Shown here: piece after piece, positions 1 through 64,000 of the stretch
Position numbering within the stretch: position 1 is the first letter of the stretch
Layout: the number at the start of each line of letters is the position of its first letter
Assembly (NCBI GenBank): GCA_943371675.1
Contig: CALRVT010000009.1
Span: 21,040-85,039 of the forward strand
Reading direction: 5' to 3'
Origin: Chitinophaga pinensis
GTDB taxonomy: Bacteria > Bacteroidota > Bacteroidia > Chitinophagales > Chitinophagaceae
Length of the DNA stretch: 64,000 nt
Translations under genes and position numbers: made by a program
The notes under the pieces: generated by a model
What the model was told of the DNA's origin: nothing
Databases searched by the model: none
Seen by the model: the letters and a program-made list of their open reading frames with translations, nothing else

Positions 1-716
1 CACAAATAATGTTTTCTGCTGTACCTGGAAAAGTTTCAGGCAGACTGGAATCAGATAAGCCTGGTTTACCTGCACCAAATTATAGTTCATCGGGAATGGC
101 AGATGGTTTTGTAGGTTTCAAAATGGGCCTAATTAATCAACCAGCTCTTAATGTAATGGAGTATGCAAAATTTAAGCAGAAATTTTCTATGATGCTATAT
201 ACCAGATTATGGTATTCAGGTAGCTACAATAAAAACAATCCGCTAAGCTTAGGTACTAATCGTTTAACCTGGGAAATTGGTTTTCCAATGGATATACAAC
301 TTAGTACAATACCCAAACGTCCAACTTGGTTAGAGATCTACCCAGCGTTACATATGTACACACCTAATAATAGTCCAACAACAATTTCTAAAGCTTTAAA
401 ATCACAACAAAAAGCACTCTTTTCATTAGAGAGTCATCTCACCCACAATTTTGCCGATAAGTTCTGGGCTGGTGTTGACCTAAGATACCAGTATGGTGGT
501 GCATTAGAATTAGACGGGGTAAATCAAAATAATAAAATAAACATACTAGGGGGAGGATTTGTAGCAGGATACCAAGTATTATCTATGTTGGGACTTAGTG
601 CGGGATATGGATCTGTTTTTGCGGGAGACAATGGTGCAAGATCAAATATGTTAAGGTTAACGGCAGTATTATCATACGTTAATCTTAAGAAGCTTAAAGC
701 CAGTCAGAACAAATAA
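1..716 (+). CDS. Putative outer-membrane beta-barrel/transporter-like protein, probably 5'-partial
   Basis: The frame of ORF 9..716 stays open back to position 3, and the first Met has no signal peptide, so the gene likely starts upstream of the window. It has Gly/aromatic beta-strand-like segments (GGGFVAGYQVLSMLGLSAGYGSVFAG). The family assignment is weak. Confidence 0.35.
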   Translation, partial: QIMFSAVPGKVSGRLESDKPGLPAPNYSSSGMADGFVGFKMGLINQPALNVMEYAKFKQKFSMMLYTRLWYSGSYNKNNPLSLGTNRLTWEIGFPMDIQLSTIPKRPTWLEIYPALHMYTPNNSPTTISKALKSQQKALFSLESHLTHNFADKFWAGVDLRYQYGGALELDGVNQNNKINILGGGFVAGYQVLSMLGLSAGYGSVFAGDNGARSNMLRLTAVLSYVNLKKLKASQNK

Positions 717-760
717 GCGTTTGAAAAAATAATTTTCTTTTCATTTTAATATTGAATCTC

Positions 761-1609
761 ATGAATCAATTAATACAAACAATCAAACCGAAAAAACTAC
801 TTTTCATTTTGGTAGGTTTTGGACTACTTGCCCCGTCACTCAATGCATATAGTCAAAAGAAGAAAGTGCCTGCCAAGTCGAATAAAACTGCTCCGAAAAA
901 AAGCAATTTGCCGGAAAAGAAATCAGCACCTGTACAAAAAAATAATATTAATAATTCTGGCAATAAAACAAATAATATCAATTCAGGTAATAAAAATGTT
1001 ACGATTGATAACAGCAAAAATGTAAACATTAATAAGAATAGCAATACCCATATCAATAATTCTGTTCGGAGAAATAACAATCGACCTTATAATAACCCAC
1101 CCTATCGTTATGGTGGCCGTAGCTATTATAGTTACCATCCTTACCATTACCATCCCTACCGTCCATTTTATTGGGGACCCGTTTGGCATCCATGGGGATT
1201 TTTCATCTCAACGCTTGCAGTTACAGCCATCATCATCAGCATTGAAAATCAGCAATACCATTATGATCAGGGTGTTTATTATGTACAATCCGGAACTGGC
1301 TATACCGTAGTGCAGGCTCCGGTTGGAGCAACTATTACCACTTTACCAGCCAATACACAAACAGTAGTGGTAAATGAAACAACCAACAACTATTATTATG
1401 GTGGCACTTATTATGAAAAGTCAGCAAGTGGATATACAGTAGTTCCGCCTACAGCCGGCACCATTGTTGAAAATTTACCCGAAGGTGGTAAAGAAGTAAA
1501 AATTGGCGATCAGACTTATGTTAAAGTTGGAGAAACCTATTACCAACCTTTTCAAAAAGATGGCAAGGATGTTTATGAAGTTGTTCAAATAGAAGAAGAA
1601 ACAAAATAA
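761..1609 (+). CDS. Asn-rich, Tyr/Pro-rich membrane-anchored hypothetical protein
   Basis: The ORF track starts at TTG 752, and the first ATG at 761 gives MNQLIQTIKPKKLLFILVGFGLLAPSLNAYSQ. It contains a long N/K low-complexity tract, a central TM segment (FFISTLAVTAIIISI) and duplicated GYTVV..P.G..I..LP / YYGGTYYEK-type motifs. Confidence 0.5.
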   Translation: MNQLIQTIKPKKLLFILVGFGLLAPSLNAYSQKKKVPAKSNKTAPKKSNLPEKKSAPVQKNNINNSGNKTNNINSGNKNVTIDNSKNVNINKNSNTHINNSVRRNNNRPYNNPPYRYGGRSYYSYHPYHYHPYRPFYWGPVWHPWGFFISTLAVTAIIISIENQQYHYDQGVYYVQSGTGYTVVQAPVGATITTLPANTQTVVVNETTNNYYYGGTYYEKSASGYTVVPPTAGTIVENLPEGGKEVKIGDQTYVKVGETYYQPFQKDGKDVYEVVQIEEETK

Positions 1610-1630
1610 TTAAACCAAAAAATACCGATC

Positions 1631-2059
1631 ATGCGAATTATCAAAACACTTTCCAGTTTACTTATTCTTACCTTATTAGTTTCCAGTGTTGGTTTCTCTC
1701 AAAAAGTTAGCAGACCGAGTGCCGGCACAAAAGGCACCTGGAAATTATTAGGAACAGTAGATGCACAACATACAGCCGACCATGACGTAATTGTTGTAGC
1801 AGGTCCTCATGACTACTTCAGACAACTAAAATTTAAAGTAACTAATTCGCCATTAAATATGCAAAGAATGGTAGTTACTTATGATGATGGCGGATTACCC
1901 GAGAAAATGGATATACGCTATAATATTCCCAAAGGTGGAGAAAGTCGTGTTTTAGACTTAAGAGGTGGTAAAAGAAAAATAAGAAGTGTTGAGTTTTGGT
2001 ACGACACCAAAGGATTTTTAAATGGCAGGGCTAATGTTACTTTATTCGGTATTAAATAA
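1631..2059 (+). CDS. Small secreted protein, DUF2541/YaaI-like
   Basis: It has a signal peptide (MRIIKTLSSLLILTLLVSSVGFSQ). The pattern W.LLG..D...D.D.I.V...F..LKF.V....+..+.V.Y.DG......I....G.SR.LDL.G..R.I..VEF.Y resembles E. coli YaaI as recalled from memory. Confidence 0.45.
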   Translation: MRIIKTLSSLLILTLLVSSVGFSQKVSRPSAGTKGTWKLLGTVDAQHTADHDVIVVAGPHDYFRQLKFKVTNSPLNMQRMVVTYDDGGLPEKMDIRYNIPKGGESRVLDLRGGKRKIRSVEFWYDTKGFLNGRANVTLFGIK

Positions 2060-2081
2060 TAAGTATTGAAAATTTAATAAC

Positions 2082-2660
2082 ATGTACCAACCAGGCTTTT
2101 TTAATAAATGGTGGCTTTTGATGATGGAAGGAATTATCTTATTAATAGTAAGCTATTTTCTTTTCAATGAAGAAGGCATACATATTATATCCATAAAGAA
2201 CATTTTAGGATTTACTGCTTTATTAAATGGAAGCATTTCAATCATTGGTTATTTTCTTACCGGTTCCGATGAAAAAAATAAATGGGAAATGTTTTTGGGC
2301 ATACTTAACAGCTTTACAGGATTGCTTCTATTAAGTAGCCTATTACTAGATAGGCAAATTGCCAATTGGTTATTTCTTATTAATATGTTCTTAAATGCTG
2401 TTTTACTTTTATTAGCGTCAAGCCAATTAAAAGCGGAGATACATTGGTGGTGGATTTCTTTTATTTCAATGGCATCTACCATTTTTTTAATTTATTGTTT
2501 AAATACAGGAACAATTATAGATCAATTAAAACTGGGTATTCTGGCAGGTTTTCAATTTTTTATTACCGGACTATTATTGATTGTTTTTGCATTTGTTATG
2601 CGTAAGATGCAGGAAGATTTTAGTAAAACCATCAAACAGATTAGCAGTCATAATGGTTAA
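2082..2660 (+). CDS. HdeD/DUF308-like multi-pass membrane protein
   Basis: The protein is 192 aa with about six hydrophobic helices and an N-terminal WWLLMMEGIILLIVSYFLF segment typical of DUF308 repeats. It starts 22 nt after the preceding gene. Confidence 0.45.
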   Translation: MYQPGFFNKWWLLMMEGIILLIVSYFLFNEEGIHIISIKNILGFTALLNGSISIIGYFLTGSDEKNKWEMFLGILNSFTGLLLLSSLLLDRQIANWLFLINMFLNAVLLLLASSQLKAEIHWWWISFISMASTIFLIYCLNTGTIIDQLKLGILAGFQFFITGLLLIVFAFVMRKMQEDFSKTIKQISSHNG

Positions 2661-2705
2661 TTCCTGTATCTTGCAATGGAGGCTAATACAGTCCTGTAGA
2701 AGATT

Positions 2706-3986
2706 ATGCACGTTTTATCAAAAAAAAATAAATATCAGTTCCCCTATATATTTAGCATCTTTTTGATGGCATTTTGTTTACAGTCAGTTACGCTTATAGC
2801 CCAAAAGAATGCGCTTGATTCGGTTACTGATTTACCGGATTTTTTAAAAAGAATTTTTCCTTCTAAAAAACCCATTTCCACTGTTCCTCGTATAGAAGGT
2901 CCTTCTATATTACCCTCTTTTGGCTATAATCCCAGCTTTGGTTTTGTGATAGGCGCAAAAATGAGTTATGGTAAACAATTGGGAAATCACAAAAACACAC
3001 AGTTTTCGGTTTTTGGTATGGAGGCACTCTATACTTCCAATGGCATCATCACAGTGCAAGCAAGACATAATGTATTTACCAAAGAAAATCGCTGGTATTT
3101 GGAAGGTAACTGGCAATTATCCAGGTTTGGATTAATTGACTATGGCTTAGGTACCGGCAGTGATCATGGCTCGAATAGTTTTATCATGGATGAGTTTCCC
3201 ACTACCAATAGTGATAGCTCATTCCCAGTACGTTTTAAATATTTCAGGCTTACGGAAAAAGTTTACAAAAAGGTTACAACAAATTTATATGTTGGCGCAG
3301 GTGTTAGTTTCAATTATCGCAACAATATCGACGATATCAAACAAACCGGTATATTCAATACGCCTCATCAACGCTATAGTGTTCAAAATGGTTACGACCC
3401 AGACCATTACAACGCCAATGGCTTATTGTTTTCGATTCAATACAATTCCAGAGAACATCCCTTACGTTCTTATGGCGGCATGTATGCAGACCTTACACTT
3501 AGATTTAACCAACAATGGATGGGCAGTACCAAAAATGCAACCCAAATATTTTATGATATCAGAAAGTATTGGTCGCTCAGCAAACGAAACCCGGAACAGG
3601 TTATAGCGGTATGGCATTGGGCCAGCTATTTGATCAATGGTAGTTTACCTTATCTGGAAATGCCCGCTACCGGTAATGATGCTTATTATAGAAGTGGCAG
3701 GGCATATACTATTGGCAGATTCAGGGGGCCTTCCTTTGCTTATTTTGAAACCGAATACCGTTATCCCATCACACGCAAAAAACTGATCAGTGGCGTTGCT
3801 TTCTTAAACCTTCAAACTGCATCTGATAATATTGATAAAAAAATATATGGAAGATGGGAAGCTGGTGGTGGTGCAGGGTTACGGATCCTCATGCAGAAAC
3901 AAAGCCGTACAACTATGTGCATAGATATTGCAAAAGGCAATTATGGGGCTTGGGGTATCTTCTTTGGATTGAACGAGGCATTTTAA
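2706..3986 (+). CDS. Omp85/BamA-family outer-membrane beta-barrel without recognisable POTRA domains
   Basis: It has a signal peptide and a barrel starting near aa 68. There is a loop-6-like RFRGPSFAYFETEYRYPI...GVAFLNLQTA segment, a GGGAGLRIL...CIDIAKG segment and a terminal Phe (LNEAF) as a beta-signal. Only about 30 mature residues precede the barrel. Confidence 0.65.
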   Translation: MHVLSKKNKYQFPYIFSIFLMAFCLQSVTLIAQKNALDSVTDLPDFLKRIFPSKKPISTVPRIEGPSILPSFGYNPSFGFVIGAKMSYGKQLGNHKNTQFSVFGMEALYTSNGIITVQARHNVFTKENRWYLEGNWQLSRFGLIDYGLGTGSDHGSNSFIMDEFPTTNSDSSFPVRFKYFRLTEKVYKKVTTNLYVGAGVSFNYRNNIDDIKQTGIFNTPHQRYSVQNGYDPDHYNANGLLFSIQYNSREHPLRSYGGMYADLTLRFNQQWMGSTKNATQIFYDIRKYWSLSKRNPEQVIAVWHWASYLINGSLPYLEMPATGNDAYYRSGRAYTIGRFRGPSFAYFETEYRYPITRKKLISGVAFLNLQTASDNIDKKIYGRWEAGGGAGLRILMQKQSRTTMCIDIAKGNYGAWGIFFGLNEAF

Positions 3987-4074
3987 TAAAATCATTGTTT
4001 TCTCTATCTTATTTTTTCAACAAAAGAATCCATAGATGCAATCGAAGCGGGCTTTTGCATAACTTAGTAATAGC

Positions 4075-7000
4075 ATGAAAACTAATATTCAAAAACGAAT
4101 TATTCGGATTGTAAAAATTACAGGTATCAGTATTTTTATGCTGATTGGATTACTATTTTTAGCCCCCTTTTTTTTTCCGCAAACGATTTCTAATAAAATA
4201 AAAGACCTGGCGAAAGACAGAATCCAGGGCGAAATGAATTTTACCAAAGCCCGGTTTTCATTTTTCAGTCATTTCCCTTCTCTTACACTAGATCTTCATG
4301 AATTATTGCTTAAAGGATCTGCTCCTTTTCAAAAAGACACTTTGGTTGCTGCTGAAAAAATAAGTTTAGGGGTGGATCTTCGTTCGCTTTTTTCTTCCAC
4401 GGTGAGGGTAAACCAAATATATCTTACCAAAGGTTTGATCAATATTCAGGTAGATGAAAAAGGAGAGGCCAATTATAATGTTTACAAAGCACCTGCTACA
4501 CCTGAAAAAAATACTTCAGATACCGGTTCTGCCTCTCTGAAACTGGAAAAAATTGTCATTGAATCTTCTCGTTTTGTTTATAACGATCGCTCATTGCCCA
4601 TGTATATTGCGGCAGGTGGCTTTGAATATGTAGGTAATGGCGACTTTAGTAAATCTATATTTGATCTTACTTCGGCTATTAAAGTGAAAGCCATTGACTT
4701 TGCTTACAATAACCAAAAATACTTCGTGTCAAAAACAATTAGTGCGGATCTGGTAACGCAGATCAATACCGAATCATTGGCATTTCAGTTTCAGAAAAAT
4801 AACCTCTACATCAATCAGCTGCCTTTTGATTTTACAGGAAGATTCGCCTTTTTAAAAGACGGGTACGACATGGATTTTAAGGTAAATTCCAATGCAACAG
4901 AACTTAAGAATTTGTTTACTGCTTTCCCACCGGAATACCTGCAATGGCTCGATAAAACAGAAGTTTTAGGAACCGTTAATTTTAAAGCAGCACTCAGTGG
5001 ACAGTATATTGCCGCAACAGGAAAGATGCCAGATTTTGGCATGAGTATGGAAATTAGAAAGGGCTCGATTTCGAATGCAAAAACACCCTTGCCATTAAGT
5101 AACCTCTTCCTCAATTTTGAAACGCGTTTGCCAGGTTTTAATACCGATAGTTTGTATGTAAATGTGGATTCTATTTATGCTACAGTTGGTAAGGATTATA
5201 TCAGTGCTATTTGTCTTTTACGCGGCTTGTCAACACCCGAAATTCATGCCAAGATCAATGGGGAACTTGATCTGGAGAAATGGCAAAAAGCAATTGGTCT
5301 TCCCGGGTTACAAGCAAAGGGTCAATTTTCGATACATGGAATGGCTGATGGTATTTTTATCAGATCACAGGATCCAAAAAAAATCAGACCTGATACTATT
5401 ATTAGTTCCATTCCTTCTTTTGATCTGAAAGCATCATTCAGAAACGGTTATTTTAAATACCCAACTTTACCCAAAGCAGTGGATAAAGTTAGATTTGATT
5501 TGCTTGCAGCTTGTAAGGGTTCTGATTACCAAAAAGCAACCCTTCAGATCAATAATATCAATGCAAATCTTGGCAACAATTATTTGAAAGGATTTTTTAA
5601 CATCAGCGGTGCAAATGATTTTCCTTTAGAATTGAATGTAAAAGGTCTTTTACACCTGGCAGATATCAAATCTTTTTATCCATTAGATAGTATCGATTTG
5701 AAAGGCGATTTAGTGATGGACCTTCAATCAAAAGGAAAGTATAACCAGGCAAAAAAAATATTCCCTGTTACGAATGCTGTATTCAGCATGCAGGATGGAT
5801 TTATTCAAACAAAGTATTATCCGCATCCCATAGAAAATATCAAAGTTGATGCATCATTAGTGGCAAAAGGCCCATCTACAAAAGATGTTGTATTTACGAT
5901 TAAACCAATTGGTTTTGAATTTGAAGGTCAACCTTTCACCCTAACAGCAGGACTTAAAAATCTGGAAAATATAAAATATGATATCCGTTCTAATGGCACC
6001 ATTGATATCGGAAAAATATATCAGGTATTTGCCAGAAAGGGTTTGGATGTGAAAGGATGGATCAAAACAGACATAGATCTGCATGGAACGCAAGCTGACG
6101 CTAGTTCAGGGCATTACGAGCGTCTCTCCAATAAAGGAACAATGGTGTTTAAGGATATTGTTGCAAACACTGAGTTCTACCCTTTTCCTTTCCATATAAA
6201 ATCGGGCACATTCCGTTTCAAGGATGATAAGATCTGGTTAGAGCAATTCACCGGTAATTATCAGGCAACCGATTTTGTGTTGAATGGATACATGAACAAT
6301 ATTATTAATTATGCATTACATGATGATCTGTTGCAAGGACAACTTGATCTGAAAAGCAAATTATTTGTTGCAGAAGATTGGATGGCTTACGCGGGAGATG
6401 CAAATTCTTCTTCTGCTGAAACCGGTGTTTTCATGGTTCCCAATAATCTGGACCTCACATTTAAGGCAGGCATAAATAAAGTAACGTATAGCGGCATGGT
6501 TTTAACAAACGCCAAAGGTCAAATGCAATTGAATAAAGGGATCATGAGGTTGAAGGAAACCGGTTTTACTATGATAGGTGCTCCTGTAATCATGGATGCA
6601 AGCTATCAATCATTATCACCTAAAAGAGCATTATTCGATTATCATATCAATGCCAAAGATTTTGATATTAAGAAAGCATACAATGAAGTAAAGATCTTTC
6701 ATGATATGGCCACTGCAGCAGCCAGTGCAGAAGGAATTGTTTCTTTGGATTATACCCTCAAAGGAAAATTAGATGCCAATATGCATCCGGTATATCCTTC
6801 CCTCGAAGGAGGTGGTGTGTTATCCCTGAAAGCAGTAAAACTGAAGGGATTTAAAATGTTTAGTGCAGCGGGTAAGGAAGCAGGCAAAGACAGTTTGAAT
6901 GGTAAAGGGGATATTTCAAAAGTGGACCTGAAGACCTCCATCAAGAATAACATCATTACACTGGAACAGACCAAGATCAGAAGTTCCGGATTTAGGCTTC

Positions 7001-7188
7001 GCTTATCCGGACAAGCATCTTTTGATGGTGCGCTGAACATGAAAATGCGCATCGGTTTACCACCTCTGGGTATTTTCGGGATCCCCCTAACGATCACCGG
7101 AACTCAGGAGAACCCGATCATCAAAATGAATCGTGGCAAGAATAACCAACCTTTGCAGGAAAAGGGAGAAACGGAGGAAGAGAATTGA
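4075..7188 (+). CDS. AsmA-family (AsmA/TamB-like) envelope protein
   Basis: The protein is 1037 aa with a single N-terminal TM anchor (ITGISIFMLIGLLFLAPFFF). It continues with a long beta-rich sequence typical of AsmA-like proteins and a charged C-terminal tail. Confidence 0.75.
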   Translation: MKTNIQKRIIRIVKITGISIFMLIGLLFLAPFFFPQTISNKIKDLAKDRIQGEMNFTKARFSFFSHFPSLTLDLHELLLKGSAPFQKDTLVAAEKISLGVDLRSLFSSTVRVNQIYLTKGLINIQVDEKGEANYNVYKAPATPEKNTSDTGSASLKLEKIVIESSRFVYNDRSLPMYIAAGGFEYVGNGDFSKSIFDLTSAIKVKAIDFAYNNQKYFVSKTISADLVTQINTESLAFQFQKNNLYINQLPFDFTGRFAFLKDGYDMDFKVNSNATELKNLFTAFPPEYLQWLDKTEVLGTVNFKAALSGQYIAATGKMPDFGMSMEIRKGSISNAKTPLPLSNLFLNFETRLPGFNTDSLYVNVDSIYATVGKDYISAICLLRGLSTPEIHAKINGELDLEKWQKAIGLPGLQAKGQFSIHGMADGIFIRSQDPKKIRPDTIISSIPSFDLKASFRNGYFKYPTLPKAVDKVRFDLLAACKGSDYQKATLQINNINANLGNNYLKGFFNISGANDFPLELNVKGLLHLADIKSFYPLDSIDLKGDLVMDLQSKGKYNQAKKIFPVTNAVFSMQDGFIQTKYYPHPIENIKVDASLVAKGPSTKDVVFTIKPIGFEFEGQPFTLTAGLKNLENIKYDIRSNGTIDIGKIYQVFARKGLDVKGWIKTDIDLHGTQADASSGHYERLSNKGTMVFKDIVANTEFYPFPFHIKSGTFRFKDDKIWLEQFTGNYQATDFVLNGYMNNIINYALHDDLLQGQLDLKSKLFVAEDWMAYAGDANSSSAETGVFMVPNNLDLTFKAGINKVTYSGMVLTNAKGQMQLNKGIMRLKETGFTMIGAPVIMDASYQSLSPKRALFDYHINAKDFDIKKAYNEVKIFHDMATAAASAEGIVSLDYTLKGKLDANMHPVYPSLEGGGVLSLKAVKLKGFKMFSAAGKEAGKDSLNGKGDISKVDLKTSIKNNIITLEQTKIRSSGFRLRLSGQASFDGALNMKMRIGLPPLGIFGIPLTITGTQENPIIKMNRGKNNQPLQEKGETEEEN

Positions 7189-7459
7189 TTCTTAGCTTCT
7201 TTAATACTAAGCTTTTCATCTATTTTAGTGTCACTTTATAAAGTGAACCATATTACCTTTAAAGTTCTTCCTTTTTCATTATGGAAAAGGATATTTTTGA
7301 GTCAATTCAATAACTATTTAAAGCTGAGAAATGAATCACTACCAAATCCCCGATTTTGAGTTGTGATTTAGTGTGCCATATTTGACAGTCAGGTATGACA
7401 TTTTTGGTTTTATGTATTAGTATAGCAATTTTTAAAATTTTTTGACCAACACTTCTTTT

Positions 7460-10400
7460 ATGGGTACCCATGCATTTTTCCTTAAAACAAAAGTTTTGAG
7501 GAGTCTTCTTTTTACTGTTGCATTGATCAATTTCTGTTCAGTTACACTTGCCCAATCACCCTTAACGCCATCCAGGGGTTTCAATGTTTTTGTTAGAAAC
7601 GGCGCCAGGGTTTCCGGAAGTGAGGTGCAGGGACCAATTGCCCTTGGAGGCGACCTTACATTGAATGGCCAGATCACTGTTGCCAGTCAGAATGCCGGCA
7701 CCTTCAAATCAGGAAATACCACCATCGGGCTATTGATCGGAGGCAAAGTGATCTACCAATCCGGGAATAGTATGAATGTGAATAGCAACGCTTATGTGAA
7801 GATCGGTGACTGTACGGGTTCGAAGATCTGGTACCAGGATAATAATGGTGCCAGTTCCAATATTCAGATCACCAGTGGTCAATACAATGCTAGTCCTAGG
7901 ATCAATTTACAAACCAATGCAAGTAATCTGGGTGTAAGTGAATCGGTTAATCCGGTTTGTGAAGGAAATTTGATCGACTTTACTGCAGCTTTTAATCAAC
8001 TCAAAAACAATTCCACTTCCTTAAGTGCTTGTACTAATACGCTTCAACTAACTGAACCAAATGGTAATCCAATTTATGATTATTCCAATTTAACCAATCA
8101 GGTTAGGTGCACTTTAAGCGTGGGTAATAATATTCTGAATATCACCGGCAATTCATTAAATAATATTCAGCAATTCAAGTTTGAAGGTAGCCGTCCCGAT
8201 GCTAATCATTATTTGATTATCAATATCGATGCAAAAGGTGATTTTACTTTTGAAGGCATCAAATCCAGTGAACTGGGATCTGGAGAAGGTGCATATATAT
8301 TGTATAATTTCTACAACACTACAAAACTCACTATAAACGCAAAAGATCAGGTTCCGGGAACCATATTTGCTCCTTTTGCTGATATAACAAAGTCAGATAA
8401 TAGGAATTTAATAGGTCAGGTGATTGGACAATCCTTCAATATGACCGATGGTTTGGTTCAGTTTGCGCTTTTTACGGCTAATGTTCCCGGCTGTGGCGGA
8501 TGTATCTTACCAGTTGTTCCACCGATCATTGGTAATTCCGCTGTATGTAAATCGGAAACCACTATACTTTCCAATACATCAGAAGGCGGTACCTGGAGTA
8601 GTGCAGATAGTAGTATTGCAACTGTAGATAATACAGGAAAAGTGAAAGGCATCAATCCGGGTACTACACAGATCAAATATACCGTCACTAACGCTTGTGG
8701 CAGTACCGTTGTAACACATACGATAACAGTTAACAGTGCTCCAACCAAGCCTGTGATCAATGCATTAAGTAGCACTGATTTCTGTGAAGGTGGATCTGTG
8801 ATTCTTTCCAGTTCCTCTTCAGATTTTAATCAATGGTATAAAGATGGAAATAAGATATCAGGAGCAATCAATCAAACATATACGGCAACACTAGCCGCAA
8901 GGTATTCACTGGTAGTTTCAAATATTTTCGGATGTGGAAGCGTACCTGCAAACAGTGTGTATGTAACTACCACACAAAGTCCTTCCAAACCACTGATCTC
9001 TGCCCGATCTTCTACAAGTCTTTGCCCTGACGAGGATGTTCAGTTATTTATTTTGGAATCAGAAAGTAACAATGACTATAACTACAACGACAATTATGAT
9101 CATGACCATAATTATTTTGAATATCAATGGTACAAAGATGGTGTTGCCTTACCTGGTGAAACTGACAATAGCATTACGGTTTCTGCTGCCGGTTCATATA
9201 CGGCTATAGTTACCAATTCAGAAGGATGTAATAGTGTAGCAAGCGAGCCCATAATTGTAACTGTAAATACTTTAACCCTAGGTACTATCACTGGTGGAAG
9301 TCAATTTTGTGTTGGAAGTACACTCAGCCTTTCTAACAGCAGTTCCGGTGGTACTTGGAGCAGTAGTAATTTATCGGTAGCAACTGTTGATGCTAATACC
9401 GGTATTGTAACCGGTGTTAGTGAAGGCTTAGCAGATATCATTTATTCCATTTCTAATGGTGGGTGTAGTAATTCAACCAGTAAGACAATTCTTGTAAATG
9501 GATTACCAATTGTAAATGATATTGTGGGCTTATCAAATGTTTGCATTAACAATACCACCAATTTAAAGAACAGTACGGCCGGTGGTGTGTGGAGTAGCAG
9601 TAATACTTCTATTGCCACTGTATCAGCAGCAGGTAAAGTAACAGGTATCGCCATCGGTACAGCGATCATCAGGTACACAGTTACCAATGAGAATAGTTGT
9701 TCCGCAATTGCCGTGCAAAACATGACGGTTAATGATGTGCCTACAGTGAACCCTAATACAGTTCCACAAAATCAGGTATGTGTCAATAACAATATCACCT
9801 TAACAAATAGTACCCCCGGAGGTACATGGAGCAGTAGTAATACGAATATTGCAACTGTAAATGCTAATGGAGTTGTAACAGGTGTTAAAGCCGGTACAGT
9901 TACCATCAAATACACGGTAACCAATAATGCGGGTTGTTCCAATGACGCTTCTTCTAGTATCACAGTTAATGCTGAACCTTTGGTGCCTGTAATTTCTTAT
10001 ACAACGCCAACCACTTTTTGTCAAGGCGGTTCAGTTTTACTAACCAGCAGCGTAGCAACAGGTAACCGTTGGTATAAAGATGGAGTTTACATCACCACCG
10101 GAAATGGTTCACAAACCTATACAGCTACCACAAGTGGCTCGTATAGTGTTTCAGCAGTTTCCGTAACAGGATGTGAAGGACAGCAAAGTCAGGGAACAAT
10201 TGTTACGGTAAATCCTTTACCGGAATCGCCATTTATCAGTGCCGGTAGTGCTACTAGTTTTTGCAATAATGGTACTACTGTTGTATTAACAAGCAGCAAC
10301 CCCTCCGGTAATCAATGGTATAAAAATGGAATTTCTATAAAGGGAGCTACCAGTAAAACTTATACCGCTTCAACATCCGGAACATATACTGCAGTGGCAA

Positions 10401-13400
10401 CCAGTAATGGATGCAGCAGTGCAATCAGTAATGCGATCGTAGTTACAGTAAATGCAGTACCTGCAATTCCCAATATCACAATTGGTGGACCTACAACTTT
10501 TTGTTTAGGAGGAAGTGTTTTATTAACAGCCACCAATAGTGGCACAGTAACCGGTTATCAATGGTATAATAATAAAGTGATCATTGCTGGTGCAACATCA
10601 GCTACTTATACTGCCACAACAAGTGGGAAGTATACGGTATCCGTAACAAATGCCGCCGGATGTTCCAGTGTTTCTAGTAATCAGGTAAAAGTAACAGTGA
10701 ATGCCAGTCCTGCAACGCCTACTATAGTTGCTGGTGGGCCAATTACTTTCTGTTCAGGTGGAACTGTAGTATTAACTAGCAGCAGTGCAACGGGTAATAC
10801 CTGGTATAAAGACGGTTCAGTAATTCTATTTAAAAATGGCGGACAAACCTATACTGCAAATAGTTCCGGAACTTATACGGTTATTGTAACAAATGCTTCC
10901 GGTTGTGCAAGTAATCCTTCAACAGGAATATTAGTAACAGTGAATAGTTTGCCTTCCAAACCAGTCATTACCACATCAGATGCTACTACTATTTGTTCTC
11001 CCGGACAGGCTATTTTGAACAGTTCATCTGCTATTGGAAATCAATGGTATAAAGATGCGGTGATCATTCCAGGAGCAAACGCACAAAATTATACTGCTAC
11101 AACTACCGGTAATTATACAGTAGTAGTTACGAATGGATCTGGTTGTGCAAGTGCAGTTAGTGATGGCATAGCAATTTCAGTGAATACAGGATCACAGATA
11201 CCTATCATCTATAATTTATCTACCACCACTTTCTGTCAGGGAGGAAGTGTTAACCTGCTCAGTAGTTCTTCTTCAACAGGAACCAATCAATGGCAACTAA
11301 ATGGTATTAATATTCCTGGAGCAACTTCAAATATTTACACGGCAACTACTGCAGGTGTTTATACTGTTCAAGCAACAAATGCGGCTGCTTGTGTGAACGG
11401 AACCAGTGCCGGCACTACGGTAACAGTTAACCCGATTCCAACAGTAGCCGCTATCACAGGTAACAATAATGTATGTAGAAATGCAACCACCACATTAAGT
11501 AATGCAACTGCCGGTGGTGTATGGAGTAGTAATAATGATGCTACGGCTACCATAAGTGTTGCAGGTTTGGTTACAGGAGTTGCCAATGGAACAGCGATAA
11601 TCTCTTATGATATTACCAGTTTAGGTTGTGCGAATTCTACTAGTTTCACCATGACCGTAAATCCACTACCTACAGTAGAAGATATTTCCGGCCCAACGGA
11701 GGTTTGTGTAAATAGTACAATCGCTTTAAGTTCAGCAACTACAAGTGGTGTTTGGAGCAGTAGTAATAACGGTATTGCAACAATCAATGCTACTTCAGGT
11801 GTAGTAACAGGTGTTGCATCGGGTACGGCAACACTTACGTATACGGTTACAAATGCTTCAGGTTGTTCGAGGGCAGCAACTTGGGACATCTCAGTATATG
11901 GCATTCCTACTGTTGCAGCTATTACAGCTTCCAATGCGCTTTGCGAAAATGGATCTGCAATATTTAGTAATGCCACAGCAGGTGGTGTGTGGAGTAGTGA
12001 TAATACATCGATTGTTGAGATCAACACGGTTGGATTAGGAACAGGTATCGCTACAGGAACAACAACGATCAGGTATACAATTACCAACAGTAATAATTGC
12101 AGTAATGCAGCCACACTTAATGTTACCGTATTTGCATTACCAACAGTTGGGGCTATTACCGGCAACAACAGTGTTTGTTTGGGAAGTACTTCTACTTTGG
12201 CAAACAATACGGCCGGTGGTGTTTGGAGCAGTGATAATATTGCGGTAGCAACAGTTAGTGCAACCGGAATTGTTACGGGTGTTGCTGCCGGATCAGCAAA
12301 TATCATTTATACAGTCACTAATGTTAATGGTTGTCAGGCAACAGCCAGAATTTCATTTATTGTTTACAATATTCCTTCCACTCCTGTAATTACTGCCGGT
12401 GGTGCCACCAGCTTTTGTGCAGGTGATTCCGTAATTCTAACCAGCACATCTGCCAAAACCTATCAATGGTATTTAAACGGAAGTGCTATTAGCGGTGCTA
12501 CAGGACAATACATTACAGTAATCCAGAATGGAAACTACACAGTTCAAACGGGTAATAATAAAGGTTGCACAAGTTCATTGAGTAATACAATTGCTGTAAC
12601 TGTGAATGCGATTCCATCAACACCTGTAATCAGCGCAGGTGGGCCAACCAGTTTTTGTTCGGGAGGATCTGTGGTGCTAACAAGTACAGCAGGTTCAACG
12701 TATCAATGGTACAGAAATAGTGTACCCATTATAAGTGCCAATTCATCTACCTATACAGCAACATCCGGTGGATTGTATACTGTCCTCACAACAAATGTTT
12801 CAGGTTGTAAAAGCGTTGAAAGTAATCCGGTAAATGTAACGGTGAATGCTAACCCTTCAAAACCACTTATCAATGCAAATGATCCTTTAGGTTTCTGTAT
12901 TGGAGGTAGTGTTTTATTGACCACCAATAATCTAACGGGCAATCAATGGTATAATAATGGCATAGCCATTGTTGGTGCAACAGCGCAGACCTATTCAGCA
13001 ACAGTTTTGGGAACATATACCATTATCAGAACAAATACTTCAGGTTGTGCAAGTTTAGCTAGTTCACCAATTACTGTTACCGTAAATAGTTTGCCTGTAA
13101 TACCTGTTATTACAACAAACAGACCACTCACATTCTGTATGGGAGATTCAGTTGTTTTAACAAGCAGTAGCGCCTTAAATAATCAGTGGTATAAAAACAA
13201 TAAGGCCATTCTTTTTGCTACTTCTCAAACCTATACTGCATATGTAGGCGGAAATTATTCAGTGATGGTAACCAATGCAAGCGGATGTTCATCGTCCAGT
13301 ACGAAAACATCGGTTACGGTAAATTCAAATCCCAATATTTCAACCATCACAGGAGATCTAAATGTATGTACAGGTGGAACCACCCAGTTGTCCAATGCAG

Positions 13401-16400
13401 CTGCTGGTGGTGTATGGAGTAGTAGTAACACAAATGCGGCAACCATTAATGCAGCAGGACTGGTTACTGGAGCTGCTGCCGGAGTTTCTTCGATCAACTA
13501 TAGGATTACCGGCAGCAATGGTTGTATATCCAATGTTTCAAGACCAATGGTTGTAGTGGCTACACCATCCCAACCTACGGTAACAGCAGATGGACCAACT
13601 ACTTTCTGTTTTGGTGCACATGTATATCTTTCCAGTAATTCATCGAATGGTAATCAATGGTACAGAAATAATATCTTGATGGTTGGTGAAACAGACCAGC
13701 AGCTTTATGTAAATATTAGTGGTTCCTATTCAGTAACAGTAACCGGTGTTACCGGATGTGTAAGCAATGGAACAAGTGTACCTGTATCGGTTACTGTAAA
13801 TACACTACCATTAAAACCAGTGATCAGTGCCTCTGGAAGTTCCGTATTCTGTTCCGGGGATAATGTTCAATTCACCAGTAGTGCAACTTCAGGCAATCAA
13901 TGGTATTATAATGCTTCAACAATTCCAGGCGCAACTGCTGCTACTTATACTGCTTCAAAAACCGGTAATTATGCTGTTCAGGTTACTAATTCTAATGGTT
14001 GTATCAGCCCAATCAGTGACGCGAGTTTCGCCATTTCACTTTCCTTACCTTCCACTCCGATAATCAACACAGATGGTCCGTTAACATTTTGTACAGGTGG
14101 ACAGGTAATATTAACCAGTAGCAGTAGTACAAGTAATCAATGGTACCAGAATGGAATCCCAATCGCTGGCGAAACGAATGCAACTTATACTGCAACAACA
14201 AGTGGTATCTATACTGTAGTGGTAACTTCTTCCAATGGCTGCTCAAGTTCACCAAGTTCTGGAGTTACCGTAACTGTAAACAGTTTGCCTCTAATTAATC
14301 CTATCACAGGTTCTACTTCAACATGTACAAATACGAATACTACCTTCAGCAATACAACAGTAGGTGGCATTTGGAGCAGCAGTAATGATGCTATCGCGAC
14401 TGTAGATCAATTAACAGGGTTAGTAACAGGTGTAAGTTTTGGCACTGCATCTATTATCTATACGGTTACTAATATAAATAGTTGTTCAGATCAAGTAAGT
14501 AAGATAATTGTTATCAATCCGCTGCCCTCTAAACCAATTATCAGCACTAGCGGTAATAATAGTTTTTGTTCTGGAGGATCTGTTACGCTAACTAGTAATT
14601 ATGGATCTAGTTATCAATGGTATAAGGACGGCGCAGTTATTACCGGAGCAACTAATCGTAGTTATATTGCTAGTAACACTGGAAATTATTCAGTTACAAC
14701 TACAAATATCACAAGTTGTAACAGCAGTATGAGTGATGGCATTCAGGTAATAGTGAATCCAATTCCAGGAACACCAGTTATTACTCCTACAGGTTCAAAC
14801 AATATTTGTAAAGGCACATCTATTAGTCTAAGCAGTAGTGCAACATCCGGAAACCAATGGTACATGGATGGTGTTTTAATTAATGGCGCAACTGATCAGA
14901 AATTGATTGTAAATGTTGCAGGCATATATACAGTTACCACCACTAGTGCCAGTGGCTGTACTAGTTCAGCGAGCGTAGGTACTACTGTGCTTGTAAATTC
15001 ACTTCCAACAGTTTCTTCCATTACAGGATCAAGATCTGTTTGCACGGGCAATACGAGTACTTTATCAAATACAAGTACCGGTGGTATATGGAGCAGCAGC
15101 AATACTGCTATCGCAACTATTAATAATACAACCGGCTTGGTTACCGGCATAAGTGCAGGAATTGTAACCATCAGTTATACTGTAACCAATGCAAGTGGAT
15201 GTTCTACAACAGTGTCAACTTTATTCAAAGTAAGTGCTACGCCTGAATTAGCCACTATAACTACAAATACACCTGCTTCATTCTGTTCAGGTGGATCTGT
15301 TGACCTCGTCAGCAGTTCATCAACCGGCAATCAATGGTTTCTCAATGGCTCGTCCATTACCGGTGCAACAGGGCAAGTGTTAACTGTGAATGCTTCTGGT
15401 AGTTATACAGTAACTGTAACTAGTGGCAGTGGTTGTATTTCCAATGGAACAAGTGATCCTTCAATAGTTACTGTGTTCTCTTTACCTACTGTTGCTGCCA
15501 TAGCCGGTAATACAACGATTTGTGTGAATAGTTCCACTCAATTAACCAATACTACCAGTGGAGGAGTATGGAGCAGTAGTAATGAAAATATTGCCAGCAT
15601 CAATAGTTCCGGACTTACTACCGGTATTGCTGCAGGTACAGCCACTATTAGTTATACGGTTACAAACAGCAATGGTTGTGCAGTTACAGTTAATACAATA
15701 GTTACCGTAAATTCCTTACCTACTCAGCCAACTATTTCAGCAGGGGGAGCTACAGTATTTTGCTTTGGAAATTCAGTAATATTAACAAGTACCGCAGGTT
15801 CAACTTATCAATGGTATAAAAACGGATCCATTATTTCAGGTGCAAATTCTATTACCTATTCTGCCACAGGTTCAGGAAATTATACTGTTATTGTTGGAAA
15901 TAATAATGCATGTACAAGTTCAGCTAGTAATGGAATAACAATTACTGTTTACGATCTTCCTGCTACTCCGGTGATCTCAACAAGTGGTCCAACTACTTTT
16001 TGTATTGGTAATACCGTAACATTAACAAGTAATGTTGTATCCGGAAACCAATGGTACCTTAATGGAACAGTGATCAATGGAGCAACCGATCAATCATTAA
16101 TTGTAAACGTAGCTGGCAGCTTTACAGTGGTTGCCACCAATAACAACGGATGTAATAGCATAGCAAGTAATCCAACAGTTGTTACTGTAAACAGTTTACC
16201 TACAACACCTGTAATTACTGCTTCAGGACCTTTAACATTTTGTAATGGTGGAAATGTGTTGTTAACCAGTACAGCAAGCCAAACTTACCTATGGTCAAAA
16301 AATAAAAAACCGATAAACAATGAAACCAATCAAACATTAACAGTTACACAAAGTGGCGCTTATTATGTTACGGTGTCTGATGCGAATAATTGTTCAAGTG

Positions 16401-18157
16401 CCAATAGTAATATTATCAATGTATCAGTTAATAGTTTGCCTTTAAAACCTAAACTTGCTACTTCCTATCCTACAACTTTCTGTAATGGCGATAGTGCTGT
16501 ACTTAAAAGTTCAGCAAGAACGGGCAACCAATGGTATAGAAATGGCGCAGTCATTGCAGGTGCAACAGATTCAAAGTATACCGCAAAGGAATCAGGCACT
16601 TATACCGTTACAGTAACCAATTCTAATAATTGTTCCATTAGCAGCAGTTCATCAATAGTGATTACTATAAATGCTTTACCTGTTATACCAGTGATCACAA
16701 CAAATAGCCCTACAACATTCTGTAAAGGAGATAGTGTTTTGCTTTCCAGCAATGTTTCTGGTGGGAATCAATGGTATCTAAATAGTTTTGTAATTCCTGG
16801 TGCAACAGGAAATACCTATTCAGCAAAAAATTCTGGTAACTACACGGTAACCTCATCCAATGCAAGTAAATGTAGGAGTGTAGAATCTGCTGCAACTCTT
16901 GTAACTGTAAATACAGCACCATCTGCCCCTACCATTTCTGCCAGCAGCAATAATATTTTCTGTTCAGGAGGAACCGTAAATCTTAGTAGTTCTCCGGGGT
17001 CTACTTACCAATGGTATAAAGGTGGAACACCTATAAGTGGTGCTACCGCTCAAACATATACTGCAGCAAATACAGGCATTTACAATGTAGCTATTACCAA
17101 TTTAAACGGCTGCAGCATAACGAGTTCTTTTGGTAACCTTGTTTATGCCATTCCTTTACCGGATGGCAATATCCTTGGAAATCCAATCCAATATGTATGT
17201 ACGAATGGTACAATTTCATTGGAGGCAGTTGGTGGGTATACTTATAAATGGTTTAAAGATGGCGTTCAAATTGCTGGAGTAAATGCAGGATCACTTATTG
17301 TGAACAGCGAAGGCATCTATTCCGTTGTATTAGTGAATTTCTTTGGATGCGAATCAACAGTAGCCAAGAAGATTCAGGTTATTCGAATTCAGAAACCAAC
17401 TGTAGATTACACTTTTGATAGTTACTGTACCAATAGAATCGTTAACTTCCAAAGCACTTCAAATGTGGCTGGGTCTGGCCCGGTATTTTATACCTGGACA
17501 GATGGCGTTTTGATCAATAAATTTTCAAGCTCTTCTCCTTCTTATGTATTCACAAAAGCTGGCACCTACAATGTTAAACTGATCGTTACGCCTTATTTCT
17601 GCCCGATATCTTCAGATAGCATTACAAAAACCATCAAAGTGGAGGATGCAACATCCGGAATTCGTATGGCTCCTGTTGATGTGGCGTACAACGATGCTGT
17701 TCAGTTACAAGCCAGAACTTTTGGCAATAATTATTCCTGGAGTCCGATCACCTTCCTGAATAATCCATCGATCGCCAATCCGATCATCGCAGCAAATACG
17801 CAAACAGAATATAAGATCACTATTGGTGTGCCTTCCGGTTGCTCAACAGTAGATACACTTTTAGTAAGGTTGCACGATGGCAATAAGATCTATCTGCCAA
17901 CCGTATTCACACCAAATGGAGATGGTTTGAATGATAAGCTGTATCTGAATTATGTTGGCATAAAACAACTGAAAGTTTTCCGCATCTATAATCGCTGGGG
18001 TAAACTGATGTTCGAGACAACCAATATGAGTGATGGTTGGGATGGAACAGTATACAGTGTTCCGCAGCCAATGGATTCTTATACTATTGTTATAGAAGCT
18101 ATAGATAAAAACGGGCAGTTATTCCGTAAACAAGGAACAATCACTTTATTAAGATAA
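7460..18157 (+). CDS. Giant modular cell-surface adhesin: choice-of-anchor-A-like N-domain, 37 Ig-like modules, PKD-like domain, T9SS type-B sorting domain
   Basis: The ORF runs 7442..18157 from a TTG, and ATG 7460 gives the signal peptide MGTHAFFLKTKVLRSLLFTVALINFCSVTLAQSP. The N-domain carries FNVFV..GPIALGGDLTLNG...GTIFAPFADIT. There are 12 BIG2-like modules (GGxWSSSNxxIATV) and 25 two-Cys modules (FCxGGSVxLTS..GNQWYxNG..GAT..TYTA..SGxYTV..GCxS). The C-terminus has the YLPTVFTPNGDGLNDKL motif. Confidence 0.9.
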   Translation: MGTHAFFLKTKVLRSLLFTVALINFCSVTLAQSPLTPSRGFNVFVRNGARVSGSEVQGPIALGGDLTLNGQITVASQNAGTFKSGNTTIGLLIGGKVIYQSGNSMNVNSNAYVKIGDCTGSKIWYQDNNGASSNIQITSGQYNASPRINLQTNASNLGVSESVNPVCEGNLIDFTAAFNQLKNNSTSLSACTNTLQLTEPNGNPIYDYSNLTNQVRCTLSVGNNILNITGNSLNNIQQFKFEGSRPDANHYLIINIDAKGDFTFEGIKSSELGSGEGAYILYNFYNTTKLTINAKDQVPGTIFAPFADITKSDNRNLIGQVIGQSFNMTDGLVQFALFTANVPGCGGCILPVVPPIIGNSAVCKSETTILSNTSEGGTWSSADSSIATVDNTGKVKGINPGTTQIKYTVTNACGSTVVTHTITVNSAPTKPVINALSSTDFCEGGSVILSSSSSDFNQWYKDGNKISGAINQTYTATLAARYSLVVSNIFGCGSVPANSVYVTTTQSPSKPLISARSSTSLCPDEDVQLFILESESNNDYNYNDNYDHDHNYFEYQWYKDGVALPGETDNSITVSAAGSYTAIVTNSEGCNSVASEPIIVTVNTLTLGTITGGSQFCVGSTLSLSNSSSGGTWSSSNLSVATVDANTGIVTGVSEGLADIIYSISNGGCSNSTSKTILVNGLPIVNDIVGLSNVCINNTTNLKNSTAGGVWSSSNTSIATVSAAGKVTGIAIGTAIIRYTVTNENSCSAIAVQNMTVNDVPTVNPNTVPQNQVCVNNNITLTNSTPGGTWSSSNTNIATVNANGVVTGVKAGTVTIKYTVTNNAGCSNDASSSITVNAEPLVPVISYTTPTTFCQGGSVLLTSSVATGNRWYKDGVYITTGNGSQTYTATTSGSYSVSAVSVTGCEGQQSQGTIVTVNPLPESPFISAGSATSFCNNGTTVVLTSSNPSGNQWYKNGISIKGATSKTYTASTSGTYTAVATSNGCSSAISNAIVVTVNAVPAIPNITIGGPTTFCLGGSVLLTATNSGTVTGYQWYNNKVIIAGATSATYTATTSGKYTVSVTNAAGCSSVSSNQVKVTVNASPATPTIVAGGPITFCSGGTVVLTSSSATGNTWYKDGSVILFKNGGQTYTANSSGTYTVIVTNASGCASNPSTGILVTVNSLPSKPVITTSDATTICSPGQAILNSSSAIGNQWYKDAVIIPGANAQNYTATTTGNYTVVVTNGSGCASAVSDGIAISVNTGSQIPIIYNLSTTTFCQGGSVNLLSSSSSTGTNQWQLNGINIPGATSNIYTATTAGVYTVQATNAAACVNGTSAGTTVTVNPIPTVAAITGNNNVCRNATTTLSNATAGGVWSSNNDATATISVAGLVTGVANGTAIISYDITSLGCANSTSFTMTVNPLPTVEDISGPTEVCVNSTIALSSATTSGVWSSSNNGIATINATSGVVTGVASGTATLTYTVTNASGCSRAATWDISVYGIPTVAAITASNALCENGSAIFSNATAGGVWSSDNTSIVEINTVGLGTGIATGTTTIRYTITNSNNCSNAATLNVTVFALPTVGAITGNNSVCLGSTSTLANNTAGGVWSSDNIAVATVSATGIVTGVAAGSANIIYTVTNVNGCQATARISFIVYNIPSTPVITAGGATSFCAGDSVILTSTSAKTYQWYLNGSAISGATGQYITVIQNGNYTVQTGNNKGCTSSLSNTIAVTVNAIPSTPVISAGGPTSFCSGGSVVLTSTAGSTYQWYRNSVPIISANSSTYTATSGGLYTVLTTNVSGCKSVESNPVNVTVNANPSKPLINANDPLGFCIGGSVLLTTNNLTGNQWYNNGIAIVGATAQTYSATVLGTYTIIRTNTSGCASLASSPITVTVNSLPVIPVITTNRPLTFCMGDSVVLTSSSALNNQWYKNNKAILFATSQTYTAYVGGNYSVMVTNASGCSSSSTKTSVTVNSNPNISTITGDLNVCTGGTTQLSNAAAGGVWSSSNTNAATINAAGLVTGAAAGVSSINYRITGSNGCISNVSRPMVVVATPSQPTVTADGPTTFCFGAHVYLSSNSSNGNQWYRNNILMVGETDQQLYVNISGSYSVTVTGVTGCVSNGTSVPVSVTVNTLPLKPVISASGSSVFCSGDNVQFTSSATSGNQWYYNASTIPGATAATYTASKTGNYAVQVTNSNGCISPISDASFAISLSLPSTPIINTDGPLTFCTGGQVILTSSSSTSNQWYQNGIPIAGETNATYTATTSGIYTVVVTSSNGCSSSPSSGVTVTVNSLPLINPITGSTSTCTNTNTTFSNTTVGGIWSSSNDAIATVDQLTGLVTGVSFGTASIIYTVTNINSCSDQVSKIIVINPLPSKPIISTSGNNSFCSGGSVTLTSNYGSSYQWYKDGAVITGATNRSYIASNTGNYSVTTTNITSCNSSMSDGIQVIVNPIPGTPVITPTGSNNICKGTSISLSSSATSGNQWYMDGVLINGATDQKLIVNVAGIYTVTTTSASGCTSSASVGTTVLVNSLPTVSSITGSRSVCTGNTSTLSNTSTGGIWSSSNTAIATINNTTGLVTGISAGIVTISYTVTNASGCSTTVSTLFKVSATPELATITTNTPASFCSGGSVDLVSSSSTGNQWFLNGSSITGATGQVLTVNASGSYTVTVTSGSGCISNGTSDPSIVTVFSLPTVAAIAGNTTICVNSSTQLTNTTSGGVWSSSNENIASINSSGLTTGIAAGTATISYTVTNSNGCAVTVNTIVTVNSLPTQPTISAGGATVFCFGNSVILTSTAGSTYQWYKNGSIISGANSITYSATGSGNYTVIVGNNNACTSSASNGITITVYDLPATPVISTSGPTTFCIGNTVTLTSNVVSGNQWYLNGTVINGATDQSLIVNVAGSFTVVATNNNGCNSIASNPTVVTVNSLPTTPVITASGPLTFCNGGNVLLTSTASQTYLWSKNKKPINNETNQTLTVTQSGAYYVTVSDANNCSSANSNIINVSVNSLPLKPKLATSYPTTFCNGDSAVLKSSARTGNQWYRNGAVIAGATDSKYTAKESGTYTVTVTNSNNCSISSSSSIVITINALPVIPVITTNSPTTFCKGDSVLLSSNVSGGNQWYLNSFVIPGATGNTYSAKNSGNYTVTSSNASKCRSVESAATLVTVNTAPSAPTISASSNNIFCSGGTVNLSSSPGSTYQWYKGGTPISGATAQTYTAANTGIYNVAITNLNGCSITSSFGNLVYAIPLPDGNILGNPIQYVCTNGTISLEAVGGYTYKWFKDGVQIAGVNAGSLIVNSEGIYSVVLVNFFGCESTVAKKIQVIRIQKPTVDYTFDSYCTNRIVNFQSTSNVAGSGPVFYTWTDGVLINKFSSSSPSYVFTKAGTYNVKLIVTPYFCPISSDSITKTIKVEDATSGIRMAPVDVAYNDAVQLQARTFGNNYSWSPITFLNNPSIANPIIAANTQTEYKITIGVPSGCSTVDTLLVRLHDGNKIYLPTVFTPNGDGLNDKLYLNYVGIKQLKVFRIYNRWGKLMFETTNMSDGWDGTVYSVPQPMDSYTIVIEAIDKNGQLFRKQGTITLLR
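8503..17395 (+). repeat. In-frame tandem coding repeats (~225-240 bp each) of two Ig-like module types
   Basis: The motif aatcaatggta (NQWY) recurs about 25 times and ggtggtgt(n)tggagyagy (GGVWSS) about 12 times at regular spacing. The modules are diverged at DNA level and are not recent duplicates. Confidence 0.8.
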
Positions 18158-18183
18158 CTGAATTAATTACTGAGATAAAACAA

Positions 18184-19224
18184 ATGCATATGCATAAAAT
18201 AATATACATTCTATTGGGATCTTGCTTATTCACAAACACATTGTTAAATGCCCAGGACCCGAATTTTTCGCAATATTTTGCTTCTCCAATGACGGTTAAT
18301 CCTGCATTAGTGGGCAAGGGAGTTGCAGACTGGAGGGCAATTGCACAATATCGGAATCAATGGTATGGCAATACAGGAGCCATGCCGTATACTACATCTG
18401 CCTTTTCATTGGAAAAAAGACTCAAGACTGCCAATACCTCCAATGACCAACTGGCTATTGGATTGTTATTGCTGAATGATGCATCCAATGGTGGACTTTT
18501 AAAGAATAATTATATTTCGGCAGGTCTTGCTTATAACAATGCACTTGACCGTGAAGGAAATCTTTTGTTTGGGGGTGGCATTTCCATTAATTATCATACC
18601 CGATTACTAGACCAGTCAAAATTTGTTTTTCAATCACAATTTGGAACTGGTGGCTATATACCCGGTGTTGGTTTAACCGACGGCGTTAATATTGCCAACA
18701 ATAGTTACTTGGATATCAATGCAGGATTACATATTAGTGAAAGAAAAAAGACCTATGGTTATACAATAGGTGCCAGTTATTTCCATGCAGCCAATCCAAA
18801 AGATGGTGCCTATATCAAAGACCAAAATGAAATTTTTCCTCGCATCAGTTTTCAGGGGGGCATACAGTTTTATTCAAAAAATAACAGTGAACTTGATCTT
18901 AGTATGATCACCAATCACCAAAAAACCATTAACGATCTTGTTACCATAGGTGCCCAATACAAGTTTCATATCCCTGATGAAATACTGACTCTAAGGAGTT
19001 TTAATATTGGCGTTTGGCAACATTTTGGGATGTCAACGGCAGTTTATGCGGGACTAGAAACCAGAAGCCAATGGTTATTTGGCATCTCTTACCATTTTAT
19101 TAATTCTGATATCAGTTATGGTTCCAATTCCATGCAAAGCATCGAGTGCAGTTTTGCCTGGCAGTTTGCAGGAAAGAAAAACAAAGTAGCCTTACAGAAT
19201 CTAAAATCTGTGGTGATGTATTAA
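18184..19224 (+). CDS. PorP/SprF-family type IX secretion system membrane protein
   Basis: It has a signal peptide followed by the hallmark QDPNFSQYFASPMTVNPALVG. It is a 346-aa beta-barrel-like protein ending in an aromatic residue. It starts 26 nt after a type-B CTD cargo gene. Confidence 0.85.
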   Translation: MHMHKIIYILLGSCLFTNTLLNAQDPNFSQYFASPMTVNPALVGKGVADWRAIAQYRNQWYGNTGAMPYTTSAFSLEKRLKTANTSNDQLAIGLLLLNDASNGGLLKNNYISAGLAYNNALDREGNLLFGGGISINYHTRLLDQSKFVFQSQFGTGGYIPGVGLTDGVNIANNSYLDINAGLHISERKKTYGYTIGASYFHAANPKDGAYIKDQNEIFPRISFQGGIQFYSKNNSELDLSMITNHQKTINDLVTIGAQYKFHIPDEILTLRSFNIGVWQHFGMSTAVYAGLETRSQWLFGISYHFINSDISYGSNSMQSIECSFAWQFAGKKNKVALQNLKSVVMY

Positions 19225-19583
19225 ATGATTAATATTCAGAAAGCATTTGGAGAATAGATATTTTAGCGTCAATAATATTTGTATTCAAGAGATTAATTTC
19301 TGTATAGTTAGAATATGAATGGTCATTTTTTACTTGTTTCATAGTAAAATACTTATAACTTATTAAATTACAAACGGTTAAATATTTAAATTAATTTATT
19401 AATATTATTCCTTGTTGAGGTTGTTCAACATGTCTTTTTCCTATTTTAGTATAGAATTTAAGATGAAATTTATATGCTAACACAAGGAAATGAATATTAA
19501 AATAGTGCGTAAAATAATGAAACACTATCTTTAAAAGTGTGCAAAACAAATATTACTAAACAGTTCTATACAAATAACATAAC

Positions 19584-21215
19584 ATGATAAAAAGTACAAA
19601 ATTGAGAAACTATTTTTTTACCGCCTTGGCAATAACGATGTCTGCTGTAACCGTTATGGCACAACAACCAAACACAAAAACAACGGTTATTTCAAGTCCT
19701 AAACTAAATACCGACAAACCCAATATTTTGGTAATATGGGGTGATGATATTGGCTGGGACAATATAAGCCAGTATGGTTTGGGTATCATGGGTTATACTA
19801 CACCAGGTATTGACCGAATTGGAAAAGAAGGTGCGATGTTTACCGATCAGTATGCGCAACCAAGCTGTACAGCAGGTAGGGCTTCGTTTATTACAGGTCA
19901 ATACCCTATCAGAAGCGGTATGACCACTGTAGGATCGCCGGGAGATTTGTTAGGCTTACAGCCAGCTTCTCCTTCATTGGCAGAAGTATTAAAGAAGCAG
20001 GGGTATAATACGGGTCATTTTGGAAAAAATCACCTGGGTGATCAAAATGTTCACTTACCCACTAATCATGGTTTTGATGAATTTTATGGCAACCTGTACC
20101 ATTTAAATACGCAAGAAGAAGCAGAACAAAGAGATTATCAGGCAGTAGCCAATAAGTACCCAGGTGGCATCACTGCTTATAAGAAAAAATTTGAAACCAG
20201 AAATGTTTTACACACTTATGCAACTGATGTAGATGATGCTACCATAGATCCCCGATTTGGAAAAGTAGGCAAGCAAAAGATTACGGATGAAGGACCACTC
20301 ACTAATGAAAGAATGAAACTTTTTGATAGTGCTGAAGTGGCACCAAAAGCCTTTGATTTTATGCTGCGTTCTAAAAAGCAGGGTAAACCATTTTTTGTTT
20401 GGTTAAACACCACTCGTATGCATTTGTACACCAGATTGAGTGACCACTGGCGTTATGCTGCCGAAAAATATACCAGTGAAACTGATTTGCATGGAAGTGG
20501 CATGCTGCAACATGATGCAGATGTAAAATCAATTCTGGATTTTTTAGATGCGAATGGTTTAGCAGAAAATACAGTGGTTTGGTATAGTACAGACAATGGT
20601 CCAGAACATTCAAGTTGGCCACATGGTGGTACAACACCATTTAGAGGAGAAAAAATGTCTACATACGAAGGTGGTATGAGGGTAATCAGTATGGTAAGAT
20701 GGCCCGGTCATATCAAGCCTGGTACTGTATTAAACGGCATTCAAACACATATGGATATGTTTACAACTTTTGCCGCCATTGCAGGCGTAAAAGATGTGGC
20801 TGCTGATATGATGGCACAAAAAAAACAATATATAGATGGTCTCAATAACCTGGACTATTGGACAGGAAAAAGTAAAGAATCTCAGAGGCATGATGTATTC
20901 TATTATTACGAATCGAAATTGATGGCCATACGCATGGACCAATGGAAAATTCATTTTAATACAAAAGAGGATTACTATGCAAACGTTGTTCCACTTACAG
21001 CACCCTTATTTTTTAACTTAAGAATGGATCCCAATGAGTCTTATGACGGGGAAGGTGCACAACATCTATTGCAAAAAACAAGTTGGATTTTAGCACCGAT
21101 GGGTGAAAAAATAAATGGACACATAAAAACACTTTTAGACTATCCACCAGTGCAAGGTTCAAAAAGTTTTGACATGAGTAATATCATGGAAAGCATTAAA
21201 AAACCTTTGCAATAA
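19584..21215 (+). CDS. Arylsulfatase (type I sulfatase family), exported
   Basis: It has a signal peptide, then [14 protein letters not shown] (metal-binding DD), [13 protein letters not shown] (formylglycine motif position) and GHFGKNHLG. Total length is 543 aa. Confidence 0.85.
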
Positions 21216-21289
21216 ATGTGATAGGTAAAAGTTAGTTATGATCTTCCCATTGAAGATGTTATTTTAAAAAAAAGAAATATACTAAATAT

Positions 21290-21327
21290 AAAAGCTGTTG
21301 GACTTACTTGTTCCAGCAGCTTTTTTT
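21290..21327 (+). terminator. Rho-independent terminator after the sulfatase gene
   Basis: The sequence is aaagctgttgga-cttacttgt-tccagcagcttt followed by a T-run. The stem is about 11-12 bp with one G-U pair. Confidence 0.7.
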
Positions 21328-21378
21328 ATCAAAGCAAATAATAAGTGCAAATGGGATTACTAAGAGTATGGTTTAAAG

Positions 21379-22440
21379 CTAGCTATATCTATTCCCAAAA
21401 GCAGGTCTCACCACCCAATGGGTATTTTCTTTCTTGCGTAAAACCAACCAATAAAAGAAAAATAAAGATGCTGATACAGTAATCAGCATCATAGACCATT
21501 CAGGTAAAAGATTTGTAAGATCAAGCAACATGCCATCTTCGGCAAATTTTCCATAGCCAAATAAGGCCGGAATACGGTACCAATAATAAATAGAGATACC
21601 TGCAGCCGCAAAAATGCCTATCAATTTTCTTTGATGTATCTTTTTAAAACTAGTGTTGAGTATAGCATACAGAACCAAAGAAATGCAAAAGCCGATCATT
21701 GGCCATGTATACACTTTCAGGAAGACCGAAATTGCGCTAAAGCCTTGTACATCGGGTACCTGAAACCATCCCCAGATGAAACCCGGTAATCCCCCAACGA
21801 TCAATAAACCACTCAGTTGATGGTAAATAGTTTTTTGAGAACTGGATGGATTGATATGTGGCGTTGCATCCGGACAAGGAACCACACAATTCATACATTC
21901 GCCACAATGTGCATTGGGAAATGACATGAGCACATTACCCCCATATAATTTTTCTACTGGATGCACCGGACATAAACCGGAACACCAGGCACTTTTCCAT
22001 TCGTAATTAAATCCAAGAATAACACCTATCAACGCAAAAAATAGAATCAACAGAAATGTAGCAGTTCCATTATTGTTAAATAGTGCATGTCGCAGTGGCA
22101 CAATTGCATACAATAGTATTACAGACAACAGGTTTAGTTTGCCTAATTGCAGATGGGTTAACTTTTTGCTTTTAGACCAGCCCATATGTCGGGGGAAAAG
22201 CTGTGTGGTGGCCAATGGACAAACATTTCGCCATACACCTGTTGCGATCAAAAATAAAAAGGGGGCTACTGGTATCAATAAATTCCAGAATAAACTTAGT
22301 CCCAAACTTGGGTACCATAACAAGGAAAAGAGTATGAACAAACCCACTAACCAAACTGATAATTGTGCAGTTCTCCAATAAATAATCGAACGTTTAGATA
22401 ACTGATTACCCGATTTAAATGGCAAAGTATTTACAAGCAT
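21379..22440 (-). CDS. Integral-membrane 4Fe-4S polyferredoxin-like protein (NapH/COG0348-like)
   Basis: It has about 8 predicted TM helices and two CP motifs adjacent to membrane helices (WRNVCPL, WCSGLCPV). It also carries one canonical CxxCxxCxxxCP ferredoxin motif (CGECMNCVVPCP). Confidence 0.55.
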   Translation of the reverse strand: MLVNTLPFKSGNQLSKRSIIYWRTAQLSVWLVGLFILFSLLWYPSLGLSLFWNLLIPVAPFLFLIATGVWRNVCPLATTQLFPRHMGWSKSKKLTHLQLGKLNLLSVILLYAIVPLRHALFNNNGTATFLLILFFALIGVILGFNYEWKSAWCSGLCPVHPVEKLYGGNVLMSFPNAHCGECMNCVVPCPDATPHINPSSSQKTIYHQLSGLLIVGGLPGFIWGWFQVPDVQGFSAISVFLKVYTWPMIGFCISLVLYAILNTSFKKIHQRKLIGIFAAAGISIYYWYRIPALFGYGKFAEDGMLLDLTNLLPEWSMMLITVSASLFFFYWLVLRKKENTHWVVRPAFGNRYS

Positions 22441-22443
22441 AAG

Positions 22444-22492
22444 ATTCCCCCTATTTCATTACCTAAAAATCAAGCAATGAAATTAGGGGAAT
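22444..22492 (-). terminator. Imperfect 17-bp inverted repeat downstream of the MmeI-like gene
   Basis: The arms attccccctatttcatt and aatgaaattaggggaat are separated by 15 nt, and the repeat lies 72 nt past the stop codon. There is no clear U-tract. Confidence 0.35.
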
Positions 22493-22563
22493 CGTTAAAC
22501 CGAAAAGATGATTTTGCTCATGTTCAGGTACCGACCTATTCGTTTTTACCAAATATGGGTTAT

Positions 22564-25338
22564 TTACTTCCGCTTTTTCTTTTGTACTACAAACATGCCA
22601 GCAGTGTACTGATCATACAATTCAAATAAATATTCTATCCTTTTGGCTTCTGAGGCAAAGGGTTGGGGGCGATAACAGAGATCAACTGCTTTGTCTAATT
22701 GTTGGTGGGCTTTTACCAATGCGGGAGGCATAGTATTGGGATCATACAAATCTGCCAGAGAACTTTCCGGAAATAAAAGCCTTGCATCTAAAACGACTTG
22801 TGCTGCTTTTTCAACTACTACTTTTTGTTTATCAGTTGGGTCTTGAGGCCAAGGGAAATTATTGTACACGATTGACCCTGAGTATCTATAATCACTTTTT
22901 AATCTACCACATACATATTTAACCCAAGCCATATGCATTTCAGACTCTAGAACCCCAAAATGCCACTTGTTTGCATTTGGTAAGGCTGTACAACTATCAT
23001 TGACGATAAAATCATGTGTATAAAATCCAAAAGGAATATATTTTCTATTTTCTGATGAAGTTCTTGGAATAAGTAAATAATCATTTTCAGGTTGTCGTTC
23101 TTCGGCAAAAAGAGTAGGAAAATTTGCAAGTTCTCTAGTTTGACTTTTTGTACTTTTTTGCCTATAATTTTTCACTTCTGCAATTTGTTGAAGTACAAGT
23201 GGCATCTTTTGTAAATCCTTTGGATTCGCATCTTTTAAATAAAGAACCCAACGATTTTTTCCATTTATAAATTCATCCCCACTTAAAATTGGTTTAAAAT
23301 AATTAATACTCAATGGCTCTCTTATTAGAAAATCATTTTTCTCTTCATCAGTAAATAAAAAGTGTCCTCCATCAACAAGTTTATTGCCATATAACATTTC
23401 GGGAATATTGCAAATTGGCTTTTTACGTGAAGGCAAATAATTATCAGCCCCTTCAACTAAATATGGATTGATATTTTTAGCTTTTACTTCATGTGGCTCT
23501 CCTTTGATTTGTTCATATTCATAAATTTTCTTTTGACTAATATCAAAGTTCGAAAATCCAATTATTACAACATGAACAGCAGCATTCCCGCGAGCTTCAT
23601 TTCCCCACTTAAAAGTTCGATGTGCAAAATGAATTTTAACATGATGCTTATTAAACAATTCACTCCATAAAATAGATACTTGCTCGCCTTGACAAATTGA
23701 ATTTGTACTTACAAATGCAACTAAAGTATTGGGCAATTCTCGTTCGTCAGATTGATGTGTGTCTAAATATTTTGCTGCTTTTATATACCAAGCTGAAACA
23801 TAATCCATAACACCAGCACCATTCACATTTGCAAAAACGAGATTCATATCTGTTTTCTGTTCCACATTTTGTAAATGCTTTCCAATAAACGGAGGATTAC
23901 CCAAAATATAATGAAACCTTGTAGCATGTTTCTCCCATGGGTATGGCACAATCATGCTCTGCCAATCAACTCTTAATGCATTGCCATGCACAATGGTGGC
24001 AGATTTTTTTAGGGGTATGCGTTTATAATAGTCTCCAAAATGAACACTTGCCATTTCATTCATCTGATGGTCTATCAACCACATGGCCACTTGTGCAATC
24101 TGGCTTGGGAATTCTTCGTATTCTATACCATAGAACTGGTCTACATCTACTAAAAAGTAATCGTTAATACTGGTAACGGTCTGGTTCTTCAAAAGAATTT
24201 TTACAATTTCCAGTTCCAATAAACGAAGTTCTCGGTATGCAATAATGAGAAAGTTTCCGCAACCGCAAGCAGGATCCAAGAAACGTAGTTTGCTGATCTT
24301 TTCGTGAAGTTTACGTAAACGATTTTTATCATTTTTAATAGATTCAAACTCTTCCCATAAACCATCCAGGAATAAGGGTTTGATGAGTTTGAGTATATTT
24401 TTTTCGCTGGTATAATGCGCACCCAGGTTACGGCGTTGGGTTTCGTCCATCACACTCTGGAACAAAGAACCAAATATAGCTGGAGAGATTTTACCCCAGT
24501 CTAGAGAGCAGGAACGCAAAAGAATTGCACGCATCTCACTATCGAAAGAAGCTGGTGGTAGTCGTTCTTCGAATAATTTTCCATTTACATAAGGAAATGC
24601 TGCCAGGCTTTCATCCAGGTTTTTTAAACGGGCATGTTCGGGCGTATTGAGAACATTAAATAAACTGTCTATATGCATGGCAAGATCACTGCCATCTTCG
24701 GATGTTTTATTAAGGAAGTAATCGAGCATCATACCACGCTCAAAAATGCCGGTATCATCTGCAAAAAGACAAAATAATAAACGTACAAGATAATGTTCTA
24801 ATGGATGGCCGGTATAGCCTACTTCTTTCAATTTATCGTGCAGTTTGCCCATTAACTCGGCCGCACGAATGTTTACCGGATCTTGTTCTTTATAAGTTCT
24901 TTTTTCATATCCTGCAATAGGGCCAAATGCCTGTACATTTTTTAATAAGTTATCAAGCGTAAAAACTGTTTTATTGCCATCCTCATCATACAAATGAAAA
25001 TTTTCAAAATCACTAATGAGGATTAATTTAGGCAATTCGTAATCTTTCAACCCGGCACAATAGTCTTTGGCTTGCTTGTAGGCTTTTTCAAGGTCTTTGC
25101 CTTTACTTTTCATCTCTACCAATAACATACCTTTCCAAAGCAGGTCTATATAGCCATCACCTTCATCCAGTTTTTTAACCCTGTGTTCAAAAGTGGCTAC
25201 TCTTTTACGGTTAATACCAAATACATTGAGAAATTCAACCAGGAATGGTTTAGCTTCTGCTTCTTCCTGTGTAACATCGTTCCATTCTTTGCTAAATGCA
25301 ATTGCCCTTGTTTTTATTTCATTCCAGCTAATGGCCAT
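22564..25338 (-). CDS. MmeI-family Type IIL restriction-modification enzyme (fused endonuclease + N6-adenine methyltransferase + TRD)
   Basis: The protein is 924 aa. Its N-terminus MAISWNEIKTRAIAFSKEW...KPFLVEFLNVFGI..RVATFEH is near-colinear with MmeI as remembered. The nuclease motif is D65-x9-E75-x-K77 (IDLLWKGMLLVEMKS). SAM motif I is FLDPACGCGNFL and motif IV is NPPF (23887..23898). Confidence 0.85.
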   Translation of the reverse strand: MAISWNEIKTRAIAFSKEWNDVTQEEAEAKPFLVEFLNVFGINRKRVATFEHRVKKLDEGDGYIDLLWKGMLLVEMKSKGKDLEKAYKQAKDYCAGLKDYELPKLILISDFENFHLYDEDGNKTVFTLDNLLKNVQAFGPIAGYEKRTYKEQDPVNIRAAELMGKLHDKLKEVGYTGHPLEHYLVRLLFCLFADDTGIFERGMMLDYFLNKTSEDGSDLAMHIDSLFNVLNTPEHARLKNLDESLAAFPYVNGKLFEERLPPASFDSEMRAILLRSCSLDWGKISPAIFGSLFQSVMDETQRRNLGAHYTSEKNILKLIKPLFLDGLWEEFESIKNDKNRLRKLHEKISKLRFLDPACGCGNFLIIAYRELRLLELEIVKILLKNQTVTSINDYFLVDVDQFYGIEYEEFPSQIAQVAMWLIDHQMNEMASVHFGDYYKRIPLKKSATIVHGNALRVDWQSMIVPYPWEKHATRFHYILGNPPFIGKHLQNVEQKTDMNLVFANVNGAGVMDYVSAWYIKAAKYLDTHQSDERELPNTLVAFVSTNSICQGEQVSILWSELFNKHHVKIHFAHRTFKWGNEARGNAAVHVVIIGFSNFDISQKKIYEYEQIKGEPHEVKAKNINPYLVEGADNYLPSRKKPICNIPEMLYGNKLVDGGHFLFTDEEKNDFLIREPLSINYFKPILSGDEFINGKNRWVLYLKDANPKDLQKMPLVLQQIAEVKNYRQKSTKSQTRELANFPTLFAEERQPENDYLLIPRTSSENRKYIPFGFYTHDFIVNDSCTALPNANKWHFGVLESEMHMAWVKYVCGRLKSDYRYSGSIVYNNFPWPQDPTDKQKVVVEKAAQVVLDARLLFPESSLADLYDPNTMPPALVKAHQQLDKAVDLCYRPQPFASEAKRIEYLFELYDQYTAGMFVVQKKKRK

Positions 25339-25455
25339 AGAGGTGAATTGGGTTACAAATTAGCGAATACAGGTGAAAATTAGAATGAATGGTAAAATTA
25401 GATGAAGCTAATAACGTTAGTAGTCTTTATCAAGCTAAAGTCTTAAATTTAGTTC

Positions 25456-25746
25456 ATGCAGAACGATGCTAAAATCATAGAATCCCTTATTGAGGATGGT
25501 ATTATTGGTAACGCCTTGGGGGCATTGGTTTCTAAGAAACCCAATACAGAATTAGGAGTTGTTGCTTACGCTGCATTAATAGCAACTTATAAAGCAAGTG
25601 AAAGAGCCAAAAAAACCGGTTTACCCATTATACTAGAGAAGAATAATGCCTTGTATGAAATAAGTGTAGATGGCACAACCAAGAAAAAGATTAAAGATCT
25701 ACCTTCCAAACAAATGAATATCCCTCAATCATTTATTTTAGAATAA
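25456..25746 (+). CDS. Hypothetical 96-aa protein
   Basis: This ORF runs divergently from the MmeI-like gene. It has a Gly/Ala-rich amphipathic N-half (GIIGNALGALV, GVVAYAALIATY) and a Lys-rich C-half. I recognise no family. A perfect 10-bp palindrome follows at 25770..25790. Confidence 0.35.
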   Translation: MQNDAKIIESLIEDGIIGNALGALVSKKPNTELGVVAYAALIATYKASERAKKTGLPIILEKNNALYEISVDGTTKKKIKDLPSKQMNIPQSFILE

Positions 25747-26034
25747 TTGGATTTAAAGTGGCTCTTAAGCATTTTGGTAATACCAAAATGAATTAAACAA
25801 AACAACTATTTTGTTGGATTCTGTAATTAATCCAATTTCTCATTTATTTTTTGCTGAAATGGTAGGTTTTATTGATTAAAAAATAAACAGGAAATGGGCT
25901 AAAGCCCGAAACTCTTTTCATACAATGTCCCCATGCTGAAGCATGGGGCTAGTTTGATAATTCAATTCATAATTCAACTTTCACCATTCCCTTCGTAATT
26001 CGACATTCCTTGTTCGATATTCGATATTCCCTTT

Positions 26035-29000
26035 CTATTCATGCACCACTTTCGGAGCCAAGAGCTTATACAATACAGGAGTAACAACCCTGGTTAATAA
26101 GGTAGAACTAATCAACCCTCCGATAATTACCAAGGCTAAAGGCGAATACAATGGATTGTGCTCTAACACTAATGGTATCAAACCTCCAATAGCCGTAAGG
26201 GTGGTTAATATGATTGGAATAAATCTTGTTTCTCCTGCTTCCTGGATAGCAACTTCCAATGCGGCGCCATTTCTTCTTAACTGATCGGTATAATCCACCA
26301 GCAATATTGAGTTTTTCACTTCAATACCTATCAATGCGATCATTCCCACTACGGCTACAAAAGAAAATGTATTACCTGTTGCCAATAGCATCAATACGGC
26401 ACCAATGATACCCAATGGTACAACCGATAGTACGATCAATGTGCCTTTGAAAGTTTTAAATTCCAGTATCAGAATTCCTAGCACCCCAAAAATAGTGATC
26501 AGGATGATAGTGCCCAATCCACCAAAGCTTTCTTCACTGGCTTCTACATCGCCTGCTGCTTTGTATCGGGAGCCCTTTGGAAAATTTACCTGATCCATTT
26601 TTTTCAAAACTTCGCCGGTTAATTTTGCTGTGTTGTATCCATTTTTTACAAATGCCGTTACAACGGTAAACCTGTCTTTGTCGTAGTGGTTAATTCCTGT
26701 AGGTGAGCCCTGGAATTGTATTTCGGCCAATTGACTCAAGGGCACAGATACCCCACTATAAGAACTTACATACACTTTTCTAAAAACATTATAATCCTGT
26801 TTCCCTTCACGTGGCAGGGTAACAGTAATACGGTAATCATCTCCATTATCTTTCCGGAATGTGCCAATATTTAATCCAGTTACTGCCATGCGGATGGTTC
26901 TGTCAATATCTGCCACAGGCACACCCAACAAGCCGGCTTTCTCTTTGTTTACTTTTACTTTGATATCTGTTTTTAAAGTAGTGAGTTCATTGTTCACATA
27001 CATAGTTCCTTCTGTTTGTTTCAGGAGTTTTTCTACCCTAAAACTGAGTGCTCGTAAGGTATCCAGGTCTTCGCTAAAAATTCTGATGGCGATAGGCGCT
27101 TCCACCGGCGGACCCTGTTCAAAATCTTTTACTTCAATTTTGGCATCCGGAAAACTATTGAAACGGGAACGTAAGGTATCGATCAATATTCTTTTTTCTG
27201 CCGGCTCTGTTTCTTTCAACTGTACAAATACCTGTGCATAATTAGCCTGTTCGCTTTTAGGAATCACATTATAATAAATACGTGGATTACCATGTCCAAT
27301 ATTGGTTGCGTAATTTTTTAGATCCGGAATATTTTTGATTTGTGCTTCAACTTTTCTGGCCACCTGGTCAGTAGCATCCAAACTAGTGCCCAATGGTGTT
27401 TCAATATTGATCATGAACATGGGTTTCTCCGATGCCGGAAAAAGACTGAAACCTACAACTGGTATCAAAGCAAGACTACCTGCAAAAATGGCTAAGGCTA
27501 CTAGTAAAGTTGTATAAGGTCTTGCAATCGCAGTATGTAATAAGCGTCTATAAGAACCACTGATTATTTTTTTAAGTCCACGTAGAAAAAAGTTGCCATC
27601 CGGACTTTCATGTCCGCTCAAAATTCTGCTCGATAAAAAAGGAACGATCGTTAAGGAAACGAATAAAGAAGCCAGCACGGTACAAACTACTGCAGCTGGT
27701 AAACTGCGGATAAAATCACCCGCGCCTTCAGGCAGAAACAAAAGTGGAAGAAAGGCAAAAATGAGTGTTGCCGTACATCCTAGCACTGCCAGACCAATTT
27801 GTTTGGTTGCTGCCATGGCTGCTTCTTTTTTGTTATAGCCCATTCGGAGATAGCGTTCAATATTTTCCACCACCACAATACTATCATCCACCAATAATCC
27901 TAAGGCCACAACCAAACCAACAATACTCAACTGATTAATGGTAAAGCCAAACAGATCCAGCATAAATAAACCGATGGCCAAAGAAAGTGGAATGGAAACC
28001 ATTACCACAATAGATGCCCGCAAACCCAATGGCAGTAAGGTTAGTAGCACCAAAAAGATAGCGATGGCAAAATCTTTGGTAAAACCATCCAATCTTTTGT
28101 GCACACTTTCTGCATTATCAAAACTTTGTTCAAATTTAATAGAAGGCGGCAATGATTCTTTAAACTTATTCAACACCGGTTGCATTTGCTTTTCCACTTC
28201 AAAAATGTTGGTGCCCATCTTTCTACTGGCCGTTACAAAAACCCCACGCTTGCCATTCAGTCTGGCTCTATAACTGGCATCATCATAATCAAACTGAACA
28301 TCGGCAATATCTTTGATGTATACCATTTTACCATTGATACTACTAACAATGGTGTTTTTGATTTCATCGATACTTTTATAATCGCCACTGGTTTTTACAT
28401 TAAATCTTTTTGAACCCAGATCAATACTTCCCGCAGGTATGTTTACATTTTCTGCCTGAATAGCACCCATGACACGGTTCAATGGAATTTTTGCCTGCGA
28501 CATTTTTTCCAAATTCAAGGATACCCTTACCTGTTGTTGTGGAAATGCCCAGTTGTCAACATTCTTCAGGCTTTTTACTTTGGATAGATCTTCTTTTAAT
28601 TTCTTACTCCATTCTTCCAGATCGCGGTAGGGCGCGGTTTCGCTCATCAAAGCAATTTGTGCAATGTTTACATCACTGGGTGAAAACTTCATGATGTTCA
28701 AGCTCAGGATCTCTTTGGGTAGTGTGGCTCTAATGGCATCAATTTCTCTTACCAGGTCCTGGTATTTTTTATCGGGATTGGATGAATATTTGAAATCGAT
28801 TCTCATAACTGCCAAACCATCATCAATGCGTGTGATGATGCGTTTGATATCGTCCATCTCATTCAGCTTTTTCTCCATGGGATCTACTACCAGTTGTTCC
28901 ATGTCTTTTGGACTGGTACCCGGATAAATCACGATGGCATTGAATTGCGGCGCCTGAAAGTCGGGGTCTTCGCCACGTGGCATATTCAATAGTGAGCTCA

Positions 29001-29076
29001 CACCTATGGCAATCAGCATCACAAAAATGATGAGTGTGAACTGATAATTTTTTACGGAGAAATCGGTTATTTTCAT
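26035..29076 (-). CDS. RND efflux transporter permease (AcrB/HAE-type)
   Basis: The protein is 1013 aa with a 12-TM layout and two large periplasmic loops. It has the typical N-terminus (ITDFSVKNYQFTLIIFVMLIAIGVSS) and the GLLVDDSIVVVENIERY motif. Confidence 0.9.
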   Translation of the reverse strand: MKITDFSVKNYQFTLIIFVMLIAIGVSSLLNMPRGEDPDFQAPQFNAIVIYPGTSPKDMEQLVVDPMEKKLNEMDDIKRIITRIDDGLAVMRIDFKYSSNPDKKYQDLVREIDAIRATLPKEILSLNIMKFSPSDVNIAQIALMSETAPYRDLEEWSKKLKEDLSKVKSLKNVDNWAFPQQQVRVSLNLEKMSQAKIPLNRVMGAIQAENVNIPAGSIDLGSKRFNVKTSGDYKSIDEIKNTIVSSINGKMVYIKDIADVQFDYDDASYRARLNGKRGVFVTASRKMGTNIFEVEKQMQPVLNKFKESLPPSIKFEQSFDNAESVHKRLDGFTKDFAIAIFLVLLTLLPLGLRASIVVMVSIPLSLAIGLFMLDLFGFTINQLSIVGLVVALGLLVDDSIVVVENIERYLRMGYNKKEAAMAATKQIGLAVLGCTATLIFAFLPLLFLPEGAGDFIRSLPAAVVCTVLASLFVSLTIVPFLSSRILSGHESPDGNFFLRGLKKIISGSYRRLLHTAIARPYTTLLVALAIFAGSLALIPVVGFSLFPASEKPMFMINIETPLGTSLDATDQVARKVEAQIKNIPDLKNYATNIGHGNPRIYYNVIPKSEQANYAQVFVQLKETEPAEKRILIDTLRSRFNSFPDAKIEVKDFEQGPPVEAPIAIRIFSEDLDTLRALSFRVEKLLKQTEGTMYVNNELTTLKTDIKVKVNKEKAGLLGVPVADIDRTIRMAVTGLNIGTFRKDNGDDYRITVTLPREGKQDYNVFRKVYVSSYSGVSVPLSQLAEIQFQGSPTGINHYDKDRFTVVTAFVKNGYNTAKLTGEVLKKMDQVNFPKGSRYKAAGDVEASEESFGGLGTIILITIFGVLGILILEFKTFKGTLIVLSVVPLGIIGAVLMLLATGNTFSFVAVVGMIALIGIEVKNSILLVDYTDQLRRNGAALEVAIQEAGETRFIPIILTTLTAIGGLIPLVLEHNPLYSPLALVIIGGLISSTLLTRVVTPVLYKLLAPKVVHE

Positions 29077-29151
29077 AACAGTTATTTTGGGCAGCTATGC
29101 TGCAATGATTTTTTCACAAACGATACAACTAAAAACTTACCTGAGTGTTGA

Positions 29152-30201
29152 TCAGTCTTTAGCTACTTTTTTAACGATGGCGTCTTCACTCAGGTATCCA
29201 ACCCCTGCGGTGATTACTTCCGTTATACCTTCTAGTCCGGAAATAATGCCCACCTTATTATCTTCAATAAAAGCAACTTTTACCGAGTGTTTCTTTACTG
29301 ATTTACCATCTGCATTCAATGTATATACATAAGCATTTTTACCGTCTCCTTCTGTAATGGCTTCAATAGGAATAATGGAAACCCTTAATTTTTTTGCGGG
29401 ATGCAATTCAATTTTCGAAAACAAACCTGCTGCAAACCTTTCATTTCCGGGCAACACTTTTACTTCTACTTCATAGGTATTGCTAAAAGGATCTGCAGCA
29501 GCAGCCATTTTGGTGATCAATCCCTTAAATGTTTTTTCAGGATATGCATCAATCAAAACTGTTGCCATATCTCCTGTTTTTAAAGAAGCCCAATCCTTAT
29601 CTGATGTACCAAACCTTACCACCCAATCATTGCTGGTATTTCCGGTGATATAAAACAAGGGCATACCCGGTGCGGCTATTTCTCCTTCATTCATTAATTT
29701 TTTGATCACGGTTCCATTTTCTGCAGCCCTGATCTGTGCATACTGTTTATTGAATTGTGCAATACGCATATTTTCATTGGATACATCCAACTGTGTTTGT
29801 ACGTTTTGTACCTGCTCTAATGTGGCAGCAGTATCATTGTATAAATTCTTTACCCTGCCCAGGTCTCTTTTAATTTTCTCAATCCCTTTTCCTGCCTGTT
29901 CTATTTGAGCATTGATCTCCGTAAGGTCTAGTACGGCCAGCACCTGACCTTTCACTACTCTAGCACCTTCTTTCACAAATATTTTTGCAATGATGCCTCC
30001 AATTTTGAAGGAGGGCTTAGATTCTGTAGCTGAAGCCATCAAGCCTGAATATTGTAATGTTGCTTCATGATCAGAGACCAGAACAGGAGAGGTACTGATG
30101 GCAATGGATTCATCAATAATGACAGTGGTTGTTTTCTCTTTTTTTCCGCAGGATACTAAAACAATCAGCGTTAGCAGTAACAGTTGGTTGATCTGTTTCA
30201 T
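29152..30201 (-). CDS. RND efflux periplasmic adaptor (membrane-fusion) lipoprotein
   Basis: It has a lipobox (LIVLVSC-GKK) and a coiled-coil hairpin region flanked by lipoyl and beta-barrel segments. It lies between the OMF and RND genes. Confidence 0.85.
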   Translation of the reverse strand: MKQINQLLLLTLIVLVSCGKKEKTTTVIIDESIAISTSPVLVSDHEATLQYSGLMASATESKPSFKIGGIIAKIFVKEGARVVKGQVLAVLDLTEINAQIEQAGKGIEKIKRDLGRVKNLYNDTAATLEQVQNVQTQLDVSNENMRIAQFNKQYAQIRAAENGTVIKKLMNEGEIAAPGMPLFYITGNTSNDWVVRFGTSDKDWASLKTGDMATVLIDAYPEKTFKGLITKMAAAADPFSNTYEVEVKVLPGNERFAAGLFSKIELHPAKKLRVSIIPIEAITEGDGKNAYVYTLNADGKSVKKHSVKVAFIEDNKVGIISGLEGITEVITAGVGYLSEDAIVKKVAKD

Positions 30202-30218
30202 ATAATTTGGTTTCGGTT

Positions 30219-31571
30219 TTATTTAAATTGATAGGATGCATTGGCTCTTTCCAGCTCTGCCTGTTTGTTCAAAACGGTTAATTGTGCCAGGGTATAACGA
30301 ATGCCTGATTGTGTCATTTGTGAGCGGGCATCGATCAGTTCAATTTGTAATGCCTGCCCTTCGCGCCAGCGTTTCTCCACCATTCTGTATGCCTCAGCAG
30401 CGCTTTGCATTTCATCGCGATAACTTTGTAAAGCTTCCCAGGCACTTCTGGTGCTGTTAAAAGCAATTGTTGCTTGCAGGTTTAATTGGTTCTTTACTTC
30501 CTGTTCTTTGTTTAATAAGGATTCTATGGCAACCTTGGTTTCTTTTATTTTTATTTTATTATCGTGCCCTTTAAAAAGATTCCATTGTAATTGCAGTCCT
30601 GCCAATTGATAAAATTGTTCACTGTTGAATTTGTAACCAAAACCCTGAAACCCGGCATTATAAAAAGCGTTGAGTTTGGGTAATTGTCCGCCTTCATTTA
30701 ATTTCTGACTGATCATTAATTGCTGTGCACCACTTCTGATCTTTGCCAATTCTTCACGCGCTGCCGTGGTTTCTATAGAAGCCAATGTGGGAGGTTGTAT
30801 GGCGTCAAGTGCGGTATAGTCGAGCGTTACAGCCGATTCAAATGGCTTGTTGAGCAAGAAATTAAAATAGGCAGTGGTGTTTTTTTTGTATTGCTCTGCT
30901 TCTGTTAGTAGTGCATTTACCTGACTCACCTGTGCTTTTGATTTAAACACTACTTCTTTGGTTGCTACATTATTGGCAACAAATTTTTCAGATAATCGTA
31001 AGTTTTCATTAACCAGTTCTAAGGCATTTTTATAGATGTCTGCCGCCCTGCTTGACTGCAATACATTATAATAAGCCTGCTTGATATTTTTCACTAATTC
31101 TCTTTTGTAGATATCACTATCAACTTGTCTTTCTCTGATCTGTTCCTCTTTGATCTGTTTGTTGTAGCGGATGTCTGAGTTAAAAACAGGGTACAAAACC
31201 TCGGCCTTGGTATCATTAAAATCGTTTGGAAGAAAATTGATGGTTTGGTTTTGAATTTGTGGAAATGAATTGGTAGCAGTTAGTTGGTTCAGTGTTTTAT
31301 AAACACCATTCAACAGATCGCCGATAGGCAATTCTTGTGTTCTACCACCAGTAGCCACTGTATACTGTGCATTTAGATTCACTTGCGGATAATAAAGCGC
31401 ACGGGCTCTATCCAGTTCCAGTTTGGCGGTTTTGATATCAAAACTAAATTGATGAAGTGCCAGGTTACTATCAATACCCATTTTGATATAGGCGTCTAAT
31501 ACCGATTGAGCCTGAGATGCTACTCCGAAAATGAGACTAAAAAAAAGCAGGATTTTTGTTTTCGCTTGCAT
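30219..31571 (-). CDS. TolC-family outer-membrane efflux protein
   Basis: The protein is 450 aa with a signal peptide and two repeated alpha-helical/beta halves. It is the first structural gene of the efflux operon. Confidence 0.85.
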   Translation of the reverse strand: MQAKTKILLFFSLIFGVASQAQSVLDAYIKMGIDSNLALHQFSFDIKTAKLELDRARALYYPQVNLNAQYTVATGGRTQELPIGDLLNGVYKTLNQLTATNSFPQIQNQTINFLPNDFNDTKAEVLYPVFNSDIRYNKQIKEEQIRERQVDSDIYKRELVKNIKQAYYNVLQSSRAADIYKNALELVNENLRLSEKFVANNVATKEVVFKSKAQVSQVNALLTEAEQYKKNTTAYFNFLLNKPFESAVTLDYTALDAIQPPTLASIETTAAREELAKIRSGAQQLMISQKLNEGGQLPKLNAFYNAGFQGFGYKFNSEQFYQLAGLQLQWNLFKGHDNKIKIKETKVAIESLLNKEQEVKNQLNLQATIAFNSTRSAWEALQSYRDEMQSAAEAYRMVEKRWREGQALQIELIDARSQMTQSGIRYTLAQLTVLNKQAELERANASYQFK

Positions 31572-31600
31572 AAGCTTTGTTTATTAATTACGTCAAATAA

Positions 31601-31618
31601 ATTAACAATGTTAAGTAA
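31601..31618 (-). promoter_or_regulatory. Putative TetR operator 1 (upstream of tolC-like gene)
   Basis: The site is ATTAACAATGTTAAGTAA and contains the palindrome TTAACAaTGTTAA. It lies 30-47 nt upstream of the tolC ATG. A near-identical copy is at 32284..32301. Confidence 0.5.
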
Positions 31619-31635
31619 TTATGAAAAAAATATAG

Positions 31636-32259
31636 TTAACCGTTATTATCGATACTATTCAATAACCAATTGAGGGATTGTTGCATCACTTTGGGAATGT
31701 CTTCTTTAGGCACCAGCTTAGCCATTCTGTCTCTGATAGCCAATGATACCAAACCATGTACCATACCCCAAATGGAAACAGCTACCACTTCTACCGGTGC
31801 TTTTTTGATCAACCCCTTGTCCATACACTCTTGAAGCACTTGTTGCAATAAGCCCAGTGCGTTATCACCGAGCGACCAATGGCCATCATCCATACAAGCG
31901 AGTGCCTGCATAGGTGCTCGCTGAATAAACATAACATCGTAGAATTCAGGGTGATTCATGCCAAAATGCAAGTAGTTTTCACCCATTTTATACAAGCGCA
32001 TCAGGGGGTTTGCAATACCCAATAGGTTCTGGTTTAATTCCATGAACTTGGCAAAACCCATTTCATGCAGGTGAAAGAAAATCTCGTCCTTGTCTTTAAA
32101 ATAGAGGTAAACGGTGGTGGGACTATACTCGATCAGGTCAGCGATCTTACGGATGGTTACATGGTCGTAACCCTCTTCCACAAAGAGTTTCATGGATGCA
32201 TCCAGGATCATTTTCCGGATCTCTGTTTTTTGTTTTTCTTTTCTTTCCGCTATGCCCAT
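31636..32259 (-). CDS. TetR/AcrR-family transcriptional repressor
   Basis: It has an N-terminal HTH (ILDASMKLFVEEGYDHVTIRKIADLIEYSPTTVYLYFKDKDEI). It is 207 aa and heads the efflux operon. Confidence 0.85.
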   Translation of the reverse strand: MGIAERKEKQKTEIRKMILDASMKLFVEEGYDHVTIRKIADLIEYSPTTVYLYFKDKDEIFFHLHEMGFAKFMELNQNLLGIANPLMRLYKMGENYLHFGMNHPEFYDVMFIQRAPMQALACMDDGHWSLGDNALGLLQQVLQECMDKGLIKKAPVEVVAVSIWGMVHGLVSLAIRDRMAKLVPKEDIPKVMQQSLNWLLNSIDNNG

Positions 32260-32283
32260 GAGATTAATTTCACTGCAAATATA

Positions 32284-32301
32284 ATTAACAGTGTTAAGTA
32301 A
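32284..32301 (-). promoter_or_regulatory. Putative TetR operator 2 (autoregulatory, upstream of tetR)
   Basis: The site is ATTAACAGTGTTAAGTAA, matching operator 1 at 17 of 18 positions. It lies 25-42 nt upstream of the tetR ATG. Confidence 0.5.
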
Positions 32302-32333
32302 CCAAATTTTTGGCCAGAAAACTTTTAAGGAAT

Positions 32334-33503
32334 TTAAAACCGGTAGGGAAAACGCATATAATCCATGGCGGGCAACACATTTCCCGTAAAATCGAATAAA
32401 GCATTATTCTCCCAGGAAGAGCCAGTTCCCCAGCGGTCTTTCATTTTAGAACTGATCCACTCTGGTTCCCAATATTGAATCCCAGTTCCCCCTCCATCTA
32501 TGATGGCCTGTACCAGGTCTTTCATATATCGGTATTGGTTATCTGGCGTAAGCGGATAACCACTTACTACATCAGATGCAGAAAAAAGATTGTTATAGGT
32601 ATCTGCATTATTCCCTGTCCAGGGATATGCGGCTTCTACTACCATTACTTTTTTACGGTAAGTGTTCACCAACATTTTTATAGTATCTGTTATGGCTGAC
32701 ATGGTATTAACCGTTGACCATTTACTGTAATGTGATAATCCCAAAACATCATAATCTGTTACACCAGCTTGTGTAATTGCTTTGGACCACCAACCTGCAT
32801 CCTGCAATTGTGCCACATGAATGATCACCTGGGGTTTGATAGAAGAAGTAACAGAGAAATCCCTGACAGCTTTGATACCCGATTTAAGTAATACAGCAAA
32901 CCCCGTTGCATCTTGCTGTTGAATTTTCCCTAATGGCCATAACATGCCATTGTTATTTTCATTGCCTACCTGAATCATTTCAGGTACCAGATTTTTTGCA
33001 GCAAAATATTGTAATACTGCAGTTGTATATTGGTAAACAGAATCTTTTAAAATTTGCAAAGGGAGATTCTTCCAGGCTGCAGGTAATTCCTGTTTTTGTG
33101 GATCTGCCCAATCATCTGAATAGTGTAAGTCAAGATTGACGGCCATTCCCGCTGCTTTTGCTCTGCGCATTAGTTTTTCTACATCAGCAAGATCTGAATA
33201 TATTTTACCACCTGTTACTGCTAATTGCCAGGAAGGCGTATGCCATAATCTTATACGAACAAGGTTGGCACCATGGTCTTTGAAAATGGCTATGGCATCT
33301 TTTACTTGTCCATTCTCTTTAAACAGTGCTTGATTATCTTCTAATTGGTTTAAATAAGAAAGATCTGCACCCATACAGAATTCATTCCATTGGTATTGTT
33401 TAGTGGAGGGTGTTTCTTGGGCTTTTGCTTTACAACCTAAGAGCAGTGAGCAGATTGGGAAAATGATGATTAACTTACTAGATAGAAAGCTTTTGAATTT
33501 CAT
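32334..33503 (-). CDS. Arabinogalactan endo-beta-1,4-galactanase (GH53), exported
   Basis: Motifs include GADLSYLNQLE, HGANLVRIRLWHTP, QVGNENNNGMLWPLG (acid/base Glu) and VVEAAYPW (nucleophile Glu). The start was moved to the internal Met (MKFKSFLSSKLIIIFPICSLLLGC), which gives a signal or lipoprotein peptide. Confidence 0.8.
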   Translation of the reverse strand: MKFKSFLSSKLIIIFPICSLLLGCKAKAQETPSTKQYQWNEFCMGADLSYLNQLEDNQALFKENGQVKDAIAIFKDHGANLVRIRLWHTPSWQLAVTGGKIYSDLADVEKLMRRAKAAGMAVNLDLHYSDDWADPQKQELPAAWKNLPLQILKDSVYQYTTAVLQYFAAKNLVPEMIQVGNENNNGMLWPLGKIQQQDATGFAVLLKSGIKAVRDFSVTSSIKPQVIIHVAQLQDAGWWSKAITQAGVTDYDVLGLSHYSKWSTVNTMSAITDTIKMLVNTYRKKVMVVEAAYPWTGNNADTYNNLFSASDVVSGYPLTPDNQYRYMKDLVQAIIDGGGTGIQYWEPEWISSKMKDRWGTGSSWENNALFDFTGNVLPAMDYMRFPYRF

Positions 33504-33559
33504 ATGCAAATGTATTAAAACCTCTTGTGGTATTTTAATTGAAACTATGCGAGAGAGGT

Positions 33560-33597
33560 TTAACCGCAAAGGCGCGAGGGCGCAAGGGTTCGCTAAG
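33560..33597. repeat. Intergenic repeat family B copy (TTAACCGCAAAGGCGCGAGGGCGCAAGGGTTCGCTAAG)
   Basis: It shares TTAACCGCAAAG...CGAGGGTTCGC(A/T)AAG with both arms of the element at 35833..35907. Confidence 0.55.
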
Positions 33598-33612
33598 TTT
33601 TTTTTAATGACT

Positions 33613-34656
33613 TCAACAAATTCTAGGTAATTGTTCTCCTGTGAGGTAGCCTACAATTCGATGTCCGCCGATAGTACTTTTCAGCAAAACCTTACCAGCA
33701 TTGGCTTCTGTAACATCTCCTATAATGGCAGAATGGGTACCATTTTCATCTTTTTGTAATAATGCTAAAAAACTATCCGCTACTTCTTTGGCAACGATGG
33801 CAACAAATAATCCTTCATTGGCAACATACAATGGATCCAATCCCAGCATTTCACAAGCACCTTCTACTTGACTATCAATAGGAATTCTTTTTTGATCGAT
33901 CACAAAACCTAATTGCCTGATCTCTGCCAGTTCATTCAATACAGAAGCCAATCCGCCTCTGGTTGGGTCGCGCATGAATTTGATGTTCGTACCAAATGCA
34001 TCCAATAACTTTTGAACGGTATGATTTAGGTTGGTGGAATCACTTACAATATCTGTTTCAAATTCCAGTCCCTGCCTTTTACTCATAATAGCAATCCCAT
34101 GTTGTGCAAGTAAACCACTAATGATAATTTTATCTCCGGCTGCTATTCTGTTATGATGTATCTGCGCATCTGCATGGATCATTCCAATGCCGGAAGTATT
34201 GATAAAGATCTGATCGCCCTTGCCTTTTTCTACTACTTTGGTATCGCCTGTAACAATCTGCACGACCGATTTTTGCACTGCAGATTTAATGCCCACCAAC
34301 ACTTCCCAGAAATCTTTCATGGCAAAACCTTCTTCAATAATAAAACCTAAAGAAAGATATTTGGGCATGGCGCCACACATGGCAAGATCATTCACAGTTC
34401 CATTCACTGCCAGTTCACCAATATTTCCACCCGGAAAAAAAATAGGAGAGATCACATAACTGTCTGTACTAAATGCTGTTCTCCCAGATAATTCAAAAGA
34501 AGCTCCATCATGCTGTTGATCCAGTAAGTCATTTTTGAGCACATCAAAAACACCGCTCTGTAAAAAACGATGCGTTAAGAGTCCACCACTTCCATGACCC
34601 ATGGTGATCACATCAAAATCGAATTTGGGCATAGGGCATTGAAGTTGCATATTCAT
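33613..34656 (-). CDS. hypE: Hydrogenase maturation protein HypE (carbamoyl dehydratase)
   Basis: It is an AIR-synthase-like fold of 347 aa that ends in the diagnostic PRIC motif. Confidence 0.9.
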   Translation of the reverse strand: MNMQLQCPMPKFDFDVITMGHGSGGLLTHRFLQSGVFDVLKNDLLDQQHDGASFELSGRTAFSTDSYVISPIFFPGGNIGELAVNGTVNDLAMCGAMPKYLSLGFIIEEGFAMKDFWEVLVGIKSAVQKSVVQIVTGDTKVVEKGKGDQIFINTSGIGMIHADAQIHHNRIAAGDKIIISGLLAQHGIAIMSKRQGLEFETDIVSDSTNLNHTVQKLLDAFGTNIKFMRDPTRGGLASVLNELAEIRQLGFVIDQKRIPIDSQVEGACEMLGLDPLYVANEGLFVAIVAKEVADSFLALLQKDENGTHSAIIGDVTEANAGKVLLKSTIGGHRIVGYLTGEQLPRIC

Positions 34657-34700
34657 GGTTACTTCTATTTCTTATTGATAAAATTTTATTAAGGAAAATC

Positions 34701-35798
34701 TTACATAACAATTGACTCATCTGCATAATGATAATAAGCTGCACAAGCCCCCTCACTGCTCACCATTGGCGCACCCAGCGGATGTTCGGGTTTACATTTG
34801 GTGCCGAAATTGGGACATTGTTTCGGCTTTTTTAAACCTTTCATAATATCGCCACTGATGCATTCTTTGTTCTCTTCTGCAAATGGAATATCAATATCAA
34901 ATTTCAGTCGTGCATTGTATTCTTTGTATAACTCGTTCACCTCATAGCCACTTTGTGGTATGGAACCAATTCCACGCCAAACCCTATCCGTTACTGCAAA
35001 CACTTTATGAATGGTTTGTTGCGCCATGGCATTTCCTTCGCGTTGAACACTTCTTACATATTGATTTTCTACTTTGTATACGCCTTTTTCTAATTGTCTT
35101 ACTGCCATTACAATTCCCTGCAAAAGATCTACCGGTTCAAAACCTGTTACCACAATCGGGATCTTGTATTTTTCTGCTACCGGATAATATTCTTCCATAC
35201 CCATAATGGTGCATACATGCCCCGCGGCTAAAAAAGCATCGATCACATTGGCCTCATCACTCAATATGGCTTCCATGGCCGGAGGTACCAGTACATGTGA
35301 AGCGAGAATACTATAATTATGAATATGCTGCTGTGCCGCATGCACCACGCTTAATGCATTTGCCGGAGCGGTTGTTTCAAAACCAACAGCAAAAAATACT
35401 ACCTGTTTTGTTGGATTTTGCTTGGCCAGTTCAACGGCTTCCAATGGGGAATAGAGAATGCGTACATCTGCACCTGCTGCTTTTGCTTCCAGTAAACTTT
35501 TCTTACTACCGGGCACACGCAGCATATCACCGAAAGAACAAAGAATAGTATCTTTTTGCTCTGCTAGAAATACCGCTTCATCTATCACACTCACACTGGT
35601 AACACAAACCGGACATCCGGGACCATGCACCATGGTTATTTTATCAGGCAACATATCCAATATCCCATTCTTCACCAGACTATGTGTTTGTCCGCCGCAG
35701 ATCTCCATTAAAGTCCAGGGCTTGGTGGTGATATTGTGTAGTTCTTCAACATATTGTTTCACCAGTTCGGGGTCGCGGTATTCAGTTAAAAACTTCAT
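34701..35798 (-). CDS. hypD: Hydrogenase maturation protein HypD
   Basis: Motifs include [18 protein letters not shown] and a C-terminal Cys cluster. Total length is 365 aa. Confidence 0.9.
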
Positions 35799-35832
35799 GG
35801 ATATAATTTTTAAAAATCTATTTCTTAGGACA

Positions 35833-35907
35833 TTCTTTGCGAACCCTCGTGTCTTTGCGTCTTTGCGGTTAATCTGCTTAACCGCAAAGACGCAAGTGCG
35901 CTAAGTA
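35833..35907. repeat. Family B composite inverted repeat (perfect 18-bp stem, 5-nt loop) in the hypC-hypD spacer
   Basis: The arm ttgcgtctttgcggttaa (35855..35872), loop tctgc and arm ttaaccgcaaagacgcaa (35878..35895) form the core. Flanking sequence extends the similarity to the copy at 33560. Confidence 0.7.
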
Positions 35908-35910
35908 ACG

Positions 35911-36165
35911 CTAGGGTGTATTGTTCAATTCCTCTACCTCTCCCATTTGTTTTAAATAATCGAAAGTTTTTTTTGCTTCTTCTTCATCAACCACATTAAT
36001 AGCAACCCCAACATGCACCAAAACATAATCTCCCACTTTGGCTTCGGGTACCATGAAGAGATTAATCTCTTTGATGATGCCACCAAAGGAAACCTTTCCT
36101 TTCCGGAAGGTAATGTCCAGTTGATCGGTGATCTCGATTAATTTACCCGGAATAGCAAGACACAT
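35911..36165 (-). CDS. hypC: Hydrogenase assembly chaperone HypC
   Basis: It has the MCLAIPGK N-terminus with the essential Cys2 and is 84 aa. Confidence 0.9.
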   Translation of the reverse strand: MCLAIPGKLIEITDQLDITFRKGKVSFGGIIKEINLFMVPEAKVGDYVLVHVGVAINVVDEEEAKKTFDYLKQMGEVEELNNTP

Positions 36166-36175
36166 AATGTTAGGA

Positions 36176-38530
36176 TTAATTGGTGTAAGAATATTTTTCT
36201 GATACTTGGTGATTATTTTGTGTAACTAACTTTTCGTTTATAAGTTCCGCCGGATAAGCTTTTCCAAATTTGCCATACCAGGCAATCTGACCAAAACTGA
36301 TACACTCATCATTCGGACTTACCATTTTATGAAAATACAAATGGCGTTTATGTTGCATTAATTCAATAACCATATCTACCAGTAAAGTATTTTGAAATAC
36401 GCCACCACTGAATGCAACCTTATCAATATAAAAGTGGCTACTAATTTTGGCAAATGCCTTAGCCAGAGAATAAAAGAATTTCCAGGCTATTATATTATTA
36501 GGTTCTTTCTGATACCAGTCTTCAATCAATTCATGCATCATTGGCTTCCAGTCTAAAACCCCATCTATCAATGGAAGATGGTAAGAATCATAAGAAGGAT
36601 AAGTACAGGAACTTGCCAAAGCCTCCAATTGCATAGCTGCTTCCCCCTCATATGAAGAAACCGGTTTGATGCCTAATAGACAAGCTACCGCATCAATTAA
36701 CCTGCCCATACTGCTGGTCATTAAAGTAGGTGGCTGTTGCAATAGTTGCGTATAATACTTCCACTCTGTTTCATTAAAATACTTTTGCAAAAGATTTTGT
36801 GCATTGGCAAAATTTTTCAAAATGCTCAAAGCGCTCAGTCTTGGCTCCTTATTCATTTTATCGCCCAGCAATTGGGGAAAATAGGCAAGATGTGCTACAC
36901 GCTTGATTTCATTTTCATCAAAAATAAAAATCTCTCCTCCCCAGATCTGCGCATCATCACCATATCCTGCACCATCACAGATAATACCTAAAACAGGTTC
37001 CTTAGAATATAGCAGGTTATTTTCAGCCATCACTGCAGAAAAATGTGCTACATGATGCTGCACACCTACCAGTTTGCAATCATTGGATGATGCTATGCTT
37101 GCGCCATGGTTACTTACATAATAAGATGGGTGTTTATCAGTAAGGACAAGTTTGGGTTTAAAATTCAATAAACTCGAAACCTGTTCCAGGGTATCCTGAA
37201 AACTTTTTTGTGATTCAACAAATTGCTGATCACCCAAATACTGACTGATGAATAAATGATGCTCATGTGAAATAGCAAAAGCACCTTTGAGCTCTGCACC
37301 CATTGCCAAACAGTCATCAGGTAATTTTTGTAATGGCAGGGGATAATAATTAGGTGCCAGTCCCCTGCTTCTTCGCAAGATAATTTTCTGTCCCCTTTCG
37401 CTAAATTTTATGACACTATCATCCTGTGGCGCAACAATTTTTCTATCATAGGTTAAAATGATATCAGCTATTGCGGGTAACCACATCAGCGCTTGCGCAT
37501 CTTCATAAATAATGGGCGATCCGCTTACATTAGCGCTAGTGGCTACTAATGGTTTTCCAAATTGATGGGCAATAAGTTCCAGCAAGGGTGTGGAAGGAAG
37601 CATCACACCAATAGAGGTTAAACCAGGTGCAATTTCAGCCGCACAAATTCTGTTATCACTGAATTTTTTCAACTTACATAAAACAATAGGTGCTGATCTT
37701 TCTTTTAAGGCGGCTACTTCCACAGGCTTGATAGCAGTATCTGCATAAACCATTTCAAGATCTGCATATAGTAAAGCGAATGGTTTGGAAGGTCTTTTTT
37801 TCCTTTCGCGCAATAGCCTGATACTATCTTGTCTGGTTGCATCACAAATTAACAGGTATCCGCCAGTTCCTTTTACCGCAATAATCTTTCCTGCCGCTAA
37901 AAAATTATTTATCCAATTCAAACAATCCTCACCTATTGCCTGAATTTCATGCCCCTTGTTATCGTAAAGATGTGTTTGAATGGCACAGGATGGACAACTG
38001 TTGGTTTGACTATGGTGCCTACTATTATTTACATCAGCATACTCTTCTTTGCATGAAACACACTGATGCAGCTGGTTCATGGTAGTATGTTGCCTGTCGT
38101 AAGGCATGGCCGTAGTGATAGAATAACGTGGCCCACAATTTACGCAGGTAATAAAGGGGTAATGAAAACGTTTGTTGGACTTGTCGTACAGTTCTCTTCT
38201 GCAATCATCACAGATAGTGATATCTGGTGTAATGAGCATTTGCATACTTGTTCCGCTTTCACTGGCTTTGATATAAAAACCAGTAGAAACAGGATCAGTG
38301 TATTCCTTTAACGTATGCTGGGTGATAACTGCCAGTACAGGTGGCTGTTTGAATATTTGTTCCTGAAATGAATGAATGTTTTCTTCCGAACCGCTACAAA
38401 CAATATGAACACCATCCATATTGTTACTCACCCAACCATCGATATTTAATTGAACTGCCAGCTTATGTATAAAGGGTCTGAAACCAACACCCTGAACCAT
38501 TCCAGAAATATGAATATAATAAGCAGACAT
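36176..38530 (-). CDS. hypF: Carbamoyltransferase HypF
   Basis: It has an acylphosphatase-like N-domain (GMVQGVGFRPFI) and two CxxC..CxxC zinc-finger pairs. These are followed by YrdC-like and Kae1-like domains, for 784 aa in total. Confidence 0.9.
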   Translation of the reverse strand: MSAYYIHISGMVQGVGFRPFIHKLAVQLNIDGWVSNNMDGVHIVCSGSEENIHSFQEQIFKQPPVLAVITQHTLKEYTDPVSTGFYIKASESGTSMQMLITPDITICDDCRRELYDKSNKRFHYPFITCVNCGPRYSITTAMPYDRQHTTMNQLHQCVSCKEEYADVNNSRHHSQTNSCPSCAIQTHLYDNKGHEIQAIGEDCLNWINNFLAAGKIIAVKGTGGYLLICDATRQDSIRLLRERKKRPSKPFALLYADLEMVYADTAIKPVEVAALKERSAPIVLCKLKKFSDNRICAAEIAPGLTSIGVMLPSTPLLELIAHQFGKPLVATSANVSGSPIIYEDAQALMWLPAIADIILTYDRKIVAPQDDSVIKFSERGQKIILRRSRGLAPNYYPLPLQKLPDDCLAMGAELKGAFAISHEHHLFISQYLGDQQFVESQKSFQDTLEQVSSLLNFKPKLVLTDKHPSYYVSNHGASIASSNDCKLVGVQHHVAHFSAVMAENNLLYSKEPVLGIICDGAGYGDDAQIWGGEIFIFDENEIKRVAHLAYFPQLLGDKMNKEPRLSALSILKNFANAQNLLQKYFNETEWKYYTQLLQQPPTLMTSSMGRLIDAVACLLGIKPVSSYEGEAAMQLEALASSCTYPSYDSYHLPLIDGVLDWKPMMHELIEDWYQKEPNNIIAWKFFYSLAKAFAKISSHFYIDKVAFSGGVFQNTLLVDMVIELMQHKRHLYFHKMVSPNDECISFGQIAWYGKFGKAYPAELINEKLVTQNNHQVSEKYSYTN

Positions 38531-38542
38531 GCAGTTTGCGTT

Positions 38543-39283
38543 TTAGGCAGGCGTGAGCACTTTACTCTTCAGCCATTCATACCATTCTTGCATGCCTTCG
38601 CCTGTAGTGCAACTTACTTCAAAAATCTCGAGATTCGGGTTTACTTTTCTTGCATATGTTTTTGCCTTTTCAACATTAAAATTTACGTAAGGCAATAAAT
38701 CTGTCTTATTAATGATGCATAAAGTAGAAGTATGAAACATATCCGGATACTTTAAGGGCTTATCCTCCCCTTCAGTTACACTGATGATAACCACTCTTTC
38801 TTTTTCGCCGAGGTCGAACATGGCAGGACAAACCAAATTGCCAACATTTTCAATAAACAACACAGAATCCTGTTCCAGCTTCATTCCTTGTATGGCATGC
38901 ATCACCATATGGGCATCCAGGTGGCAGCCCTTACCGGTATTGATCTGCGTAACTTTGGTACCTGTTGCATGAATACGATCAGCATCATTCGAAGTTTGCT
39001 GATCACCTTCAATTACGGCAAATTTTAATTCCTCTTTCAAATCTATTAATGTCTTTTCCAGCAAACTTGTTTTGCCCGAACCCGGTGAACTCACCAGGTT
39101 AATGGCCAGTATATTTCTGCCCTCACAATATCCCCTGTTACGTTCTGCCAGAAGGTTATTCTCATGTAGAATATCCCTTTCTACTTCCACCACACGTTTT
39201 CCATTTCCGGAATGGTGTGTATGTTGTTCTGTTCCTTCTTCATGATGATGCGATACGGGTCCGCATCCACAGGTTGCACACAT
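38543..39283 (-). CDS. hypB: Hydrogenase nickel-incorporation GTPase HypB
   Basis: It has the N-terminal CATCGC high-affinity Ni motif and a His-rich stretch (SHHHEEGTEQHTHH). It also has the P-loop SSPGSGKTS and an NKTD motif. Confidence 0.9.
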   Translation of the reverse strand: MCATCGCGPVSHHHEEGTEQHTHHSGNGKRVVEVERDILHENNLLAERNRGYCEGRNILAINLVSSPGSGKTSLLEKTLIDLKEELKFAVIEGDQQTSNDADRIHATGTKVTQINTGKGCHLDAHMVMHAIQGMKLEQDSVLFIENVGNLVCPAMFDLGEKERVVIISVTEGEDKPLKYPDMFHTSTLCIINKTDLLPYVNFNVEKAKTYARKVNPNLEIFEVSCTTGEGMQEWYEWLKSKVLTPA

Positions 39284-39302
39284 ATAGTACGTTTTATGTT
39301 TG

Positions 39303-39647
39303 TTAATCTGGCAATACCAATGATTTTAATTTCAACTCTTTACCCTTTAAAATAGAAACCAGTTGGCTCTTACATTCCGGGCAATTATCATAAATTTCCT
39401 GCATGTCAAAAACATGCTCGCAATCAAGACAAATTGCCTTTCCTTCTATTCGGTTTATTCTTCTGGTGCTATACTCCAGCACTGATTTTTTGATGGCTTG
39501 TTTCCAGGCAAAATCAAAAGAATCCATTTCAATACCACATAAGCAACCTATGTCCAGCTCTATCTCTTCGATGGCTGATGCATTGTACTGTTTAGCCTGA
39601 CTGGTAGCCAGTTCCACAATACTCATAGCAATAGAAAGCTCGTGCAT
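39303..39647 (-). CDS. hypA: Hydrogenase nickel insertion protein HypA
   Basis: It has the MHELSIA N-terminus and the zinc motif CLDCEH...CPECKS. Total length is 114 aa. Confidence 0.9.
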   Translation of the reverse strand: MHELSIAMSIVELATSQAKQYNASAIEEIELDIGCLCGIEMDSFDFAWKQAIKKSVLEYSTRRINRIEGKAICLDCEHVFDMQEIYDNCPECKSQLVSILKGKELKLKSLVLPD

Positions 39648-39658
39648 ATTGCTTTCTT

Positions 39659-39853
39659 TTAAGACTGTCTTTTCTTTCTGGCTCTAGCCAAATAAATAAC
39701 GGTAACAGCAAATGCGCCCAGGGTAAGCAATGCATGTTGTGGTTCAGTAAAATAATGGATAATCGTGTATCCACCGTCGGAACCGCCGTGTCCGGGATGC
39801 GCCTGACTTATAAACGGGAAAAGCAATGCTGTAAGAGATAGTAGTTTTTTCAT
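39659..39853 (-). CDS. 64-aa exported His-rich single-pass membrane protein, first ORF of the hyp operon (HupE/UreJ N-terminus-like)
   Basis: It has a signal peptide (MKKLLSLTALLFPFISQA), a mature N-terminus HPGHGG, an H33-x6-H40 pair, a TM segment (ALLTLGAFAVTVIYLA) and an RARKKRQS tail. It ends 11 nt before hypA. Confidence 0.5.
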   Translation of the reverse strand: MKKLLSLTALLFPFISQAHPGHGGSDGGYTIIHYFTEPQHALLTLGAFAVTVIYLARARKKRQS

Positions 39854-40006
39854 AAACAGTGTTTTTTATATCAAGTGTATGCAAAGTAGAAAATGGATTA
39901 GCGGTATTATATGATAATAGTCATCTTTTTTAGTGATATCCGTCATTTTGATACGCCCTTAACCTTTCTACTTTGTACTCGCATTTTTACCTAAAACTTC
40001 CTGCAT

Positions 40007-41137
40007 ATGTCTAACGAGCTTGTACCTACCAAACAGCCAACTTATTATGAAGAAGTAGAACGCAAAGGTTATAACCGTCGCGACTTTCTACAATTCGTAA
40101 GTATGATGACCGCATTTATCGGCCTGGAAAATTCTGCCATTGGGCAAGTAGCCAAGGCCCTGGAAACCAAACCCCGTGTGCCAGTTATCTGGCTTCATTT
40201 TCAGGAATGCACTTGCTGCAGTGAGAGCTTTATTCGCTCTTCACATCCAATTGTAGCAGATATCTTATTAGATAAGATCTCTCTAGATTACACAGAAACA
40301 TTAATGGCTGCATCCGGTTTTCAGGCAGAGGAAGCCATGCACAATACGATGAAAAAATATAAGGGTGAATATATATTATGTGTTGAAGGCAGTGTGCCAA
40401 TGGGTGCAGATGGCGTTTATTGCATGATTGGTGGTAAAACATCCCTACAAATTCTGGAGGAAGCAGCAGAAGGCGCCAAAGCCATCATCGCCTGGGGTAG
40501 TTGCGCCAGTAACGGTTGTGTACAATCGGCCAAACCTAATCCAACAGGTGCCACACCAATTCATAAACTAATCAAAGGCAAACCAGTTATCAAAGTTCCA
40601 GGGTGCCCTCCTATTGGTGAGGTAATGGCTGGCGTAATTGTACACCTTGTTACATTCGACAGGATTCCAGAGCTAGACCGTTTGGGTAGACCAAAAGCAT
40701 TTTACAGCAAAAGGGTACACGATACCTGCTACCGCCGCCCTTACTATGATGCGGGTTTATATGTAGAAAGCTTCGACGATGAAAATGCTAAAAAAGGTTA
40801 TTGCTTATATAAAGTAGGCTGCAAAGGTCCTTCAACCTATAATGCCTGTGGCGTAACCAAATGGAATAATGGCACCAGCTTCCCTATTCAATCCGGACAC
40901 CCTTGTATTGGTTGCAGTGAAGAAAACTTCTGGGATAACGGAAGATTTTATGAAAGAGGTTCTGCTTTTGCCGGCTTTGGAATTGAAGCCAATGCCGACA
41001 CATTTGGTAAAGTGGCATTGGGTGTAACTGCTGCTGCCATTGCCGGGCATGCTGTTATGACCAATGTGCGCAAGAATAAATTAATCACTGACCTGGAAAA
41101 AGAAGGCATCCAAAGCGAACAAGAACTAAAATCCTGA
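40007..41137 (+). CDS. hupS: [NiFe]-hydrogenase small subunit, Tat-exported, group 1 membrane-bound type
   Basis: It has a twin-arginine motif (NRRDFLQF). The proximal-cluster region reads [20 protein letters not shown] and [19 protein letters not shown]. It ends in a C-terminal TM anchor. Confidence 0.9.
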
Positions 41138-41162
41138 TTCTTCACTTTTTACAATTTGCTAT

Positions 41163-42887
41163 ATGAGTAAAAGAATTGTTGTAGACCCCATCACCAGAAT
41201 TGAAGGCCATCTGCGTATAGAAGCAGATATAGAAAATGGCAAGATCAAAGACGCATTCAGCAGTGGTACCATGGTTAGATTGCTGGAAGAGATTCTACGT
41301 GGCCGCGACCCGCGGGATGCGTGGGCCTTTGTTGGACGCGTATGTGGCGTATGTACTTCTGTTCACTCGCTTACTTCTGTAAGGTGTGTGGAAGATGCAT
41401 TAGATATAGTAGTTCCTCCCAATGCAGAATTGGTTAGGAATATTATGTTTTGTGCACAGTATATGCATGACCATGTGGTGCATTTTTATCATTTGCATGC
41501 AATGGATTGGGTAGATGTGGTGAACGCTTTAAAAGCTGATCCTAAAAAGACCTCAGAACTGGCTCAAAGTATTTCACACTGGCCAAAAAGCTCTGAAGGA
41601 TATTTCAGTGATATACAAACACGTATCAAAAAATTCGTAGAAAGCGGTCAGCTCGGCATTTTCGCCAATGGCTATTGGGGACACCCTGCTTACAAACTTC
41701 CCGCAGAAGTTAACCTGATCGGTTTGGCGCATTACCTGGAAGCTTTGGAATGGCAGAAAGAAATTGTTAAGATCCATGCCATTTTTGGCGGTAAGAACCC
41801 ACACCCGAATTATTTGGTTGGTGGTATGGCCTGTTCCATTAGTATAGATGATGTAAGTGGTATCAATGCAGAAAGACTGGCTTATGTACAGCAACTTTTA
41901 CTGGATGGCAAGAAATTTATAGAGCAGGTTTATATTCCTGATTTGATGGCAATAGCCTCTTTCTATAAAGACTGGGGAGTCATTGGTGGCGGTTTGGGTA
42001 ATTTCTTGGTATATGGAGATTTACCGGTTAACGGATACAGAGATGCTTCCTCCTTTAAATTCCCTGCTGGTGCTATTTTGAATAAGGATATCAGTAAGGT
42101 ATATGATGTTGATCTTAGAAAAGAAGATGAAGTGCAGGAATTCATCAAACACTCCTGGTATGAATACAAAGGAGGTGATGATGTAGGCTTACATCCATGG
42201 AAAGGCGAAAGCAAAGTAAAATATACCGGTCCTAAACCTCCTTTCGAAAACCTGGATACCACACAAAAATACAGCTACCTAAAAACACCAAGGTGGAAAG
42301 GTCATGCAATGGAAGTGGGTCCGCTAGCCCGTGTATTGGTTGGCTATGCAAGAGGTAAAGAAGAATACAAAGCCGTTGTTGATAAGGCATTAAAAGATCT
42401 GAATATTCCGGTAACAGCACTCTTCTCTACATTAGGTAGAACTGCTGCCCGTGGATTGGAAAGTGTATTGGTAGCAGGCTGGAGTCTTGAATTTTTTGAT
42501 AAACTGATAGCCAATATCAAAAACGGTGATACAAGAATGGCTGATACCACTAAGTTTGACCCATCCACCTGGCCTAAACAAGCGATGGGCGTTGGACAAG
42601 CAGAAGCACCAAGGGGTGCACTGGCACACTGGATCAATATCGACAATGAAAAAATTGCTAATTACCAGTTAGTTGTTCCTACTACTTGGAACGCATCACC
42701 CAGAGATGGTAAAAGTGGCTTGTCTGCCTATGAATCTTCTTTAATAGATACACCGGTAGCCAATGAAACACAACCATTGGAGATCATAAGAACCATACAC
42801 AGTTTTGATCCTTGTATGGCCTGCAGTGTGCATCTGTATGATGAAGATGGCAAAACAATTAGTAGGATCAGTGTTGTAGGAGAATAA
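41163..42887 (+). CDS. hupL: [NiFe]-hydrogenase large subunit
   Basis: It has the N-terminal ITRIEGH motif and the L1 motif RVCGVCTSVH. The C-terminal motif is DPCMACSVH, followed by a cleavable extension. Total length is 574 aa. Confidence 0.9.
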   Translation: MSKRIVVDPITRIEGHLRIEADIENGKIKDAFSSGTMVRLLEEILRGRDPRDAWAFVGRVCGVCTSVHSLTSVRCVEDALDIVVPPNAELVRNIMFCAQYMHDHVVHFYHLHAMDWVDVVNALKADPKKTSELAQSISHWPKSSEGYFSDIQTRIKKFVESGQLGIFANGYWGHPAYKLPAEVNLIGLAHYLEALEWQKEIVKIHAIFGGKNPHPNYLVGGMACSISIDDVSGINAERLAYVQQLLLDGKKFIEQVYIPDLMAIASFYKDWGVIGGGLGNFLVYGDLPVNGYRDASSFKFPAGAILNKDISKVYDVDLRKEDEVQEFIKHSWYEYKGGDDVGLHPWKGESKVKYTGPKPPFENLDTTQKYSYLKTPRWKGHAMEVGPLARVLVGYARGKEEYKAVVDKALKDLNIPVTALFSTLGRTAARGLESVLVAGWSLEFFDKLIANIKNGDTRMADTTKFDPSTWPKQAMGVGQAEAPRGALAHWINIDNEKIANYQLVVPTTWNASPRDGKSGLSAYESSLIDTPVANETQPLEIIRTIHSFDPCMACSVHLYDEDGKTISRISVVGE

Positions 42888-42917
42888 TCATTGCTTCAAA
42901 AAATCAAGCAAGTAACT

Positions 42918-43649
42918 ATGAAAACGAAATACCTGCATGTTCATCGTCTTCGTCGTGTGTATGTATGGGAATTACCTGTACGCTATTATCACTGGCTGAA
43001 TGCCGGGGCAATCATAGCACTCATTATAACCGGATTTTTAATTGCAGACCCTCTTGCCTTACAGAGCAAGCAGGAAGCAACCATGCGTTTTACCATGGGC
43101 TGGGTAAGGGTAATACATTTTGTTGCATCGTATATCTTCTTCTTTAATTTTCTGTTCAGGCTATACTGGGGTTATGCAGGAAATAAATATGCCAATTGGA
43201 AACAGTTCATTCCTATTTCAAAAAAATTCATCAAAGAAATGTGGACTGTTTTTAAAATTGATATCCTGATGCTGAAAGGAAAAGAACATATCAGCATAGG
43301 CCATAATGCTATGGCAGGATTTATTTATTTTCTAACATTCTGGGCTTTTTTGATCCAGTGCCTTACAGGATTTGGTTTATATGCTTCTACAGGTACCTGG
43401 TGGCTTCCAAAAATGTTTGCATGGGTGCCAGCAGTATTGGGTGGTGATATTGTAACCAGACAGGTACACCATTGGACCATGTGGTTTTTTATTCTGTTTG
43501 CTGTGATTCATGTGTACCTAGTTTTTTACCACGATTATATTGAAGGCCGCGGAGAAATAAGCAGTATGGGCGGAGGTTGGAAATTTATTGAAGAAGAGGT
43601 TTTCGAAAACGAAGAACACCATACACCAAATTCTGAAAAGAAAAGCTAA
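42918..43649 (+). CDS. hupC: Ni/Fe-hydrogenase b-type cytochrome subunit
   Basis: It has four TM helices with conserved His residues (YYHWLNA, VIHF, VHHW..VIHV). The ORF track starts at TTG 42891, and ATG 42918 is preferred. Confidence 0.85.
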   Translation: MKTKYLHVHRLRRVYVWELPVRYYHWLNAGAIIALIITGFLIADPLALQSKQEATMRFTMGWVRVIHFVASYIFFFNFLFRLYWGYAGNKYANWKQFIPISKKFIKEMWTVFKIDILMLKGKEHISIGHNAMAGFIYFLTFWAFLIQCLTGFGLYASTGTWWLPKMFAWVPAVLGGDIVTRQVHHWTMWFFILFAVIHVYLVFYHDYIEGRGEISSMGGGWKFIEEEVFENEEHHTPNSEKKS

Positions 43650-44149
43650 TGCAGAAAGACCCACACATACTAATTCTAGGCATAGGTAATTACCTGATGG
43701 GAGATGAAGGTATTGGCGTTCATGTTGCCAATAGATTATCAGCCATGCATTTGCCCACTGATATCCAAATAGTAGATGGTGGTACAGGGGGCTTTCACCT
43801 CTTACAATATTTTGAAGAGCATGAAACGGTAATTTTAATTGATGCAACCTTAGATAAAAACCCTGTTGGCACCATAAGACTTATAGAGCCCCATTATGCG
43901 AAAGATTTTCCGCAGGCTATGAGTACCCATGATATTGGGTTGAGGGATATGGTAAATGCACTGCAATTGATGGATAAAATGCCACATATCTATTTGTTTG
44001 TCGTTAGCATAGAATCCATACAACAGCAAGGCATTACATTAACACCAGAAATTGAAGCTATTATTCCAGACCTGATTCAACAGATCCTTTCACTATCAGG
44101 AAGACTAGAATTTGAGGAAATGGTAAACGAAGTTTCTATCATTTCCTAA
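43649..44149 (+). CDS. hupD: Hydrogenase maturation endopeptidase (HyaD/HupD family)
   Basis: It has the ILILGIGNYLMGDEGIGVHV motif. Its start overlaps the cytochrome b stop by 1 nt (TAATG). Confidence 0.9.
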   Translation: MQKDPHILILGIGNYLMGDEGIGVHVANRLSAMHLPTDIQIVDGGTGGFHLLQYFEEHETVILIDATLDKNPVGTIRLIEPHYAKDFPQAMSTHDIGLRDMVNALQLMDKMPHIYLFVVSIESIQQQGITLTPEIEAIIPDLIQQILSLSGRLEFEEMVNEVSIIS

Positions 44150-44155
44150 AATCAA

Positions 44156-44698
44156 TTATTCTTTAGCTTTTACTGGTGGCTTTCCTCCCTCTGGAACAAA
44201 GATGAGCGCAGCAGAATTTAAACAATATCTTTTACCGGTAGGTTCAGGTCCATCATCGAATACATGGCCAAGATGAGAGCCGCTTTTGCTGTCAACCACA
44301 GCTAACCGAACCATGCCATGACTATTATCTCTAACTAATCGCACTGCATCTGGTGTTATAGGTGCAAAGAAACTGGGCCATCCGGTACCCGAATTAAATT
44401 TTTCTTCAGAACTAAAAATAGGTTGCAGTGATGCAGCTGAATAATAAGTTCCTTTTTGAGAATGATGGTCATACTTACCCGTACCGGCTCTTTCTGTACC
44501 CTCCTCTCTGAGAATAAAAAATTGCTCAGGAGTTAATCGCTGTTTCCATTCCGCTTCGGTGAACTGAATTGGGTAAACGGTTTTACTGTTGGCAAAGGGA
44601 GGGTCAGGATATTTTTTTGACTGGCCAATTAAATTGTTGGTCATCAAAAGCAGGGAGCTTAAGATGAAAAAGTAAAATGTGAAAATCCTTTTTTTCAT
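44156..44698 (-). CDS. msrB: Peptide-methionine (R)-S-oxide reductase MsrB, exported, one-Cys/zinc-less form
   Basis: It has a signal peptide. Motifs are [15 protein letters not shown] and RYCLNS, the last holding the only Cys in the protein. Confidence 0.85.
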
Positions 44699-44835
44699 TA
44701 TATACTATTTTATATTGAAGACGTAAGTCAGGCTTTGCACTTACATTTCCTGTTCTTTTTAACAATTGAACTTACAAAATTGTTTTAGCCCATCATTTTT
44801 GTTGTGCCAATGATTTTCTAATCTTCCTCAAGATG

Positions 44836-46581
44836 TCAGTCCACTTTAACAACTGCCGTTCTTTTGCCAATGCCATTCTCATTAAAAGCTTCTATCTGAA
44901 AATAATAAGGTTGGTCTTTCTCCATGGCTGAAAAATAATATTCATTGGTACCGTACACCATTATACTAGTATACAATTTATCCGGAGCAGTTCCTGTATA
45001 GATGGTATAGCCGGTAGCTTCGGGTAAAGGTTGCCATTTAAGCCAACTATTCCTGCGCTCAGTTTCGCCGCGTAACACAATAAAATGTGGCACTTCACCG
45101 GGGGCTTTTCCGGTGCCATTTCCAAATACCCTCAATCCGCTGATGGCAAATTTACCTGTGGGCATATGGATATTTTCCAATTTAAGGTAGCGGGCATTTA
45201 CCGGATTGGCTAATTCTACATATTCATGAGGGATATCTGTTTGATTAGCACTTTTATCTACCAATATTTTCCAACTGACCCCATCATTAGAACTATACAA
45301 TTTGTATTGATGAAAATTATTGGTTTGTTTTCCCATCAAGCTTGCATCCTGATCAGCATAATTAATTTGCACCGCTTTAATTGTAGCAACCGCTCCTAGA
45401 TCTGTTTGCAACCACTCACCTTTATTGGCTGTTGCAGCACTCCAATAGGTTTTAATATCTTCATCAACTGATAAATTAGCTGAAAATGCACCCAGAGTAG
45501 ATGATACTTTTACAGGTTTCTGGTAATTCAATAACATCCAACCCGTAAACTGGGTACTTGAATGCTTTGCATTTGCATTTGGCAAATAATGCGGATAATC
45601 ACCAAAAGCCGTATTCGCTGTAAGAATACCATCCTTATCAAAGTCGGCAGGCCAAATACCAATTCTTCTTTCAAAATTATTCTTAGTGCCTATTACAATA
45701 GTTGATACATGCCACCATTGTTTGTATATGTCCTGGTAAGTTGCTCCATGACCTGCACCTTTGGCAAAACCGCCAGGTTTGTAAGAAAATGGATTGTGAG
45801 ATTGGTAAGTGAAAGGACCTAACGGTTTGTCGGATATATATACGCCATCACCATATCCACTAAATTCTGTTCCGGGAGCACCATATTGTAAATAATATTT
45901 ACCATTGAATTTATTTACCCAGGCCCCTTCCATAAAGGGTTTGAGAAAGGTATTGTCGTTATGTTCCCCAAACCTTTCCCATCCATGAACATCATCATGT
46001 AAACGGATCATTTCTTTTTTCTCACCGATAGGTTGCAATGTTTTGCGGTCGATCTCCTGTCCATACAAAGGATAAAAATTACTGGATCCCCAATACAGGT
46101 AAACCCTTTTATCATCATCTACCAAAAAACCAGGGTCCCAGGCACCAGCCTGAAAAGAATCCACGGCTTCCTTCCATTCATCTTTCTGCGGATTGGTACT
46201 CATCCATAAAGGGAAGTTCTTTTCATGTGTAGAACCTATCACCAATAAGGTATCTCCTAATACCAATGTAGCAGGCGCACACAATTCATCATACACTTTA
46301 TGCCAGGGTTTTAAAAATTTACGCGAAACAAAATTCCATTTCAGCATATCTGAACTCCACCAATAACCCCATTGGTTGGTGGAGAATAAATAATAATTTC
46401 CTTTAAACAATGTGATCACAGGATCAGCTGTAGCTCTGTGTTTGCCCTGTTCCGTAAAATTAGGAATGGGACAAAACCCATAGTCGATATTGATCGGATT
46501 ACAATAGGTTTTCTGCTGGGCATCCAATGTATGGGTTATCGCCAATAATAAGACAAGGCAAAAAGCGAAATGTGATTTCAT
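44836..46581 (-). CDS. Glycoside hydrolase family 43-like protein with discoidin (F5/8 type C) and Fn3-like C-terminal domains
   Basis: It has a signal peptide and a five-bladed-propeller-like N-half (ADPVITLFKGNYYLF, MEGAWVNKFNGKYYLQYG). The discoidin-like segment reads KTYWSA...GEWLQTDLG...I.AVQINY. Confidence 0.7.
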   Translation of the reverse strand: MKSHFAFCLVLLLAITHTLDAQQKTYCNPINIDYGFCPIPNFTEQGKHRATADPVITLFKGNYYLFSTNQWGYWWSSDMLKWNFVSRKFLKPWHKVYDELCAPATLVLGDTLLVIGSTHEKNFPLWMSTNPQKDEWKEAVDSFQAGAWDPGFLVDDDKRVYLYWGSSNFYPLYGQEIDRKTLQPIGEKKEMIRLHDDVHGWERFGEHNDNTFLKPFMEGAWVNKFNGKYYLQYGAPGTEFSGYGDGVYISDKPLGPFTYQSHNPFSYKPGGFAKGAGHGATYQDIYKQWWHVSTIVIGTKNNFERRIGIWPADFDKDGILTANTAFGDYPHYLPNANAKHSSTQFTGWMLLNYQKPVKVSSTLGAFSANLSVDEDIKTYWSAATANKGEWLQTDLGAVATIKAVQINYADQDASLMGKQTNNFHQYKLYSSNDGVSWKILVDKSANQTDIPHEYVELANPVNARYLKLENIHMPTGKFAISGLRVFGNGTGKAPGEVPHFIVLRGETERRNSWLKWQPLPEATGYTIYTGTAPDKLYTSIMVYGTNEYYFSAMEKDQPYYFQIEAFNENGIGKRTAVVKVD

Positions 46582-46649
46582 GTTATGAGTGATTTTCTAT
46601 GCTAAAAACTATTTCTCATTTTTCTTTGCTGTTGGATCAAGTTGTTGCC

Positions 46650-46688
46650 AACCGCAGAGAAAAGAGAGCGGGGAGTTTTCGCAGAGGG
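46650..46688. repeat. Possible diverged family B copy (AACCGCAGAG...TTCGCAGAGGG)
   Basis: It has the same AACCGCA(A/G)AG ... TTCGC(A)(A/G)AGG framing as the copies at 33560 and 35833. It sits in the spacer between the GH43 and acylase genes. Confidence 0.3.
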
Positions 46689-46691
46689 ATT

Positions 46692-49118
46692 CTATTTTAA
46701 GGGACTAATCTTGGTTGTTTCTGTGGTTACTTTTTTGATTTTATCTTTCGAGTAATAAGCCGGAAAGTATTGATCATTTGCCCAGAGAGGAAAAAGGTTT
46801 CCGTAATATTCGCTATAAGGATTTCCTGATTGTCCAGGTGTATTGATCATAACCGCTTTATCCCAATCGCCTGTATCTACTATCAACCGGAAGCTGGCGC
46901 CACTTAACTGGTTATCCAAGCCGCCATTAGCACCGGGTGTATGACCATTTCCTCCTCTTGGTAAGGGTCCCAGGTTTAATTTCTTTTTCAACGCTGCATT
47001 TACCACATTGTTTAGTGGATGGGTGATCAGCACATGTTTGTTTTTCTCCTGACCATATTGCCATTGAGCAAGGGACGGACCTAATTTATTTTTTAATTCA
47101 TTCACAGTGGTATTAAATGCTTCTTTTAAAAATGCGTCTCTTCCCGCAATTGGATCTTTGCCAAATTTAGTATCTGGTTTTTGTAACCAACCAATCAGTT
47201 TGGAAAGTTGCAGGTTGATCAATCCTTTCAAACCATCAGGTACCAAACGTTTATTGGCCAATAACATTAACTGTCTCTCCCACATGGCATAAATAGCAGC
47301 GGGAATACTGGTTTTTTCCAAACGATAATCCCAGCCCTGCAATTTTATTTTAGCTTCTGCTGCTAAGCCTTCTTCCATTGTTAGTGCCATTAACATTGGC
47401 ACCAATGATCTGGCTGGCAATGAGAGATAATCTGTTTGGAGAGACTGCATTTTTTCAATTGTCATCTGATTATCTGCGGCTAACACTTCATTTACACGGT
47501 TACCACGAAAAGGATCGGCCCATGTATACCCTACAGCATCCCAATGTGTATAATCATCAGGTGTTACATGCTGATTGGCTGTAGCAAAAAATCCCTTGGA
47601 AGGATTAAGCAAATGCGGTCTTTCTTTGATCGGCAAAAAACCTGCCCACTCATAACGCCCATCGCCTGGAACCGGCACCAGTCCGCTGTAATTTTTACGC
47701 ACCGGAATAATGCCCACAGCCTGCCATCCAATATTGCCTTTGGTATCAGCCCAAATCATATTCTCACCTGGTATATGGCTATACTTACAGGCTTCCCTAA
47801 ATTCTTCCCAGGTTTTAGCCTGGTCTATTCGAAGTGATGCCATATAAGGTGCACCACCTGTTTCCAGCCAGGCACATCTAACTGCATATGCTTTGTAGTT
47901 AACGGAGTCAATTAAAGTAACTGGCCCATGTTGCGTATATCGAAGGGTAACATTTTTTGCTGCTGCATTTTTTATGTTGACCGTTTCACTTACTTCTTTC
48001 ATATTTACCCACTTGCCTTTGTATCTATATTGTAAAAGGTTTTTGGGATTAAGATCGTATACATAAAGGTCTTCCCCATCTGTTTCATAGATCGTTAATC
48101 CCCAGGCACCTTTTTCATTATGACCGATAGAAACGCCGGGTATTACCGGTTCGCCACCACCAATTACATTCCATCCCGGAGCTACCAAGTGTACCATATA
48201 ACGCAAAGAAGGAACTGCGATCTTACGGTGGGGATCATTGGCCAGCATGGCATGACCACTTGCGGTTCGTTTGCCGCTTACTATCCAGTTATTACTTCCT
48301 TCTATCCCATGTTCAACAAGTTCTTCTGCAAAGAAGGGTTTGGGTTTGTTTAAGATCTGTAAAACAGCATCCGGATCTTCGGCCGTTTTGGAAATATCTC
48401 CAGCTTCAAAAGAAATATCTTTTCTGTAAGCAGTATATAGTTCCAGAATATTTTGTGAAAGTAATTTAGCATTGATAGCAGTATCTAATTTTAGCAAGGG
48501 TTCTTTCGGATGGTACCAGGCAATTTCCTTTACACTTGCTTCACCCATTTTTGCAACAGCCCTGCCAATATTCAGTTCCTCAGTTATATTACCTAATAAC
48601 CCCTGATGGCGGGAGATCACTACGTCTGGTGTCCATAAGCCAGGTTTAATATTCAACAAACCAAATTCTAAAGGTAGTAATTCAGGGTGTTTGTTTGCTT
48701 CAGCTATATACGCATTTACACCTGCAGTGTATGCTTTGAAAATAGATTCTCCCTGAGGATGATAATGGTTAAGTTCCTTTTTCATATCCCCACGGAATTT
48801 GAATAAACGGGTTCCGATATCTCGTTTTAGTTCGCGTTCCCCTAAAATTTCTGCAACTGTTCCTGTAGCCTGCCGGCGCCAAACTTCAAACTGAAACAAT
48901 CGATCCTTGGCTGCACAGTATCCCTGGGCAAAAAAAAGATCTTGCTGGTTGCTGGCATAAATATGATTAACGCCCCATTGATCTCGCAAAATTTCTACGG
49001 GTGCCTGTAATCCTTTTACAGAAAGCTTGGTTGATTTTTGCGCATTTGTAAAAAAAGGGAAAAGCAAAAAAAAGATGGCCATCATCCGGCAGAAATGCAA
49101 AGCAGAAATTCGATACAT
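46692..49118 (-). CDS. Penicillin acylase / AHL-acylase family Ntn-hydrolase
   Basis: It has an autoprocessing site G-SNNW (HGIEGSNNWIVSG) and the N-terminal motif DQWGVNHIYA. The start was moved to the internal Met (MYRISALHFCRMMAIFFLLFPFFTNA), which gives a signal peptide. Confidence 0.8.
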   Translation of the reverse strand: MYRISALHFCRMMAIFFLLFPFFTNAQKSTKLSVKGLQAPVEILRDQWGVNHIYASNQQDLFFAQGYCAAKDRLFQFEVWRRQATGTVAEILGERELKRDIGTRLFKFRGDMKKELNHYHPQGESIFKAYTAGVNAYIAEANKHPELLPLEFGLLNIKPGLWTPDVVISRHQGLLGNITEELNIGRAVAKMGEASVKEIAWYHPKEPLLKLDTAINAKLLSQNILELYTAYRKDISFEAGDISKTAEDPDAVLQILNKPKPFFAEELVEHGIEGSNNWIVSGKRTASGHAMLANDPHRKIAVPSLRYMVHLVAPGWNVIGGGEPVIPGVSIGHNEKGAWGLTIYETDGEDLYVYDLNPKNLLQYRYKGKWVNMKEVSETVNIKNAAAKNVTLRYTQHGPVTLIDSVNYKAYAVRCAWLETGGAPYMASLRIDQAKTWEEFREACKYSHIPGENMIWADTKGNIGWQAVGIIPVRKNYSGLVPVPGDGRYEWAGFLPIKERPHLLNPSKGFFATANQHVTPDDYTHWDAVGYTWADPFRGNRVNEVLAADNQMTIEKMQSLQTDYLSLPARSLVPMLMALTMEEGLAAEAKIKLQGWDYRLEKTSIPAAIYAMWERQLMLLANKRLVPDGLKGLINLQLSKLIGWLQKPDTKFGKDPIAGRDAFLKEAFNTTVNELKNKLGPSLAQWQYGQEKNKHVLITHPLNNVVNAALKKKLNLGPLPRGGNGHTPGANGGLDNQLSGASFRLIVDTGDWDKAVMINTPGQSGNPYSEYYGNLFPLWANDQYFPAYYSKDKIKKVTTETTKISPLK

Positions 49119-49210
49119 GGCAGCTGTATGTTTGAAACAGTAAGTTAGTAAATATATGGGGAAGAGTGAGGCAATGGAGGAATTTACAAACAATTTCGCC
49201 CTTCACTTTG

Positions 49211-49230
49211 CCACACCCTTTAGGGTGTGG
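49211..49230 (-). terminator. Hairpin CCACACCC-TAAA-GGGTGTGG downstream of thrC
   Basis: It is a perfect 8-bp stem with a 4-nt loop, 33 nt after the thrC stop. It has no U-tract, so it may act as a processing or stability hairpin rather than a terminator. Confidence 0.4.
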
Positions 49231-49262
49231 ATAGGAGATTTTTTAAAATAAGATTGGTGGCA

Positions 49263-50561
49263 TTAACTATATAACAACCACTCTTTCAAATCTGCAAAAG
49301 ATGCTTTCATTGGGATGCATTTCTTTTCCAATCCGAATAATTTTTTTGCAGAATCTGGCACGTCGATTTTCTTTCCAATGATAGCTTCCACCGTTTCTGG
49401 GAATTTAACAGGATGTGCTGTTTCCAGAATAAACCCATTCTGTTTTGTGTGTAAAGAAAGATACTCTTTCAATGCGCTGTATGCCACAGCACCATGGGGG
49501 TCTAATATATAGCCAAATTCCTGGTAAACCGCTGCAATGGTTGCTCGGGTTAGATCATCAGATACTGTATAACCTGAAATTTTCTCTTTGATAGCTGCAA
49601 AATCGCTTCCGAATAATTCCATCACACGAATAAAATTACTCGGACTGCCAACATCCATAGCATTGGATATGGTAGCAATGGCGTTCTTCTCCTGGTAATT
49701 TCCAGTGCGCAAATAACTGGGCACAGCATCGTTAACATTACAGGCTGCAATAAAATGTTGTACCGGCAATCCACTCATATAGGCTAATATACCTGCACAT
49801 ATATTTCCAAAATTACCACTGGGTATTGCTATTACCGGCGGGTTTGCTTTATCCTTCCATTGCTGGTATGCGAAAAAATAATACAGTTGTTGTGGCAACC
49901 ATCTGGCAACATTGATGGAATTGGCAGATGTTAATTGTAATGCATTATTCAGGTCGGCATCCATGAAAGCTTCTTTAACCATTGCCTGACAATCATCAAA
50001 AGTTCCGGCAATTTCCAATGCCTTGATATTATGCCCACAGGTAGTTAATTGTAATTCCTGCACTGGGCTCACTTTCCCAGAGGGATATAAGATCACAACT
50101 TCCACTCCTTCAACACCCAGAAATCCATTCGCAACGGCACCACCAGTATCACCGGAAGTAGCTACTAATACTGTGATCTTTCCATTATTCTCTTGTGAAA
50201 AATAACCAAGACAGCGGCTCATAAATCTTGCACCCACATCTTTAAAAGCGAGTGTTGGGCCATGAAACAATTCAAAGGATGCAATATTCTCTGAAATCTT
50301 TATCATCGGAAAATCAAAATCCACTGTTTCTGAAGCAATGCGGTAAAGACTTTTTTCATCAATAGTGTCGCCCACATAGGGCTGCATGATCAGTGCTGCA
50401 AGGTCGGCTTTGGAATAATGCTGGATATCCTGGATGACATGAGAACCAATAGCGGGGATGCTTTCAGGAAAATACAAACCCTTATCCGGTGCCTGTCCTT
50501 TGATAGTGGCTTCACGGAAATTAACATTCGGTGCATTTTTATTTAAACTGTAATAATTCAT
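49263..50561 (-). CDS. thrC: Threonine synthase
   Basis: The protein is 432 aa with the PLP-lysine region (PTLAFKDVGARF). It lies in thrABC gene order. Confidence 0.9.
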   Translation of the reverse strand: MNYYSLNKNAPNVNFREATIKGQAPDKGLYFPESIPAIGSHVIQDIQHYSKADLAALIMQPYVGDTIDEKSLYRIASETVDFDFPMIKISENIASFELFHGPTLAFKDVGARFMSRCLGYFSQENNGKITVLVATSGDTGGAVANGFLGVEGVEVVILYPSGKVSPVQELQLTTCGHNIKALEIAGTFDDCQAMVKEAFMDADLNNALQLTSANSINVARWLPQQLYYFFAYQQWKDKANPPVIAIPSGNFGNICAGILAYMSGLPVQHFIAACNVNDAVPSYLRTGNYQEKNAIATISNAMDVGSPSNFIRVMELFGSDFAAIKEKISGYTVSDDLTRATIAAVYQEFGYILDPHGAVAYSALKEYLSLHTKQNGFILETAHPVKFPETVEAIIGKKIDVPDSAKKLFGLEKKCIPMKASFADLKEWLLYS

Positions 50562-50633
50562 GTTGACTGTTTCATGAAAAATCTACTTAGAACAGTATGA
50601 TTTTCTAATTTATTTTATTGGTAAAAATGAGAT

Positions 50634-51602
50634 CTATTCTACAAATCTTACACCAGATTGATTGATGGTTGTAACATAGGTGTGGTGATCCAATGAAAGT
50701 TTTTCATAAACTGTTTTCATCTCCTTCTCTACATCCAGCGCAACTGATTCATCTTTACTGAGCATAAAAATGGAAGGACCAGAACCTGAAATACCTCCAC
50801 CCAATGCACCTGCTTCCTTACTCAACATTTTTATTTTATCAAATCCAGGTATGAGAATACTTCGCACTGGTTCTATTAATACATCTTCTAATGATCTTCC
50901 AATTAATTCGTAATCGCTTTTTAATAGTCCTGTTACCAATCCTGCAATATTGCCCCATTGTTTAATGGCATCTTTCAACAAAACCTGTTGTTTTAAAATA
51001 CTTCTCGCATCTGATGTACGAACTTCTATTTGAGGATGCACGATGGTAACAAATAAGGGAGGAGAGGAAAGTTGGATAATATCTAATGGAAATATTGATC
51101 GCACCAAAGTAACACCCCCAAAAATACAGGGAGCAATATTATCGGCATGTTTTACACCAGATGCTAATTTTTCGCCATTCATAGCAAATCGAACGAGGTC
51201 ATCATTCGAAAAGATATTGCCTAATAATTTGTTGGCTGCAACTACCGCACCTGCAGAACTTGCAGCGCTGGAACCTACACCACTGCCGGGTTTGATGTGC
51301 TTACAAATTCTTAATTCAAAACCCCTTTTTTCTTCCATCTCTTCCTGCATGGCCAATAATGCTGCACCTGCAACATTTAACGTAGGCTCTGTAGGTAACT
51401 GATAGGCATCTTCATTAATGATGCGGATACCTGGTTCCTCTGTAAAACAAATACTCATTTCATCAAAGGGATCATTCACTGCAAAGCCAAGTATGTCAAA
51501 CCCACAGACCATATTAGCTACCGTAGCTGGAGCATGAACAGTAATACCCCCCAGCCCCCTAAAGGGGGAGTATTGAAAATTATTATGATAACTCAATTTC
51601 AT
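50634..51602 (-). CDS. thrB: Homoserine kinase
   Basis: It has the conserved VHAPATVANMVCGFDILG motif and the GHMP kinase motif PGSGVGSSAASSA. The start is set at ATG 51602. The longer ORF to 51689 overlaps thrA. Confidence 0.85.
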   Translation of the reverse strand: MKLSYHNNFQYSPFRGLGGITVHAPATVANMVCGFDILGFAVNDPFDEMSICFTEEPGIRIINEDAYQLPTEPTLNVAGAALLAMQEEMEEKRGFELRICKHIKPGSGVGSSAASSAGAVVAANKLLGNIFSNDDLVRFAMNGEKLASGVKHADNIAPCIFGGVTLVRSIFPLDIIQLSSPPLFVTIVHPQIEVRTSDARSILKQQVLLKDAIKQWGNIAGLVTGLLKSDYELIGRSLEDVLIEPVRSILIPGFDKIKMLSKEAGALGGGISGSGPSIFMLSKDESVALDVEKEMKTVYEKLSLDHHTYVTTINQSGVRFVE

Positions 51603-51662
51603 TTTAAGGCTTTTACAATTAAAAGTTATACTAACTCCCCCTTTAGGGGGTTGGGGGGTGTA
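51545..51662. repeat. Composite palindromic element (family A): two ~28-nt inverted arms, each containing CCCCC-TAAA/TTTA-GGGGG, around a ~60-nt AT-rich core
   Basis: The left arm is TACCCCCCAGCCCCCTAAAGGGGGAGTA (51545..51572). The right arm is ACTCCCCCTTTAGGGGGTTGGGGGGTGTA (51634..51662). The arms match in inverted orientation at about 26 of 28 positions. Confidence 0.8.
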
Positions 51663-54093
51663 CTCTAATAATATCAGCAAATACGCCACTGGCAGTTACA
51701 TCTGCTCCAGCACCAGCTCCCTTGATCACCAATGGTTGTTCAGGATACCTGTCAGTATAAAATAAAACCAGGTTATCCTTACCATAAAGATGGTAGAAAT
51801 CAGAATCCGAAGGGATATGCCTTAAACCAACAGCTGCTTTGCCGTTTTCGTAGGTTGCAACAAATTTTAATTTGCAATTCTTCGCAGCAGCATCTGCATA
51901 TATTTTTTTGAAGTGATCTTCTTGCTTAGCCATCTCTGCATAAAAATCAGCAACACTTCCTTCAAAACAGGAAGCTGGCAGAAAAAATTCATTGGATATA
52001 TCTTCCATCTCCAATTGCTGTCCTGCTTCCCTTGCCAAGATCATGATTTTCCGCATCACATCTGTACCACCCAGATCAAGGCGTGGATCCGGTTCTGTAT
52101 AACCTTCATCCTGTGCCTGCTTTACTACATCAGCAAAGGGTTTGGTTCCATCGTAATTATTGAAAACAAAATTGAGGGTACCTGAAAGTACTGCCTGAAT
52201 TCGATTTACTTTATCACCACTTCTAAGCAGATCATTCAAAGTGCCAATCACAGGTAATCCTGCACCAACATTAGTTTCGAAAAGAAAATGTGCATTGTAT
52301 TCCCTTGCCAGTGATTTTAATTTCTGATAGATAGGATAACTGGAAGAGCAGGCTATCTTATTACATGCAACAACTGAAATGCTTTTACCCAACAATGCCC
52401 CATAAACCGTAGCTACTTCTGCATTAGCAGTTACATCCACAAAAACACTGTTACGCAGATTTTTACTGATGATGTGGTTAACAAAATCATGTATCGTGCC
52501 GGTTTCACCGTTCTGTAAATCTTCTTTCCAGTTAGCGAGATTGATTCCCTCTTCATTCAAAAGGATTTTCTTACTATTGGCTAGTCCAATAACTTGTATT
52601 TGTAAACGCAGATTATCCTGCAAGTATTGGTATTGCTTCGCTATTTGTCCTAATAATTTACCACCAACATTACCTGTACCAGCAATAAAAACATTTAGTT
52701 GCTTATAGGTTTTTTCAAAAAAAGCTTCATGCAAAACATTGATAGCTTTCTTTACATCAGTGCCTGATAAAACTGCAGAGATATTTTTCTCAGATGATCC
52801 CTGTGCTATGGCCCGCACATTGATACCATTTCTTCCCAGTGCACCAAACATTTTTCCACTTACACCCGGGTGACTCTTCATTTGTTCGCCTACCAATGCA
52901 ACAATAGACAATCCGGATTCTACTTTTAAAGGTTCGATGGTACCGCTCTTGATCTCAAAATTAAAGGCCTGGTCTATGGAATGTTTCGCTTTTTCGCTAT
53001 CTGCTTCATTCACACCCACACATATAGAATGTTCAGAAGAGCTTTGGGTAATCAGAATAACATTCACCGATTCTCTGGCCAAAGATTCAAAAAGTCTTTT
53101 AGAAAATCCCGGAATACCCACCATACCACTGCCTTCTAAACTTAGCAGACTTAATTTGTTAATGCTGGATATACCCCGAATAAAACTATCTGTTACTGCA
53201 GATTCATTTTCTATCAAAGTTCCATATTCATCAGGTGCAAATGTGTTTTTTATCCATACCGGAATATTCTTGCTCATTACAGGTTGAATGGTAGGCGGAT
53301 AAATGATCTTAGCACCAAAGTGCGACAATTCCATCGCTTCCTGATAGGATATGCGCTGAATGGGTTTTGCATTTTGCACCAATCTGGGATCGGCTGTCAT
53401 CATACCACTTACGTCTGTCCAGATCTCTAGAACAGAAACATTTAGGGCTGCAGCAAATATCGCTGCAGTATAATCTGAACCGCCTCTGCCAAGTGTGGTG
53501 GTATTACCATCCGTATCACCAGAAATGAAACCAGGTGCAACATATAGCGTGTGCTTATTCTCTGCAATGGCTTTTTGAATTAGCAGATCCGTTGCTAAAA
53601 AATCAACAGAAGCATTTCCATAATGGTCATTTGTAACAATGAGCTTGCGACAATCCAGCCATTGTTGATCTAACTGTAAAGCTTGAAGGGCAGCAGCAAT
53701 GATTTGAGAAGACAACAACTCTCCATAGCTAACAATTCTATCTTTTGTACGTGGCGACAATTCATTCAAAAGAAAAACACCATCACAAATTCCTTCCAGC
53801 TGGTTAAAATGCTGTTTTACCAAACTCAAAGTGGCGCTTTGCTGCTGAATGGGTAAAAGTTCCCGCACAGTTTCGAGGTGTCTTGTTTCTAATTCACGTA
53901 AATGATTTTTATACAATTCATCAGACACGGATGCCAGATAACCCAGATTCAATAATTGATCCGTTACCCCACCTAAAGCCGAAACCACCAACACGGTGGA
54001 TTCTTTCTCTAATGCTTTTTGAACGATAGCAATCACTTTATGTATGTTAGCAGCATTGGCTACCGAACTACCTCCAAATTTTAATACCTGCAT
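51643..54093 (-). CDS. thrA: Bifunctional aspartate kinase / homoserine dehydrogenase I
   Basis: The protein is 816 aa with an N-terminal kinase domain (MQVLKFGGSSVANA) and ACT domains. It has a C-terminal homoserine dehydrogenase domain (GTGNVGG). Confidence 0.9.
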   Translation of the reverse strand: MQVLKFGGSSVANAANIHKVIAIVQKALEKESTVLVVSALGGVTDQLLNLGYLASVSDELYKNHLRELETRHLETVRELLPIQQQSATLSLVKQHFNQLEGICDGVFLLNELSPRTKDRIVSYGELLSSQIIAAALQALQLDQQWLDCRKLIVTNDHYGNASVDFLATDLLIQKAIAENKHTLYVAPGFISGDTDGNTTTLGRGGSDYTAAIFAAALNVSVLEIWTDVSGMMTADPRLVQNAKPIQRISYQEAMELSHFGAKIIYPPTIQPVMSKNIPVWIKNTFAPDEYGTLIENESAVTDSFIRGISSINKLSLLSLEGSGMVGIPGFSKRLFESLARESVNVILITQSSSEHSICVGVNEADSEKAKHSIDQAFNFEIKSGTIEPLKVESGLSIVALVGEQMKSHPGVSGKMFGALGRNGINVRAIAQGSSEKNISAVLSGTDVKKAINVLHEAFFEKTYKQLNVFIAGTGNVGGKLLGQIAKQYQYLQDNLRLQIQVIGLANSKKILLNEEGINLANWKEDLQNGETGTIHDFVNHIISKNLRNSVFVDVTANAEVATVYGALLGKSISVVACNKIACSSSYPIYQKLKSLAREYNAHFLFETNVGAGLPVIGTLNDLLRSGDKVNRIQAVLSGTLNFVFNNYDGTKPFADVVKQAQDEGYTEPDPRLDLGGTDVMRKIMILAREAGQQLEMEDISNEFFLPASCFEGSVADFYAEMAKQEDHFKKIYADAAAKNCKLKFVATYENGKAAVGLRHIPSDSDFYHLYGKDNLVLFYTDRYPEQPLVIKGAGAGADVTASGVFADIIRVHPPTP

Positions 54094-54212
54094 ATATATT
54101 CTTCTTCTATTATTAGTGTGATTTTATTGACCCTAAATTCTGTGTAAATCTGTGTAACCTGTGGCTAATATTCCATTTCGCAATCCATGTTGCGGATATA
54201 TGTTTTTTCTAT

Positions 54213-55472
54213 TTAAACCAAATACCCAAACAAATTATCATTTTGCTTCAATTCCGTATAATTTATATGGTACCTGCACATATTCTCTATTAATACCTGA
54301 TAGTCTTCTTTTGATTTTAACTCAATGCCCACCAATGCCGGGCCGGTTTCCTTATTGTGCTTTTGCATGTATTCAAAACGAGTGATATCATCCCCTTCGC
54401 CCAATACATGGTTTACAAATTCTTTTAATGCGCCTGGTCTTTGTGCAAAACGGATCAGGAAATAATGTTTCAGACCTTCATATTGCAGTGACCTCTCTTT
54501 TATCTCCTGCATTCGGTCTATATCATTATTACTCCCGCTTACAATACAAACCACTGTTTTGCCTTTTATTACATCGGCGTAGTCATCCAGTGCTGTGATA
54601 GACATTGCACCGGCGGGTTCTACAACAATCGCGTCTTCATTATATAATTGCAGGATCGTAGTACAAATTTTTCCTTCGGGTACAAGATGCATGTCATCCA
54701 ATACACTATTGCAGATTTTGAATGTGATCTCACCTACTCTCTTTACTGATGCACCATCTACAAATCTTTCAATATTATCCAATGTTACCGGATGACCCGC
54801 TTTCATTGCTTCAAACATTGAGGGTGCCCCTTCCGGTTCCAGTCCGACAATTCTTGTTTTTGGCGAAAAAGTTTTGAAGTAAGCACCTACACCTGCACTT
54901 AATCCACCGCCACCAACAGGTATGAAAAGAAAATCAATATCGGCGCGGTCTTCTAATATTTCTACGCCAACCGTAGCCTGCCCTTCAATAATTTTGATAT
55001 CATCAAATGGCGGGATGAAGGTCATCCCGTTTTCTTCCGTATACTTTTTTGCTGCAACTGCACAATCATCAAAAGTATCACCGGTTAGCCTTACTTCAAT
55101 ATAGCCTTCACCAAACATTTTAGTCTGACTAACTTTCTGATTAGGTGTAATAATAGGCATGAACACCACACCTTTTACATTCAACTTTTTACAACTGTAG
55201 GCAAAACCCTGTGCATGGTTTCCTGCACTGGCGCATACCACCCCTTTTTCTAACTGCTCAACCGGCAAACTGCTCATCATATTATAAGCTCCTCGTAACT
55301 TATAGGATCTTACTACCTGAAGGTCTTCTCTTTTCAAGTATACATCGCACTGGTATTTACGGGATAAATTATGGTTATAAGTAAGCGGTGTTCTTTTCAC
55401 GATCTTTTTCAACCGTTTTGCGGCTGATTGAAAGTCGAGAAGAGGCTGTTCAAGAAGGGAGTTGTTGGGCAT
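54213..55472 (-). CDS. ilvA: Threonine ammonia-lyase (biosynthetic, single regulatory domain)
   Basis: The PLP-Lys region reads LKREDLQVVRSYKLRGA and the glycine loop reads GGGGLSAG. Total length is 419 aa. Confidence 0.85.
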   Translation of the reverse strand: MPNNSLLEQPLLDFQSAAKRLKKIVKRTPLTYNHNLSRKYQCDVYLKREDLQVVRSYKLRGAYNMMSSLPVEQLEKGVVCASAGNHAQGFAYSCKKLNVKGVVFMPIITPNQKVSQTKMFGEGYIEVRLTGDTFDDCAVAAKKYTEENGMTFIPPFDDIKIIEGQATVGVEILEDRADIDFLFIPVGGGGLSAGVGAYFKTFSPKTRIVGLEPEGAPSMFEAMKAGHPVTLDNIERFVDGASVKRVGEITFKICNSVLDDMHLVPEGKICTTILQLYNEDAIVVEPAGAMSITALDDYADVIKGKTVVCIVSGSNNDIDRMQEIKERSLQYEGLKHYFLIRFAQRPGALKEFVNHVLGEGDDITRFEYMQKHNKETGPALVGIELKSKEDYQVLIENMCRYHINYTELKQNDNLFGYLV

Positions 55473-55483
55473 ACATTTATATT

Positions 55484-55520
55484 TACCTAACGCGAAAGTT
55501 TCAGGAACTTTCGCGTTAGG
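55484..55520 (-). other. Perfect 16-bp stem hairpin between ilvC and ilvA
   Basis: The arms are acctaacgcgaaagtt and aactttcgcgttaggt with loop tcagg. It has no U-tract on the coding strand. Confidence 0.6.
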
Positions 55521-55528
55521 TTATTCGG

Positions 55529-56587
55529 TTAAGCTTTCGGCGCCTGGTTTTCAGGACGCAGACTTCTAACAGTTTTACCTGCCTGCCATATTTCACTATC
55601 GTGTAACTCTTTTAATTCAACTTCCAGTTTTTCACGATAATCAGCCTTACTGTTACTTTCTATAGACTTTGCTGCTTCTTTACCAGTTGCTACACTTTCA
55701 TATAGTTCTGTAAATACGGGTAAGGTTGCATCACGGAATTTTTTCCACCAGTCCAAAGCACCACGTTGTGCAGTAGTAGAACAGTTGGCATACATCCAAT
55801 CCATTCCATTTTCAGCTACCAGAGGCATAAGAGATTGTGTTAATTCTTCCACTGTTTCGTTGAAAGCTTCAGAAGGAGTATGCCCTTTGGAACGCAATAC
55901 CTCATATTGTGCTGCAAAAATTCCCTGAATAGCACCCATCAAAGTTCCACGCTCACCGGTAAGATCACTGAATACTTCTTTTTTGAAATTGGTTTCAAAA
56001 AGGTATCCACTACCAATGGCAATACCCAAAGCCACTACTCTTTCAAATGCTCGTCCGGTAGCATCTTGAAATATTGCATAACTACTGTTCAAACCACGAC
56101 CCTGTAAAAACATTCTACGCAGAGATGTACCCGATCCTTTAGGAGCTACCAGAAATACATCAACATCTGCTGGTGGTATAATACCAGTTTGATCATTATA
56201 TGTAACACCAAAGCCATGTGAGAAATACAAAGCTTTACCAGCGGTAAGATGCTTTTTTACTGTTGGCCACATAGCAATTTGTGCAGCATCACTTAATAGA
56301 TAACAAATGATGGTACCACGTTCTAATGCTTCTTCAATTTCAAAAAGTGATTCACCGGGTACAAAGCCATCTTTCACTGCCTTATCCCAGCTCTTTGAAT
56401 TTTTCCTTTGACCAACTATTACATTAATGCCGTTTTCTTTTTGATTCAGCGCCTGACCAGGCCCCTGAACGCCATAACCAATTACTGCTACCACTTCATT
56501 CTTCAATACTTCCTGGGCTTTTGCCAAAGGAAACTCATCACGTGTTACAACATTTTCTTCAACGCCACCGAAATTTAATTTTGCCAT
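55529..56587 (-). CDS. ilvC: Ketol-acid reductoisomerase
   Basis: It has the NADP-binding loop VIGYGVQGPGQALN. It is a 352-aa class I enzyme. Confidence 0.9.
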   Translation of the reverse strand: MAKLNFGGVEENVVTRDEFPLAKAQEVLKNEVVAVIGYGVQGPGQALNQKENGINVIVGQRKNSKSWDKAVKDGFVPGESLFEIEEALERGTIICYLLSDAAQIAMWPTVKKHLTAGKALYFSHGFGVTYNDQTGIIPPADVDVFLVAPKGSGTSLRRMFLQGRGLNSSYAIFQDATGRAFERVVALGIAIGSGYLFETNFKKEVFSDLTGERGTLMGAIQGIFAAQYEVLRSKGHTPSEAFNETVEELTQSLMPLVAENGMDWMYANCSTTAQRGALDWWKKFRDATLPVFTELYESVATGKEAAKSIESNSKADYREKLEVELKELHDSEIWQAGKTVRSLRPENQAPKA

Positions 56588-56600
56588 GGTTTTTGTTTTG

Positions 56601-56631
56601 TACCCCCTTGCCCCCTAAAGGGGGAATTGGG
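56601..56631. repeat. Family A repeat, solo copy (TACCCCCTTGCCCCCTAAAGGGGGAATTGGG)
   Basis: Its core is near-identical to the left arm at 51545. It lies in the ilvN-ilvC spacer. Confidence 0.7.
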
Positions 56632-56694
56632 ATTTGTTTTAAATGAAATTTATAATTACAAAAAATAAGTTTACTGATCTTGAATTGCTTGGTA

Positions 56695-57291
56695 TCACAT
56701 TGAAAATACTTCTCCCTGTTTATCCAGGTACTCATTTTCTACGAGTTCCTCTGCAGGTTCTGCCTCATCAAACTCTTTTAGTTTTTCATGAAAGCCTTTG
56801 CTATTTTTTATGATAGCTACCCTTGCACTACGCACAAACTCTATCAACCCATAGGGAGCTAATACCTGAACTAGGTTTTCTGTTTCTGCCCTGTGTCCAC
56901 TGGTTTCAAAAATGGTGTAATCTTTTCTGATCACTACTGCACGGGCACCATGTTCACGTAATAAACGCTCTACCTGAACTTTTTCGGCTATTTCATCTGT
57001 AGGCACTTTGTATAATGCAAGTTCCTGCCATACTATTTCCTCATCGGTATTGTAATAAGCTTTCAATACTTCAACCTGCTTCTCAATTTGCCGGGCCAGT
57101 TTCCGCACCACTTCTTCTGTTTCGTCGATTACAATCGTAAACCGGTGAATACCTTCTGCCTCTGAAGGAGATGTATTCAAACTTTCAATATTGATCTTCC
57201 TTCTTGAGAAGATGGTTGCAATACGAACCAGTAAACCAATATGATTCTCTGTGTAAACGGTTATGGTAAATTCTTTTTTCATAAATGCCAC
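56695..57291 (-). CDS. ilvN: Acetolactate synthase small (regulatory) subunit
   Basis: It has an ACT domain (TITVYTENHIGLLVRIATIFSRRKINIESL). The start may instead be the Met at 57282. Confidence 0.85.
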   Translation of the reverse strand: MAFMKKEFTITVYTENHIGLLVRIATIFSRRKINIESLNTSPSEAEGIHRFTIVIDETEEVVRKLARQIEKQVEVLKAYYNTDEEIVWQELALYKVPTDEIAEKVQVERLLREHGARAVVIRKDYTIFETSGHRAETENLVQVLAPYGLIEFVRSARVAIIKNSKGFHEKLKEFDEAEPAEELVENEYLDKQGEVFSM

Positions 57292-57330
57292 TCCCTTATT
57301 CCCAAAATGGGAATTATTTTTTTAAATAAA

Positions 57331-59097
57331 TTATTTCAACCTTACTTCACTTACGCTACAACCCTGTGGTACCATAGGAAATACATTATTCTCTTTTCCT
57401 ACCATCACTTCCAGCATATAAGAACCATTATGATCTAGCATTGTTTTTAATGCAGATTTCAAATCGGCCCTTTCCGAAACTTTTTGACCCTCAATACCAT
57501 AGCCCTTTGCAACCATTACATAATCCGGACTGGCGATATCAACAAAAGAATATCGTTTGTCGTTAAACAATTGCTGCCATTGACGCACCATACCCAAAAA
57601 CTCATTATTCAAAATGAGGATCTTGACATTAACTTCCGATTGCATGATGGTGCCAAATTCTTGAATGGTCATCTGTATACCACCATCTCCAATGATGGCC
57701 ACCACAGTTCTTTCAGGTGCACCAAACTTGGCGCCAATAGCTGCCGGCAGTCCAAAGCCCATTGTGCCCAAACCACCTGATGTTATATTACTTTTTGACT
57801 GGTTGAATTTTGCATACCTGCAAGCTACCATTTGATGCTGTCCTACATCGGTTACAATAATGGCATCACCGTTGGTCAATTCGTTCAGGTTACGAATTAC
57901 TTCACCCATTGTAAGTATCTCAGAAACTGGGTTCAACTCATCGTGAATCACTTCTTTGATCTCTTCTTTTTCGCAAGCTTTAAATTTCTCCAGCCATTCT
58001 GTATGATTTTTTGCATCAACCAGTCTGGTTAATAAGGGCAATGTTTCTTTACAATCGCCCCATACACCAATAGTTGCTTTTACATTCTTATCTATCTCAG
58101 CAGGATCGATATCCAGATGGATCACTTTTGCCTGTTTTGCATATTTGTCTAAACGGCCGGTAACCCTATCATCAAAGCGCATACCTACTGCAATCAATAC
58201 ATCACATTCGTTGGTCATTACATTGGGACCATAATTTCCATGCATACCCAGCATTCCTACATTCAATGGATGATCTGTAGGAAGTGCACTCAAACCCAAG
58301 ATCGTCCAGGCTGCAGGTAATCCGGCTTTTTCAATAAATTCTTTGAATTCTTTTTCTGCTTTACCCAGTATCACACCCTGTCCAAAAATGACAAATGGTT
58401 TTTTTGCTTCATTGATCAGTTTAGCTGCTTCTTCAACGTATTCCTTACGCACAATGGGTTTGGGGCGATAACTTCTGATATGGTTACATTTTTGATAACC
58501 ATCATAAGCAATTTTCTGGATCTGTGCATTCTTGGTAATATCAACCAATACTGGTCCGGGCCTACCGGTTCTGGCCAAGTAAAAAGCTTTGGCTAATACG
58601 GATGGAATTTCATTGGCATCTGTTACCTGGTAATTCCACTTTGTAACTGGTGTAGTGATATTGATCACATCAGTTTCCTGAAATGCATCGGTACCCAACA
58701 AATGCGCAAATACCTGACCAGTGATAGCCACCAGTGGTGTACTATCAATCATGGCATCTGCCAAACCTGTTACCAGATTGGTAGCACCTGGTCCACTTGT
58801 AGCAAATACCACCCCTACTTTTCCGGATGAACGGGCAAAACCTTGTGCAGCATGAATCCCGCCCTGTTCATGGCGAACAAGTATGTGTTTGAGCCTGTCA
58901 TTGTAATCATATAAAGCATCATAAATGGGCATGATGGCTCCTCCGGGATATCCGAAAACCGTTTCTATACCTTCAGCGATCAATGCTTCCAATACAGCTT
59001 GTGAGCCGGAATATTCACCAGCTCCCTGTTTTGGAACTTGTACTGAAACTTGCTTTTTGCTCGTTTCATTTTTTACTAATTCTTCAACTGTACCCAT
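57331..59097 (-). CDS. ilvB: Acetolactate synthase large subunit (ThDP-dependent)
   Basis: Motifs include ETVFGYPGGAIMPIYDAL and the ThDP motif GDGGIQMTIQEFGT...NN. Total length is 588 aa. Confidence 0.9.
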   Translation of the reverse strand: MGTVEELVKNETSKKQVSVQVPKQGAGEYSGSQAVLEALIAEGIETVFGYPGGAIMPIYDALYDYNDRLKHILVRHEQGGIHAAQGFARSSGKVGVVFATSGPGATNLVTGLADAMIDSTPLVAITGQVFAHLLGTDAFQETDVINITTPVTKWNYQVTDANEIPSVLAKAFYLARTGRPGPVLVDITKNAQIQKIAYDGYQKCNHIRSYRPKPIVRKEYVEEAAKLINEAKKPFVIFGQGVILGKAEKEFKEFIEKAGLPAAWTILGLSALPTDHPLNVGMLGMHGNYGPNVMTNECDVLIAVGMRFDDRVTGRLDKYAKQAKVIHLDIDPAEIDKNVKATIGVWGDCKETLPLLTRLVDAKNHTEWLEKFKACEKEEIKEVIHDELNPVSEILTMGEVIRNLNELTNGDAIIVTDVGQHQMVACRYAKFNQSKSNITSGGLGTMGFGLPAAIGAKFGAPERTVVAIIGDGGIQMTIQEFGTIMQSEVNVKILILNNEFLGMVRQWQQLFNDKRYSFVDIASPDYVMVAKGYGIEGQKVSERADLKSALKTMLDHNGSYMLEVMVGKENNVFPMVPQGCSVSEVRLK

Positions 59098-59149
59098 ACA
59101 ATCATTTTTACTTTATATAATCACCCCTAATATGGGGCAAAGGTTTCTA

Positions 59150-60835
59150 TTACAACATATCTGTTACACAACCTTCTGATGCATCTTTTACCTGTTGTGC
59201 ATATTTGAACAAAACGCCCTTTGTTGCTTTTAATGCTGGCTGCTTCCAACCTGCTTTTCTATTTTCTATCTCGGCTGCTGCTACTTTTAATGCCATTTGC
59301 TTGGTTGCAACATTCAATTCAATTATGTCATCATCCTGCACAAAAGCGATAAGACCGCCCAGATACGCTTCAGGTGTTATATGGCCTACTACAAAACCAT
59401 GTGTACCCCCACTGAATCTGCCATCTGTTATCAAAGCCACTGATTTACCCAAGCCTGCACCAATAATGGCCGATGTTGGCTTCAGCATTTCTGGCATGCC
59501 CGGTGCACCTTTGGGTCCTACATTCCTGATCACGACCACATCACCGGATTTTATTTTTCCTGAATTAATGCCGGCTATTAATTGTTGCTCTCCATCAAAT
59601 ACCCTCGCCGGACCTTCAAAACACTCTCCTTCTTTTCCACTGATTTTTGCCACGCTACCACCTTCCGCCAGATTACCATATAAGATTTGTAAATGCCCTG
59701 TTGCTTTTATCGGCGTCTCAATAGGAAGAATTATTTTTTGCTGATTAAAATCCAGATCAGGTACGTTGGCAACATTTTCAGCCAATGTTTTTCCGGTTAC
59801 TGTTAAACAATCACCATGCAATAAACCTTTTTGCAAAAGGTATTTGGTTACGGCTGGTACACCACCATATTGATGCAGATCCTGCATCAGGTATTTACCA
59901 CTTGGCTTGAAATCTGCCAGTACCGGCACTTTATCACTGATCGCCTGAAAATCATCCTGTGTTAAATTAACATCCACACTCTTGGCCATAGCAATCAAAT
60001 GCAATACAGCATTGGTACTGCCTCCCATAACCATTACCATAGTAATGGCATTTTCAAATGCCTTGCGCGTCATGATATCTTTGGGCTTGATATCTTTTTC
60101 CAATAAATTTCTGATGGCATTGCCAGCATCCAGGCATTCCTGCTTTTTTTCTTCACTCAACGCCGGGTTGGAAGAAGAATAAGGCAAACTCATCCCCAAT
60201 GTTTCTATGGCAGATGCCATGGTATTGGCAGTATACATACCACCACAGGCACCTGCACCCGGACAGGCATTTTTAATAATACCCTTGAAGTCAGCTTCAT
60301 CCAGCTGACCAGCCAATTTTTGTCCCAATGCTTCAAATGCAGAAACAATATTCAAATCCTGGCCATTATAATGACCAGGTGCAATAGTACCACCATACAC
60401 CATGATAGCAGGTCTGTTTAACCTTCCCATTGCGATGATAGAACCAGGCATATTTTTATCACAACCCGGTAAGGCTATTACGCCATCATAATATTGTGCA
60501 CCACATACCGCTTCAATAGAGTCAGCTATGATATCCCTACTCACCAATGAATAACGCATGCCGTCTGTACCATTGCTCATACCGTCACTTACACCAATGG
60601 TATGAAAGATCAATCCCACCAAATCACTTTCCCAAATACCTTTTTTTACCAGTTGTGCAAGATCATTCAAGTGCATATTACAGGTATTGCCATCATAGCC
60701 CATACTCACTACACCTACCTGTGCTTTTTTCAAGTCATCATCAGTTAGGCCAATACCGTATAACATAGCCTGTGCAGCAGGTTGTGTAATGTCTTGTGTG
60801 AGTGTTTTACTGTATTTATTTATTTCGTTTCCCAT
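59150..60835 (-). CDS. ilvD: Dihydroxy-acid dehydratase
   Basis: Motifs include CDKNMPG and [11 protein letters not shown]. Total length is 561 aa. Confidence 0.9.
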
Positions 60836-60856
60836 TCCTTTTTTTTATGTAATTCA

Positions 60857-61768
60857 CTATTCTACGCCTGATATTTCATTCAAGGTTTCCTGCTTATTTT
60901 CCCTGATCAAATTTTGATAAGCATCCTGTATCAATTTGCTTTGTGTATTAGCCCAAGGCATCGTAAAAGGCTTATCATCCAATGATGCTAATCCAATTAC
61001 TTCAGCAGCCGTACCACAATAAAAAGCTGCATCAGCTCCATACAAATCTTCTTTGGTAAACATTTTTTCTTCTACCGGAATATGCAATTCATCACATAAT
61101 TCTAGAACTGTTGCTCTAGTGATACCTGGCAAAATATTTCCGAGCGCAGGTGTATATAATCTGCCATCTTTTTCATAAAAAATATTGGCACCCGGGCCTT
61201 CTGCTATATTTCCGTTCATGTCTGTTAATAAGGCTTCGTCAAATCCATTTGCTTTAGCTTCCTGACTGGCCATGATAGAGTTTACATAATGACCTGCGGC
61301 TTTGGCATGTATCTTAAACCCTTTAGGATTGGGCCTTTCAAAGGAAGATGTCATGATTCGCAAAAGCTTGTCACCCAAAAACGGTCCCATTTCCCAAACC
61401 TGAATTACTATGAATGATTCGGTATTCAACTGAAAACTCATATTGGCAGGTGCATAGATAACCGGTCTGATATAAGCATCCTGAATGCCATTCTTTGCCA
61501 ATAATGTATATGTAACATCTATCAGTTCTTTAGTATCATACGTATAGGGCAAATTAATAGATAAGGCAGAGCGCTTCAATCTTTCAAAATGATCAACCGC
61601 TTTAAAAATCTTAGTTGTGCCATTTACTGTTTTATACGAACGTATTCCCTCAAAAACAGAATAGCCATAGTGGAATGACTGGCTATAAAAATCCATTTTC
61701 GCCTCAGATGCTTTTACAAATGAGCCGTTAAGGTAGAGTACAGTGTTTTCGTTGTAATAATTTGCCAT
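60857..61768 (-). CDS. ilvE: Branched-chain amino acid aminotransferase (fold type IV)
   Basis: The protein is 303 aa with a class IV aminotransferase layout (EGIRSY, E.PGANIF, GITR). The call is supported by its position at the head of the ilv genes. Confidence 0.75.
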   Translation of the reverse strand: MANYYNENTVLYLNGSFVKASEAKMDFYSQSFHYGYSVFEGIRSYKTVNGTTKIFKAVDHFERLKRSALSINLPYTYDTKELIDVTYTLLAKNGIQDAYIRPVIYAPANMSFQLNTESFIVIQVWEMGPFLGDKLLRIMTSSFERPNPKGFKIHAKAAGHYVNSIMASQEAKANGFDEALLTDMNGNIAEGPGANIFYEKDGRLYTPALGNILPGITRATVLELCDELHIPVEEKMFTKEDLYGADAAFYCGTAAEVIGLASLDDKPFTMPWANTQSKLIQDAYQNLIRENKQETLNEISGVE

Positions 61769-61792
61769 AATATTTTTTGTTCTTTGTTAGGG

Positions 61793-61827
61793 AAATAAAA
61801 AGCCCCGCCTTTTTGGAGGCGGGGCTT
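61793..61827 (-). terminator. Intrinsic terminator of the ilv/thr attenuator
   Basis: On the minus strand it reads AAGCCCCGCC-CTCCAAAA-GGCGGGGCTT followed by TTTATTT. It ends about 25 nt upstream of the ilvE ATG. Confidence 0.8.
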
Positions 61828-61844
61828 ATATGCTTAGTATTTTT

Positions 61845-61949
61845 TTACCAGATAAAGACGCTACCTCCATGGAGTGCAGGAATAATAATGACCATCACGA
61901 TCGTAATCGTTGTAATGACGGTATATATATTTTTCATTTTGCGCATCAT
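61845..61949 (-). CDS. Leader peptide MMRKMKNIYTVITTITIVMVIIIPALHGGSVFIW (34 codons)
   Basis: I translated this by hand from the minus strand, as it falls below the ORF-track length cutoff. It contains 8 Ile, 4 Thr and 4 Val codons, and 14 of the 16 codons from 8 to 23 are I/T/V. Its stop codon lies 20 nt before the terminator stem. Confidence 0.7.
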   Translation of the reverse strand: MMRKMKNIYTVITTITIVMVIIIPALHGGSVFIW

Positions 61950-61968
61950 GTTGCAATAGCTTCTCAAA

Positions 61969-61999
61969 CGAAAATACTCCCACCTGCTCAAAAAACAAA
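61969..61999 (-). promoter_or_regulatory. Candidate Bacteroidota-type promoter for the leader (TTTG -33, TATTTTCG -7)
   Basis: On the minus strand TTTG (61999..61996) is followed by 19 nt and then TATTTTCG (61976..61969). The known consensus is TTTG / TAnnTTTG, so there is one mismatch. Confidence 0.25.
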
Positions 62000-62056
62000 G
62001 AACTACTTAAACTATTTTAATAAATGTTACTATTCTTCCGCAATTACTGATAGCTA

Positions 62057-63172
62057 TCAGATAATTGTTGACTTATTCAATTCGGCATTACTTGTATGCT
62101 GATCTTCTCCTGTATGCTTTTCTATATGATCTCTGATCAGATCCCCGATAGCTGTTGTTGCATAATTGTTGATAGCATCAATATCTTTTGTAACAAAGCC
62201 ATGTGCTAATGTCCAGGCAACCGCTTCCCTAACTGCAACAGCTTCTTTCTGCATCTGAAAATGGTCAAGCATCATGGCTGCAGACAGAATGGAGCCAAGC
62301 GGGTTGGCAATATCCTTTCCTGCAGCTTGCGGATAAGAACCATGAATAGGTTCAAACAAAGCTGTTGTATTGCCTACAGATGCAGAAGGCAGCAAACCCA
62401 ATGAACCACTTAAAACACTGGCTTCATCACTAATGATATCGCCAAACATGTTTTCAGTAAGGACCACATCAAATTGTGAAGGATTGATAATGATCTGCAT
62501 GGCTGCATTGTCTACAAACATATAATCAACAGTTACATCACTATATGCTGTGGCTATTTCCTGCACTACTTTACGCCATAAACGGGAAGTTTCCAGCACA
62601 TTGGCCTTATCTACCAGGGTAAGTTTGCGTTTTCTTTTTTGTGCATATTGAAATGCCAGATGCGACACCCTTTCTATTTCACTTCTGCTATAAGAACATT
62701 CATCAATGGCCGACTGCTGATCGGCACTTAATTCTTTTTTTCCAAAATAGATCCCACCTGTTAGCTCACGAAAAATAACAAAATCAACTCCTTTTAATTG
62801 TTTGCTTTTTAAAGGCGATAAATGATGCAGTGAATGATAAGTGCTAATAGGCCTGATATTGGCAAACAATTGTAGCTCCTTACGCAATTTCAGCAAACCC
62901 TGTTCTGGTCTTACTTTGGCAGTAGGGTCGTTATCATATTTTGGATGACCGATAGCACCAAATAAAATAGCATCACTATCTAAACAAATACTTATTGTTT
63001 CATCCGGCAAAGGATTGCCTGTTTTATCAATGGCATCAGCACCCATGATGGCTTCGCGGTAATAAAAATTATGCCCGAAACGCTTCCCTATAGCATCCAG
63101 TACCTTTATAGATTGTCTGGTTACTTCGGGTCCAATACCATCTCCTAATATTACAGCTATCTTCTTTTCCAT
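62057..63172 (-). CDS. leuB: 3-isopropylmalate dehydrogenase
   Basis: Motifs include IAVILGDGIGPEV and NMFGDIISDEAS. Total length is 371 aa. Confidence 0.9.
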   Translation of the reverse strand: MEKKIAVILGDGIGPEVTRQSIKVLDAIGKRFGHNFYYREAIMGADAIDKTGNPLPDETISICLDSDAILFGAIGHPKYDNDPTAKVRPEQGLLKLRKELQLFANIRPISTYHSLHHLSPLKSKQLKGVDFVIFRELTGGIYFGKKELSADQQSAIDECSYSRSEIERVSHLAFQYAQKRKRKLTLVDKANVLETSRLWRKVVQEIATAYSDVTVDYMFVDNAAMQIIINPSQFDVVLTENMFGDIISDEASVLSGSLGLLPSASVGNTTALFEPIHGSYPQAAGKDIANPLGSILSAAMMLDHFQMQKEAVAVREAVAWTLAHGFVTKDIDAINNYATTAIGDLIRDHIEKHTGEDQHTSNAELNKSTII

Positions 63173-63198
63173 ATTTATTTCAGTGCAACCTTTAATAC

Positions 63199-63780
63199 TT
63201 ATAATTTATTTTCAAATGCTTCGATGGCTTCCCTGTTACTGATGAGGTAATCAATATCATCATACCCGTTTAGTAAACATGTTTTTTTATAAAGATTTAT
63301 TTCAAACTTTTCCTCTTCTCCTGTAGAATCTATCAAAATCGACTGTTGCTCCACATCAATACTGATGGTGTCTTCTGCGCCTAATTCAAATAGTTGCGCA
63401 AGAAAATCATCACTTACCTTAACCGGTAAAACACCGTTATTCAATGCATTGTTTTTAAATATGTCTGCAAAGAAACTGGAAACAACTGCTTTGAATCCAT
63501 AGTCTTGTAATGCCCATGCAGCGTGCTCTCTGGAAGAACCACATCCAAAATTTTTACCTGCAACCAAAACCTCGCCACTGAACTTTGCCTGATTCATAAC
63601 AAAATCCGGTTTGGGTTTTGTATCATCATTATTCTCATAACGCCAATCACGAAAGAGATTCTTACCAAAACCATCACGGGTGGTAGCTTTTAAAAACCTG
63701 GCCGGAATGATCTGGTCGGTATCTACATTCTCCATCTGCAAGGGAACAAAGCGACTATGTATTTTTTTTAATGCTATCAT
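63199..63780 (-). CDS. leuD: 3-isopropylmalate dehydratase small subunit
   Basis: Motifs include [14 protein letters not shown] and [13 protein letters not shown]. Total length is 193 aa. Confidence 0.9.
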
Positions 63781-63828
63781 AAACCAACCCTCTATGGGTA
63801 AATTTTTTAATTAATAAAATATAAATGC

Positions 63829-64000
63829 CTAATGGATCGGCTCCAGTTCACGCACATCCGTTATAACCCCAGTGATTGCGGCCGCTGCTGCTGTTAAAGG
63901 ACTGGCCAATAATGTTCTGGCACCTGCGCCCTGCCTGCCTTCAAAATTCCTGTTGCTGGTGCTGATACAATATTCTCCTGCTGGAATCTTATCATCATTC
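63829..64000 (-). CDS. leuC: 3-isopropylmalate dehydratase large subunit, 3' end only (continues beyond window)
   Basis: Hand translation of the minus strand from 63999 gives [56 protein letters not shown]. This contains the aconitase-family [10 protein letters not shown] motif. It is not in the ORF track because no start codon lies within the window. Confidence 0.85.

What the first reader, a model, noticed from the sequence alone, without database searches (positions are those of the whole stretch)
51545..51662. MITE/REP-like composite palindrome in the thrA-thrB junction that now supplies the thrA stop and the thrB start
Two roughly 28-nt arms are inverted copies of each other: TACCCCCCAGCCCCCTAAAGGGGGAGTA and ACTCCCCCTTTAGGGGGTTGGGGGGTGTA. 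Each arm contains its own CCCCC-TAAA-GGGGG hairpin. They flank an AT-rich core of about 60 nt. The last six thrA codons (VHPPTP) and its TAA stop are encoded by the right arm, and the stop codon is the loop of the hairpin. The only in-frame ATG upstream of the conserved thrB HAPATVANMVCGFD motif (51602) lies in the core. This gives ThrB a 19-aa N-terminal extension (MKLSYHNNFQYSPFRGLGG) that is partly encoded by the left arm. An intergenic repeat has therefore been co-opted into both coding ends and could couple or occlude thrB translation.
Basis: seen in the sequence. Interest (0 to 1): 0.62.

Follow-up and report, generated by a model that had tools for sequence, protein, structure and literature searches.

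The report
Repeat-derived start of the thrB gene
A small palindromic repeat sits exactly between two threonine-synthesis genes and now supplies the stop codon of one and the start codon and first 19 amino acids of the other. This start has been kept in a clade of 17 related bacteria, which shows that 'junk' repeats can be built into essential genes.

Summary
Window 51546-51571 and 51634-51659 are 26-nt inverted arms, 96% complementary, around a 62-nt AT-rich core.

**Coding ends**
- thrA's TAA stop (51643-51645) is in the loop of the mRNA-5' arm.
- The only ATG before the homoserine-kinase core (51602) lies in the repeat core.

**The arm is a dispersed repeat**
- The genome has about 31 copies, including 12 inverted doublets; a reversed-pattern control gave none.
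- In the genus the arm is patchy, and filled versus empty orthologous sites show insertion.
- About 90% of arms touch a gene's stop or start codon.

**What relatives show**
- A Sediminibacterium clade of 17 species keeps the same in-frame ThrB extension, M-K/R-L-x-F-x-N-N-F-F-Y-S-P.
- Conservation starts at the ATG, and synonymous Ser/Pro changes erase the C-run. The extension is therefore translated, and the insertion is old.
- The thrA stop inside the arm is new. An 11-nt deletion specific to this genome replaced -AR* with -HPPTP*.

**Origin of the family**
- No RAYT link was found.
- In a congener and three metagenome contigs, the same arms bracket a DUF559 nuclease gene between umuD and umuC.
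- This genome keeps only a gene-less remnant at that site.

Translational coupling or occlusion by the arm-arm stem is inference only.

Verdict: a new variant of the REP/MITE/RPE kind.

The parts
51634..51659 (-). mRNA-5' arm of the doublet (consensus ACCCCCYAGCCCCCTRAAGGGGGART). It encodes thrA's last five codons (HPPTP) and the stop.
   Evidence: nhmmer E = 3e-7 against the arm profile built from the genome's copies.
51643..51645 (-). thrA TAA stop codon, inside the TAAA loop of the arm's own C5/G5 hairpin.
51572..51633 (-). AT-rich core of the doublet. On the mRNA it forms the large loop closed by the arm-arm stem.
   Evidence: Cores are not conserved between copies of the family.
51600..51602 (-). 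thrB start codon (ATG), preceded by A-rich sequence (AAAAGCCTTAAA).
   Evidence: It is the only in-frame ATG. An orthologous ATG is conserved in 17 species, with a sharp conservation boundary at the ATG.
51546..51571 (-). mRNA-3' arm of the doublet, translated as ..YSPFRGLGG within the ThrB N-terminal extension.
51546..51602 (-). 19-codon ThrB N-terminal extension (MKLSYHNNFQYSPFRGLGG), lying outside the homoserine kinase family profile.
   Evidence: The NCBIfam profile starts at residue 21.
51643..54093 (-). thrA, bifunctional aspartate kinase / homoserine dehydrogenase I.
   Evidence: NF006959, 1046 bits.
50634..51602 (-). thrB, homoserine kinase, counted from the ATG in the repeat core.
   Evidence: NF002288, 377 bits.
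56601..56628 (+). Single arm of the same family between ilvN (acetolactate synthase small subunit) and ilvC in the same operon.

Best explanation
**What it is**
- The 114-nt element is a gene-less inverted doublet of a dispersed repeat.
- Each arm is an outer C-run followed by a C5/G5 hairpin, about 27 nt in all.
- In its full form, two such arms in inverted orientation bracket a small DUF559 (Vsr-like) nuclease gene. Doublets without the gene are derivatives of that form.

**History at the thrA-thrB junction**
- A doublet entered the tight thrA-stop / thrB-start junction in an ancestor of one Sediminibacterium sub-clade.
- An ATG in its AU-rich core was in frame with thrB through the second arm. 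It became the thrB start, and several lineages, including this one, then lost the original ATG just after the arm.
- The extension MKLxFxNNFFYSP... has since been kept as protein while the palindrome decayed in most lineages.
- In this genome alone, an 11-nt deletion then fused thrA to the first arm. thrA now ends HPPTP, with TAA in the hairpin loop.

**Inferred mechanism (not shown)**
- On the mRNA the two arms pair into a 26-bp stem, with the thrB start in an open loop.
- Ribosomes finishing thrA melt the 5' arm. This could couple thrB translation to thrA translation.
For: **Repeat family**
- The genome has 31-33 arms and 12 doublets, always with the C-runs outermost. The reversed-pattern control gave 0.
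- Of the 25 genomes searched in this genus, only three carry arms: G000, G018 and G022.

**Insertion shown by filled versus empty orthologous sites**
- At the C4 locus the empty site reads 'AGC TAATG ATG' and the filled site reads 'AGT TAA[doublet]TAAAC ATG'.
- At the C61 locus the empty site has a 17-nt spacer.

**Gene-end hugging**
- 20 of 32 arms have an ORF of at least 100 codons ending within 13 nt of the outer C-run. In four of these the stop lies inside the arm.
- 10 arms have an ORF start 1-15 nt outside the arm.

**thrB start**
- All 17 species of one clade (ThrB tree) carry the in-frame extension, 17 to 29 codons long.
- Entropy is 1.68 bits upstream of the ATG. At codon positions 1, 2 and 3 it is 0.53, 0.60 and 0.90 bits.
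- Ser12 is TCC/TCT/TCA/TCG and Pro13 is CCC/CCT/CCG/CCA.
- The homoserine kinase profile starts at residue 21.

**thrA end**
- All four sister taxa end ADIIRVAR*, 2-16 nt before the arm.
- The window lacks those 11 nt.

**DUF559 link**
- Arms bracket a 147-aa DUF559 gene (107.6 bits) between umuD and umuC in congener G018.
- The same layout is seen in 3 of 3 contigs looked up for homologues at 88%, 56% and 50% identity.
- G000's umuD|umuC junction holds a doublet whose core matches the DUF559 5' end, z = 3.7-7.1 in three of the four comparisons (2.3 against G018).
- In the genus, a full-strength DUF559 hit occurs only in G018 and G022, two of the three arm-bearing genomes.

**RNA fold**
-.
Against: - No transcript, ribosome or protein data exist for this organism, so the thrB start and any coupling effect are inferred.
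- The thr doublet's core shows no significant similarity to DUF559 or to other doublet cores (z no higher than 2.3). Its descent from a DUF559 cassette rests on the arms alone.
- This genome has no DUF559 gene, so no mobilising enzyme is present now.
- DUF559 is always found at the same umuD-umuC site. It could therefore be a resident operon gene rather than the repeat's transposase.
- The arms have decayed in most relatives. This argues that the RNA stem is not under strong selection.
- The AlphaFold model was too poor (pLDDT 44) to show whether the extension is structured.
Confidence: 0.72

Rival explanations
1. The doublet is a neutral passenger. It is a dead repeat that landed in a tolerated spot. 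The extension persists only because it carries the sole start codon and must stay in frame. Neither the RNA stem nor the peptide has any function.
For: - The arms have decayed in 12 of the 17 species that carry the extension.
- The extension evolves faster than the enzyme core.
- Doublets of the family sit harmlessly even between rplF and rplR.
- No mobilising gene remains in this genome.
Against: - Leu3 is nearly invariant and Pro13 is invariant.
- Phe/Tyr at positions 5, 9, 10 and 11 are mostly kept.
- Synonymous changes at Ser12 and Pro13 point to selection on the amino acids, not only on the frame.
- Conservation drops abruptly upstream of the ATG.
Confidence: 0.3
2. The doublet is a functional RNA element inside the operon. 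It would be a processing or stabilising hairpin, or a partial terminator, that sets the thrA : thrB/thrC expression ratio, as REP/BIME elements do in enterobacterial operons.
For: - The stem is very stable (-69 kcal/mol, z = -6.3).
- A stop codon within or next to the hairpin is the family's usual layout.
- Other, unrelated hairpins occupy the same junction in relatives L037 and L041-L044.
- The simple scan finds one weak terminator-like site at the 3' arm.
Against: - No proper U-tract follows the stem.
- The arms are not maintained in most of the clade.
- Doublets lie inside ribosomal-protein operons, where termination would be harmful.
- There are no expression data.
Confidence: 0.15
3. thrB does not start at ATG 51602. 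It starts at a non-canonical codon after the second arm (for example ATT 51545), or by re-initiation, and the extension is not part of the protein.
For: - Element-free relatives have ThrB N-termini only 3-7 residues before the conserved core.
- Some element-bearing relatives keep an ATG or GTG just after the arm: L031, L039, L040 and L042-L044.
Against: - In the window and in L033, L036, L037, L041, L051 and L058 there is no ATG, GTG or TTG after the arm.
- The frame from the core ATG is open in all 17 species, despite at least six different lengths.
- Codon-position periodicity begins at that ATG.
Confidence: 0.07

Closest known systems
REP / REPIN elements (repetitive extragenic palindromes and their inverted doublets, mobilised by RAYT; PMC3116915, PMC3337134, PMC2817692)
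   Same: - Short GC-rich palindromic unit of about 27 nt.
- Occurs singly and as inverted doublets around a spacer of 50-110 nt that is variable in this family.
- Intergenic, at gene ends.
- Patchy between species, with species-specific variants at orthologous sites.
   Different: - None of the five Y1/RAYT-like genes of this genome is flanked by these arms; they carry other hairpins.
- Copy number is low, about 30.
- The arm has a third C/G run (hairpin plus run).
- The gene found between arms in relatives is a DUF559 nuclease, not a tyrosine transposase.
Rickettsia palindromic elements (RPE) and other MITEs that make in-frame fusions with host genes (review PMC10969869)
   Same: A palindromic repeat that is translated as part of an essential metabolic enzyme. 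The arm is open in most frames and encodes Pro/Gly-rich peptide.
   Different: - Here the repeat supplies the start codon and the N-terminus of one gene and the stop of its neighbour, rather than an internal loop.
- The host is a free-living member of the Bacteroidota.
- The family prefers stop/start junctions rather than gene interiors in this genome.
Correia/NEMIS, ERIC and BOX-type bacterial MITEs (review PMC10969869)
   Same: - About 100-150-bp foldback elements with terminal inverted repeats.
- TA-rich flanks.
- Located inside operons, where they fold on the mRNA and can change expression of neighbours.
   Different: - Their internal sequence is conserved between copies, whereas here only the arms are.
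- No promoter, IHF site or RNase III evidence was found here.
REP-type hairpins close to stop codons that stall terminating ribosomes and lower expression of the upstream gene in E. coli (from my own knowledge; paper not in the searchable library)
   Same: A stable hairpin starts within a few nucleotides of, or overlaps, the stop codon of the upstream gene.
   Different: This has not been tested in Bacteroidota. Here the hairpin's partner arm lies in the coding region of the next gene.

Membership tests
REP/REPIN-RAYT system | Short imperfect palindrome present in many copies, mostly outside genes | tested here: met
   31-33 arms at or beyond gene ends (about 90% touch a stop or start codon), with 0 in the reversed-pattern control. 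Copy number is low for a REP family.
REP/REPIN-RAYT system | Inverted doublets (REPINs) as the common unit | tested here: met
   12 doublets, all in the same relative orientation, with spacers of about 50-110 nt.
REP/REPIN-RAYT system | A RAYT (Y1 transposase) gene flanked by the same REP | tested here: not met
   Five complete PF01797 genes were found. None lies near an arm, and all are flanked by other hairpins.
MITE (miniature inverted-repeat transposable element) | Terminal inverted repeats on a short non-coding element | tested here: met
   26-nt arms, 96% complementary.
MITE (miniature inverted-repeat transposable element) | Target-site duplication and empty sites in relatives | tested here: inconclusive
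   Empty sites were found at two loci. TAA is duplicated at the C4 locus, but there is no clean duplication at the C61 locus. The flanks are usually TA, TAA or TTAA.
MITE (miniature inverted-repeat transposable element) | Copies share internal sequence derived from a parent IS with matching ends | tested here: not met
   Cores are unrelated between copies (z no higher than 2.3). No transposase with these ends was found. The gene between arms in relatives is DUF559.
RPE-like in-frame coding palindromes | The repeat is translated in frame as part of a functional host protein | tested here: met
   The second arm is read as YSPFRGLGG in ThrB. Frame and codon periodicity are conserved in 17 species. 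This is comparative evidence only, with no protein data.
Arm-DUF559-arm cassette (a lead from earlier notes of this scan; I found no published description) | The same arms, in inverted orientation, bracket a PF04480 gene | tested here: met
   Seen in G018:C2 and in contigs L193, L194 and L195-L198. It is not met in this genome, which has no PF04480 gene and only a remnant at umuD|umuC.
Arm-DUF559-arm cassette (a lead from earlier notes of this scan; I found no published description) | DUF559 acts on the arms (binding, cleavage or mobilisation) | not testable with these tools
   This needs biochemistry or mobilome sequencing.
Intrinsic terminator / attenuator | GC-rich stem followed by a U-tract; for an attenuator, a leader peptide with regulatory codons | tested here: not met
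   There is no U-tract after the stem. The extension has no Thr or Ile codon run.

The most novel reading that the evidence does not exclude
- The hairpin-plus-run arms and the DUF559 nuclease gene they bracket may form an undescribed selfish DNA system. Its home would be inside the SOS-regulated umuDC operon of Chitinophagia.
- DNA damage would induce the nuclease, and gene-less doublets would be copied to new sites.
- Doublets survive almost only at exact stop/start junctions. There the arm-arm stem brings the stop and the next start codon back together on the mRNA, so translational coupling is kept.
- On this reading, the thr locus is a case of domestication: the element's own start region became the start of an essential gene.
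Probability: 0.25. Interest if true: 0.8.

Novelty: new variant of a known kind. Interest (0 to 1): 0.58.

Why it matters
**Gene annotation**
- A dispersed palindromic repeat can become the start codon and N-terminus of an essential biosynthetic enzyme and then be kept for a long time.
- Gene callers that trim to family profiles would mis-place such starts. Here the homoserine kinase profile begins at residue 21.

**Rules of tolerance**
- The family's near-exclusive placement at stop and start codons, even inside ribosomal-protein operons, suggests a rule for how hairpin repeats are tolerated in the tightly packed, Shine-Dalgarno-poor operons of Bacteroidota.

**DUF559**
- The repeated finding of the same arms around a DUF559 gene between umuD and umuC gives a very large family of unknown function a concrete, testable substrate and a regulatory context, the SOS response.

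Tried and rejected
- **RAYT link:** five Y1_Tnp genes were found, none flanked by the arms. Rejected.
- **Rfam:** the only hit was a meaningless sub-threshold match to a plant miRNA precursor, 29.9 against 110 bits. Rejected.
- **thr core as a DUF559 remnant:** the idea was that the thrB ATG is the old DUF559 ATG. The reading frame through the arm is the same as in DUF559 C-termini, but the core shows no significant similarity (z no higher than 2.3). Not supported and left open.
- **AlphaFold2 of ThrB with the extension, from a 17-sequence alignment:** mean pLDDT 44, so uninformative.
- **Literature search for the arm motif and its peptide translations:** no paper found. DUF559 plus palindromic repeat: nothing relevant.
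- **Sequencing runs:** only DNA metagenome contigs were available. They confirm the assembly, and two runs hold a contig from a related strain with a 75-nt stretch in place of the 105 nt spanning the core and its inner arm hairpins, but there is no RNA.
- **Late gain of arms on a pre-existing extension:** this is more parsimonious on the tree. I rejected it because degenerate remnants of both arms survive outside the intact-arm clade (L038-L040, L036, L037), and because the peptide SPFRGLGG is the literal translation of a repeat found at 30 other loci.
- **Clean target-site duplication:** not settled.

Full report
**1. Observation**

On the minus (coding) strand the sequence reads:

...ATT ATT AGA GTA CAC CCC CCA ACC CCC TAA AGGGGGAGT-[core]-ATG AAA TTG AGT TAT CAT AAT AAT TTT CAA TAC TCC CCC TTT AGG GGG CTG GGG GGT ATT ACT GTT CAT GCT CCA GCT....

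- The two arms (51546-51571 and 51634-51659) are 26 nt, 96% complementary and 62 nt apart.
- The 14-mer CCCCCTAAAGGGGG occurs three times in the window against 0.01 expected.
- NCBIfam identifies the flanking genes as thrA (bifunctional aspartate kinase/homoserine dehydrogenase I, 1046 bits), thrB (homoserine kinase, 377 bits) and thrC.
- The ThrA profile ends at residue 812 of 816, and the ThrB profile starts at residue 21 of the 322-residue protein. The arm-derived tail and the 19-residue extension therefore both lie outside the families' conserved bodies.
- ATG 51602 is the only ATG in frame upstream of HAPATVANM.
- A contig from the likely source metagenome reproduces the junction, but this is not independent evidence.

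**2. The arm is a dispersed repeat**

- The whole genome (4.04 Mb, 69 contigs, 38% G+C) holds 29 exact C5-N4-G5 hairpins that share one flanking pattern.
- An nhmmer profile finds 32 arms at E < 1e-3. The degenerate pattern finds 31, against 0 for the reversed control.
- The consensus is T(A/T)ACCCCC(C/T)(A/T)(A/G)CCCCCT(A/G)AAGGGGGA(A/G)T: an outer C-run, a 3-nt spacer, then a C5/G5 hairpin.
- Twelve pairs form inverted doublets, always with the C-runs outermost. Their cores are 50-110 nt and unrelated in sequence.
- Only the arm is the repeat unit, so this is the REP/REPIN layout and not that of a classic MITE.

**3. Evidence of insertion**

- Among the 25 genomes of the genus searched, only this genome (G000), G018 and G022 carry arms. 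One genome of another family (G034) also does.
- Two doublets were compared with orthologous sites.
  - *C4 locus.* Five relatives read ...AGC TAATG ATG AAC..., with stop and start overlapping. This genome reads ...AGT TAA[doublet]TAAAC ATG AAT...
  - *C61 locus.* Four relatives have a 17-nt spacer (TAA TTAAGTT ATG). This genome has the doublet. G041 has arms with a different core, and there the upstream gene ends inside the arm (ACC CCC TGA). G022 and G042 carry other fillers.
- The flanks are usually TA, TAA or TTAA. TAA is duplicated at the C4 locus, but I could not establish a clean target duplication.

**4. The family hugs gene ends**

- Of 32 arms, 20 have an ORF of at least 100 codons ending within 13 nt of the outer C-run.
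  - In eight, a TAA abuts the run directly.
  - In four, including thrA, the stop lies inside the arm, either in the YAG spacer or in the hairpin loop.
- Ten arms have an ORF start 1-15 nt outside the arm.
- Doublets sit between rplF and rplR, an arm abuts the rpsJ stop, and a single arm lies between ilvN and ilvC in this same operon.
- The arm is open in four or five of its six frames. In the others it offers a stop within a few codons. A gene that runs into it therefore gains only a few Pro/Gly-rich residues.

**5. What relatives show at thrA|thrB**

Eighty loci were fetched with ThrB; they place the window among Sediminibacterium (Chitinophagaceae) genomes. Together with the window they give the tree.

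*Element-free relatives*
- The junction is tight, from a 4-nt overlap to a few tens of nt.
- ThrB starts 3-7 residues before the conserved core.

*The clade with the extension*
- An 18-row clade includes the window. The window and 16 of the other rows, 17 species in all, carry an in-frame M-K/R-L-x-F-x-N-N-F-F-Y-S-P... extension; the remaining row, L056, reads MDQSS... instead.
- The distance from this ATG to the core is 17, 19, 20, 21, 25, 26 or 29 codons, always a multiple of three.
- Intact arms survive only in the window's five-row clade. Elsewhere they are degenerate, but remnants of both arms are still visible (L038-L040), so the ancestor had the full doublet.

*Evidence that the extension is translated*
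- Anchored at the ATG, the 36 nt upstream are essentially unconserved (1.68 bits).
- The 13 gap-free codons have entropies of 0.53, 0.60 and 0.90 bits at positions 1, 2 and 3.
- Ser12 appears as TCC/TCT/TCA/TCG and Pro13 as CCC/CCT/CCG/CCA. These synonymous changes destroy the C-run but keep the residues.
- I take this as good comparative evidence that the extension is translated from this ATG and that the protein, not the palindrome, is what is conserved.

*Fate of the original start*
- Several relatives (L031, L039, L040, L042-L044) still have an ATG directly after the second arm. This is the usual place for a start in this family.
- The window, L033, L036, L037, L041, L051 and L058 have lost it; L035 keeps only a GTG one codon before the core.
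- The likely order is insertion between stop and start, then use of the core ATG, then loss of the native ATG.

*Other acquisitions at the same junction*
- A second clade (Parafilimonas L100, L073, L087, Parasediminibacterium paludis L088) and L045 carry other arm variants at the same junction. They are read in another frame and again have the only ATG in the core.
- In L088 the thrA stop also lies in the arm (VTAP*).
- The junction has therefore been hit at least twice, probably three times.

**6. The thrA end is recent**

- All four sister taxa end ...ADIIRVAR*, with the stop 2-16 nt before the arm.
- The window lacks 11 nt (GCGAGATAAGA in L033). It reads straight into the arm, giving ...ADIIRV-HPPTP-TAA.

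**7. Origin of the family**

*No RAYT link*
- Five RAYT-like Y1 genes exist in this genome, but they are flanked by other hairpins.

*DUF559 link, followed from earlier notes of this scan*
- This genome has no PF04480 (DUF559) gene.
- In congener G018 an arm, a 147-aa DUF559 gene (107.6 bits) and an inverted arm lie between umuD and umuC.
  - umuD ends HPTP* in the first arm.
  - The DUF559 C-terminus (..YNSPFRGLGGGGV) is read from the second arm.
  - The umuC ATG follows at once.
- Homologues at 88%, 56% and 50% identity, in three of three look-ups, show the same umuD-arm-DUF559-arm-umuC layout.
- Further homologues end in arm-encoded peptides.
- In this genome the umuD|umuC junction holds a doublet (C2:171789-171900). 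Its core matches the 5' end of those DUF559 genes: z = 3.7-7.1 against three of the four, with at most 1 of 300 shuffles as good, and z = 2.3 against G018. It is a deletion remnant.
- Within the genus, full-strength DUF559 hits occur only in G018 and G022, two of the three arm-bearing genomes.
- DUF559 genes in other genomes are flanked by their own hairpin-plus-run units.
- The thr doublet's core shows no such similarity (z no higher than 2.3). Its descent from a cassette is therefore inferred from the arms alone.
- DUF559 is always at one site. It may be a resident operon gene and not a transposase.

**8. Mechanism**

*Shown*
- The repeat identity of the arms.
- Insertion polymorphism of the family.
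- The positions of the stop and start codons.
- Comparative evidence for translation of the extension.
- The lineage-specific deletion at the thrA end.

*Inferred*
- On the mRNA the arms form a 26-bp stem (-69 kcal/mol, z = -6.3). The thrB ATG then sits in a 62-nt AU-rich loop, preceded by A-rich sequence. This context should suit initiation in Bacteroidota, which rarely use Shine-Dalgarno pairing (my own knowledge).
- A ribosome ending thrA must unwind the 5' arm, which would free the 3' arm that the thrB ribosome has to read.
- This could couple the two genes. Alternatively the hairpin could slow thrA termination.
- Against a strong role, most relatives have let the arms decay.
- No canonical terminator is present.

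**9. Comparison and novelty**

- In-frame MITE/RPE fusions and REP doublets are known (PMC10969869, PMC3116915, PMC3337134).
- New here are four things:
  - a start codon and N-terminus taken from the repeat and kept across a clade;
  - a family that lives almost only at stop/start junctions;
  - the lack of a RAYT;
  - the recurrent DUF559 partner inside umuDC.
- I found no paper containing the motif or this link.
- I class it as a new variant of a known kind, with moderate interest.

Noticed in passing
G018:C2:24289-24758 (L171 390-859); L193 1481-1956; L194 1445-1929; L195 1469-1932: A DUF559 (PF04480) gene bracketed by the same inverted arms lies between umuD (Peptidase_S24) and umuC (IMS) in four divergent genomes or contigs. 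umuD often ends HPTP* inside the arm. This may point to an SOS-controlled nuclease tied to the repeat.
   Followed up: partly
own genome C2:171789-171900 (outside the window): The umuD|umuC junction of this genome holds a gene-less doublet whose core is a remnant of the DUF559 5' end (MKRNMFYDA...). umuD ends IHPLAP* with its stop in the hairpin loop, as thrA does.
   Followed up: yes
window 56601-56628: A single arm of the same family lies between ilvN (acetolactate synthase small subunit) and ilvC, 14 nt from the ilvC start.
   Followed up: partly
own genome C26:40540-40625 and C26:48978-49116: One doublet sits between ribosomal protein genes rplF and rplR, and another abuts the rpsJ stop. 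The element is therefore tolerated inside highly expressed, essential operons.
   Followed up: partly
G034:C1:467700-472500 (L145) and similar places 2.7 kb apart: In a genome of another family, arm pairs lie in frame inside tandem paralogous genes for secreted proteins (..NPPQPLQGGE..LQVYPNPAQNTLTF..TPPSGGWGV..). They flank what looks to me like the start of a type IX secretion C-terminal domain (not checked against a domain library).
   Followed up: partly
L037 and L042-L044 (thrA-thrB junction of relatives); G022:C49:7400-8450 (L187): A second composite hairpin unit (CACCCC..GTCGAC-CCTCCC..GGGAGGG type) has entered the same thr junction in some relatives. A similar unit flanks the DUF559 gene of G022 on both sides in direct orientation.
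   Followed up: no
own genome C9:119211-119678, C13:106836-107261, C17:35695-36156, C3:28080-28508, C36:31015-31491: Five RAYT-like Y1 transposase genes of about 140-160 aa are each surrounded by short hairpins of other families (for example GCCACAGCCTTCAGGCTGTGG, CCCCATCTTGAAAGATGGGG). The genome therefore hosts several separate palindrome families.
   Followed up: partly
L100 (Parafilimonas MAG) thrA-thrB junction: In this arm variant the outer run CCCCTCC is the mirror image of the hairpin strand CCTCCCC. This is expected for an intrastrand triplex motif. It is only a single case.
   Followed up: no
window 51536-51642, runs X2 and X4: Metagenome contigs from other freshwater sediments match both flanks but carry 75 other letters in place of the 105 nt that span the core and the inner hairpins of both arms. 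This suggests that the interior of the element turns over between strains.
   Followed up: no

Follow-up and report, generated by a model that had tools for sequence, protein, structure and literature searches.

A predicted isoleucine/valine leader-peptide attenuator upstream of the ilvEDBNCA operon in a Chitinophaga pinensis genome and related Bacteroidota

The window, by which we mean the whole 64,000-nucleotide stretch of Chitinophaga pinensis DNA analyzed here, carries a branched-chain amino acid operon beginning with ilvE, whose products are isoleucine and valine as judged from the NCBIfam gene assignments. The operon lies downstream of leuB on the same strand, and the 288-nt spacer between leuB and ilvE contains a short open reading frame followed by a hairpin with the features of an intrinsic terminator. 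The features of this region are listed in the order in which an RNA polymerase would encounter them.

62057, minus strand: leuB stop, checked on the sequence.
61996..62004, minus strand: -33-like promoter element, AGTTCTTTG, with TTTG at 61999..61996.
61969..61976, minus strand: -7-like promoter element, TATTTTCG, of the form TAnnTT(T/C)G, from motif conservation.
61947..61965, minus strand: region 1, predicted 5′ UTR plus leader start codon, GAGAAGCUAUUGCAACAUG, from the unconstrained fold.
61845..61949, minus strand: leader peptide ORF of 34 codons plus stop, MMRKMKNIYTVITTITIVMVIIIPALHGGSVFIW, read on the sequence.
61881..61928, minus strand: putative regulatory codon run, leader codons 8–23, IYTVITTITIVMVIII, from codon reading.
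61859..61870, minus strand: region 2, predicted 5′ strand of the antiterminator, AUGGAGGUAGCG, from RNAduplex and constrained folds.
61800..61827, minus strand: intrinsic terminator hairpin, AAGCCCCGCCT-CCAAAA-AGGCGGGGCTT, from folding, a terminator scan and alignment.
61827..61817, minus strand: 5′ arm of the terminator, which together with the first loop bases makes up region 3.
61810..61800, minus strand: region 4, the 3′ arm of the terminator.
61791..61799, minus strand: U-tract of the terminator, TTTATTTCC, from the sequence and the terminator scan.
60857..61768, minus strand: ilvE (ATG at 61768), first structural gene of the putatively controlled operon, by NCBIfam assignment.
Down to 54213, minus strand: remainder of that operon, in the order ilvE-ilvD-ilvB-ilvN-ilvC-ilvA, from NCBIfam assignments and gene order.

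The 34-codon ORF and its unusual composition had been pointed out in a preliminary description of this DNA, and both are borne out by reading the sequence. Codons 8–23 comprise seven isoleucine, three valine and four threonine codons (14 of 16), ending in ATT ATT ATT followed by CCT, and the ORF as a whole contains eight isoleucine, four valine and four threonine codons. Just 2 of the approximately 2,300 stop-free stretches in the six frames of the window reach 14 such codons in 16, and the second of these has neither an ATG nor a terminator context. GTC is used for three of the four leader valine codons, as compared to 5 of 190 valine codons in six neighboring genes. The peptide begins with a charged N-terminus, after which about 16 residues are hydrophobic. 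It is absent from a collection of 15 billion proteins queried by exact look-up and is therefore unannotated, as had been claimed. Similar leaders for neighboring pathways were not found, either as a leucine-rich leader upstream of leuA (locus L082, 5077-5291) or as a threonine leader between ilvA and thrA in the window genome.

The hairpin has an 11-bp stem with eight G-C pairs, directly followed by TTTATTT, and starts 17 nt past the leader stop codon; the ilvE ATG is 31 nt from the end of the stem and about 22 nt from the end of the U-tract. The preliminary description was thus correct in placing a GC-rich hairpin and U-tract between the leader stop and ilvE, with the dimensions given there (10 bp and 20 nt past the stop) in need of revision. 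Its folding energy is -22.3 kcal/mol, and no other terminator-like site ranks as high in the 14 kb at window positions 50000..64000; the fold of the 211-nt leader has a z-score of -3.22 that is equalled by none of 200 shuffles. Compensatory changes, which the preliminary description proposed looking for, are present at five of the eight consensus stem pairs of the terminator in an alignment of relatives, and the terminator is the only structure recovered by RNAalifold from the full alignment.

Among 80 Bacteroidota ilvE loci, 62 have an Ile/Val-rich ORF with an ATG start and a terminator directly upstream of ilvE, and inspection of the spacers by eye added one further locus (L051) with a GTG-start leader; the small ORF is thus conserved in relatives, a check that had been suggested at the outset. 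Of the 63 leaders, 62 have a terminator-like hairpin after the ORF, and only L058 lacks a call in the scan; these hairpins have a stem of 8–12 bp and a T-run after it, with the exception of L075, for which a weak 5-bp stem was picked. The leaders are found in Chitinophagaceae, in Pedobacter, in Flavobacteriia (where loci L075-L077 and L079 have a leader of the same kind), in metagenome-assembled genomes labelled Cyclobacteriaceae, and in isolates of Ohtaekwangia, Dawidia and Parachryseolinea. Cultured carriers include Flavihumibacter profundi KCTC 62290, Puia sp. P3 and Flavitalea sp. BT771, as well as Pedobacter and Dawidia species. As a control we used 402 random 532-nt windows from related loci; ten contain a small I/V-rich ORF, and in none (0/402) is there a stem of 8 bp or more behind an ORF of this kind. 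The element is missing from 17 of the 80 loci, including that of the closest relative (L001), where there is a clean deletion of 194 nt, and it is therefore dispensable; the 18 loci that were leaderless in the first scan were searched to 4 kb, and no leader was found elsewhere. At 24 leader-bearing loci there is no leuB within 4 kb, and the leader accompanies ilvE, not leuB.

The substitution pattern in the leader alignment is coding-like, with column entropies, for codon positions 1 to 3 in order, of 0.83, 0.50 and 1.15 bits. Leaders contain on average 7.5 isoleucine, 4.7 valine and 1.8 threonine codons, and because threonine is this infrequent and can be absent altogether, 'Ile/Val' is a better label than the Ile/Thr/Val signal of the preliminary description, of which the isoleucine and valine parts are retained. 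In the Chitinophagaceae-like leaders isoleucine and valine make up 24% and 15% of residues and leucine only 7%, and the segment GTC ATT ATT ATT CCT is nearly invariant in its nucleotides; the motif IIIPALHGG is kept at the amino acid level in Chitinophagaceae.

A promoter-like motif precedes the leader. The arrangement TTTG-N18-20-TAnnTT(T/C)G is present in 37 of 45 Chitinophagaceae-like loci (in the window the distance from TTTG to the -7 box is 19 nt, i.e. TTTG-N19-TAnnTT(T/C)G), the block AGTTCTTTGTTT is nearly invariant across these loci, and in most of them the -7 box ends 13–22 nt before the leader ATG. The -33-like element matches the TTTG of the Bacteroidota sigma-A -33 consensus. From this motif we infer that transcription starts just upstream of the leader. 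In the unconstrained fold of the window, region 1 pairs with CAUGG..GGUAGC.UCUU. Among 36 relatives, duplexes between the 5′ UTR and region 2 average -10.0 kcal/mol for cognate and -8.6 kcal/mol for non-cognate combinations (permutation p = 0.0002, uncorrected for relatedness), and the duplex beats 95% of shuffles in only nine of the 36. These comparisons lend modest support to a pairing of regions 1 and 2 that would form when there is no ribosome on the leader.

Region 2 begins 10 nt past the last isoleucine codon, with its GGAGG 12 nt past the codon run, and its partner is GCCUCCA at 61820..61814 (minus strand). The duplex of region 2 with the 5′ arm of the terminator has an energy of -13.7 kcal/mol (z = -2.55; RNAduplex, window), and the predicted antiterminator consists of UGGAGGU:GCCUCCA plus GC:GC. 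The idea that the 3′ end of the ORF pairs with the 5′ arm of the terminator therefore stands, although the exact pairing differs slightly from the one first proposed. A competition between structures, also suggested for checking, is seen in constrained folds of the window in which a ribosome was represented by a masked footprint of 28 nt, the generally known size. A ribosome placed at codons 10–23 gives the antiterminator UGGAGGU:GCCUCCA; the terminator is obtained when the ribosome is placed at the stop codon or left out. The segment past the codon run pairs with the 5′ arm of the terminator across the leaders, at an energy reached by 5% or fewer of shuffles in 50 of 63 (mean z -2.96). The spacing is also similar among relatives: in most Chitinophagaceae-like leaders the end of the run and the beginning of the pairing are 10–12 nt apart, and the leader stop codon falls within about -10 to +11 nt of the end of region 2.

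The pairing strands differ between clades in a coordinated manner. The combination of complement and arm is GGAGG:CCUCC in Chitinophagaceae, GGGGCG:CGCCCC in Ohtaekwangia and Dawidia, GGCGCU:AGCGCC in Pedobacter, and both UUGAGAAAGG:CCUUUCUCAA and GAUACAG:CUGUAUC in Flavobacteriia. For arms with distinctive sequences the best partner is the cognate complement or one from the same clade; for the arm in the window, the cognate combination comes only 8th among 16, and the G-rich region 2 segments also pair with C-rich arms from other clades. Single variants that fit by eye are AGAGG with CCUCU (L038, L042), GGGGG with CCCC (L043) and GGCGG with CCGCC(A) (L078). Within Chitinophagaceae, column covariation is not above that of shuffles for either the antiterminator or the helix between the 5′ UTR and region 2, because the strands are almost invariant (the GGAGG core of region 2 is invariant or nearly so among Chitinophagaceae-like leaders) and a few alignment rows are shifted. 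Since both strands of the antiterminator vary so little, the support for it comes from between-clade co-variation and the energy tests. In equilibrium folding the antiterminator always loses to the terminator, and the switch must therefore be kinetic, as it is in classical attenuators.

The conserved ORF, the terminator that follows it and the competing antiterminator support the ribosome-mediated attenuator suggested in the preliminary description, and the computational case is completed by the coding-like evolution, the promoter-like motif and the association with ilvE. We consider it highly probable (roughly 0.87) that the element is a leader-peptide transcription attenuator of the ilvEDBNCA operon. 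Transcription would most likely start at the conserved promoter between leuB and the leader, with a possible contribution from read-through out of leuACDB, and the 34-codon leader would be translated as the polymerase advances. When charged tRNA-Ile and tRNA-Val are scarce, a ribosome is predicted to stall in the I/V run; GGAGG is 12 nt beyond the run and would therefore be just past the leading edge of the stalled ribosome, free to pair with the CCUCC of the terminator 5′ arm and loop, such that the terminator would be blocked and the polymerase would enter ilvE. With an ample supply the ribosome would reach the stop codon and sit between (or on) GGAGG and the terminator arm, and the 11-bp terminator would form and end transcription. 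If no ribosome loads, the 5′ UTR and start codon may pair with GGAGG, with the terminator again forming.

A variation on this mechanism is that the anti-Shine-Dalgarno of the ribosome participates, with Shine-Dalgarno pairing acting beside steric occlusion; a translating or terminating ribosome would then compete with two anti-Shine-Dalgarno mimics for GGAGG. The almost invariant GGAGG inside the Chitinophagaceae leader ORF is indeed Shine-Dalgarno-like, nearly all Chitinophagaceae leaders have an anti-Shine-Dalgarno-like CCUCC in the terminator arm and loop, and many relatives have a CCUCC-like pyrimidine-rich tract just before the leader AUG. The window does not have this tract; its 5′ UTR uses other bases for pairing (GCUAUU with GGUAGC). 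Translation initiation in Bacteroidota proceeds without Shine-Dalgarno pairing and, to our knowledge, these bacteria generally avoid Shine-Dalgarno sequences and keep the anti-Shine-Dalgarno occluded. Plain RNA-RNA pairing accounts equally well for all of these observations, and we regard participation of the anti-Shine-Dalgarno as very unlikely.

Three explanations that dispense with ribosome stalling were weighed against the attenuator. In one of these the hairpin is a conditional terminator sensed by a protein, an uncharged tRNA or a small molecule, with the ORF incidental or merely supportive. Both GTCATTATTATTCCT and GGAGG are nearly invariant, including at third codon positions, pointing to a constraint on the RNA itself and not on the peptide alone, and a factor could be required given that the terminator always wins at equilibrium. 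Neither the window nor any of 12 related loci has an Rfam riboswitch, T-box or protein-binding leader at threshold, however, and a ligand-binding fold leaves unexplained why an in-frame start and stop, I/V richness and a coding-like pattern are kept across clades with unrelated RNA, or why the enriched codons specify the very amino acids that the operon makes; we consider a ligand sensor of this sort unlikely. Another possibility is that the ORF is an independent gene, complete with terminator, for a small hydrophobic membrane peptide and is a neighbor of ilvE by chance, as its charged N-terminus and approximately 16 hydrophobic residues resemble a single-pass peptide and the IIIPALHGG motif is conserved in amino acids in Chitinophagaceae. 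But the hydrophobic stretch is specifically Ile/Val and not rich in Leu, Phe or Ala, the peptides are wholly different between clades outside of the I/V run while position and composition are constant, the conserved codons at the C-terminal end fall on the terminator-pairing strand, and there is no peptide family match at threshold. The chance that this explanation is correct seems to us extremely slight.

The least probable alternative is that the hairpin merely terminates the leuACDB operon and that an AT-rich spacer happens to contain an I/T/V-rich frame. It draws on the position of leuB, which ends 230 nt upstream of the hairpin on the same strand with no further terminator between, and on the other stop-free I/V-rich stretch that has arisen by chance in the window. 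It is at odds with the promoter motif conserved between leuB and the ORF and with the complementarity of the 3′ end of the ORF to the terminator arm, and is effectively refuted by the ORF and terminator that precede ilvE at the 24 loci without leuB within 4 kb and by the random-window control (0/402).

The attenuator reading places this leader in a classical, textbook kind of control and leaves the textbook picture unchanged. The architecture, with a leader ORF, a terminator and an antiterminator upstream of biosynthetic operons, is shared with the Rfam families Thr_leader (RF00506), Phe_leader (RF01859), Trp_leader (RF00513) and Bacteroid-trp (RF01692), the last of which is an element of this kind already predicted in Bacteroidetes (PMC2864571). 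None of the known Rfam leaders (Thr_, Phe_, Trp_, Leu_ and His_leader, and Bacteroid-trp), nor any other Rfam family, matches the window or the 12 related loci at gathering score; the best sub-threshold scores in the window are 27.1 for Phe_leader and 24.0 for Thr_leader (threshold 55 for both) and 16.5 for Trp_leader (threshold 41), with the Phe_leader and Thr_leader matches stemming mainly from the terminator. Candidate attenuators of branched-chain, His, Thr, Trp and Phe operons were reportedly described by Vitreschak et al. in 2004 (FEMS Microbiol Lett 234:357), in Proteobacteria with some in Bacteroidetes/Chlorobi. Naville & Gautheret 2010 and Korolev et al. 2016 yielded nothing specific to Bacteroidota ilv leaders.

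An equivalent Ile-rich leader of ilvE is already on record for Flavobacterium psychrophilum (Guerin et al. 2021, ISME Commun, PMC9723704, supplement D9, Table S7), where a short Ile-rich ORF, MRKFNIIPSIIIAIVIITTAKGML, is located in a structured 5′ transcribed region in the transcriptome data, and which its authors interpreted as leader-peptide attenuation. Like the leader in the window, it belongs to the same phylum, lies directly upstream of ilvE-ilvD-ilvB and has the same composition. F. psychrophilum is a member of the Flavobacteriia and the window derives from the Chitinophagia, and the likeness is one of composition, with sequence homology unlikely to be detectable. The Chitinophagaceae version, unlike that of F. 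psychrophilum, has a near-invariant core of its own (GTCATTATTATTCCT ... GGAGG ... CCGCCUCC) and a conserved promoter, and the published note (PMC9723704) contains neither an antiterminator model nor a comparative analysis. The branched-chain operon of the window genome gains an unannotated regulatory gene and a predicted on/off switch, and the comparisons define a leader family that is widespread in Bacteroidota and that, being absent from Rfam, Pfam and NCBIfam, has been missed by annotation pipelines. Its presence in cultured isolates may make it a convenient natural reporter of how ribosomes stall and how transcription is coupled to translation in a phylum whose translation initiation does not rely on Shine-Dalgarno pairing.

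The likeness to the enterobacterial leader noted in the preliminary description is evident by eye and is not sustained at family thresholds. Eight leader peptides including E. coli IlvL as a control were scanned with Pfam PF08046 and NCBIfam NF007744. With PF08046 the peptide of the window reaches 13.5 bits (E = 0.057), below the cut-off of 25, compared to 61.5 bits for IlvL, and the six other Bacteroidota leaders, three of them from Chitinophagaceae, have no match; with NF007744 no Bacteroidota leader matches, and the E. coli control scores 81.9 bits. The window peptide is thus not assigned to the IlvL family, and these peptides are too short to show or exclude common ancestry. The enterobacterial ilvXGMEDA attenuator nevertheless follows the same logic. 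It controls ilvE, ilvD and ilvA, as the window's leader is predicted to do, with a different operon order (ilvE is first in the window), and the leaders described here differ from it in their promoter type, in having no Shine-Dalgarno sequence and in the pyrimidine-rich tract before the leader AUG. The peptide cores of E. coli IlvL (MTALLRVISLVVISVVVIIIPPCGAALGRGKA), Chitinophagaceae relatives (...VVVVIIIPALHGG) and the window (...IVMVIIIPALHGG) are very similar, with VVVIIIP present in both IlvL and relatives such as L030, L031 and L036, and VMVIIIP in the window. In both systems the C-rich 5′ arm of the terminator has its complement in a G-rich segment a few codons past the last isoleucine, the segment and arm of the E. 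coli ilv leader being GUGCGGGG and CCCCGCAC.

The minus strand of the window carries leuD, leuB, a spacer, ilvE, ilvD, ilvB, ilvN, ilvC, ilvA, thrA and thrB in that order (NCBIfam), and the nearest ilvE relatives are those of Chitinophagaceae, near Sediminibacterium. The leuB-ilvE spacer is 288 nt long (from the leuB end at 62057 to the ilvE start at 61768) and contains a small reading frame followed by a hairpin:

61949..61845, minus strand: leader ORF, encoding MMRKMKNIYTVITTITIVMVIIIPALHGGSVFIW
61827..61800, minus strand: terminator hairpin, AAGCCCCGCCT-CCAAAA-AGGCGGGGCTT, 11 bp with 8 G-C

Codons 8–23 of the leader (IYTVITTITIVMVIII) specify Ile, Thr or Val at 14 of 16 positions; across all six frames of the window, only 2 of ~2,300 stretches without a stop codon reach that density. 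The preliminary description was accurate in these respects and in placing a hairpin after the ORF, although the stem has 11 rather than 10 bp and starts 17 rather than 20 nt past the leader stop codon. The hairpin folds at -22.3 kcal/mol, is directly followed by TTTATTT, ends 31 nt from the ilvE ATG, and ranks first in a terminator and promoter scan of 50000..64000; the 211-nt leader RNA is more stable than all 200 dinucleotide shuffles (z = -3.22). The second I/V-rich stretch (9062..9148, minus strand; ..KIIMVMIIIVVVVIVIVTF) lies antisense within a 3,571-codon ORF (7442..18157, plus strand), lacks both a start codon and a terminator context, and is taken as a by-product of low-complexity coding sequence.

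We compared 80 ilvE loci of Bacteroidota relatives (numbered L001 onward; protein identity 51–94%, one genome scanned per GTDB species), scoring as leaders ATG-started small ORFs with at least 6/10 Ile/Val within ~450 nt upstream of ilvE. Such an ORF, followed by a terminator-like hairpin and T-run, is present in 62 of the 80, with stems of 8–12 bp in all but one, whereas a control of 402 randomly chosen 532-nt windows in these loci yields 10 I/V-rich ORFs, none with a stem of 8 bp or more behind it. The small ORF is therefore conserved in relatives, and ATG-only scans undercount the family because the leader of Flavihumibacter profundi KCTC 62290 (L051:3735-4003; ..NLHTIITLITVIIVVVLVIPVIHGGAYCM, with terminator GGTCCGCCTCC) has no in-frame ATG and likely starts with GTG. 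The leader travels with ilvE and not leuB, since in 24 of the loci with a leader no leuB lies within 4 kb. The pattern ...(I/V)n-V-I-I-I-P-A-L-H-G-G is common to Chitinophagaceae-like leaders; in other clades the peptides differ but their composition is alike:

Ohtaekwangia, Dawidia, Parachryseolinea: VLVIVVILLVVKPAGAMV
Pedobacter: ALIIVIINVILLLIIQ
Flavobacteriia: IINIVISIVIVIIN and VIIIVIVIM

The constant features are Ile (24% of residues) and Val (15%), with Leu at 7% in Chitinophagaceae-like leaders and 14% elsewhere. Threonine, which the preliminary description had counted with Ile and Val, is not constant, averaging 1.8 per leader and being absent in some. Substitutions are of the coding type, with column entropies at the first, second and third codon positions of 0.83, 0.50 and 1.15 bits (38 codon-anchored sequences), and in the final codons ATT ATT ATT CCT the third positions are conserved too. 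Codon choice is skewed: ATT makes up 74% of Ile codons across 45 leaders versus 44% in the window's genes. GTC provides 3 of the 4 Val codons in the window leader versus 5/190 in six neighbouring genes (54213..63172), and this GTC bias fits a stall-sensitive design.

Several loci lack the element. The closest relative (L001:1450-1670; MAG contig, 94% ilvE identity) has a clean ~194-nt deletion relative to window 61797..61990 (minus strand) that takes out the -7 box, the entire leader ORF and the terminator, with its junction inside T-runs (TTTGTTTTTT / TTTCCC); this is either a natural attenuator-less variant, with ilvE then fused to the leu transcript, or an assembly artefact. In one uncultured lineage (L048:3900-4000, also L045, L052 and L053) leuA directly precedes ilvE, and the gap contains a GC-rich hairpin and T-run, GCGTGGCGCATTTGCGCCGCGCTTTTT, with no leader ORF; the hairpin could be a terminator that has no evident sensor. 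Two further leuB-ilvE spacers (L050:3780-4003, L055:3413-3665) consist of short tandem GGAAGTC/GGAAGAC-like repeats and contain no leader.

The terminator was recovered by RNAalifold from 36 aligned leaders, with compensatory changes in 5 of 8 pairs. In every clade the sequence between the I/V run and the terminator contains a segment (region 2) complementary to the terminator 5′ arm (region 3, which includes the first loop bases). In Chitinophagaceae the pairing is GGAGG(N)GG with CC(G)CCUCC, and the complements shift with the arm in further cases (GGGGCG:CGCCCC, GGCGCU:AGCGCC, UUGAGAAAGG:CCUUUCUCAA and GAUACAG:CUGUAUC); single variants also appear compatible by eye (AGAGG:CCUCU in L038 and L042, GGGGG:CCCC in L043, GGCGG:CCGCC(A) in L078). 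Duplexes of region 2 with the arm have a mean z of -2.96 against mononucleotide shuffles (RNAduplex) and lie at or below 5% in 50 of 63 leaders; that of the window is -13.7 kcal/mol (z = -2.55). In a 16 x 16 cross-pairing matrix the cognate or same-clade partner was best for distinctive arms (Pedobacter, L074, L076 and L077/L079), and in Chitinophagaceae and Ohtaekwangia the G-rich strands of either group also pair with the C-rich strands of the other. Column by column, 79% of cells pair in the Chitinophagaceae alignment, which is not above column shuffles because both strands hardly vary, and support for the candidate antiterminator is therefore placed on between-clade co-variation and energy and not on within-family statistics.

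A competing pairing, close to the one suggested in the preliminary description though not identical with it, also appears in folds of the window in which a 28-nt ribosome footprint was masked. With the footprint at any of codons 10–23 and the 3′ terminator arm absent, UGGAGGU:GCCUCCA and GC:GC form; placing the footprint on the stop codon gives the terminator; and when the ribosome is absent the 5′ UTR and start codon (region 1) make a long, imperfect hairpin with the ORF 3′ end, and the terminator is again present. In most Chitinophagaceae-like leaders 10–12 nt separate the last Ile codon from the start of the predicted pairing, so that a ribosome holding that codon in its A site would have the pairing at its leading edge. 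Pairing of the 5′ UTR with region 2 has modest support: cognate duplexes average -10.0 versus -8.6 kcal/mol for non-cognate pairs (p = 0.0002 by permutation, with no correction for relatedness), and 9 of 36 lie at or below 5% of shuffles.

These observations fit a classical attenuation model, from which we infer the steps from the stall onward. A shortage of Ile or Val would stall the ribosome in the I/V run, regions 2 and 3 would pair, and polymerase would continue into ilvEDBNCA. Given ample Ile and Val, a ribosome at the stop codon would separate or cover regions 2 and 3, and the terminator would form; absent translation, pairing of regions 1 and 2 would have the same outcome. ORF conservation, the terminator and the competing pairing thus support the attenuator interpretation first proposed, and we put the probability that this is a leader-peptide attenuator with Ile and Val as its main signals at about 0.87.

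No Rfam family matches the leader at threshold. The matches to Phe_leader (27.1 bits) and to Thr_leader (24.0 bits), each against a gathering score of 55, are due mainly to the terminator. The peptide core has a striking resemblance to that of E. coli IlvL (verified sequence MTALLRVISLVVISVVVIIIPPCGAALGRGKA), in which VVVIIIP is followed by a G-rich segment, GUGCGGGG, complementary to the terminator arm CCCCGCAC; the window has VMVIIIP. The remembered likeness to the enterobacterial ilvGMEDA leader thus holds by eye but not at family thresholds: the window peptide scores 13.5 bits against Pfam IlvGEDA_leader (cut-off 25), other Chitinophagaceae leaders do not match that model, and none matched NCBIfam NF007744. 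The leader is therefore IlvL-like in predicted function but no demonstrable family member. Vitreschak et al. reportedly predicted attenuators in 'Bacteroidetes/Chlorobi' in 2004. An ilvE leader already has precedent within the phylum, as the Flavobacterium psychrophilum transcriptome contains a structured 5′ region before ilvE that encodes the Ile-rich peptide MRKFNIIPSIIIAIVIITTAKGML, and the authors of that study interpret it as attenuation by a leader peptide (PMC9723704, in the main text as well as supplement D9 and Table S7). Rfam has included Bacteroid-trp (RF01692), a Trp leader of Bacteroidetes, since 2010 (PMC2864571). The element, which is unannotated, represents the Chitinophagaceae branch of a family of ilvE leaders that spans Bacteroidota and is in no curated library; it will not surprise specialists, and it is of use for annotation and for studying how transcription and translation are coupled in a phylum not using Shine-Dalgarno sequences.

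On L082, a longer contig from this genome, leuA-leuC-leuD-leuB lie upstream of ilvE, with no Leu-rich leader or strong terminator before leuACDB (L082:5077-5291); the leuA start codon is exactly where a 21-codon ORF upstream of it, MAIDNKSKQPVFSSEQVPKKN, ends. The thr genes in the window appear not to be under a leader-peptide attenuator, because the 119-nt ilvA-thrA spacer (54094..54212, minus strand) has no Thr-rich leader ORF and only a weak hairpin, TCCGCAACATGGATTGCGAA, without a U-tract.

Bacteroidota sigma-A promoters have a -33 TTTG and a -7 TAnnTTTG separated by ~19 nt. Elements matching this consensus precede the leader, giving a predicted transcription start:

61999..61996, minus strand: -33-like TTTG motif
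61976..61969, minus strand: -7-like box motif

TTTG-N18-20-TAnnTT(T/C)G is found in 37 of 45 Chitinophagaceae-like loci within a nearly invariant AGTTCTTTGTTT block, with the -7 box mostly ending 13–22 nt ahead of the leader ATG. In the Puia-type loci L031, L034 and L044 (~3830-3850; peptide MKASSLIIIVVVIIIPAIQGGGW) only 4 nt separate the end of the -7-like box from the leader ATG, so the leader mRNA is probably leaderless or nearly so. The AGTTCTTTGTTT block around the -33 (window 61969..62004, minus strand; L002-L054) is conserved far beyond the need of a bare TTTG, and might also be a regulator binding site or UP-like element.
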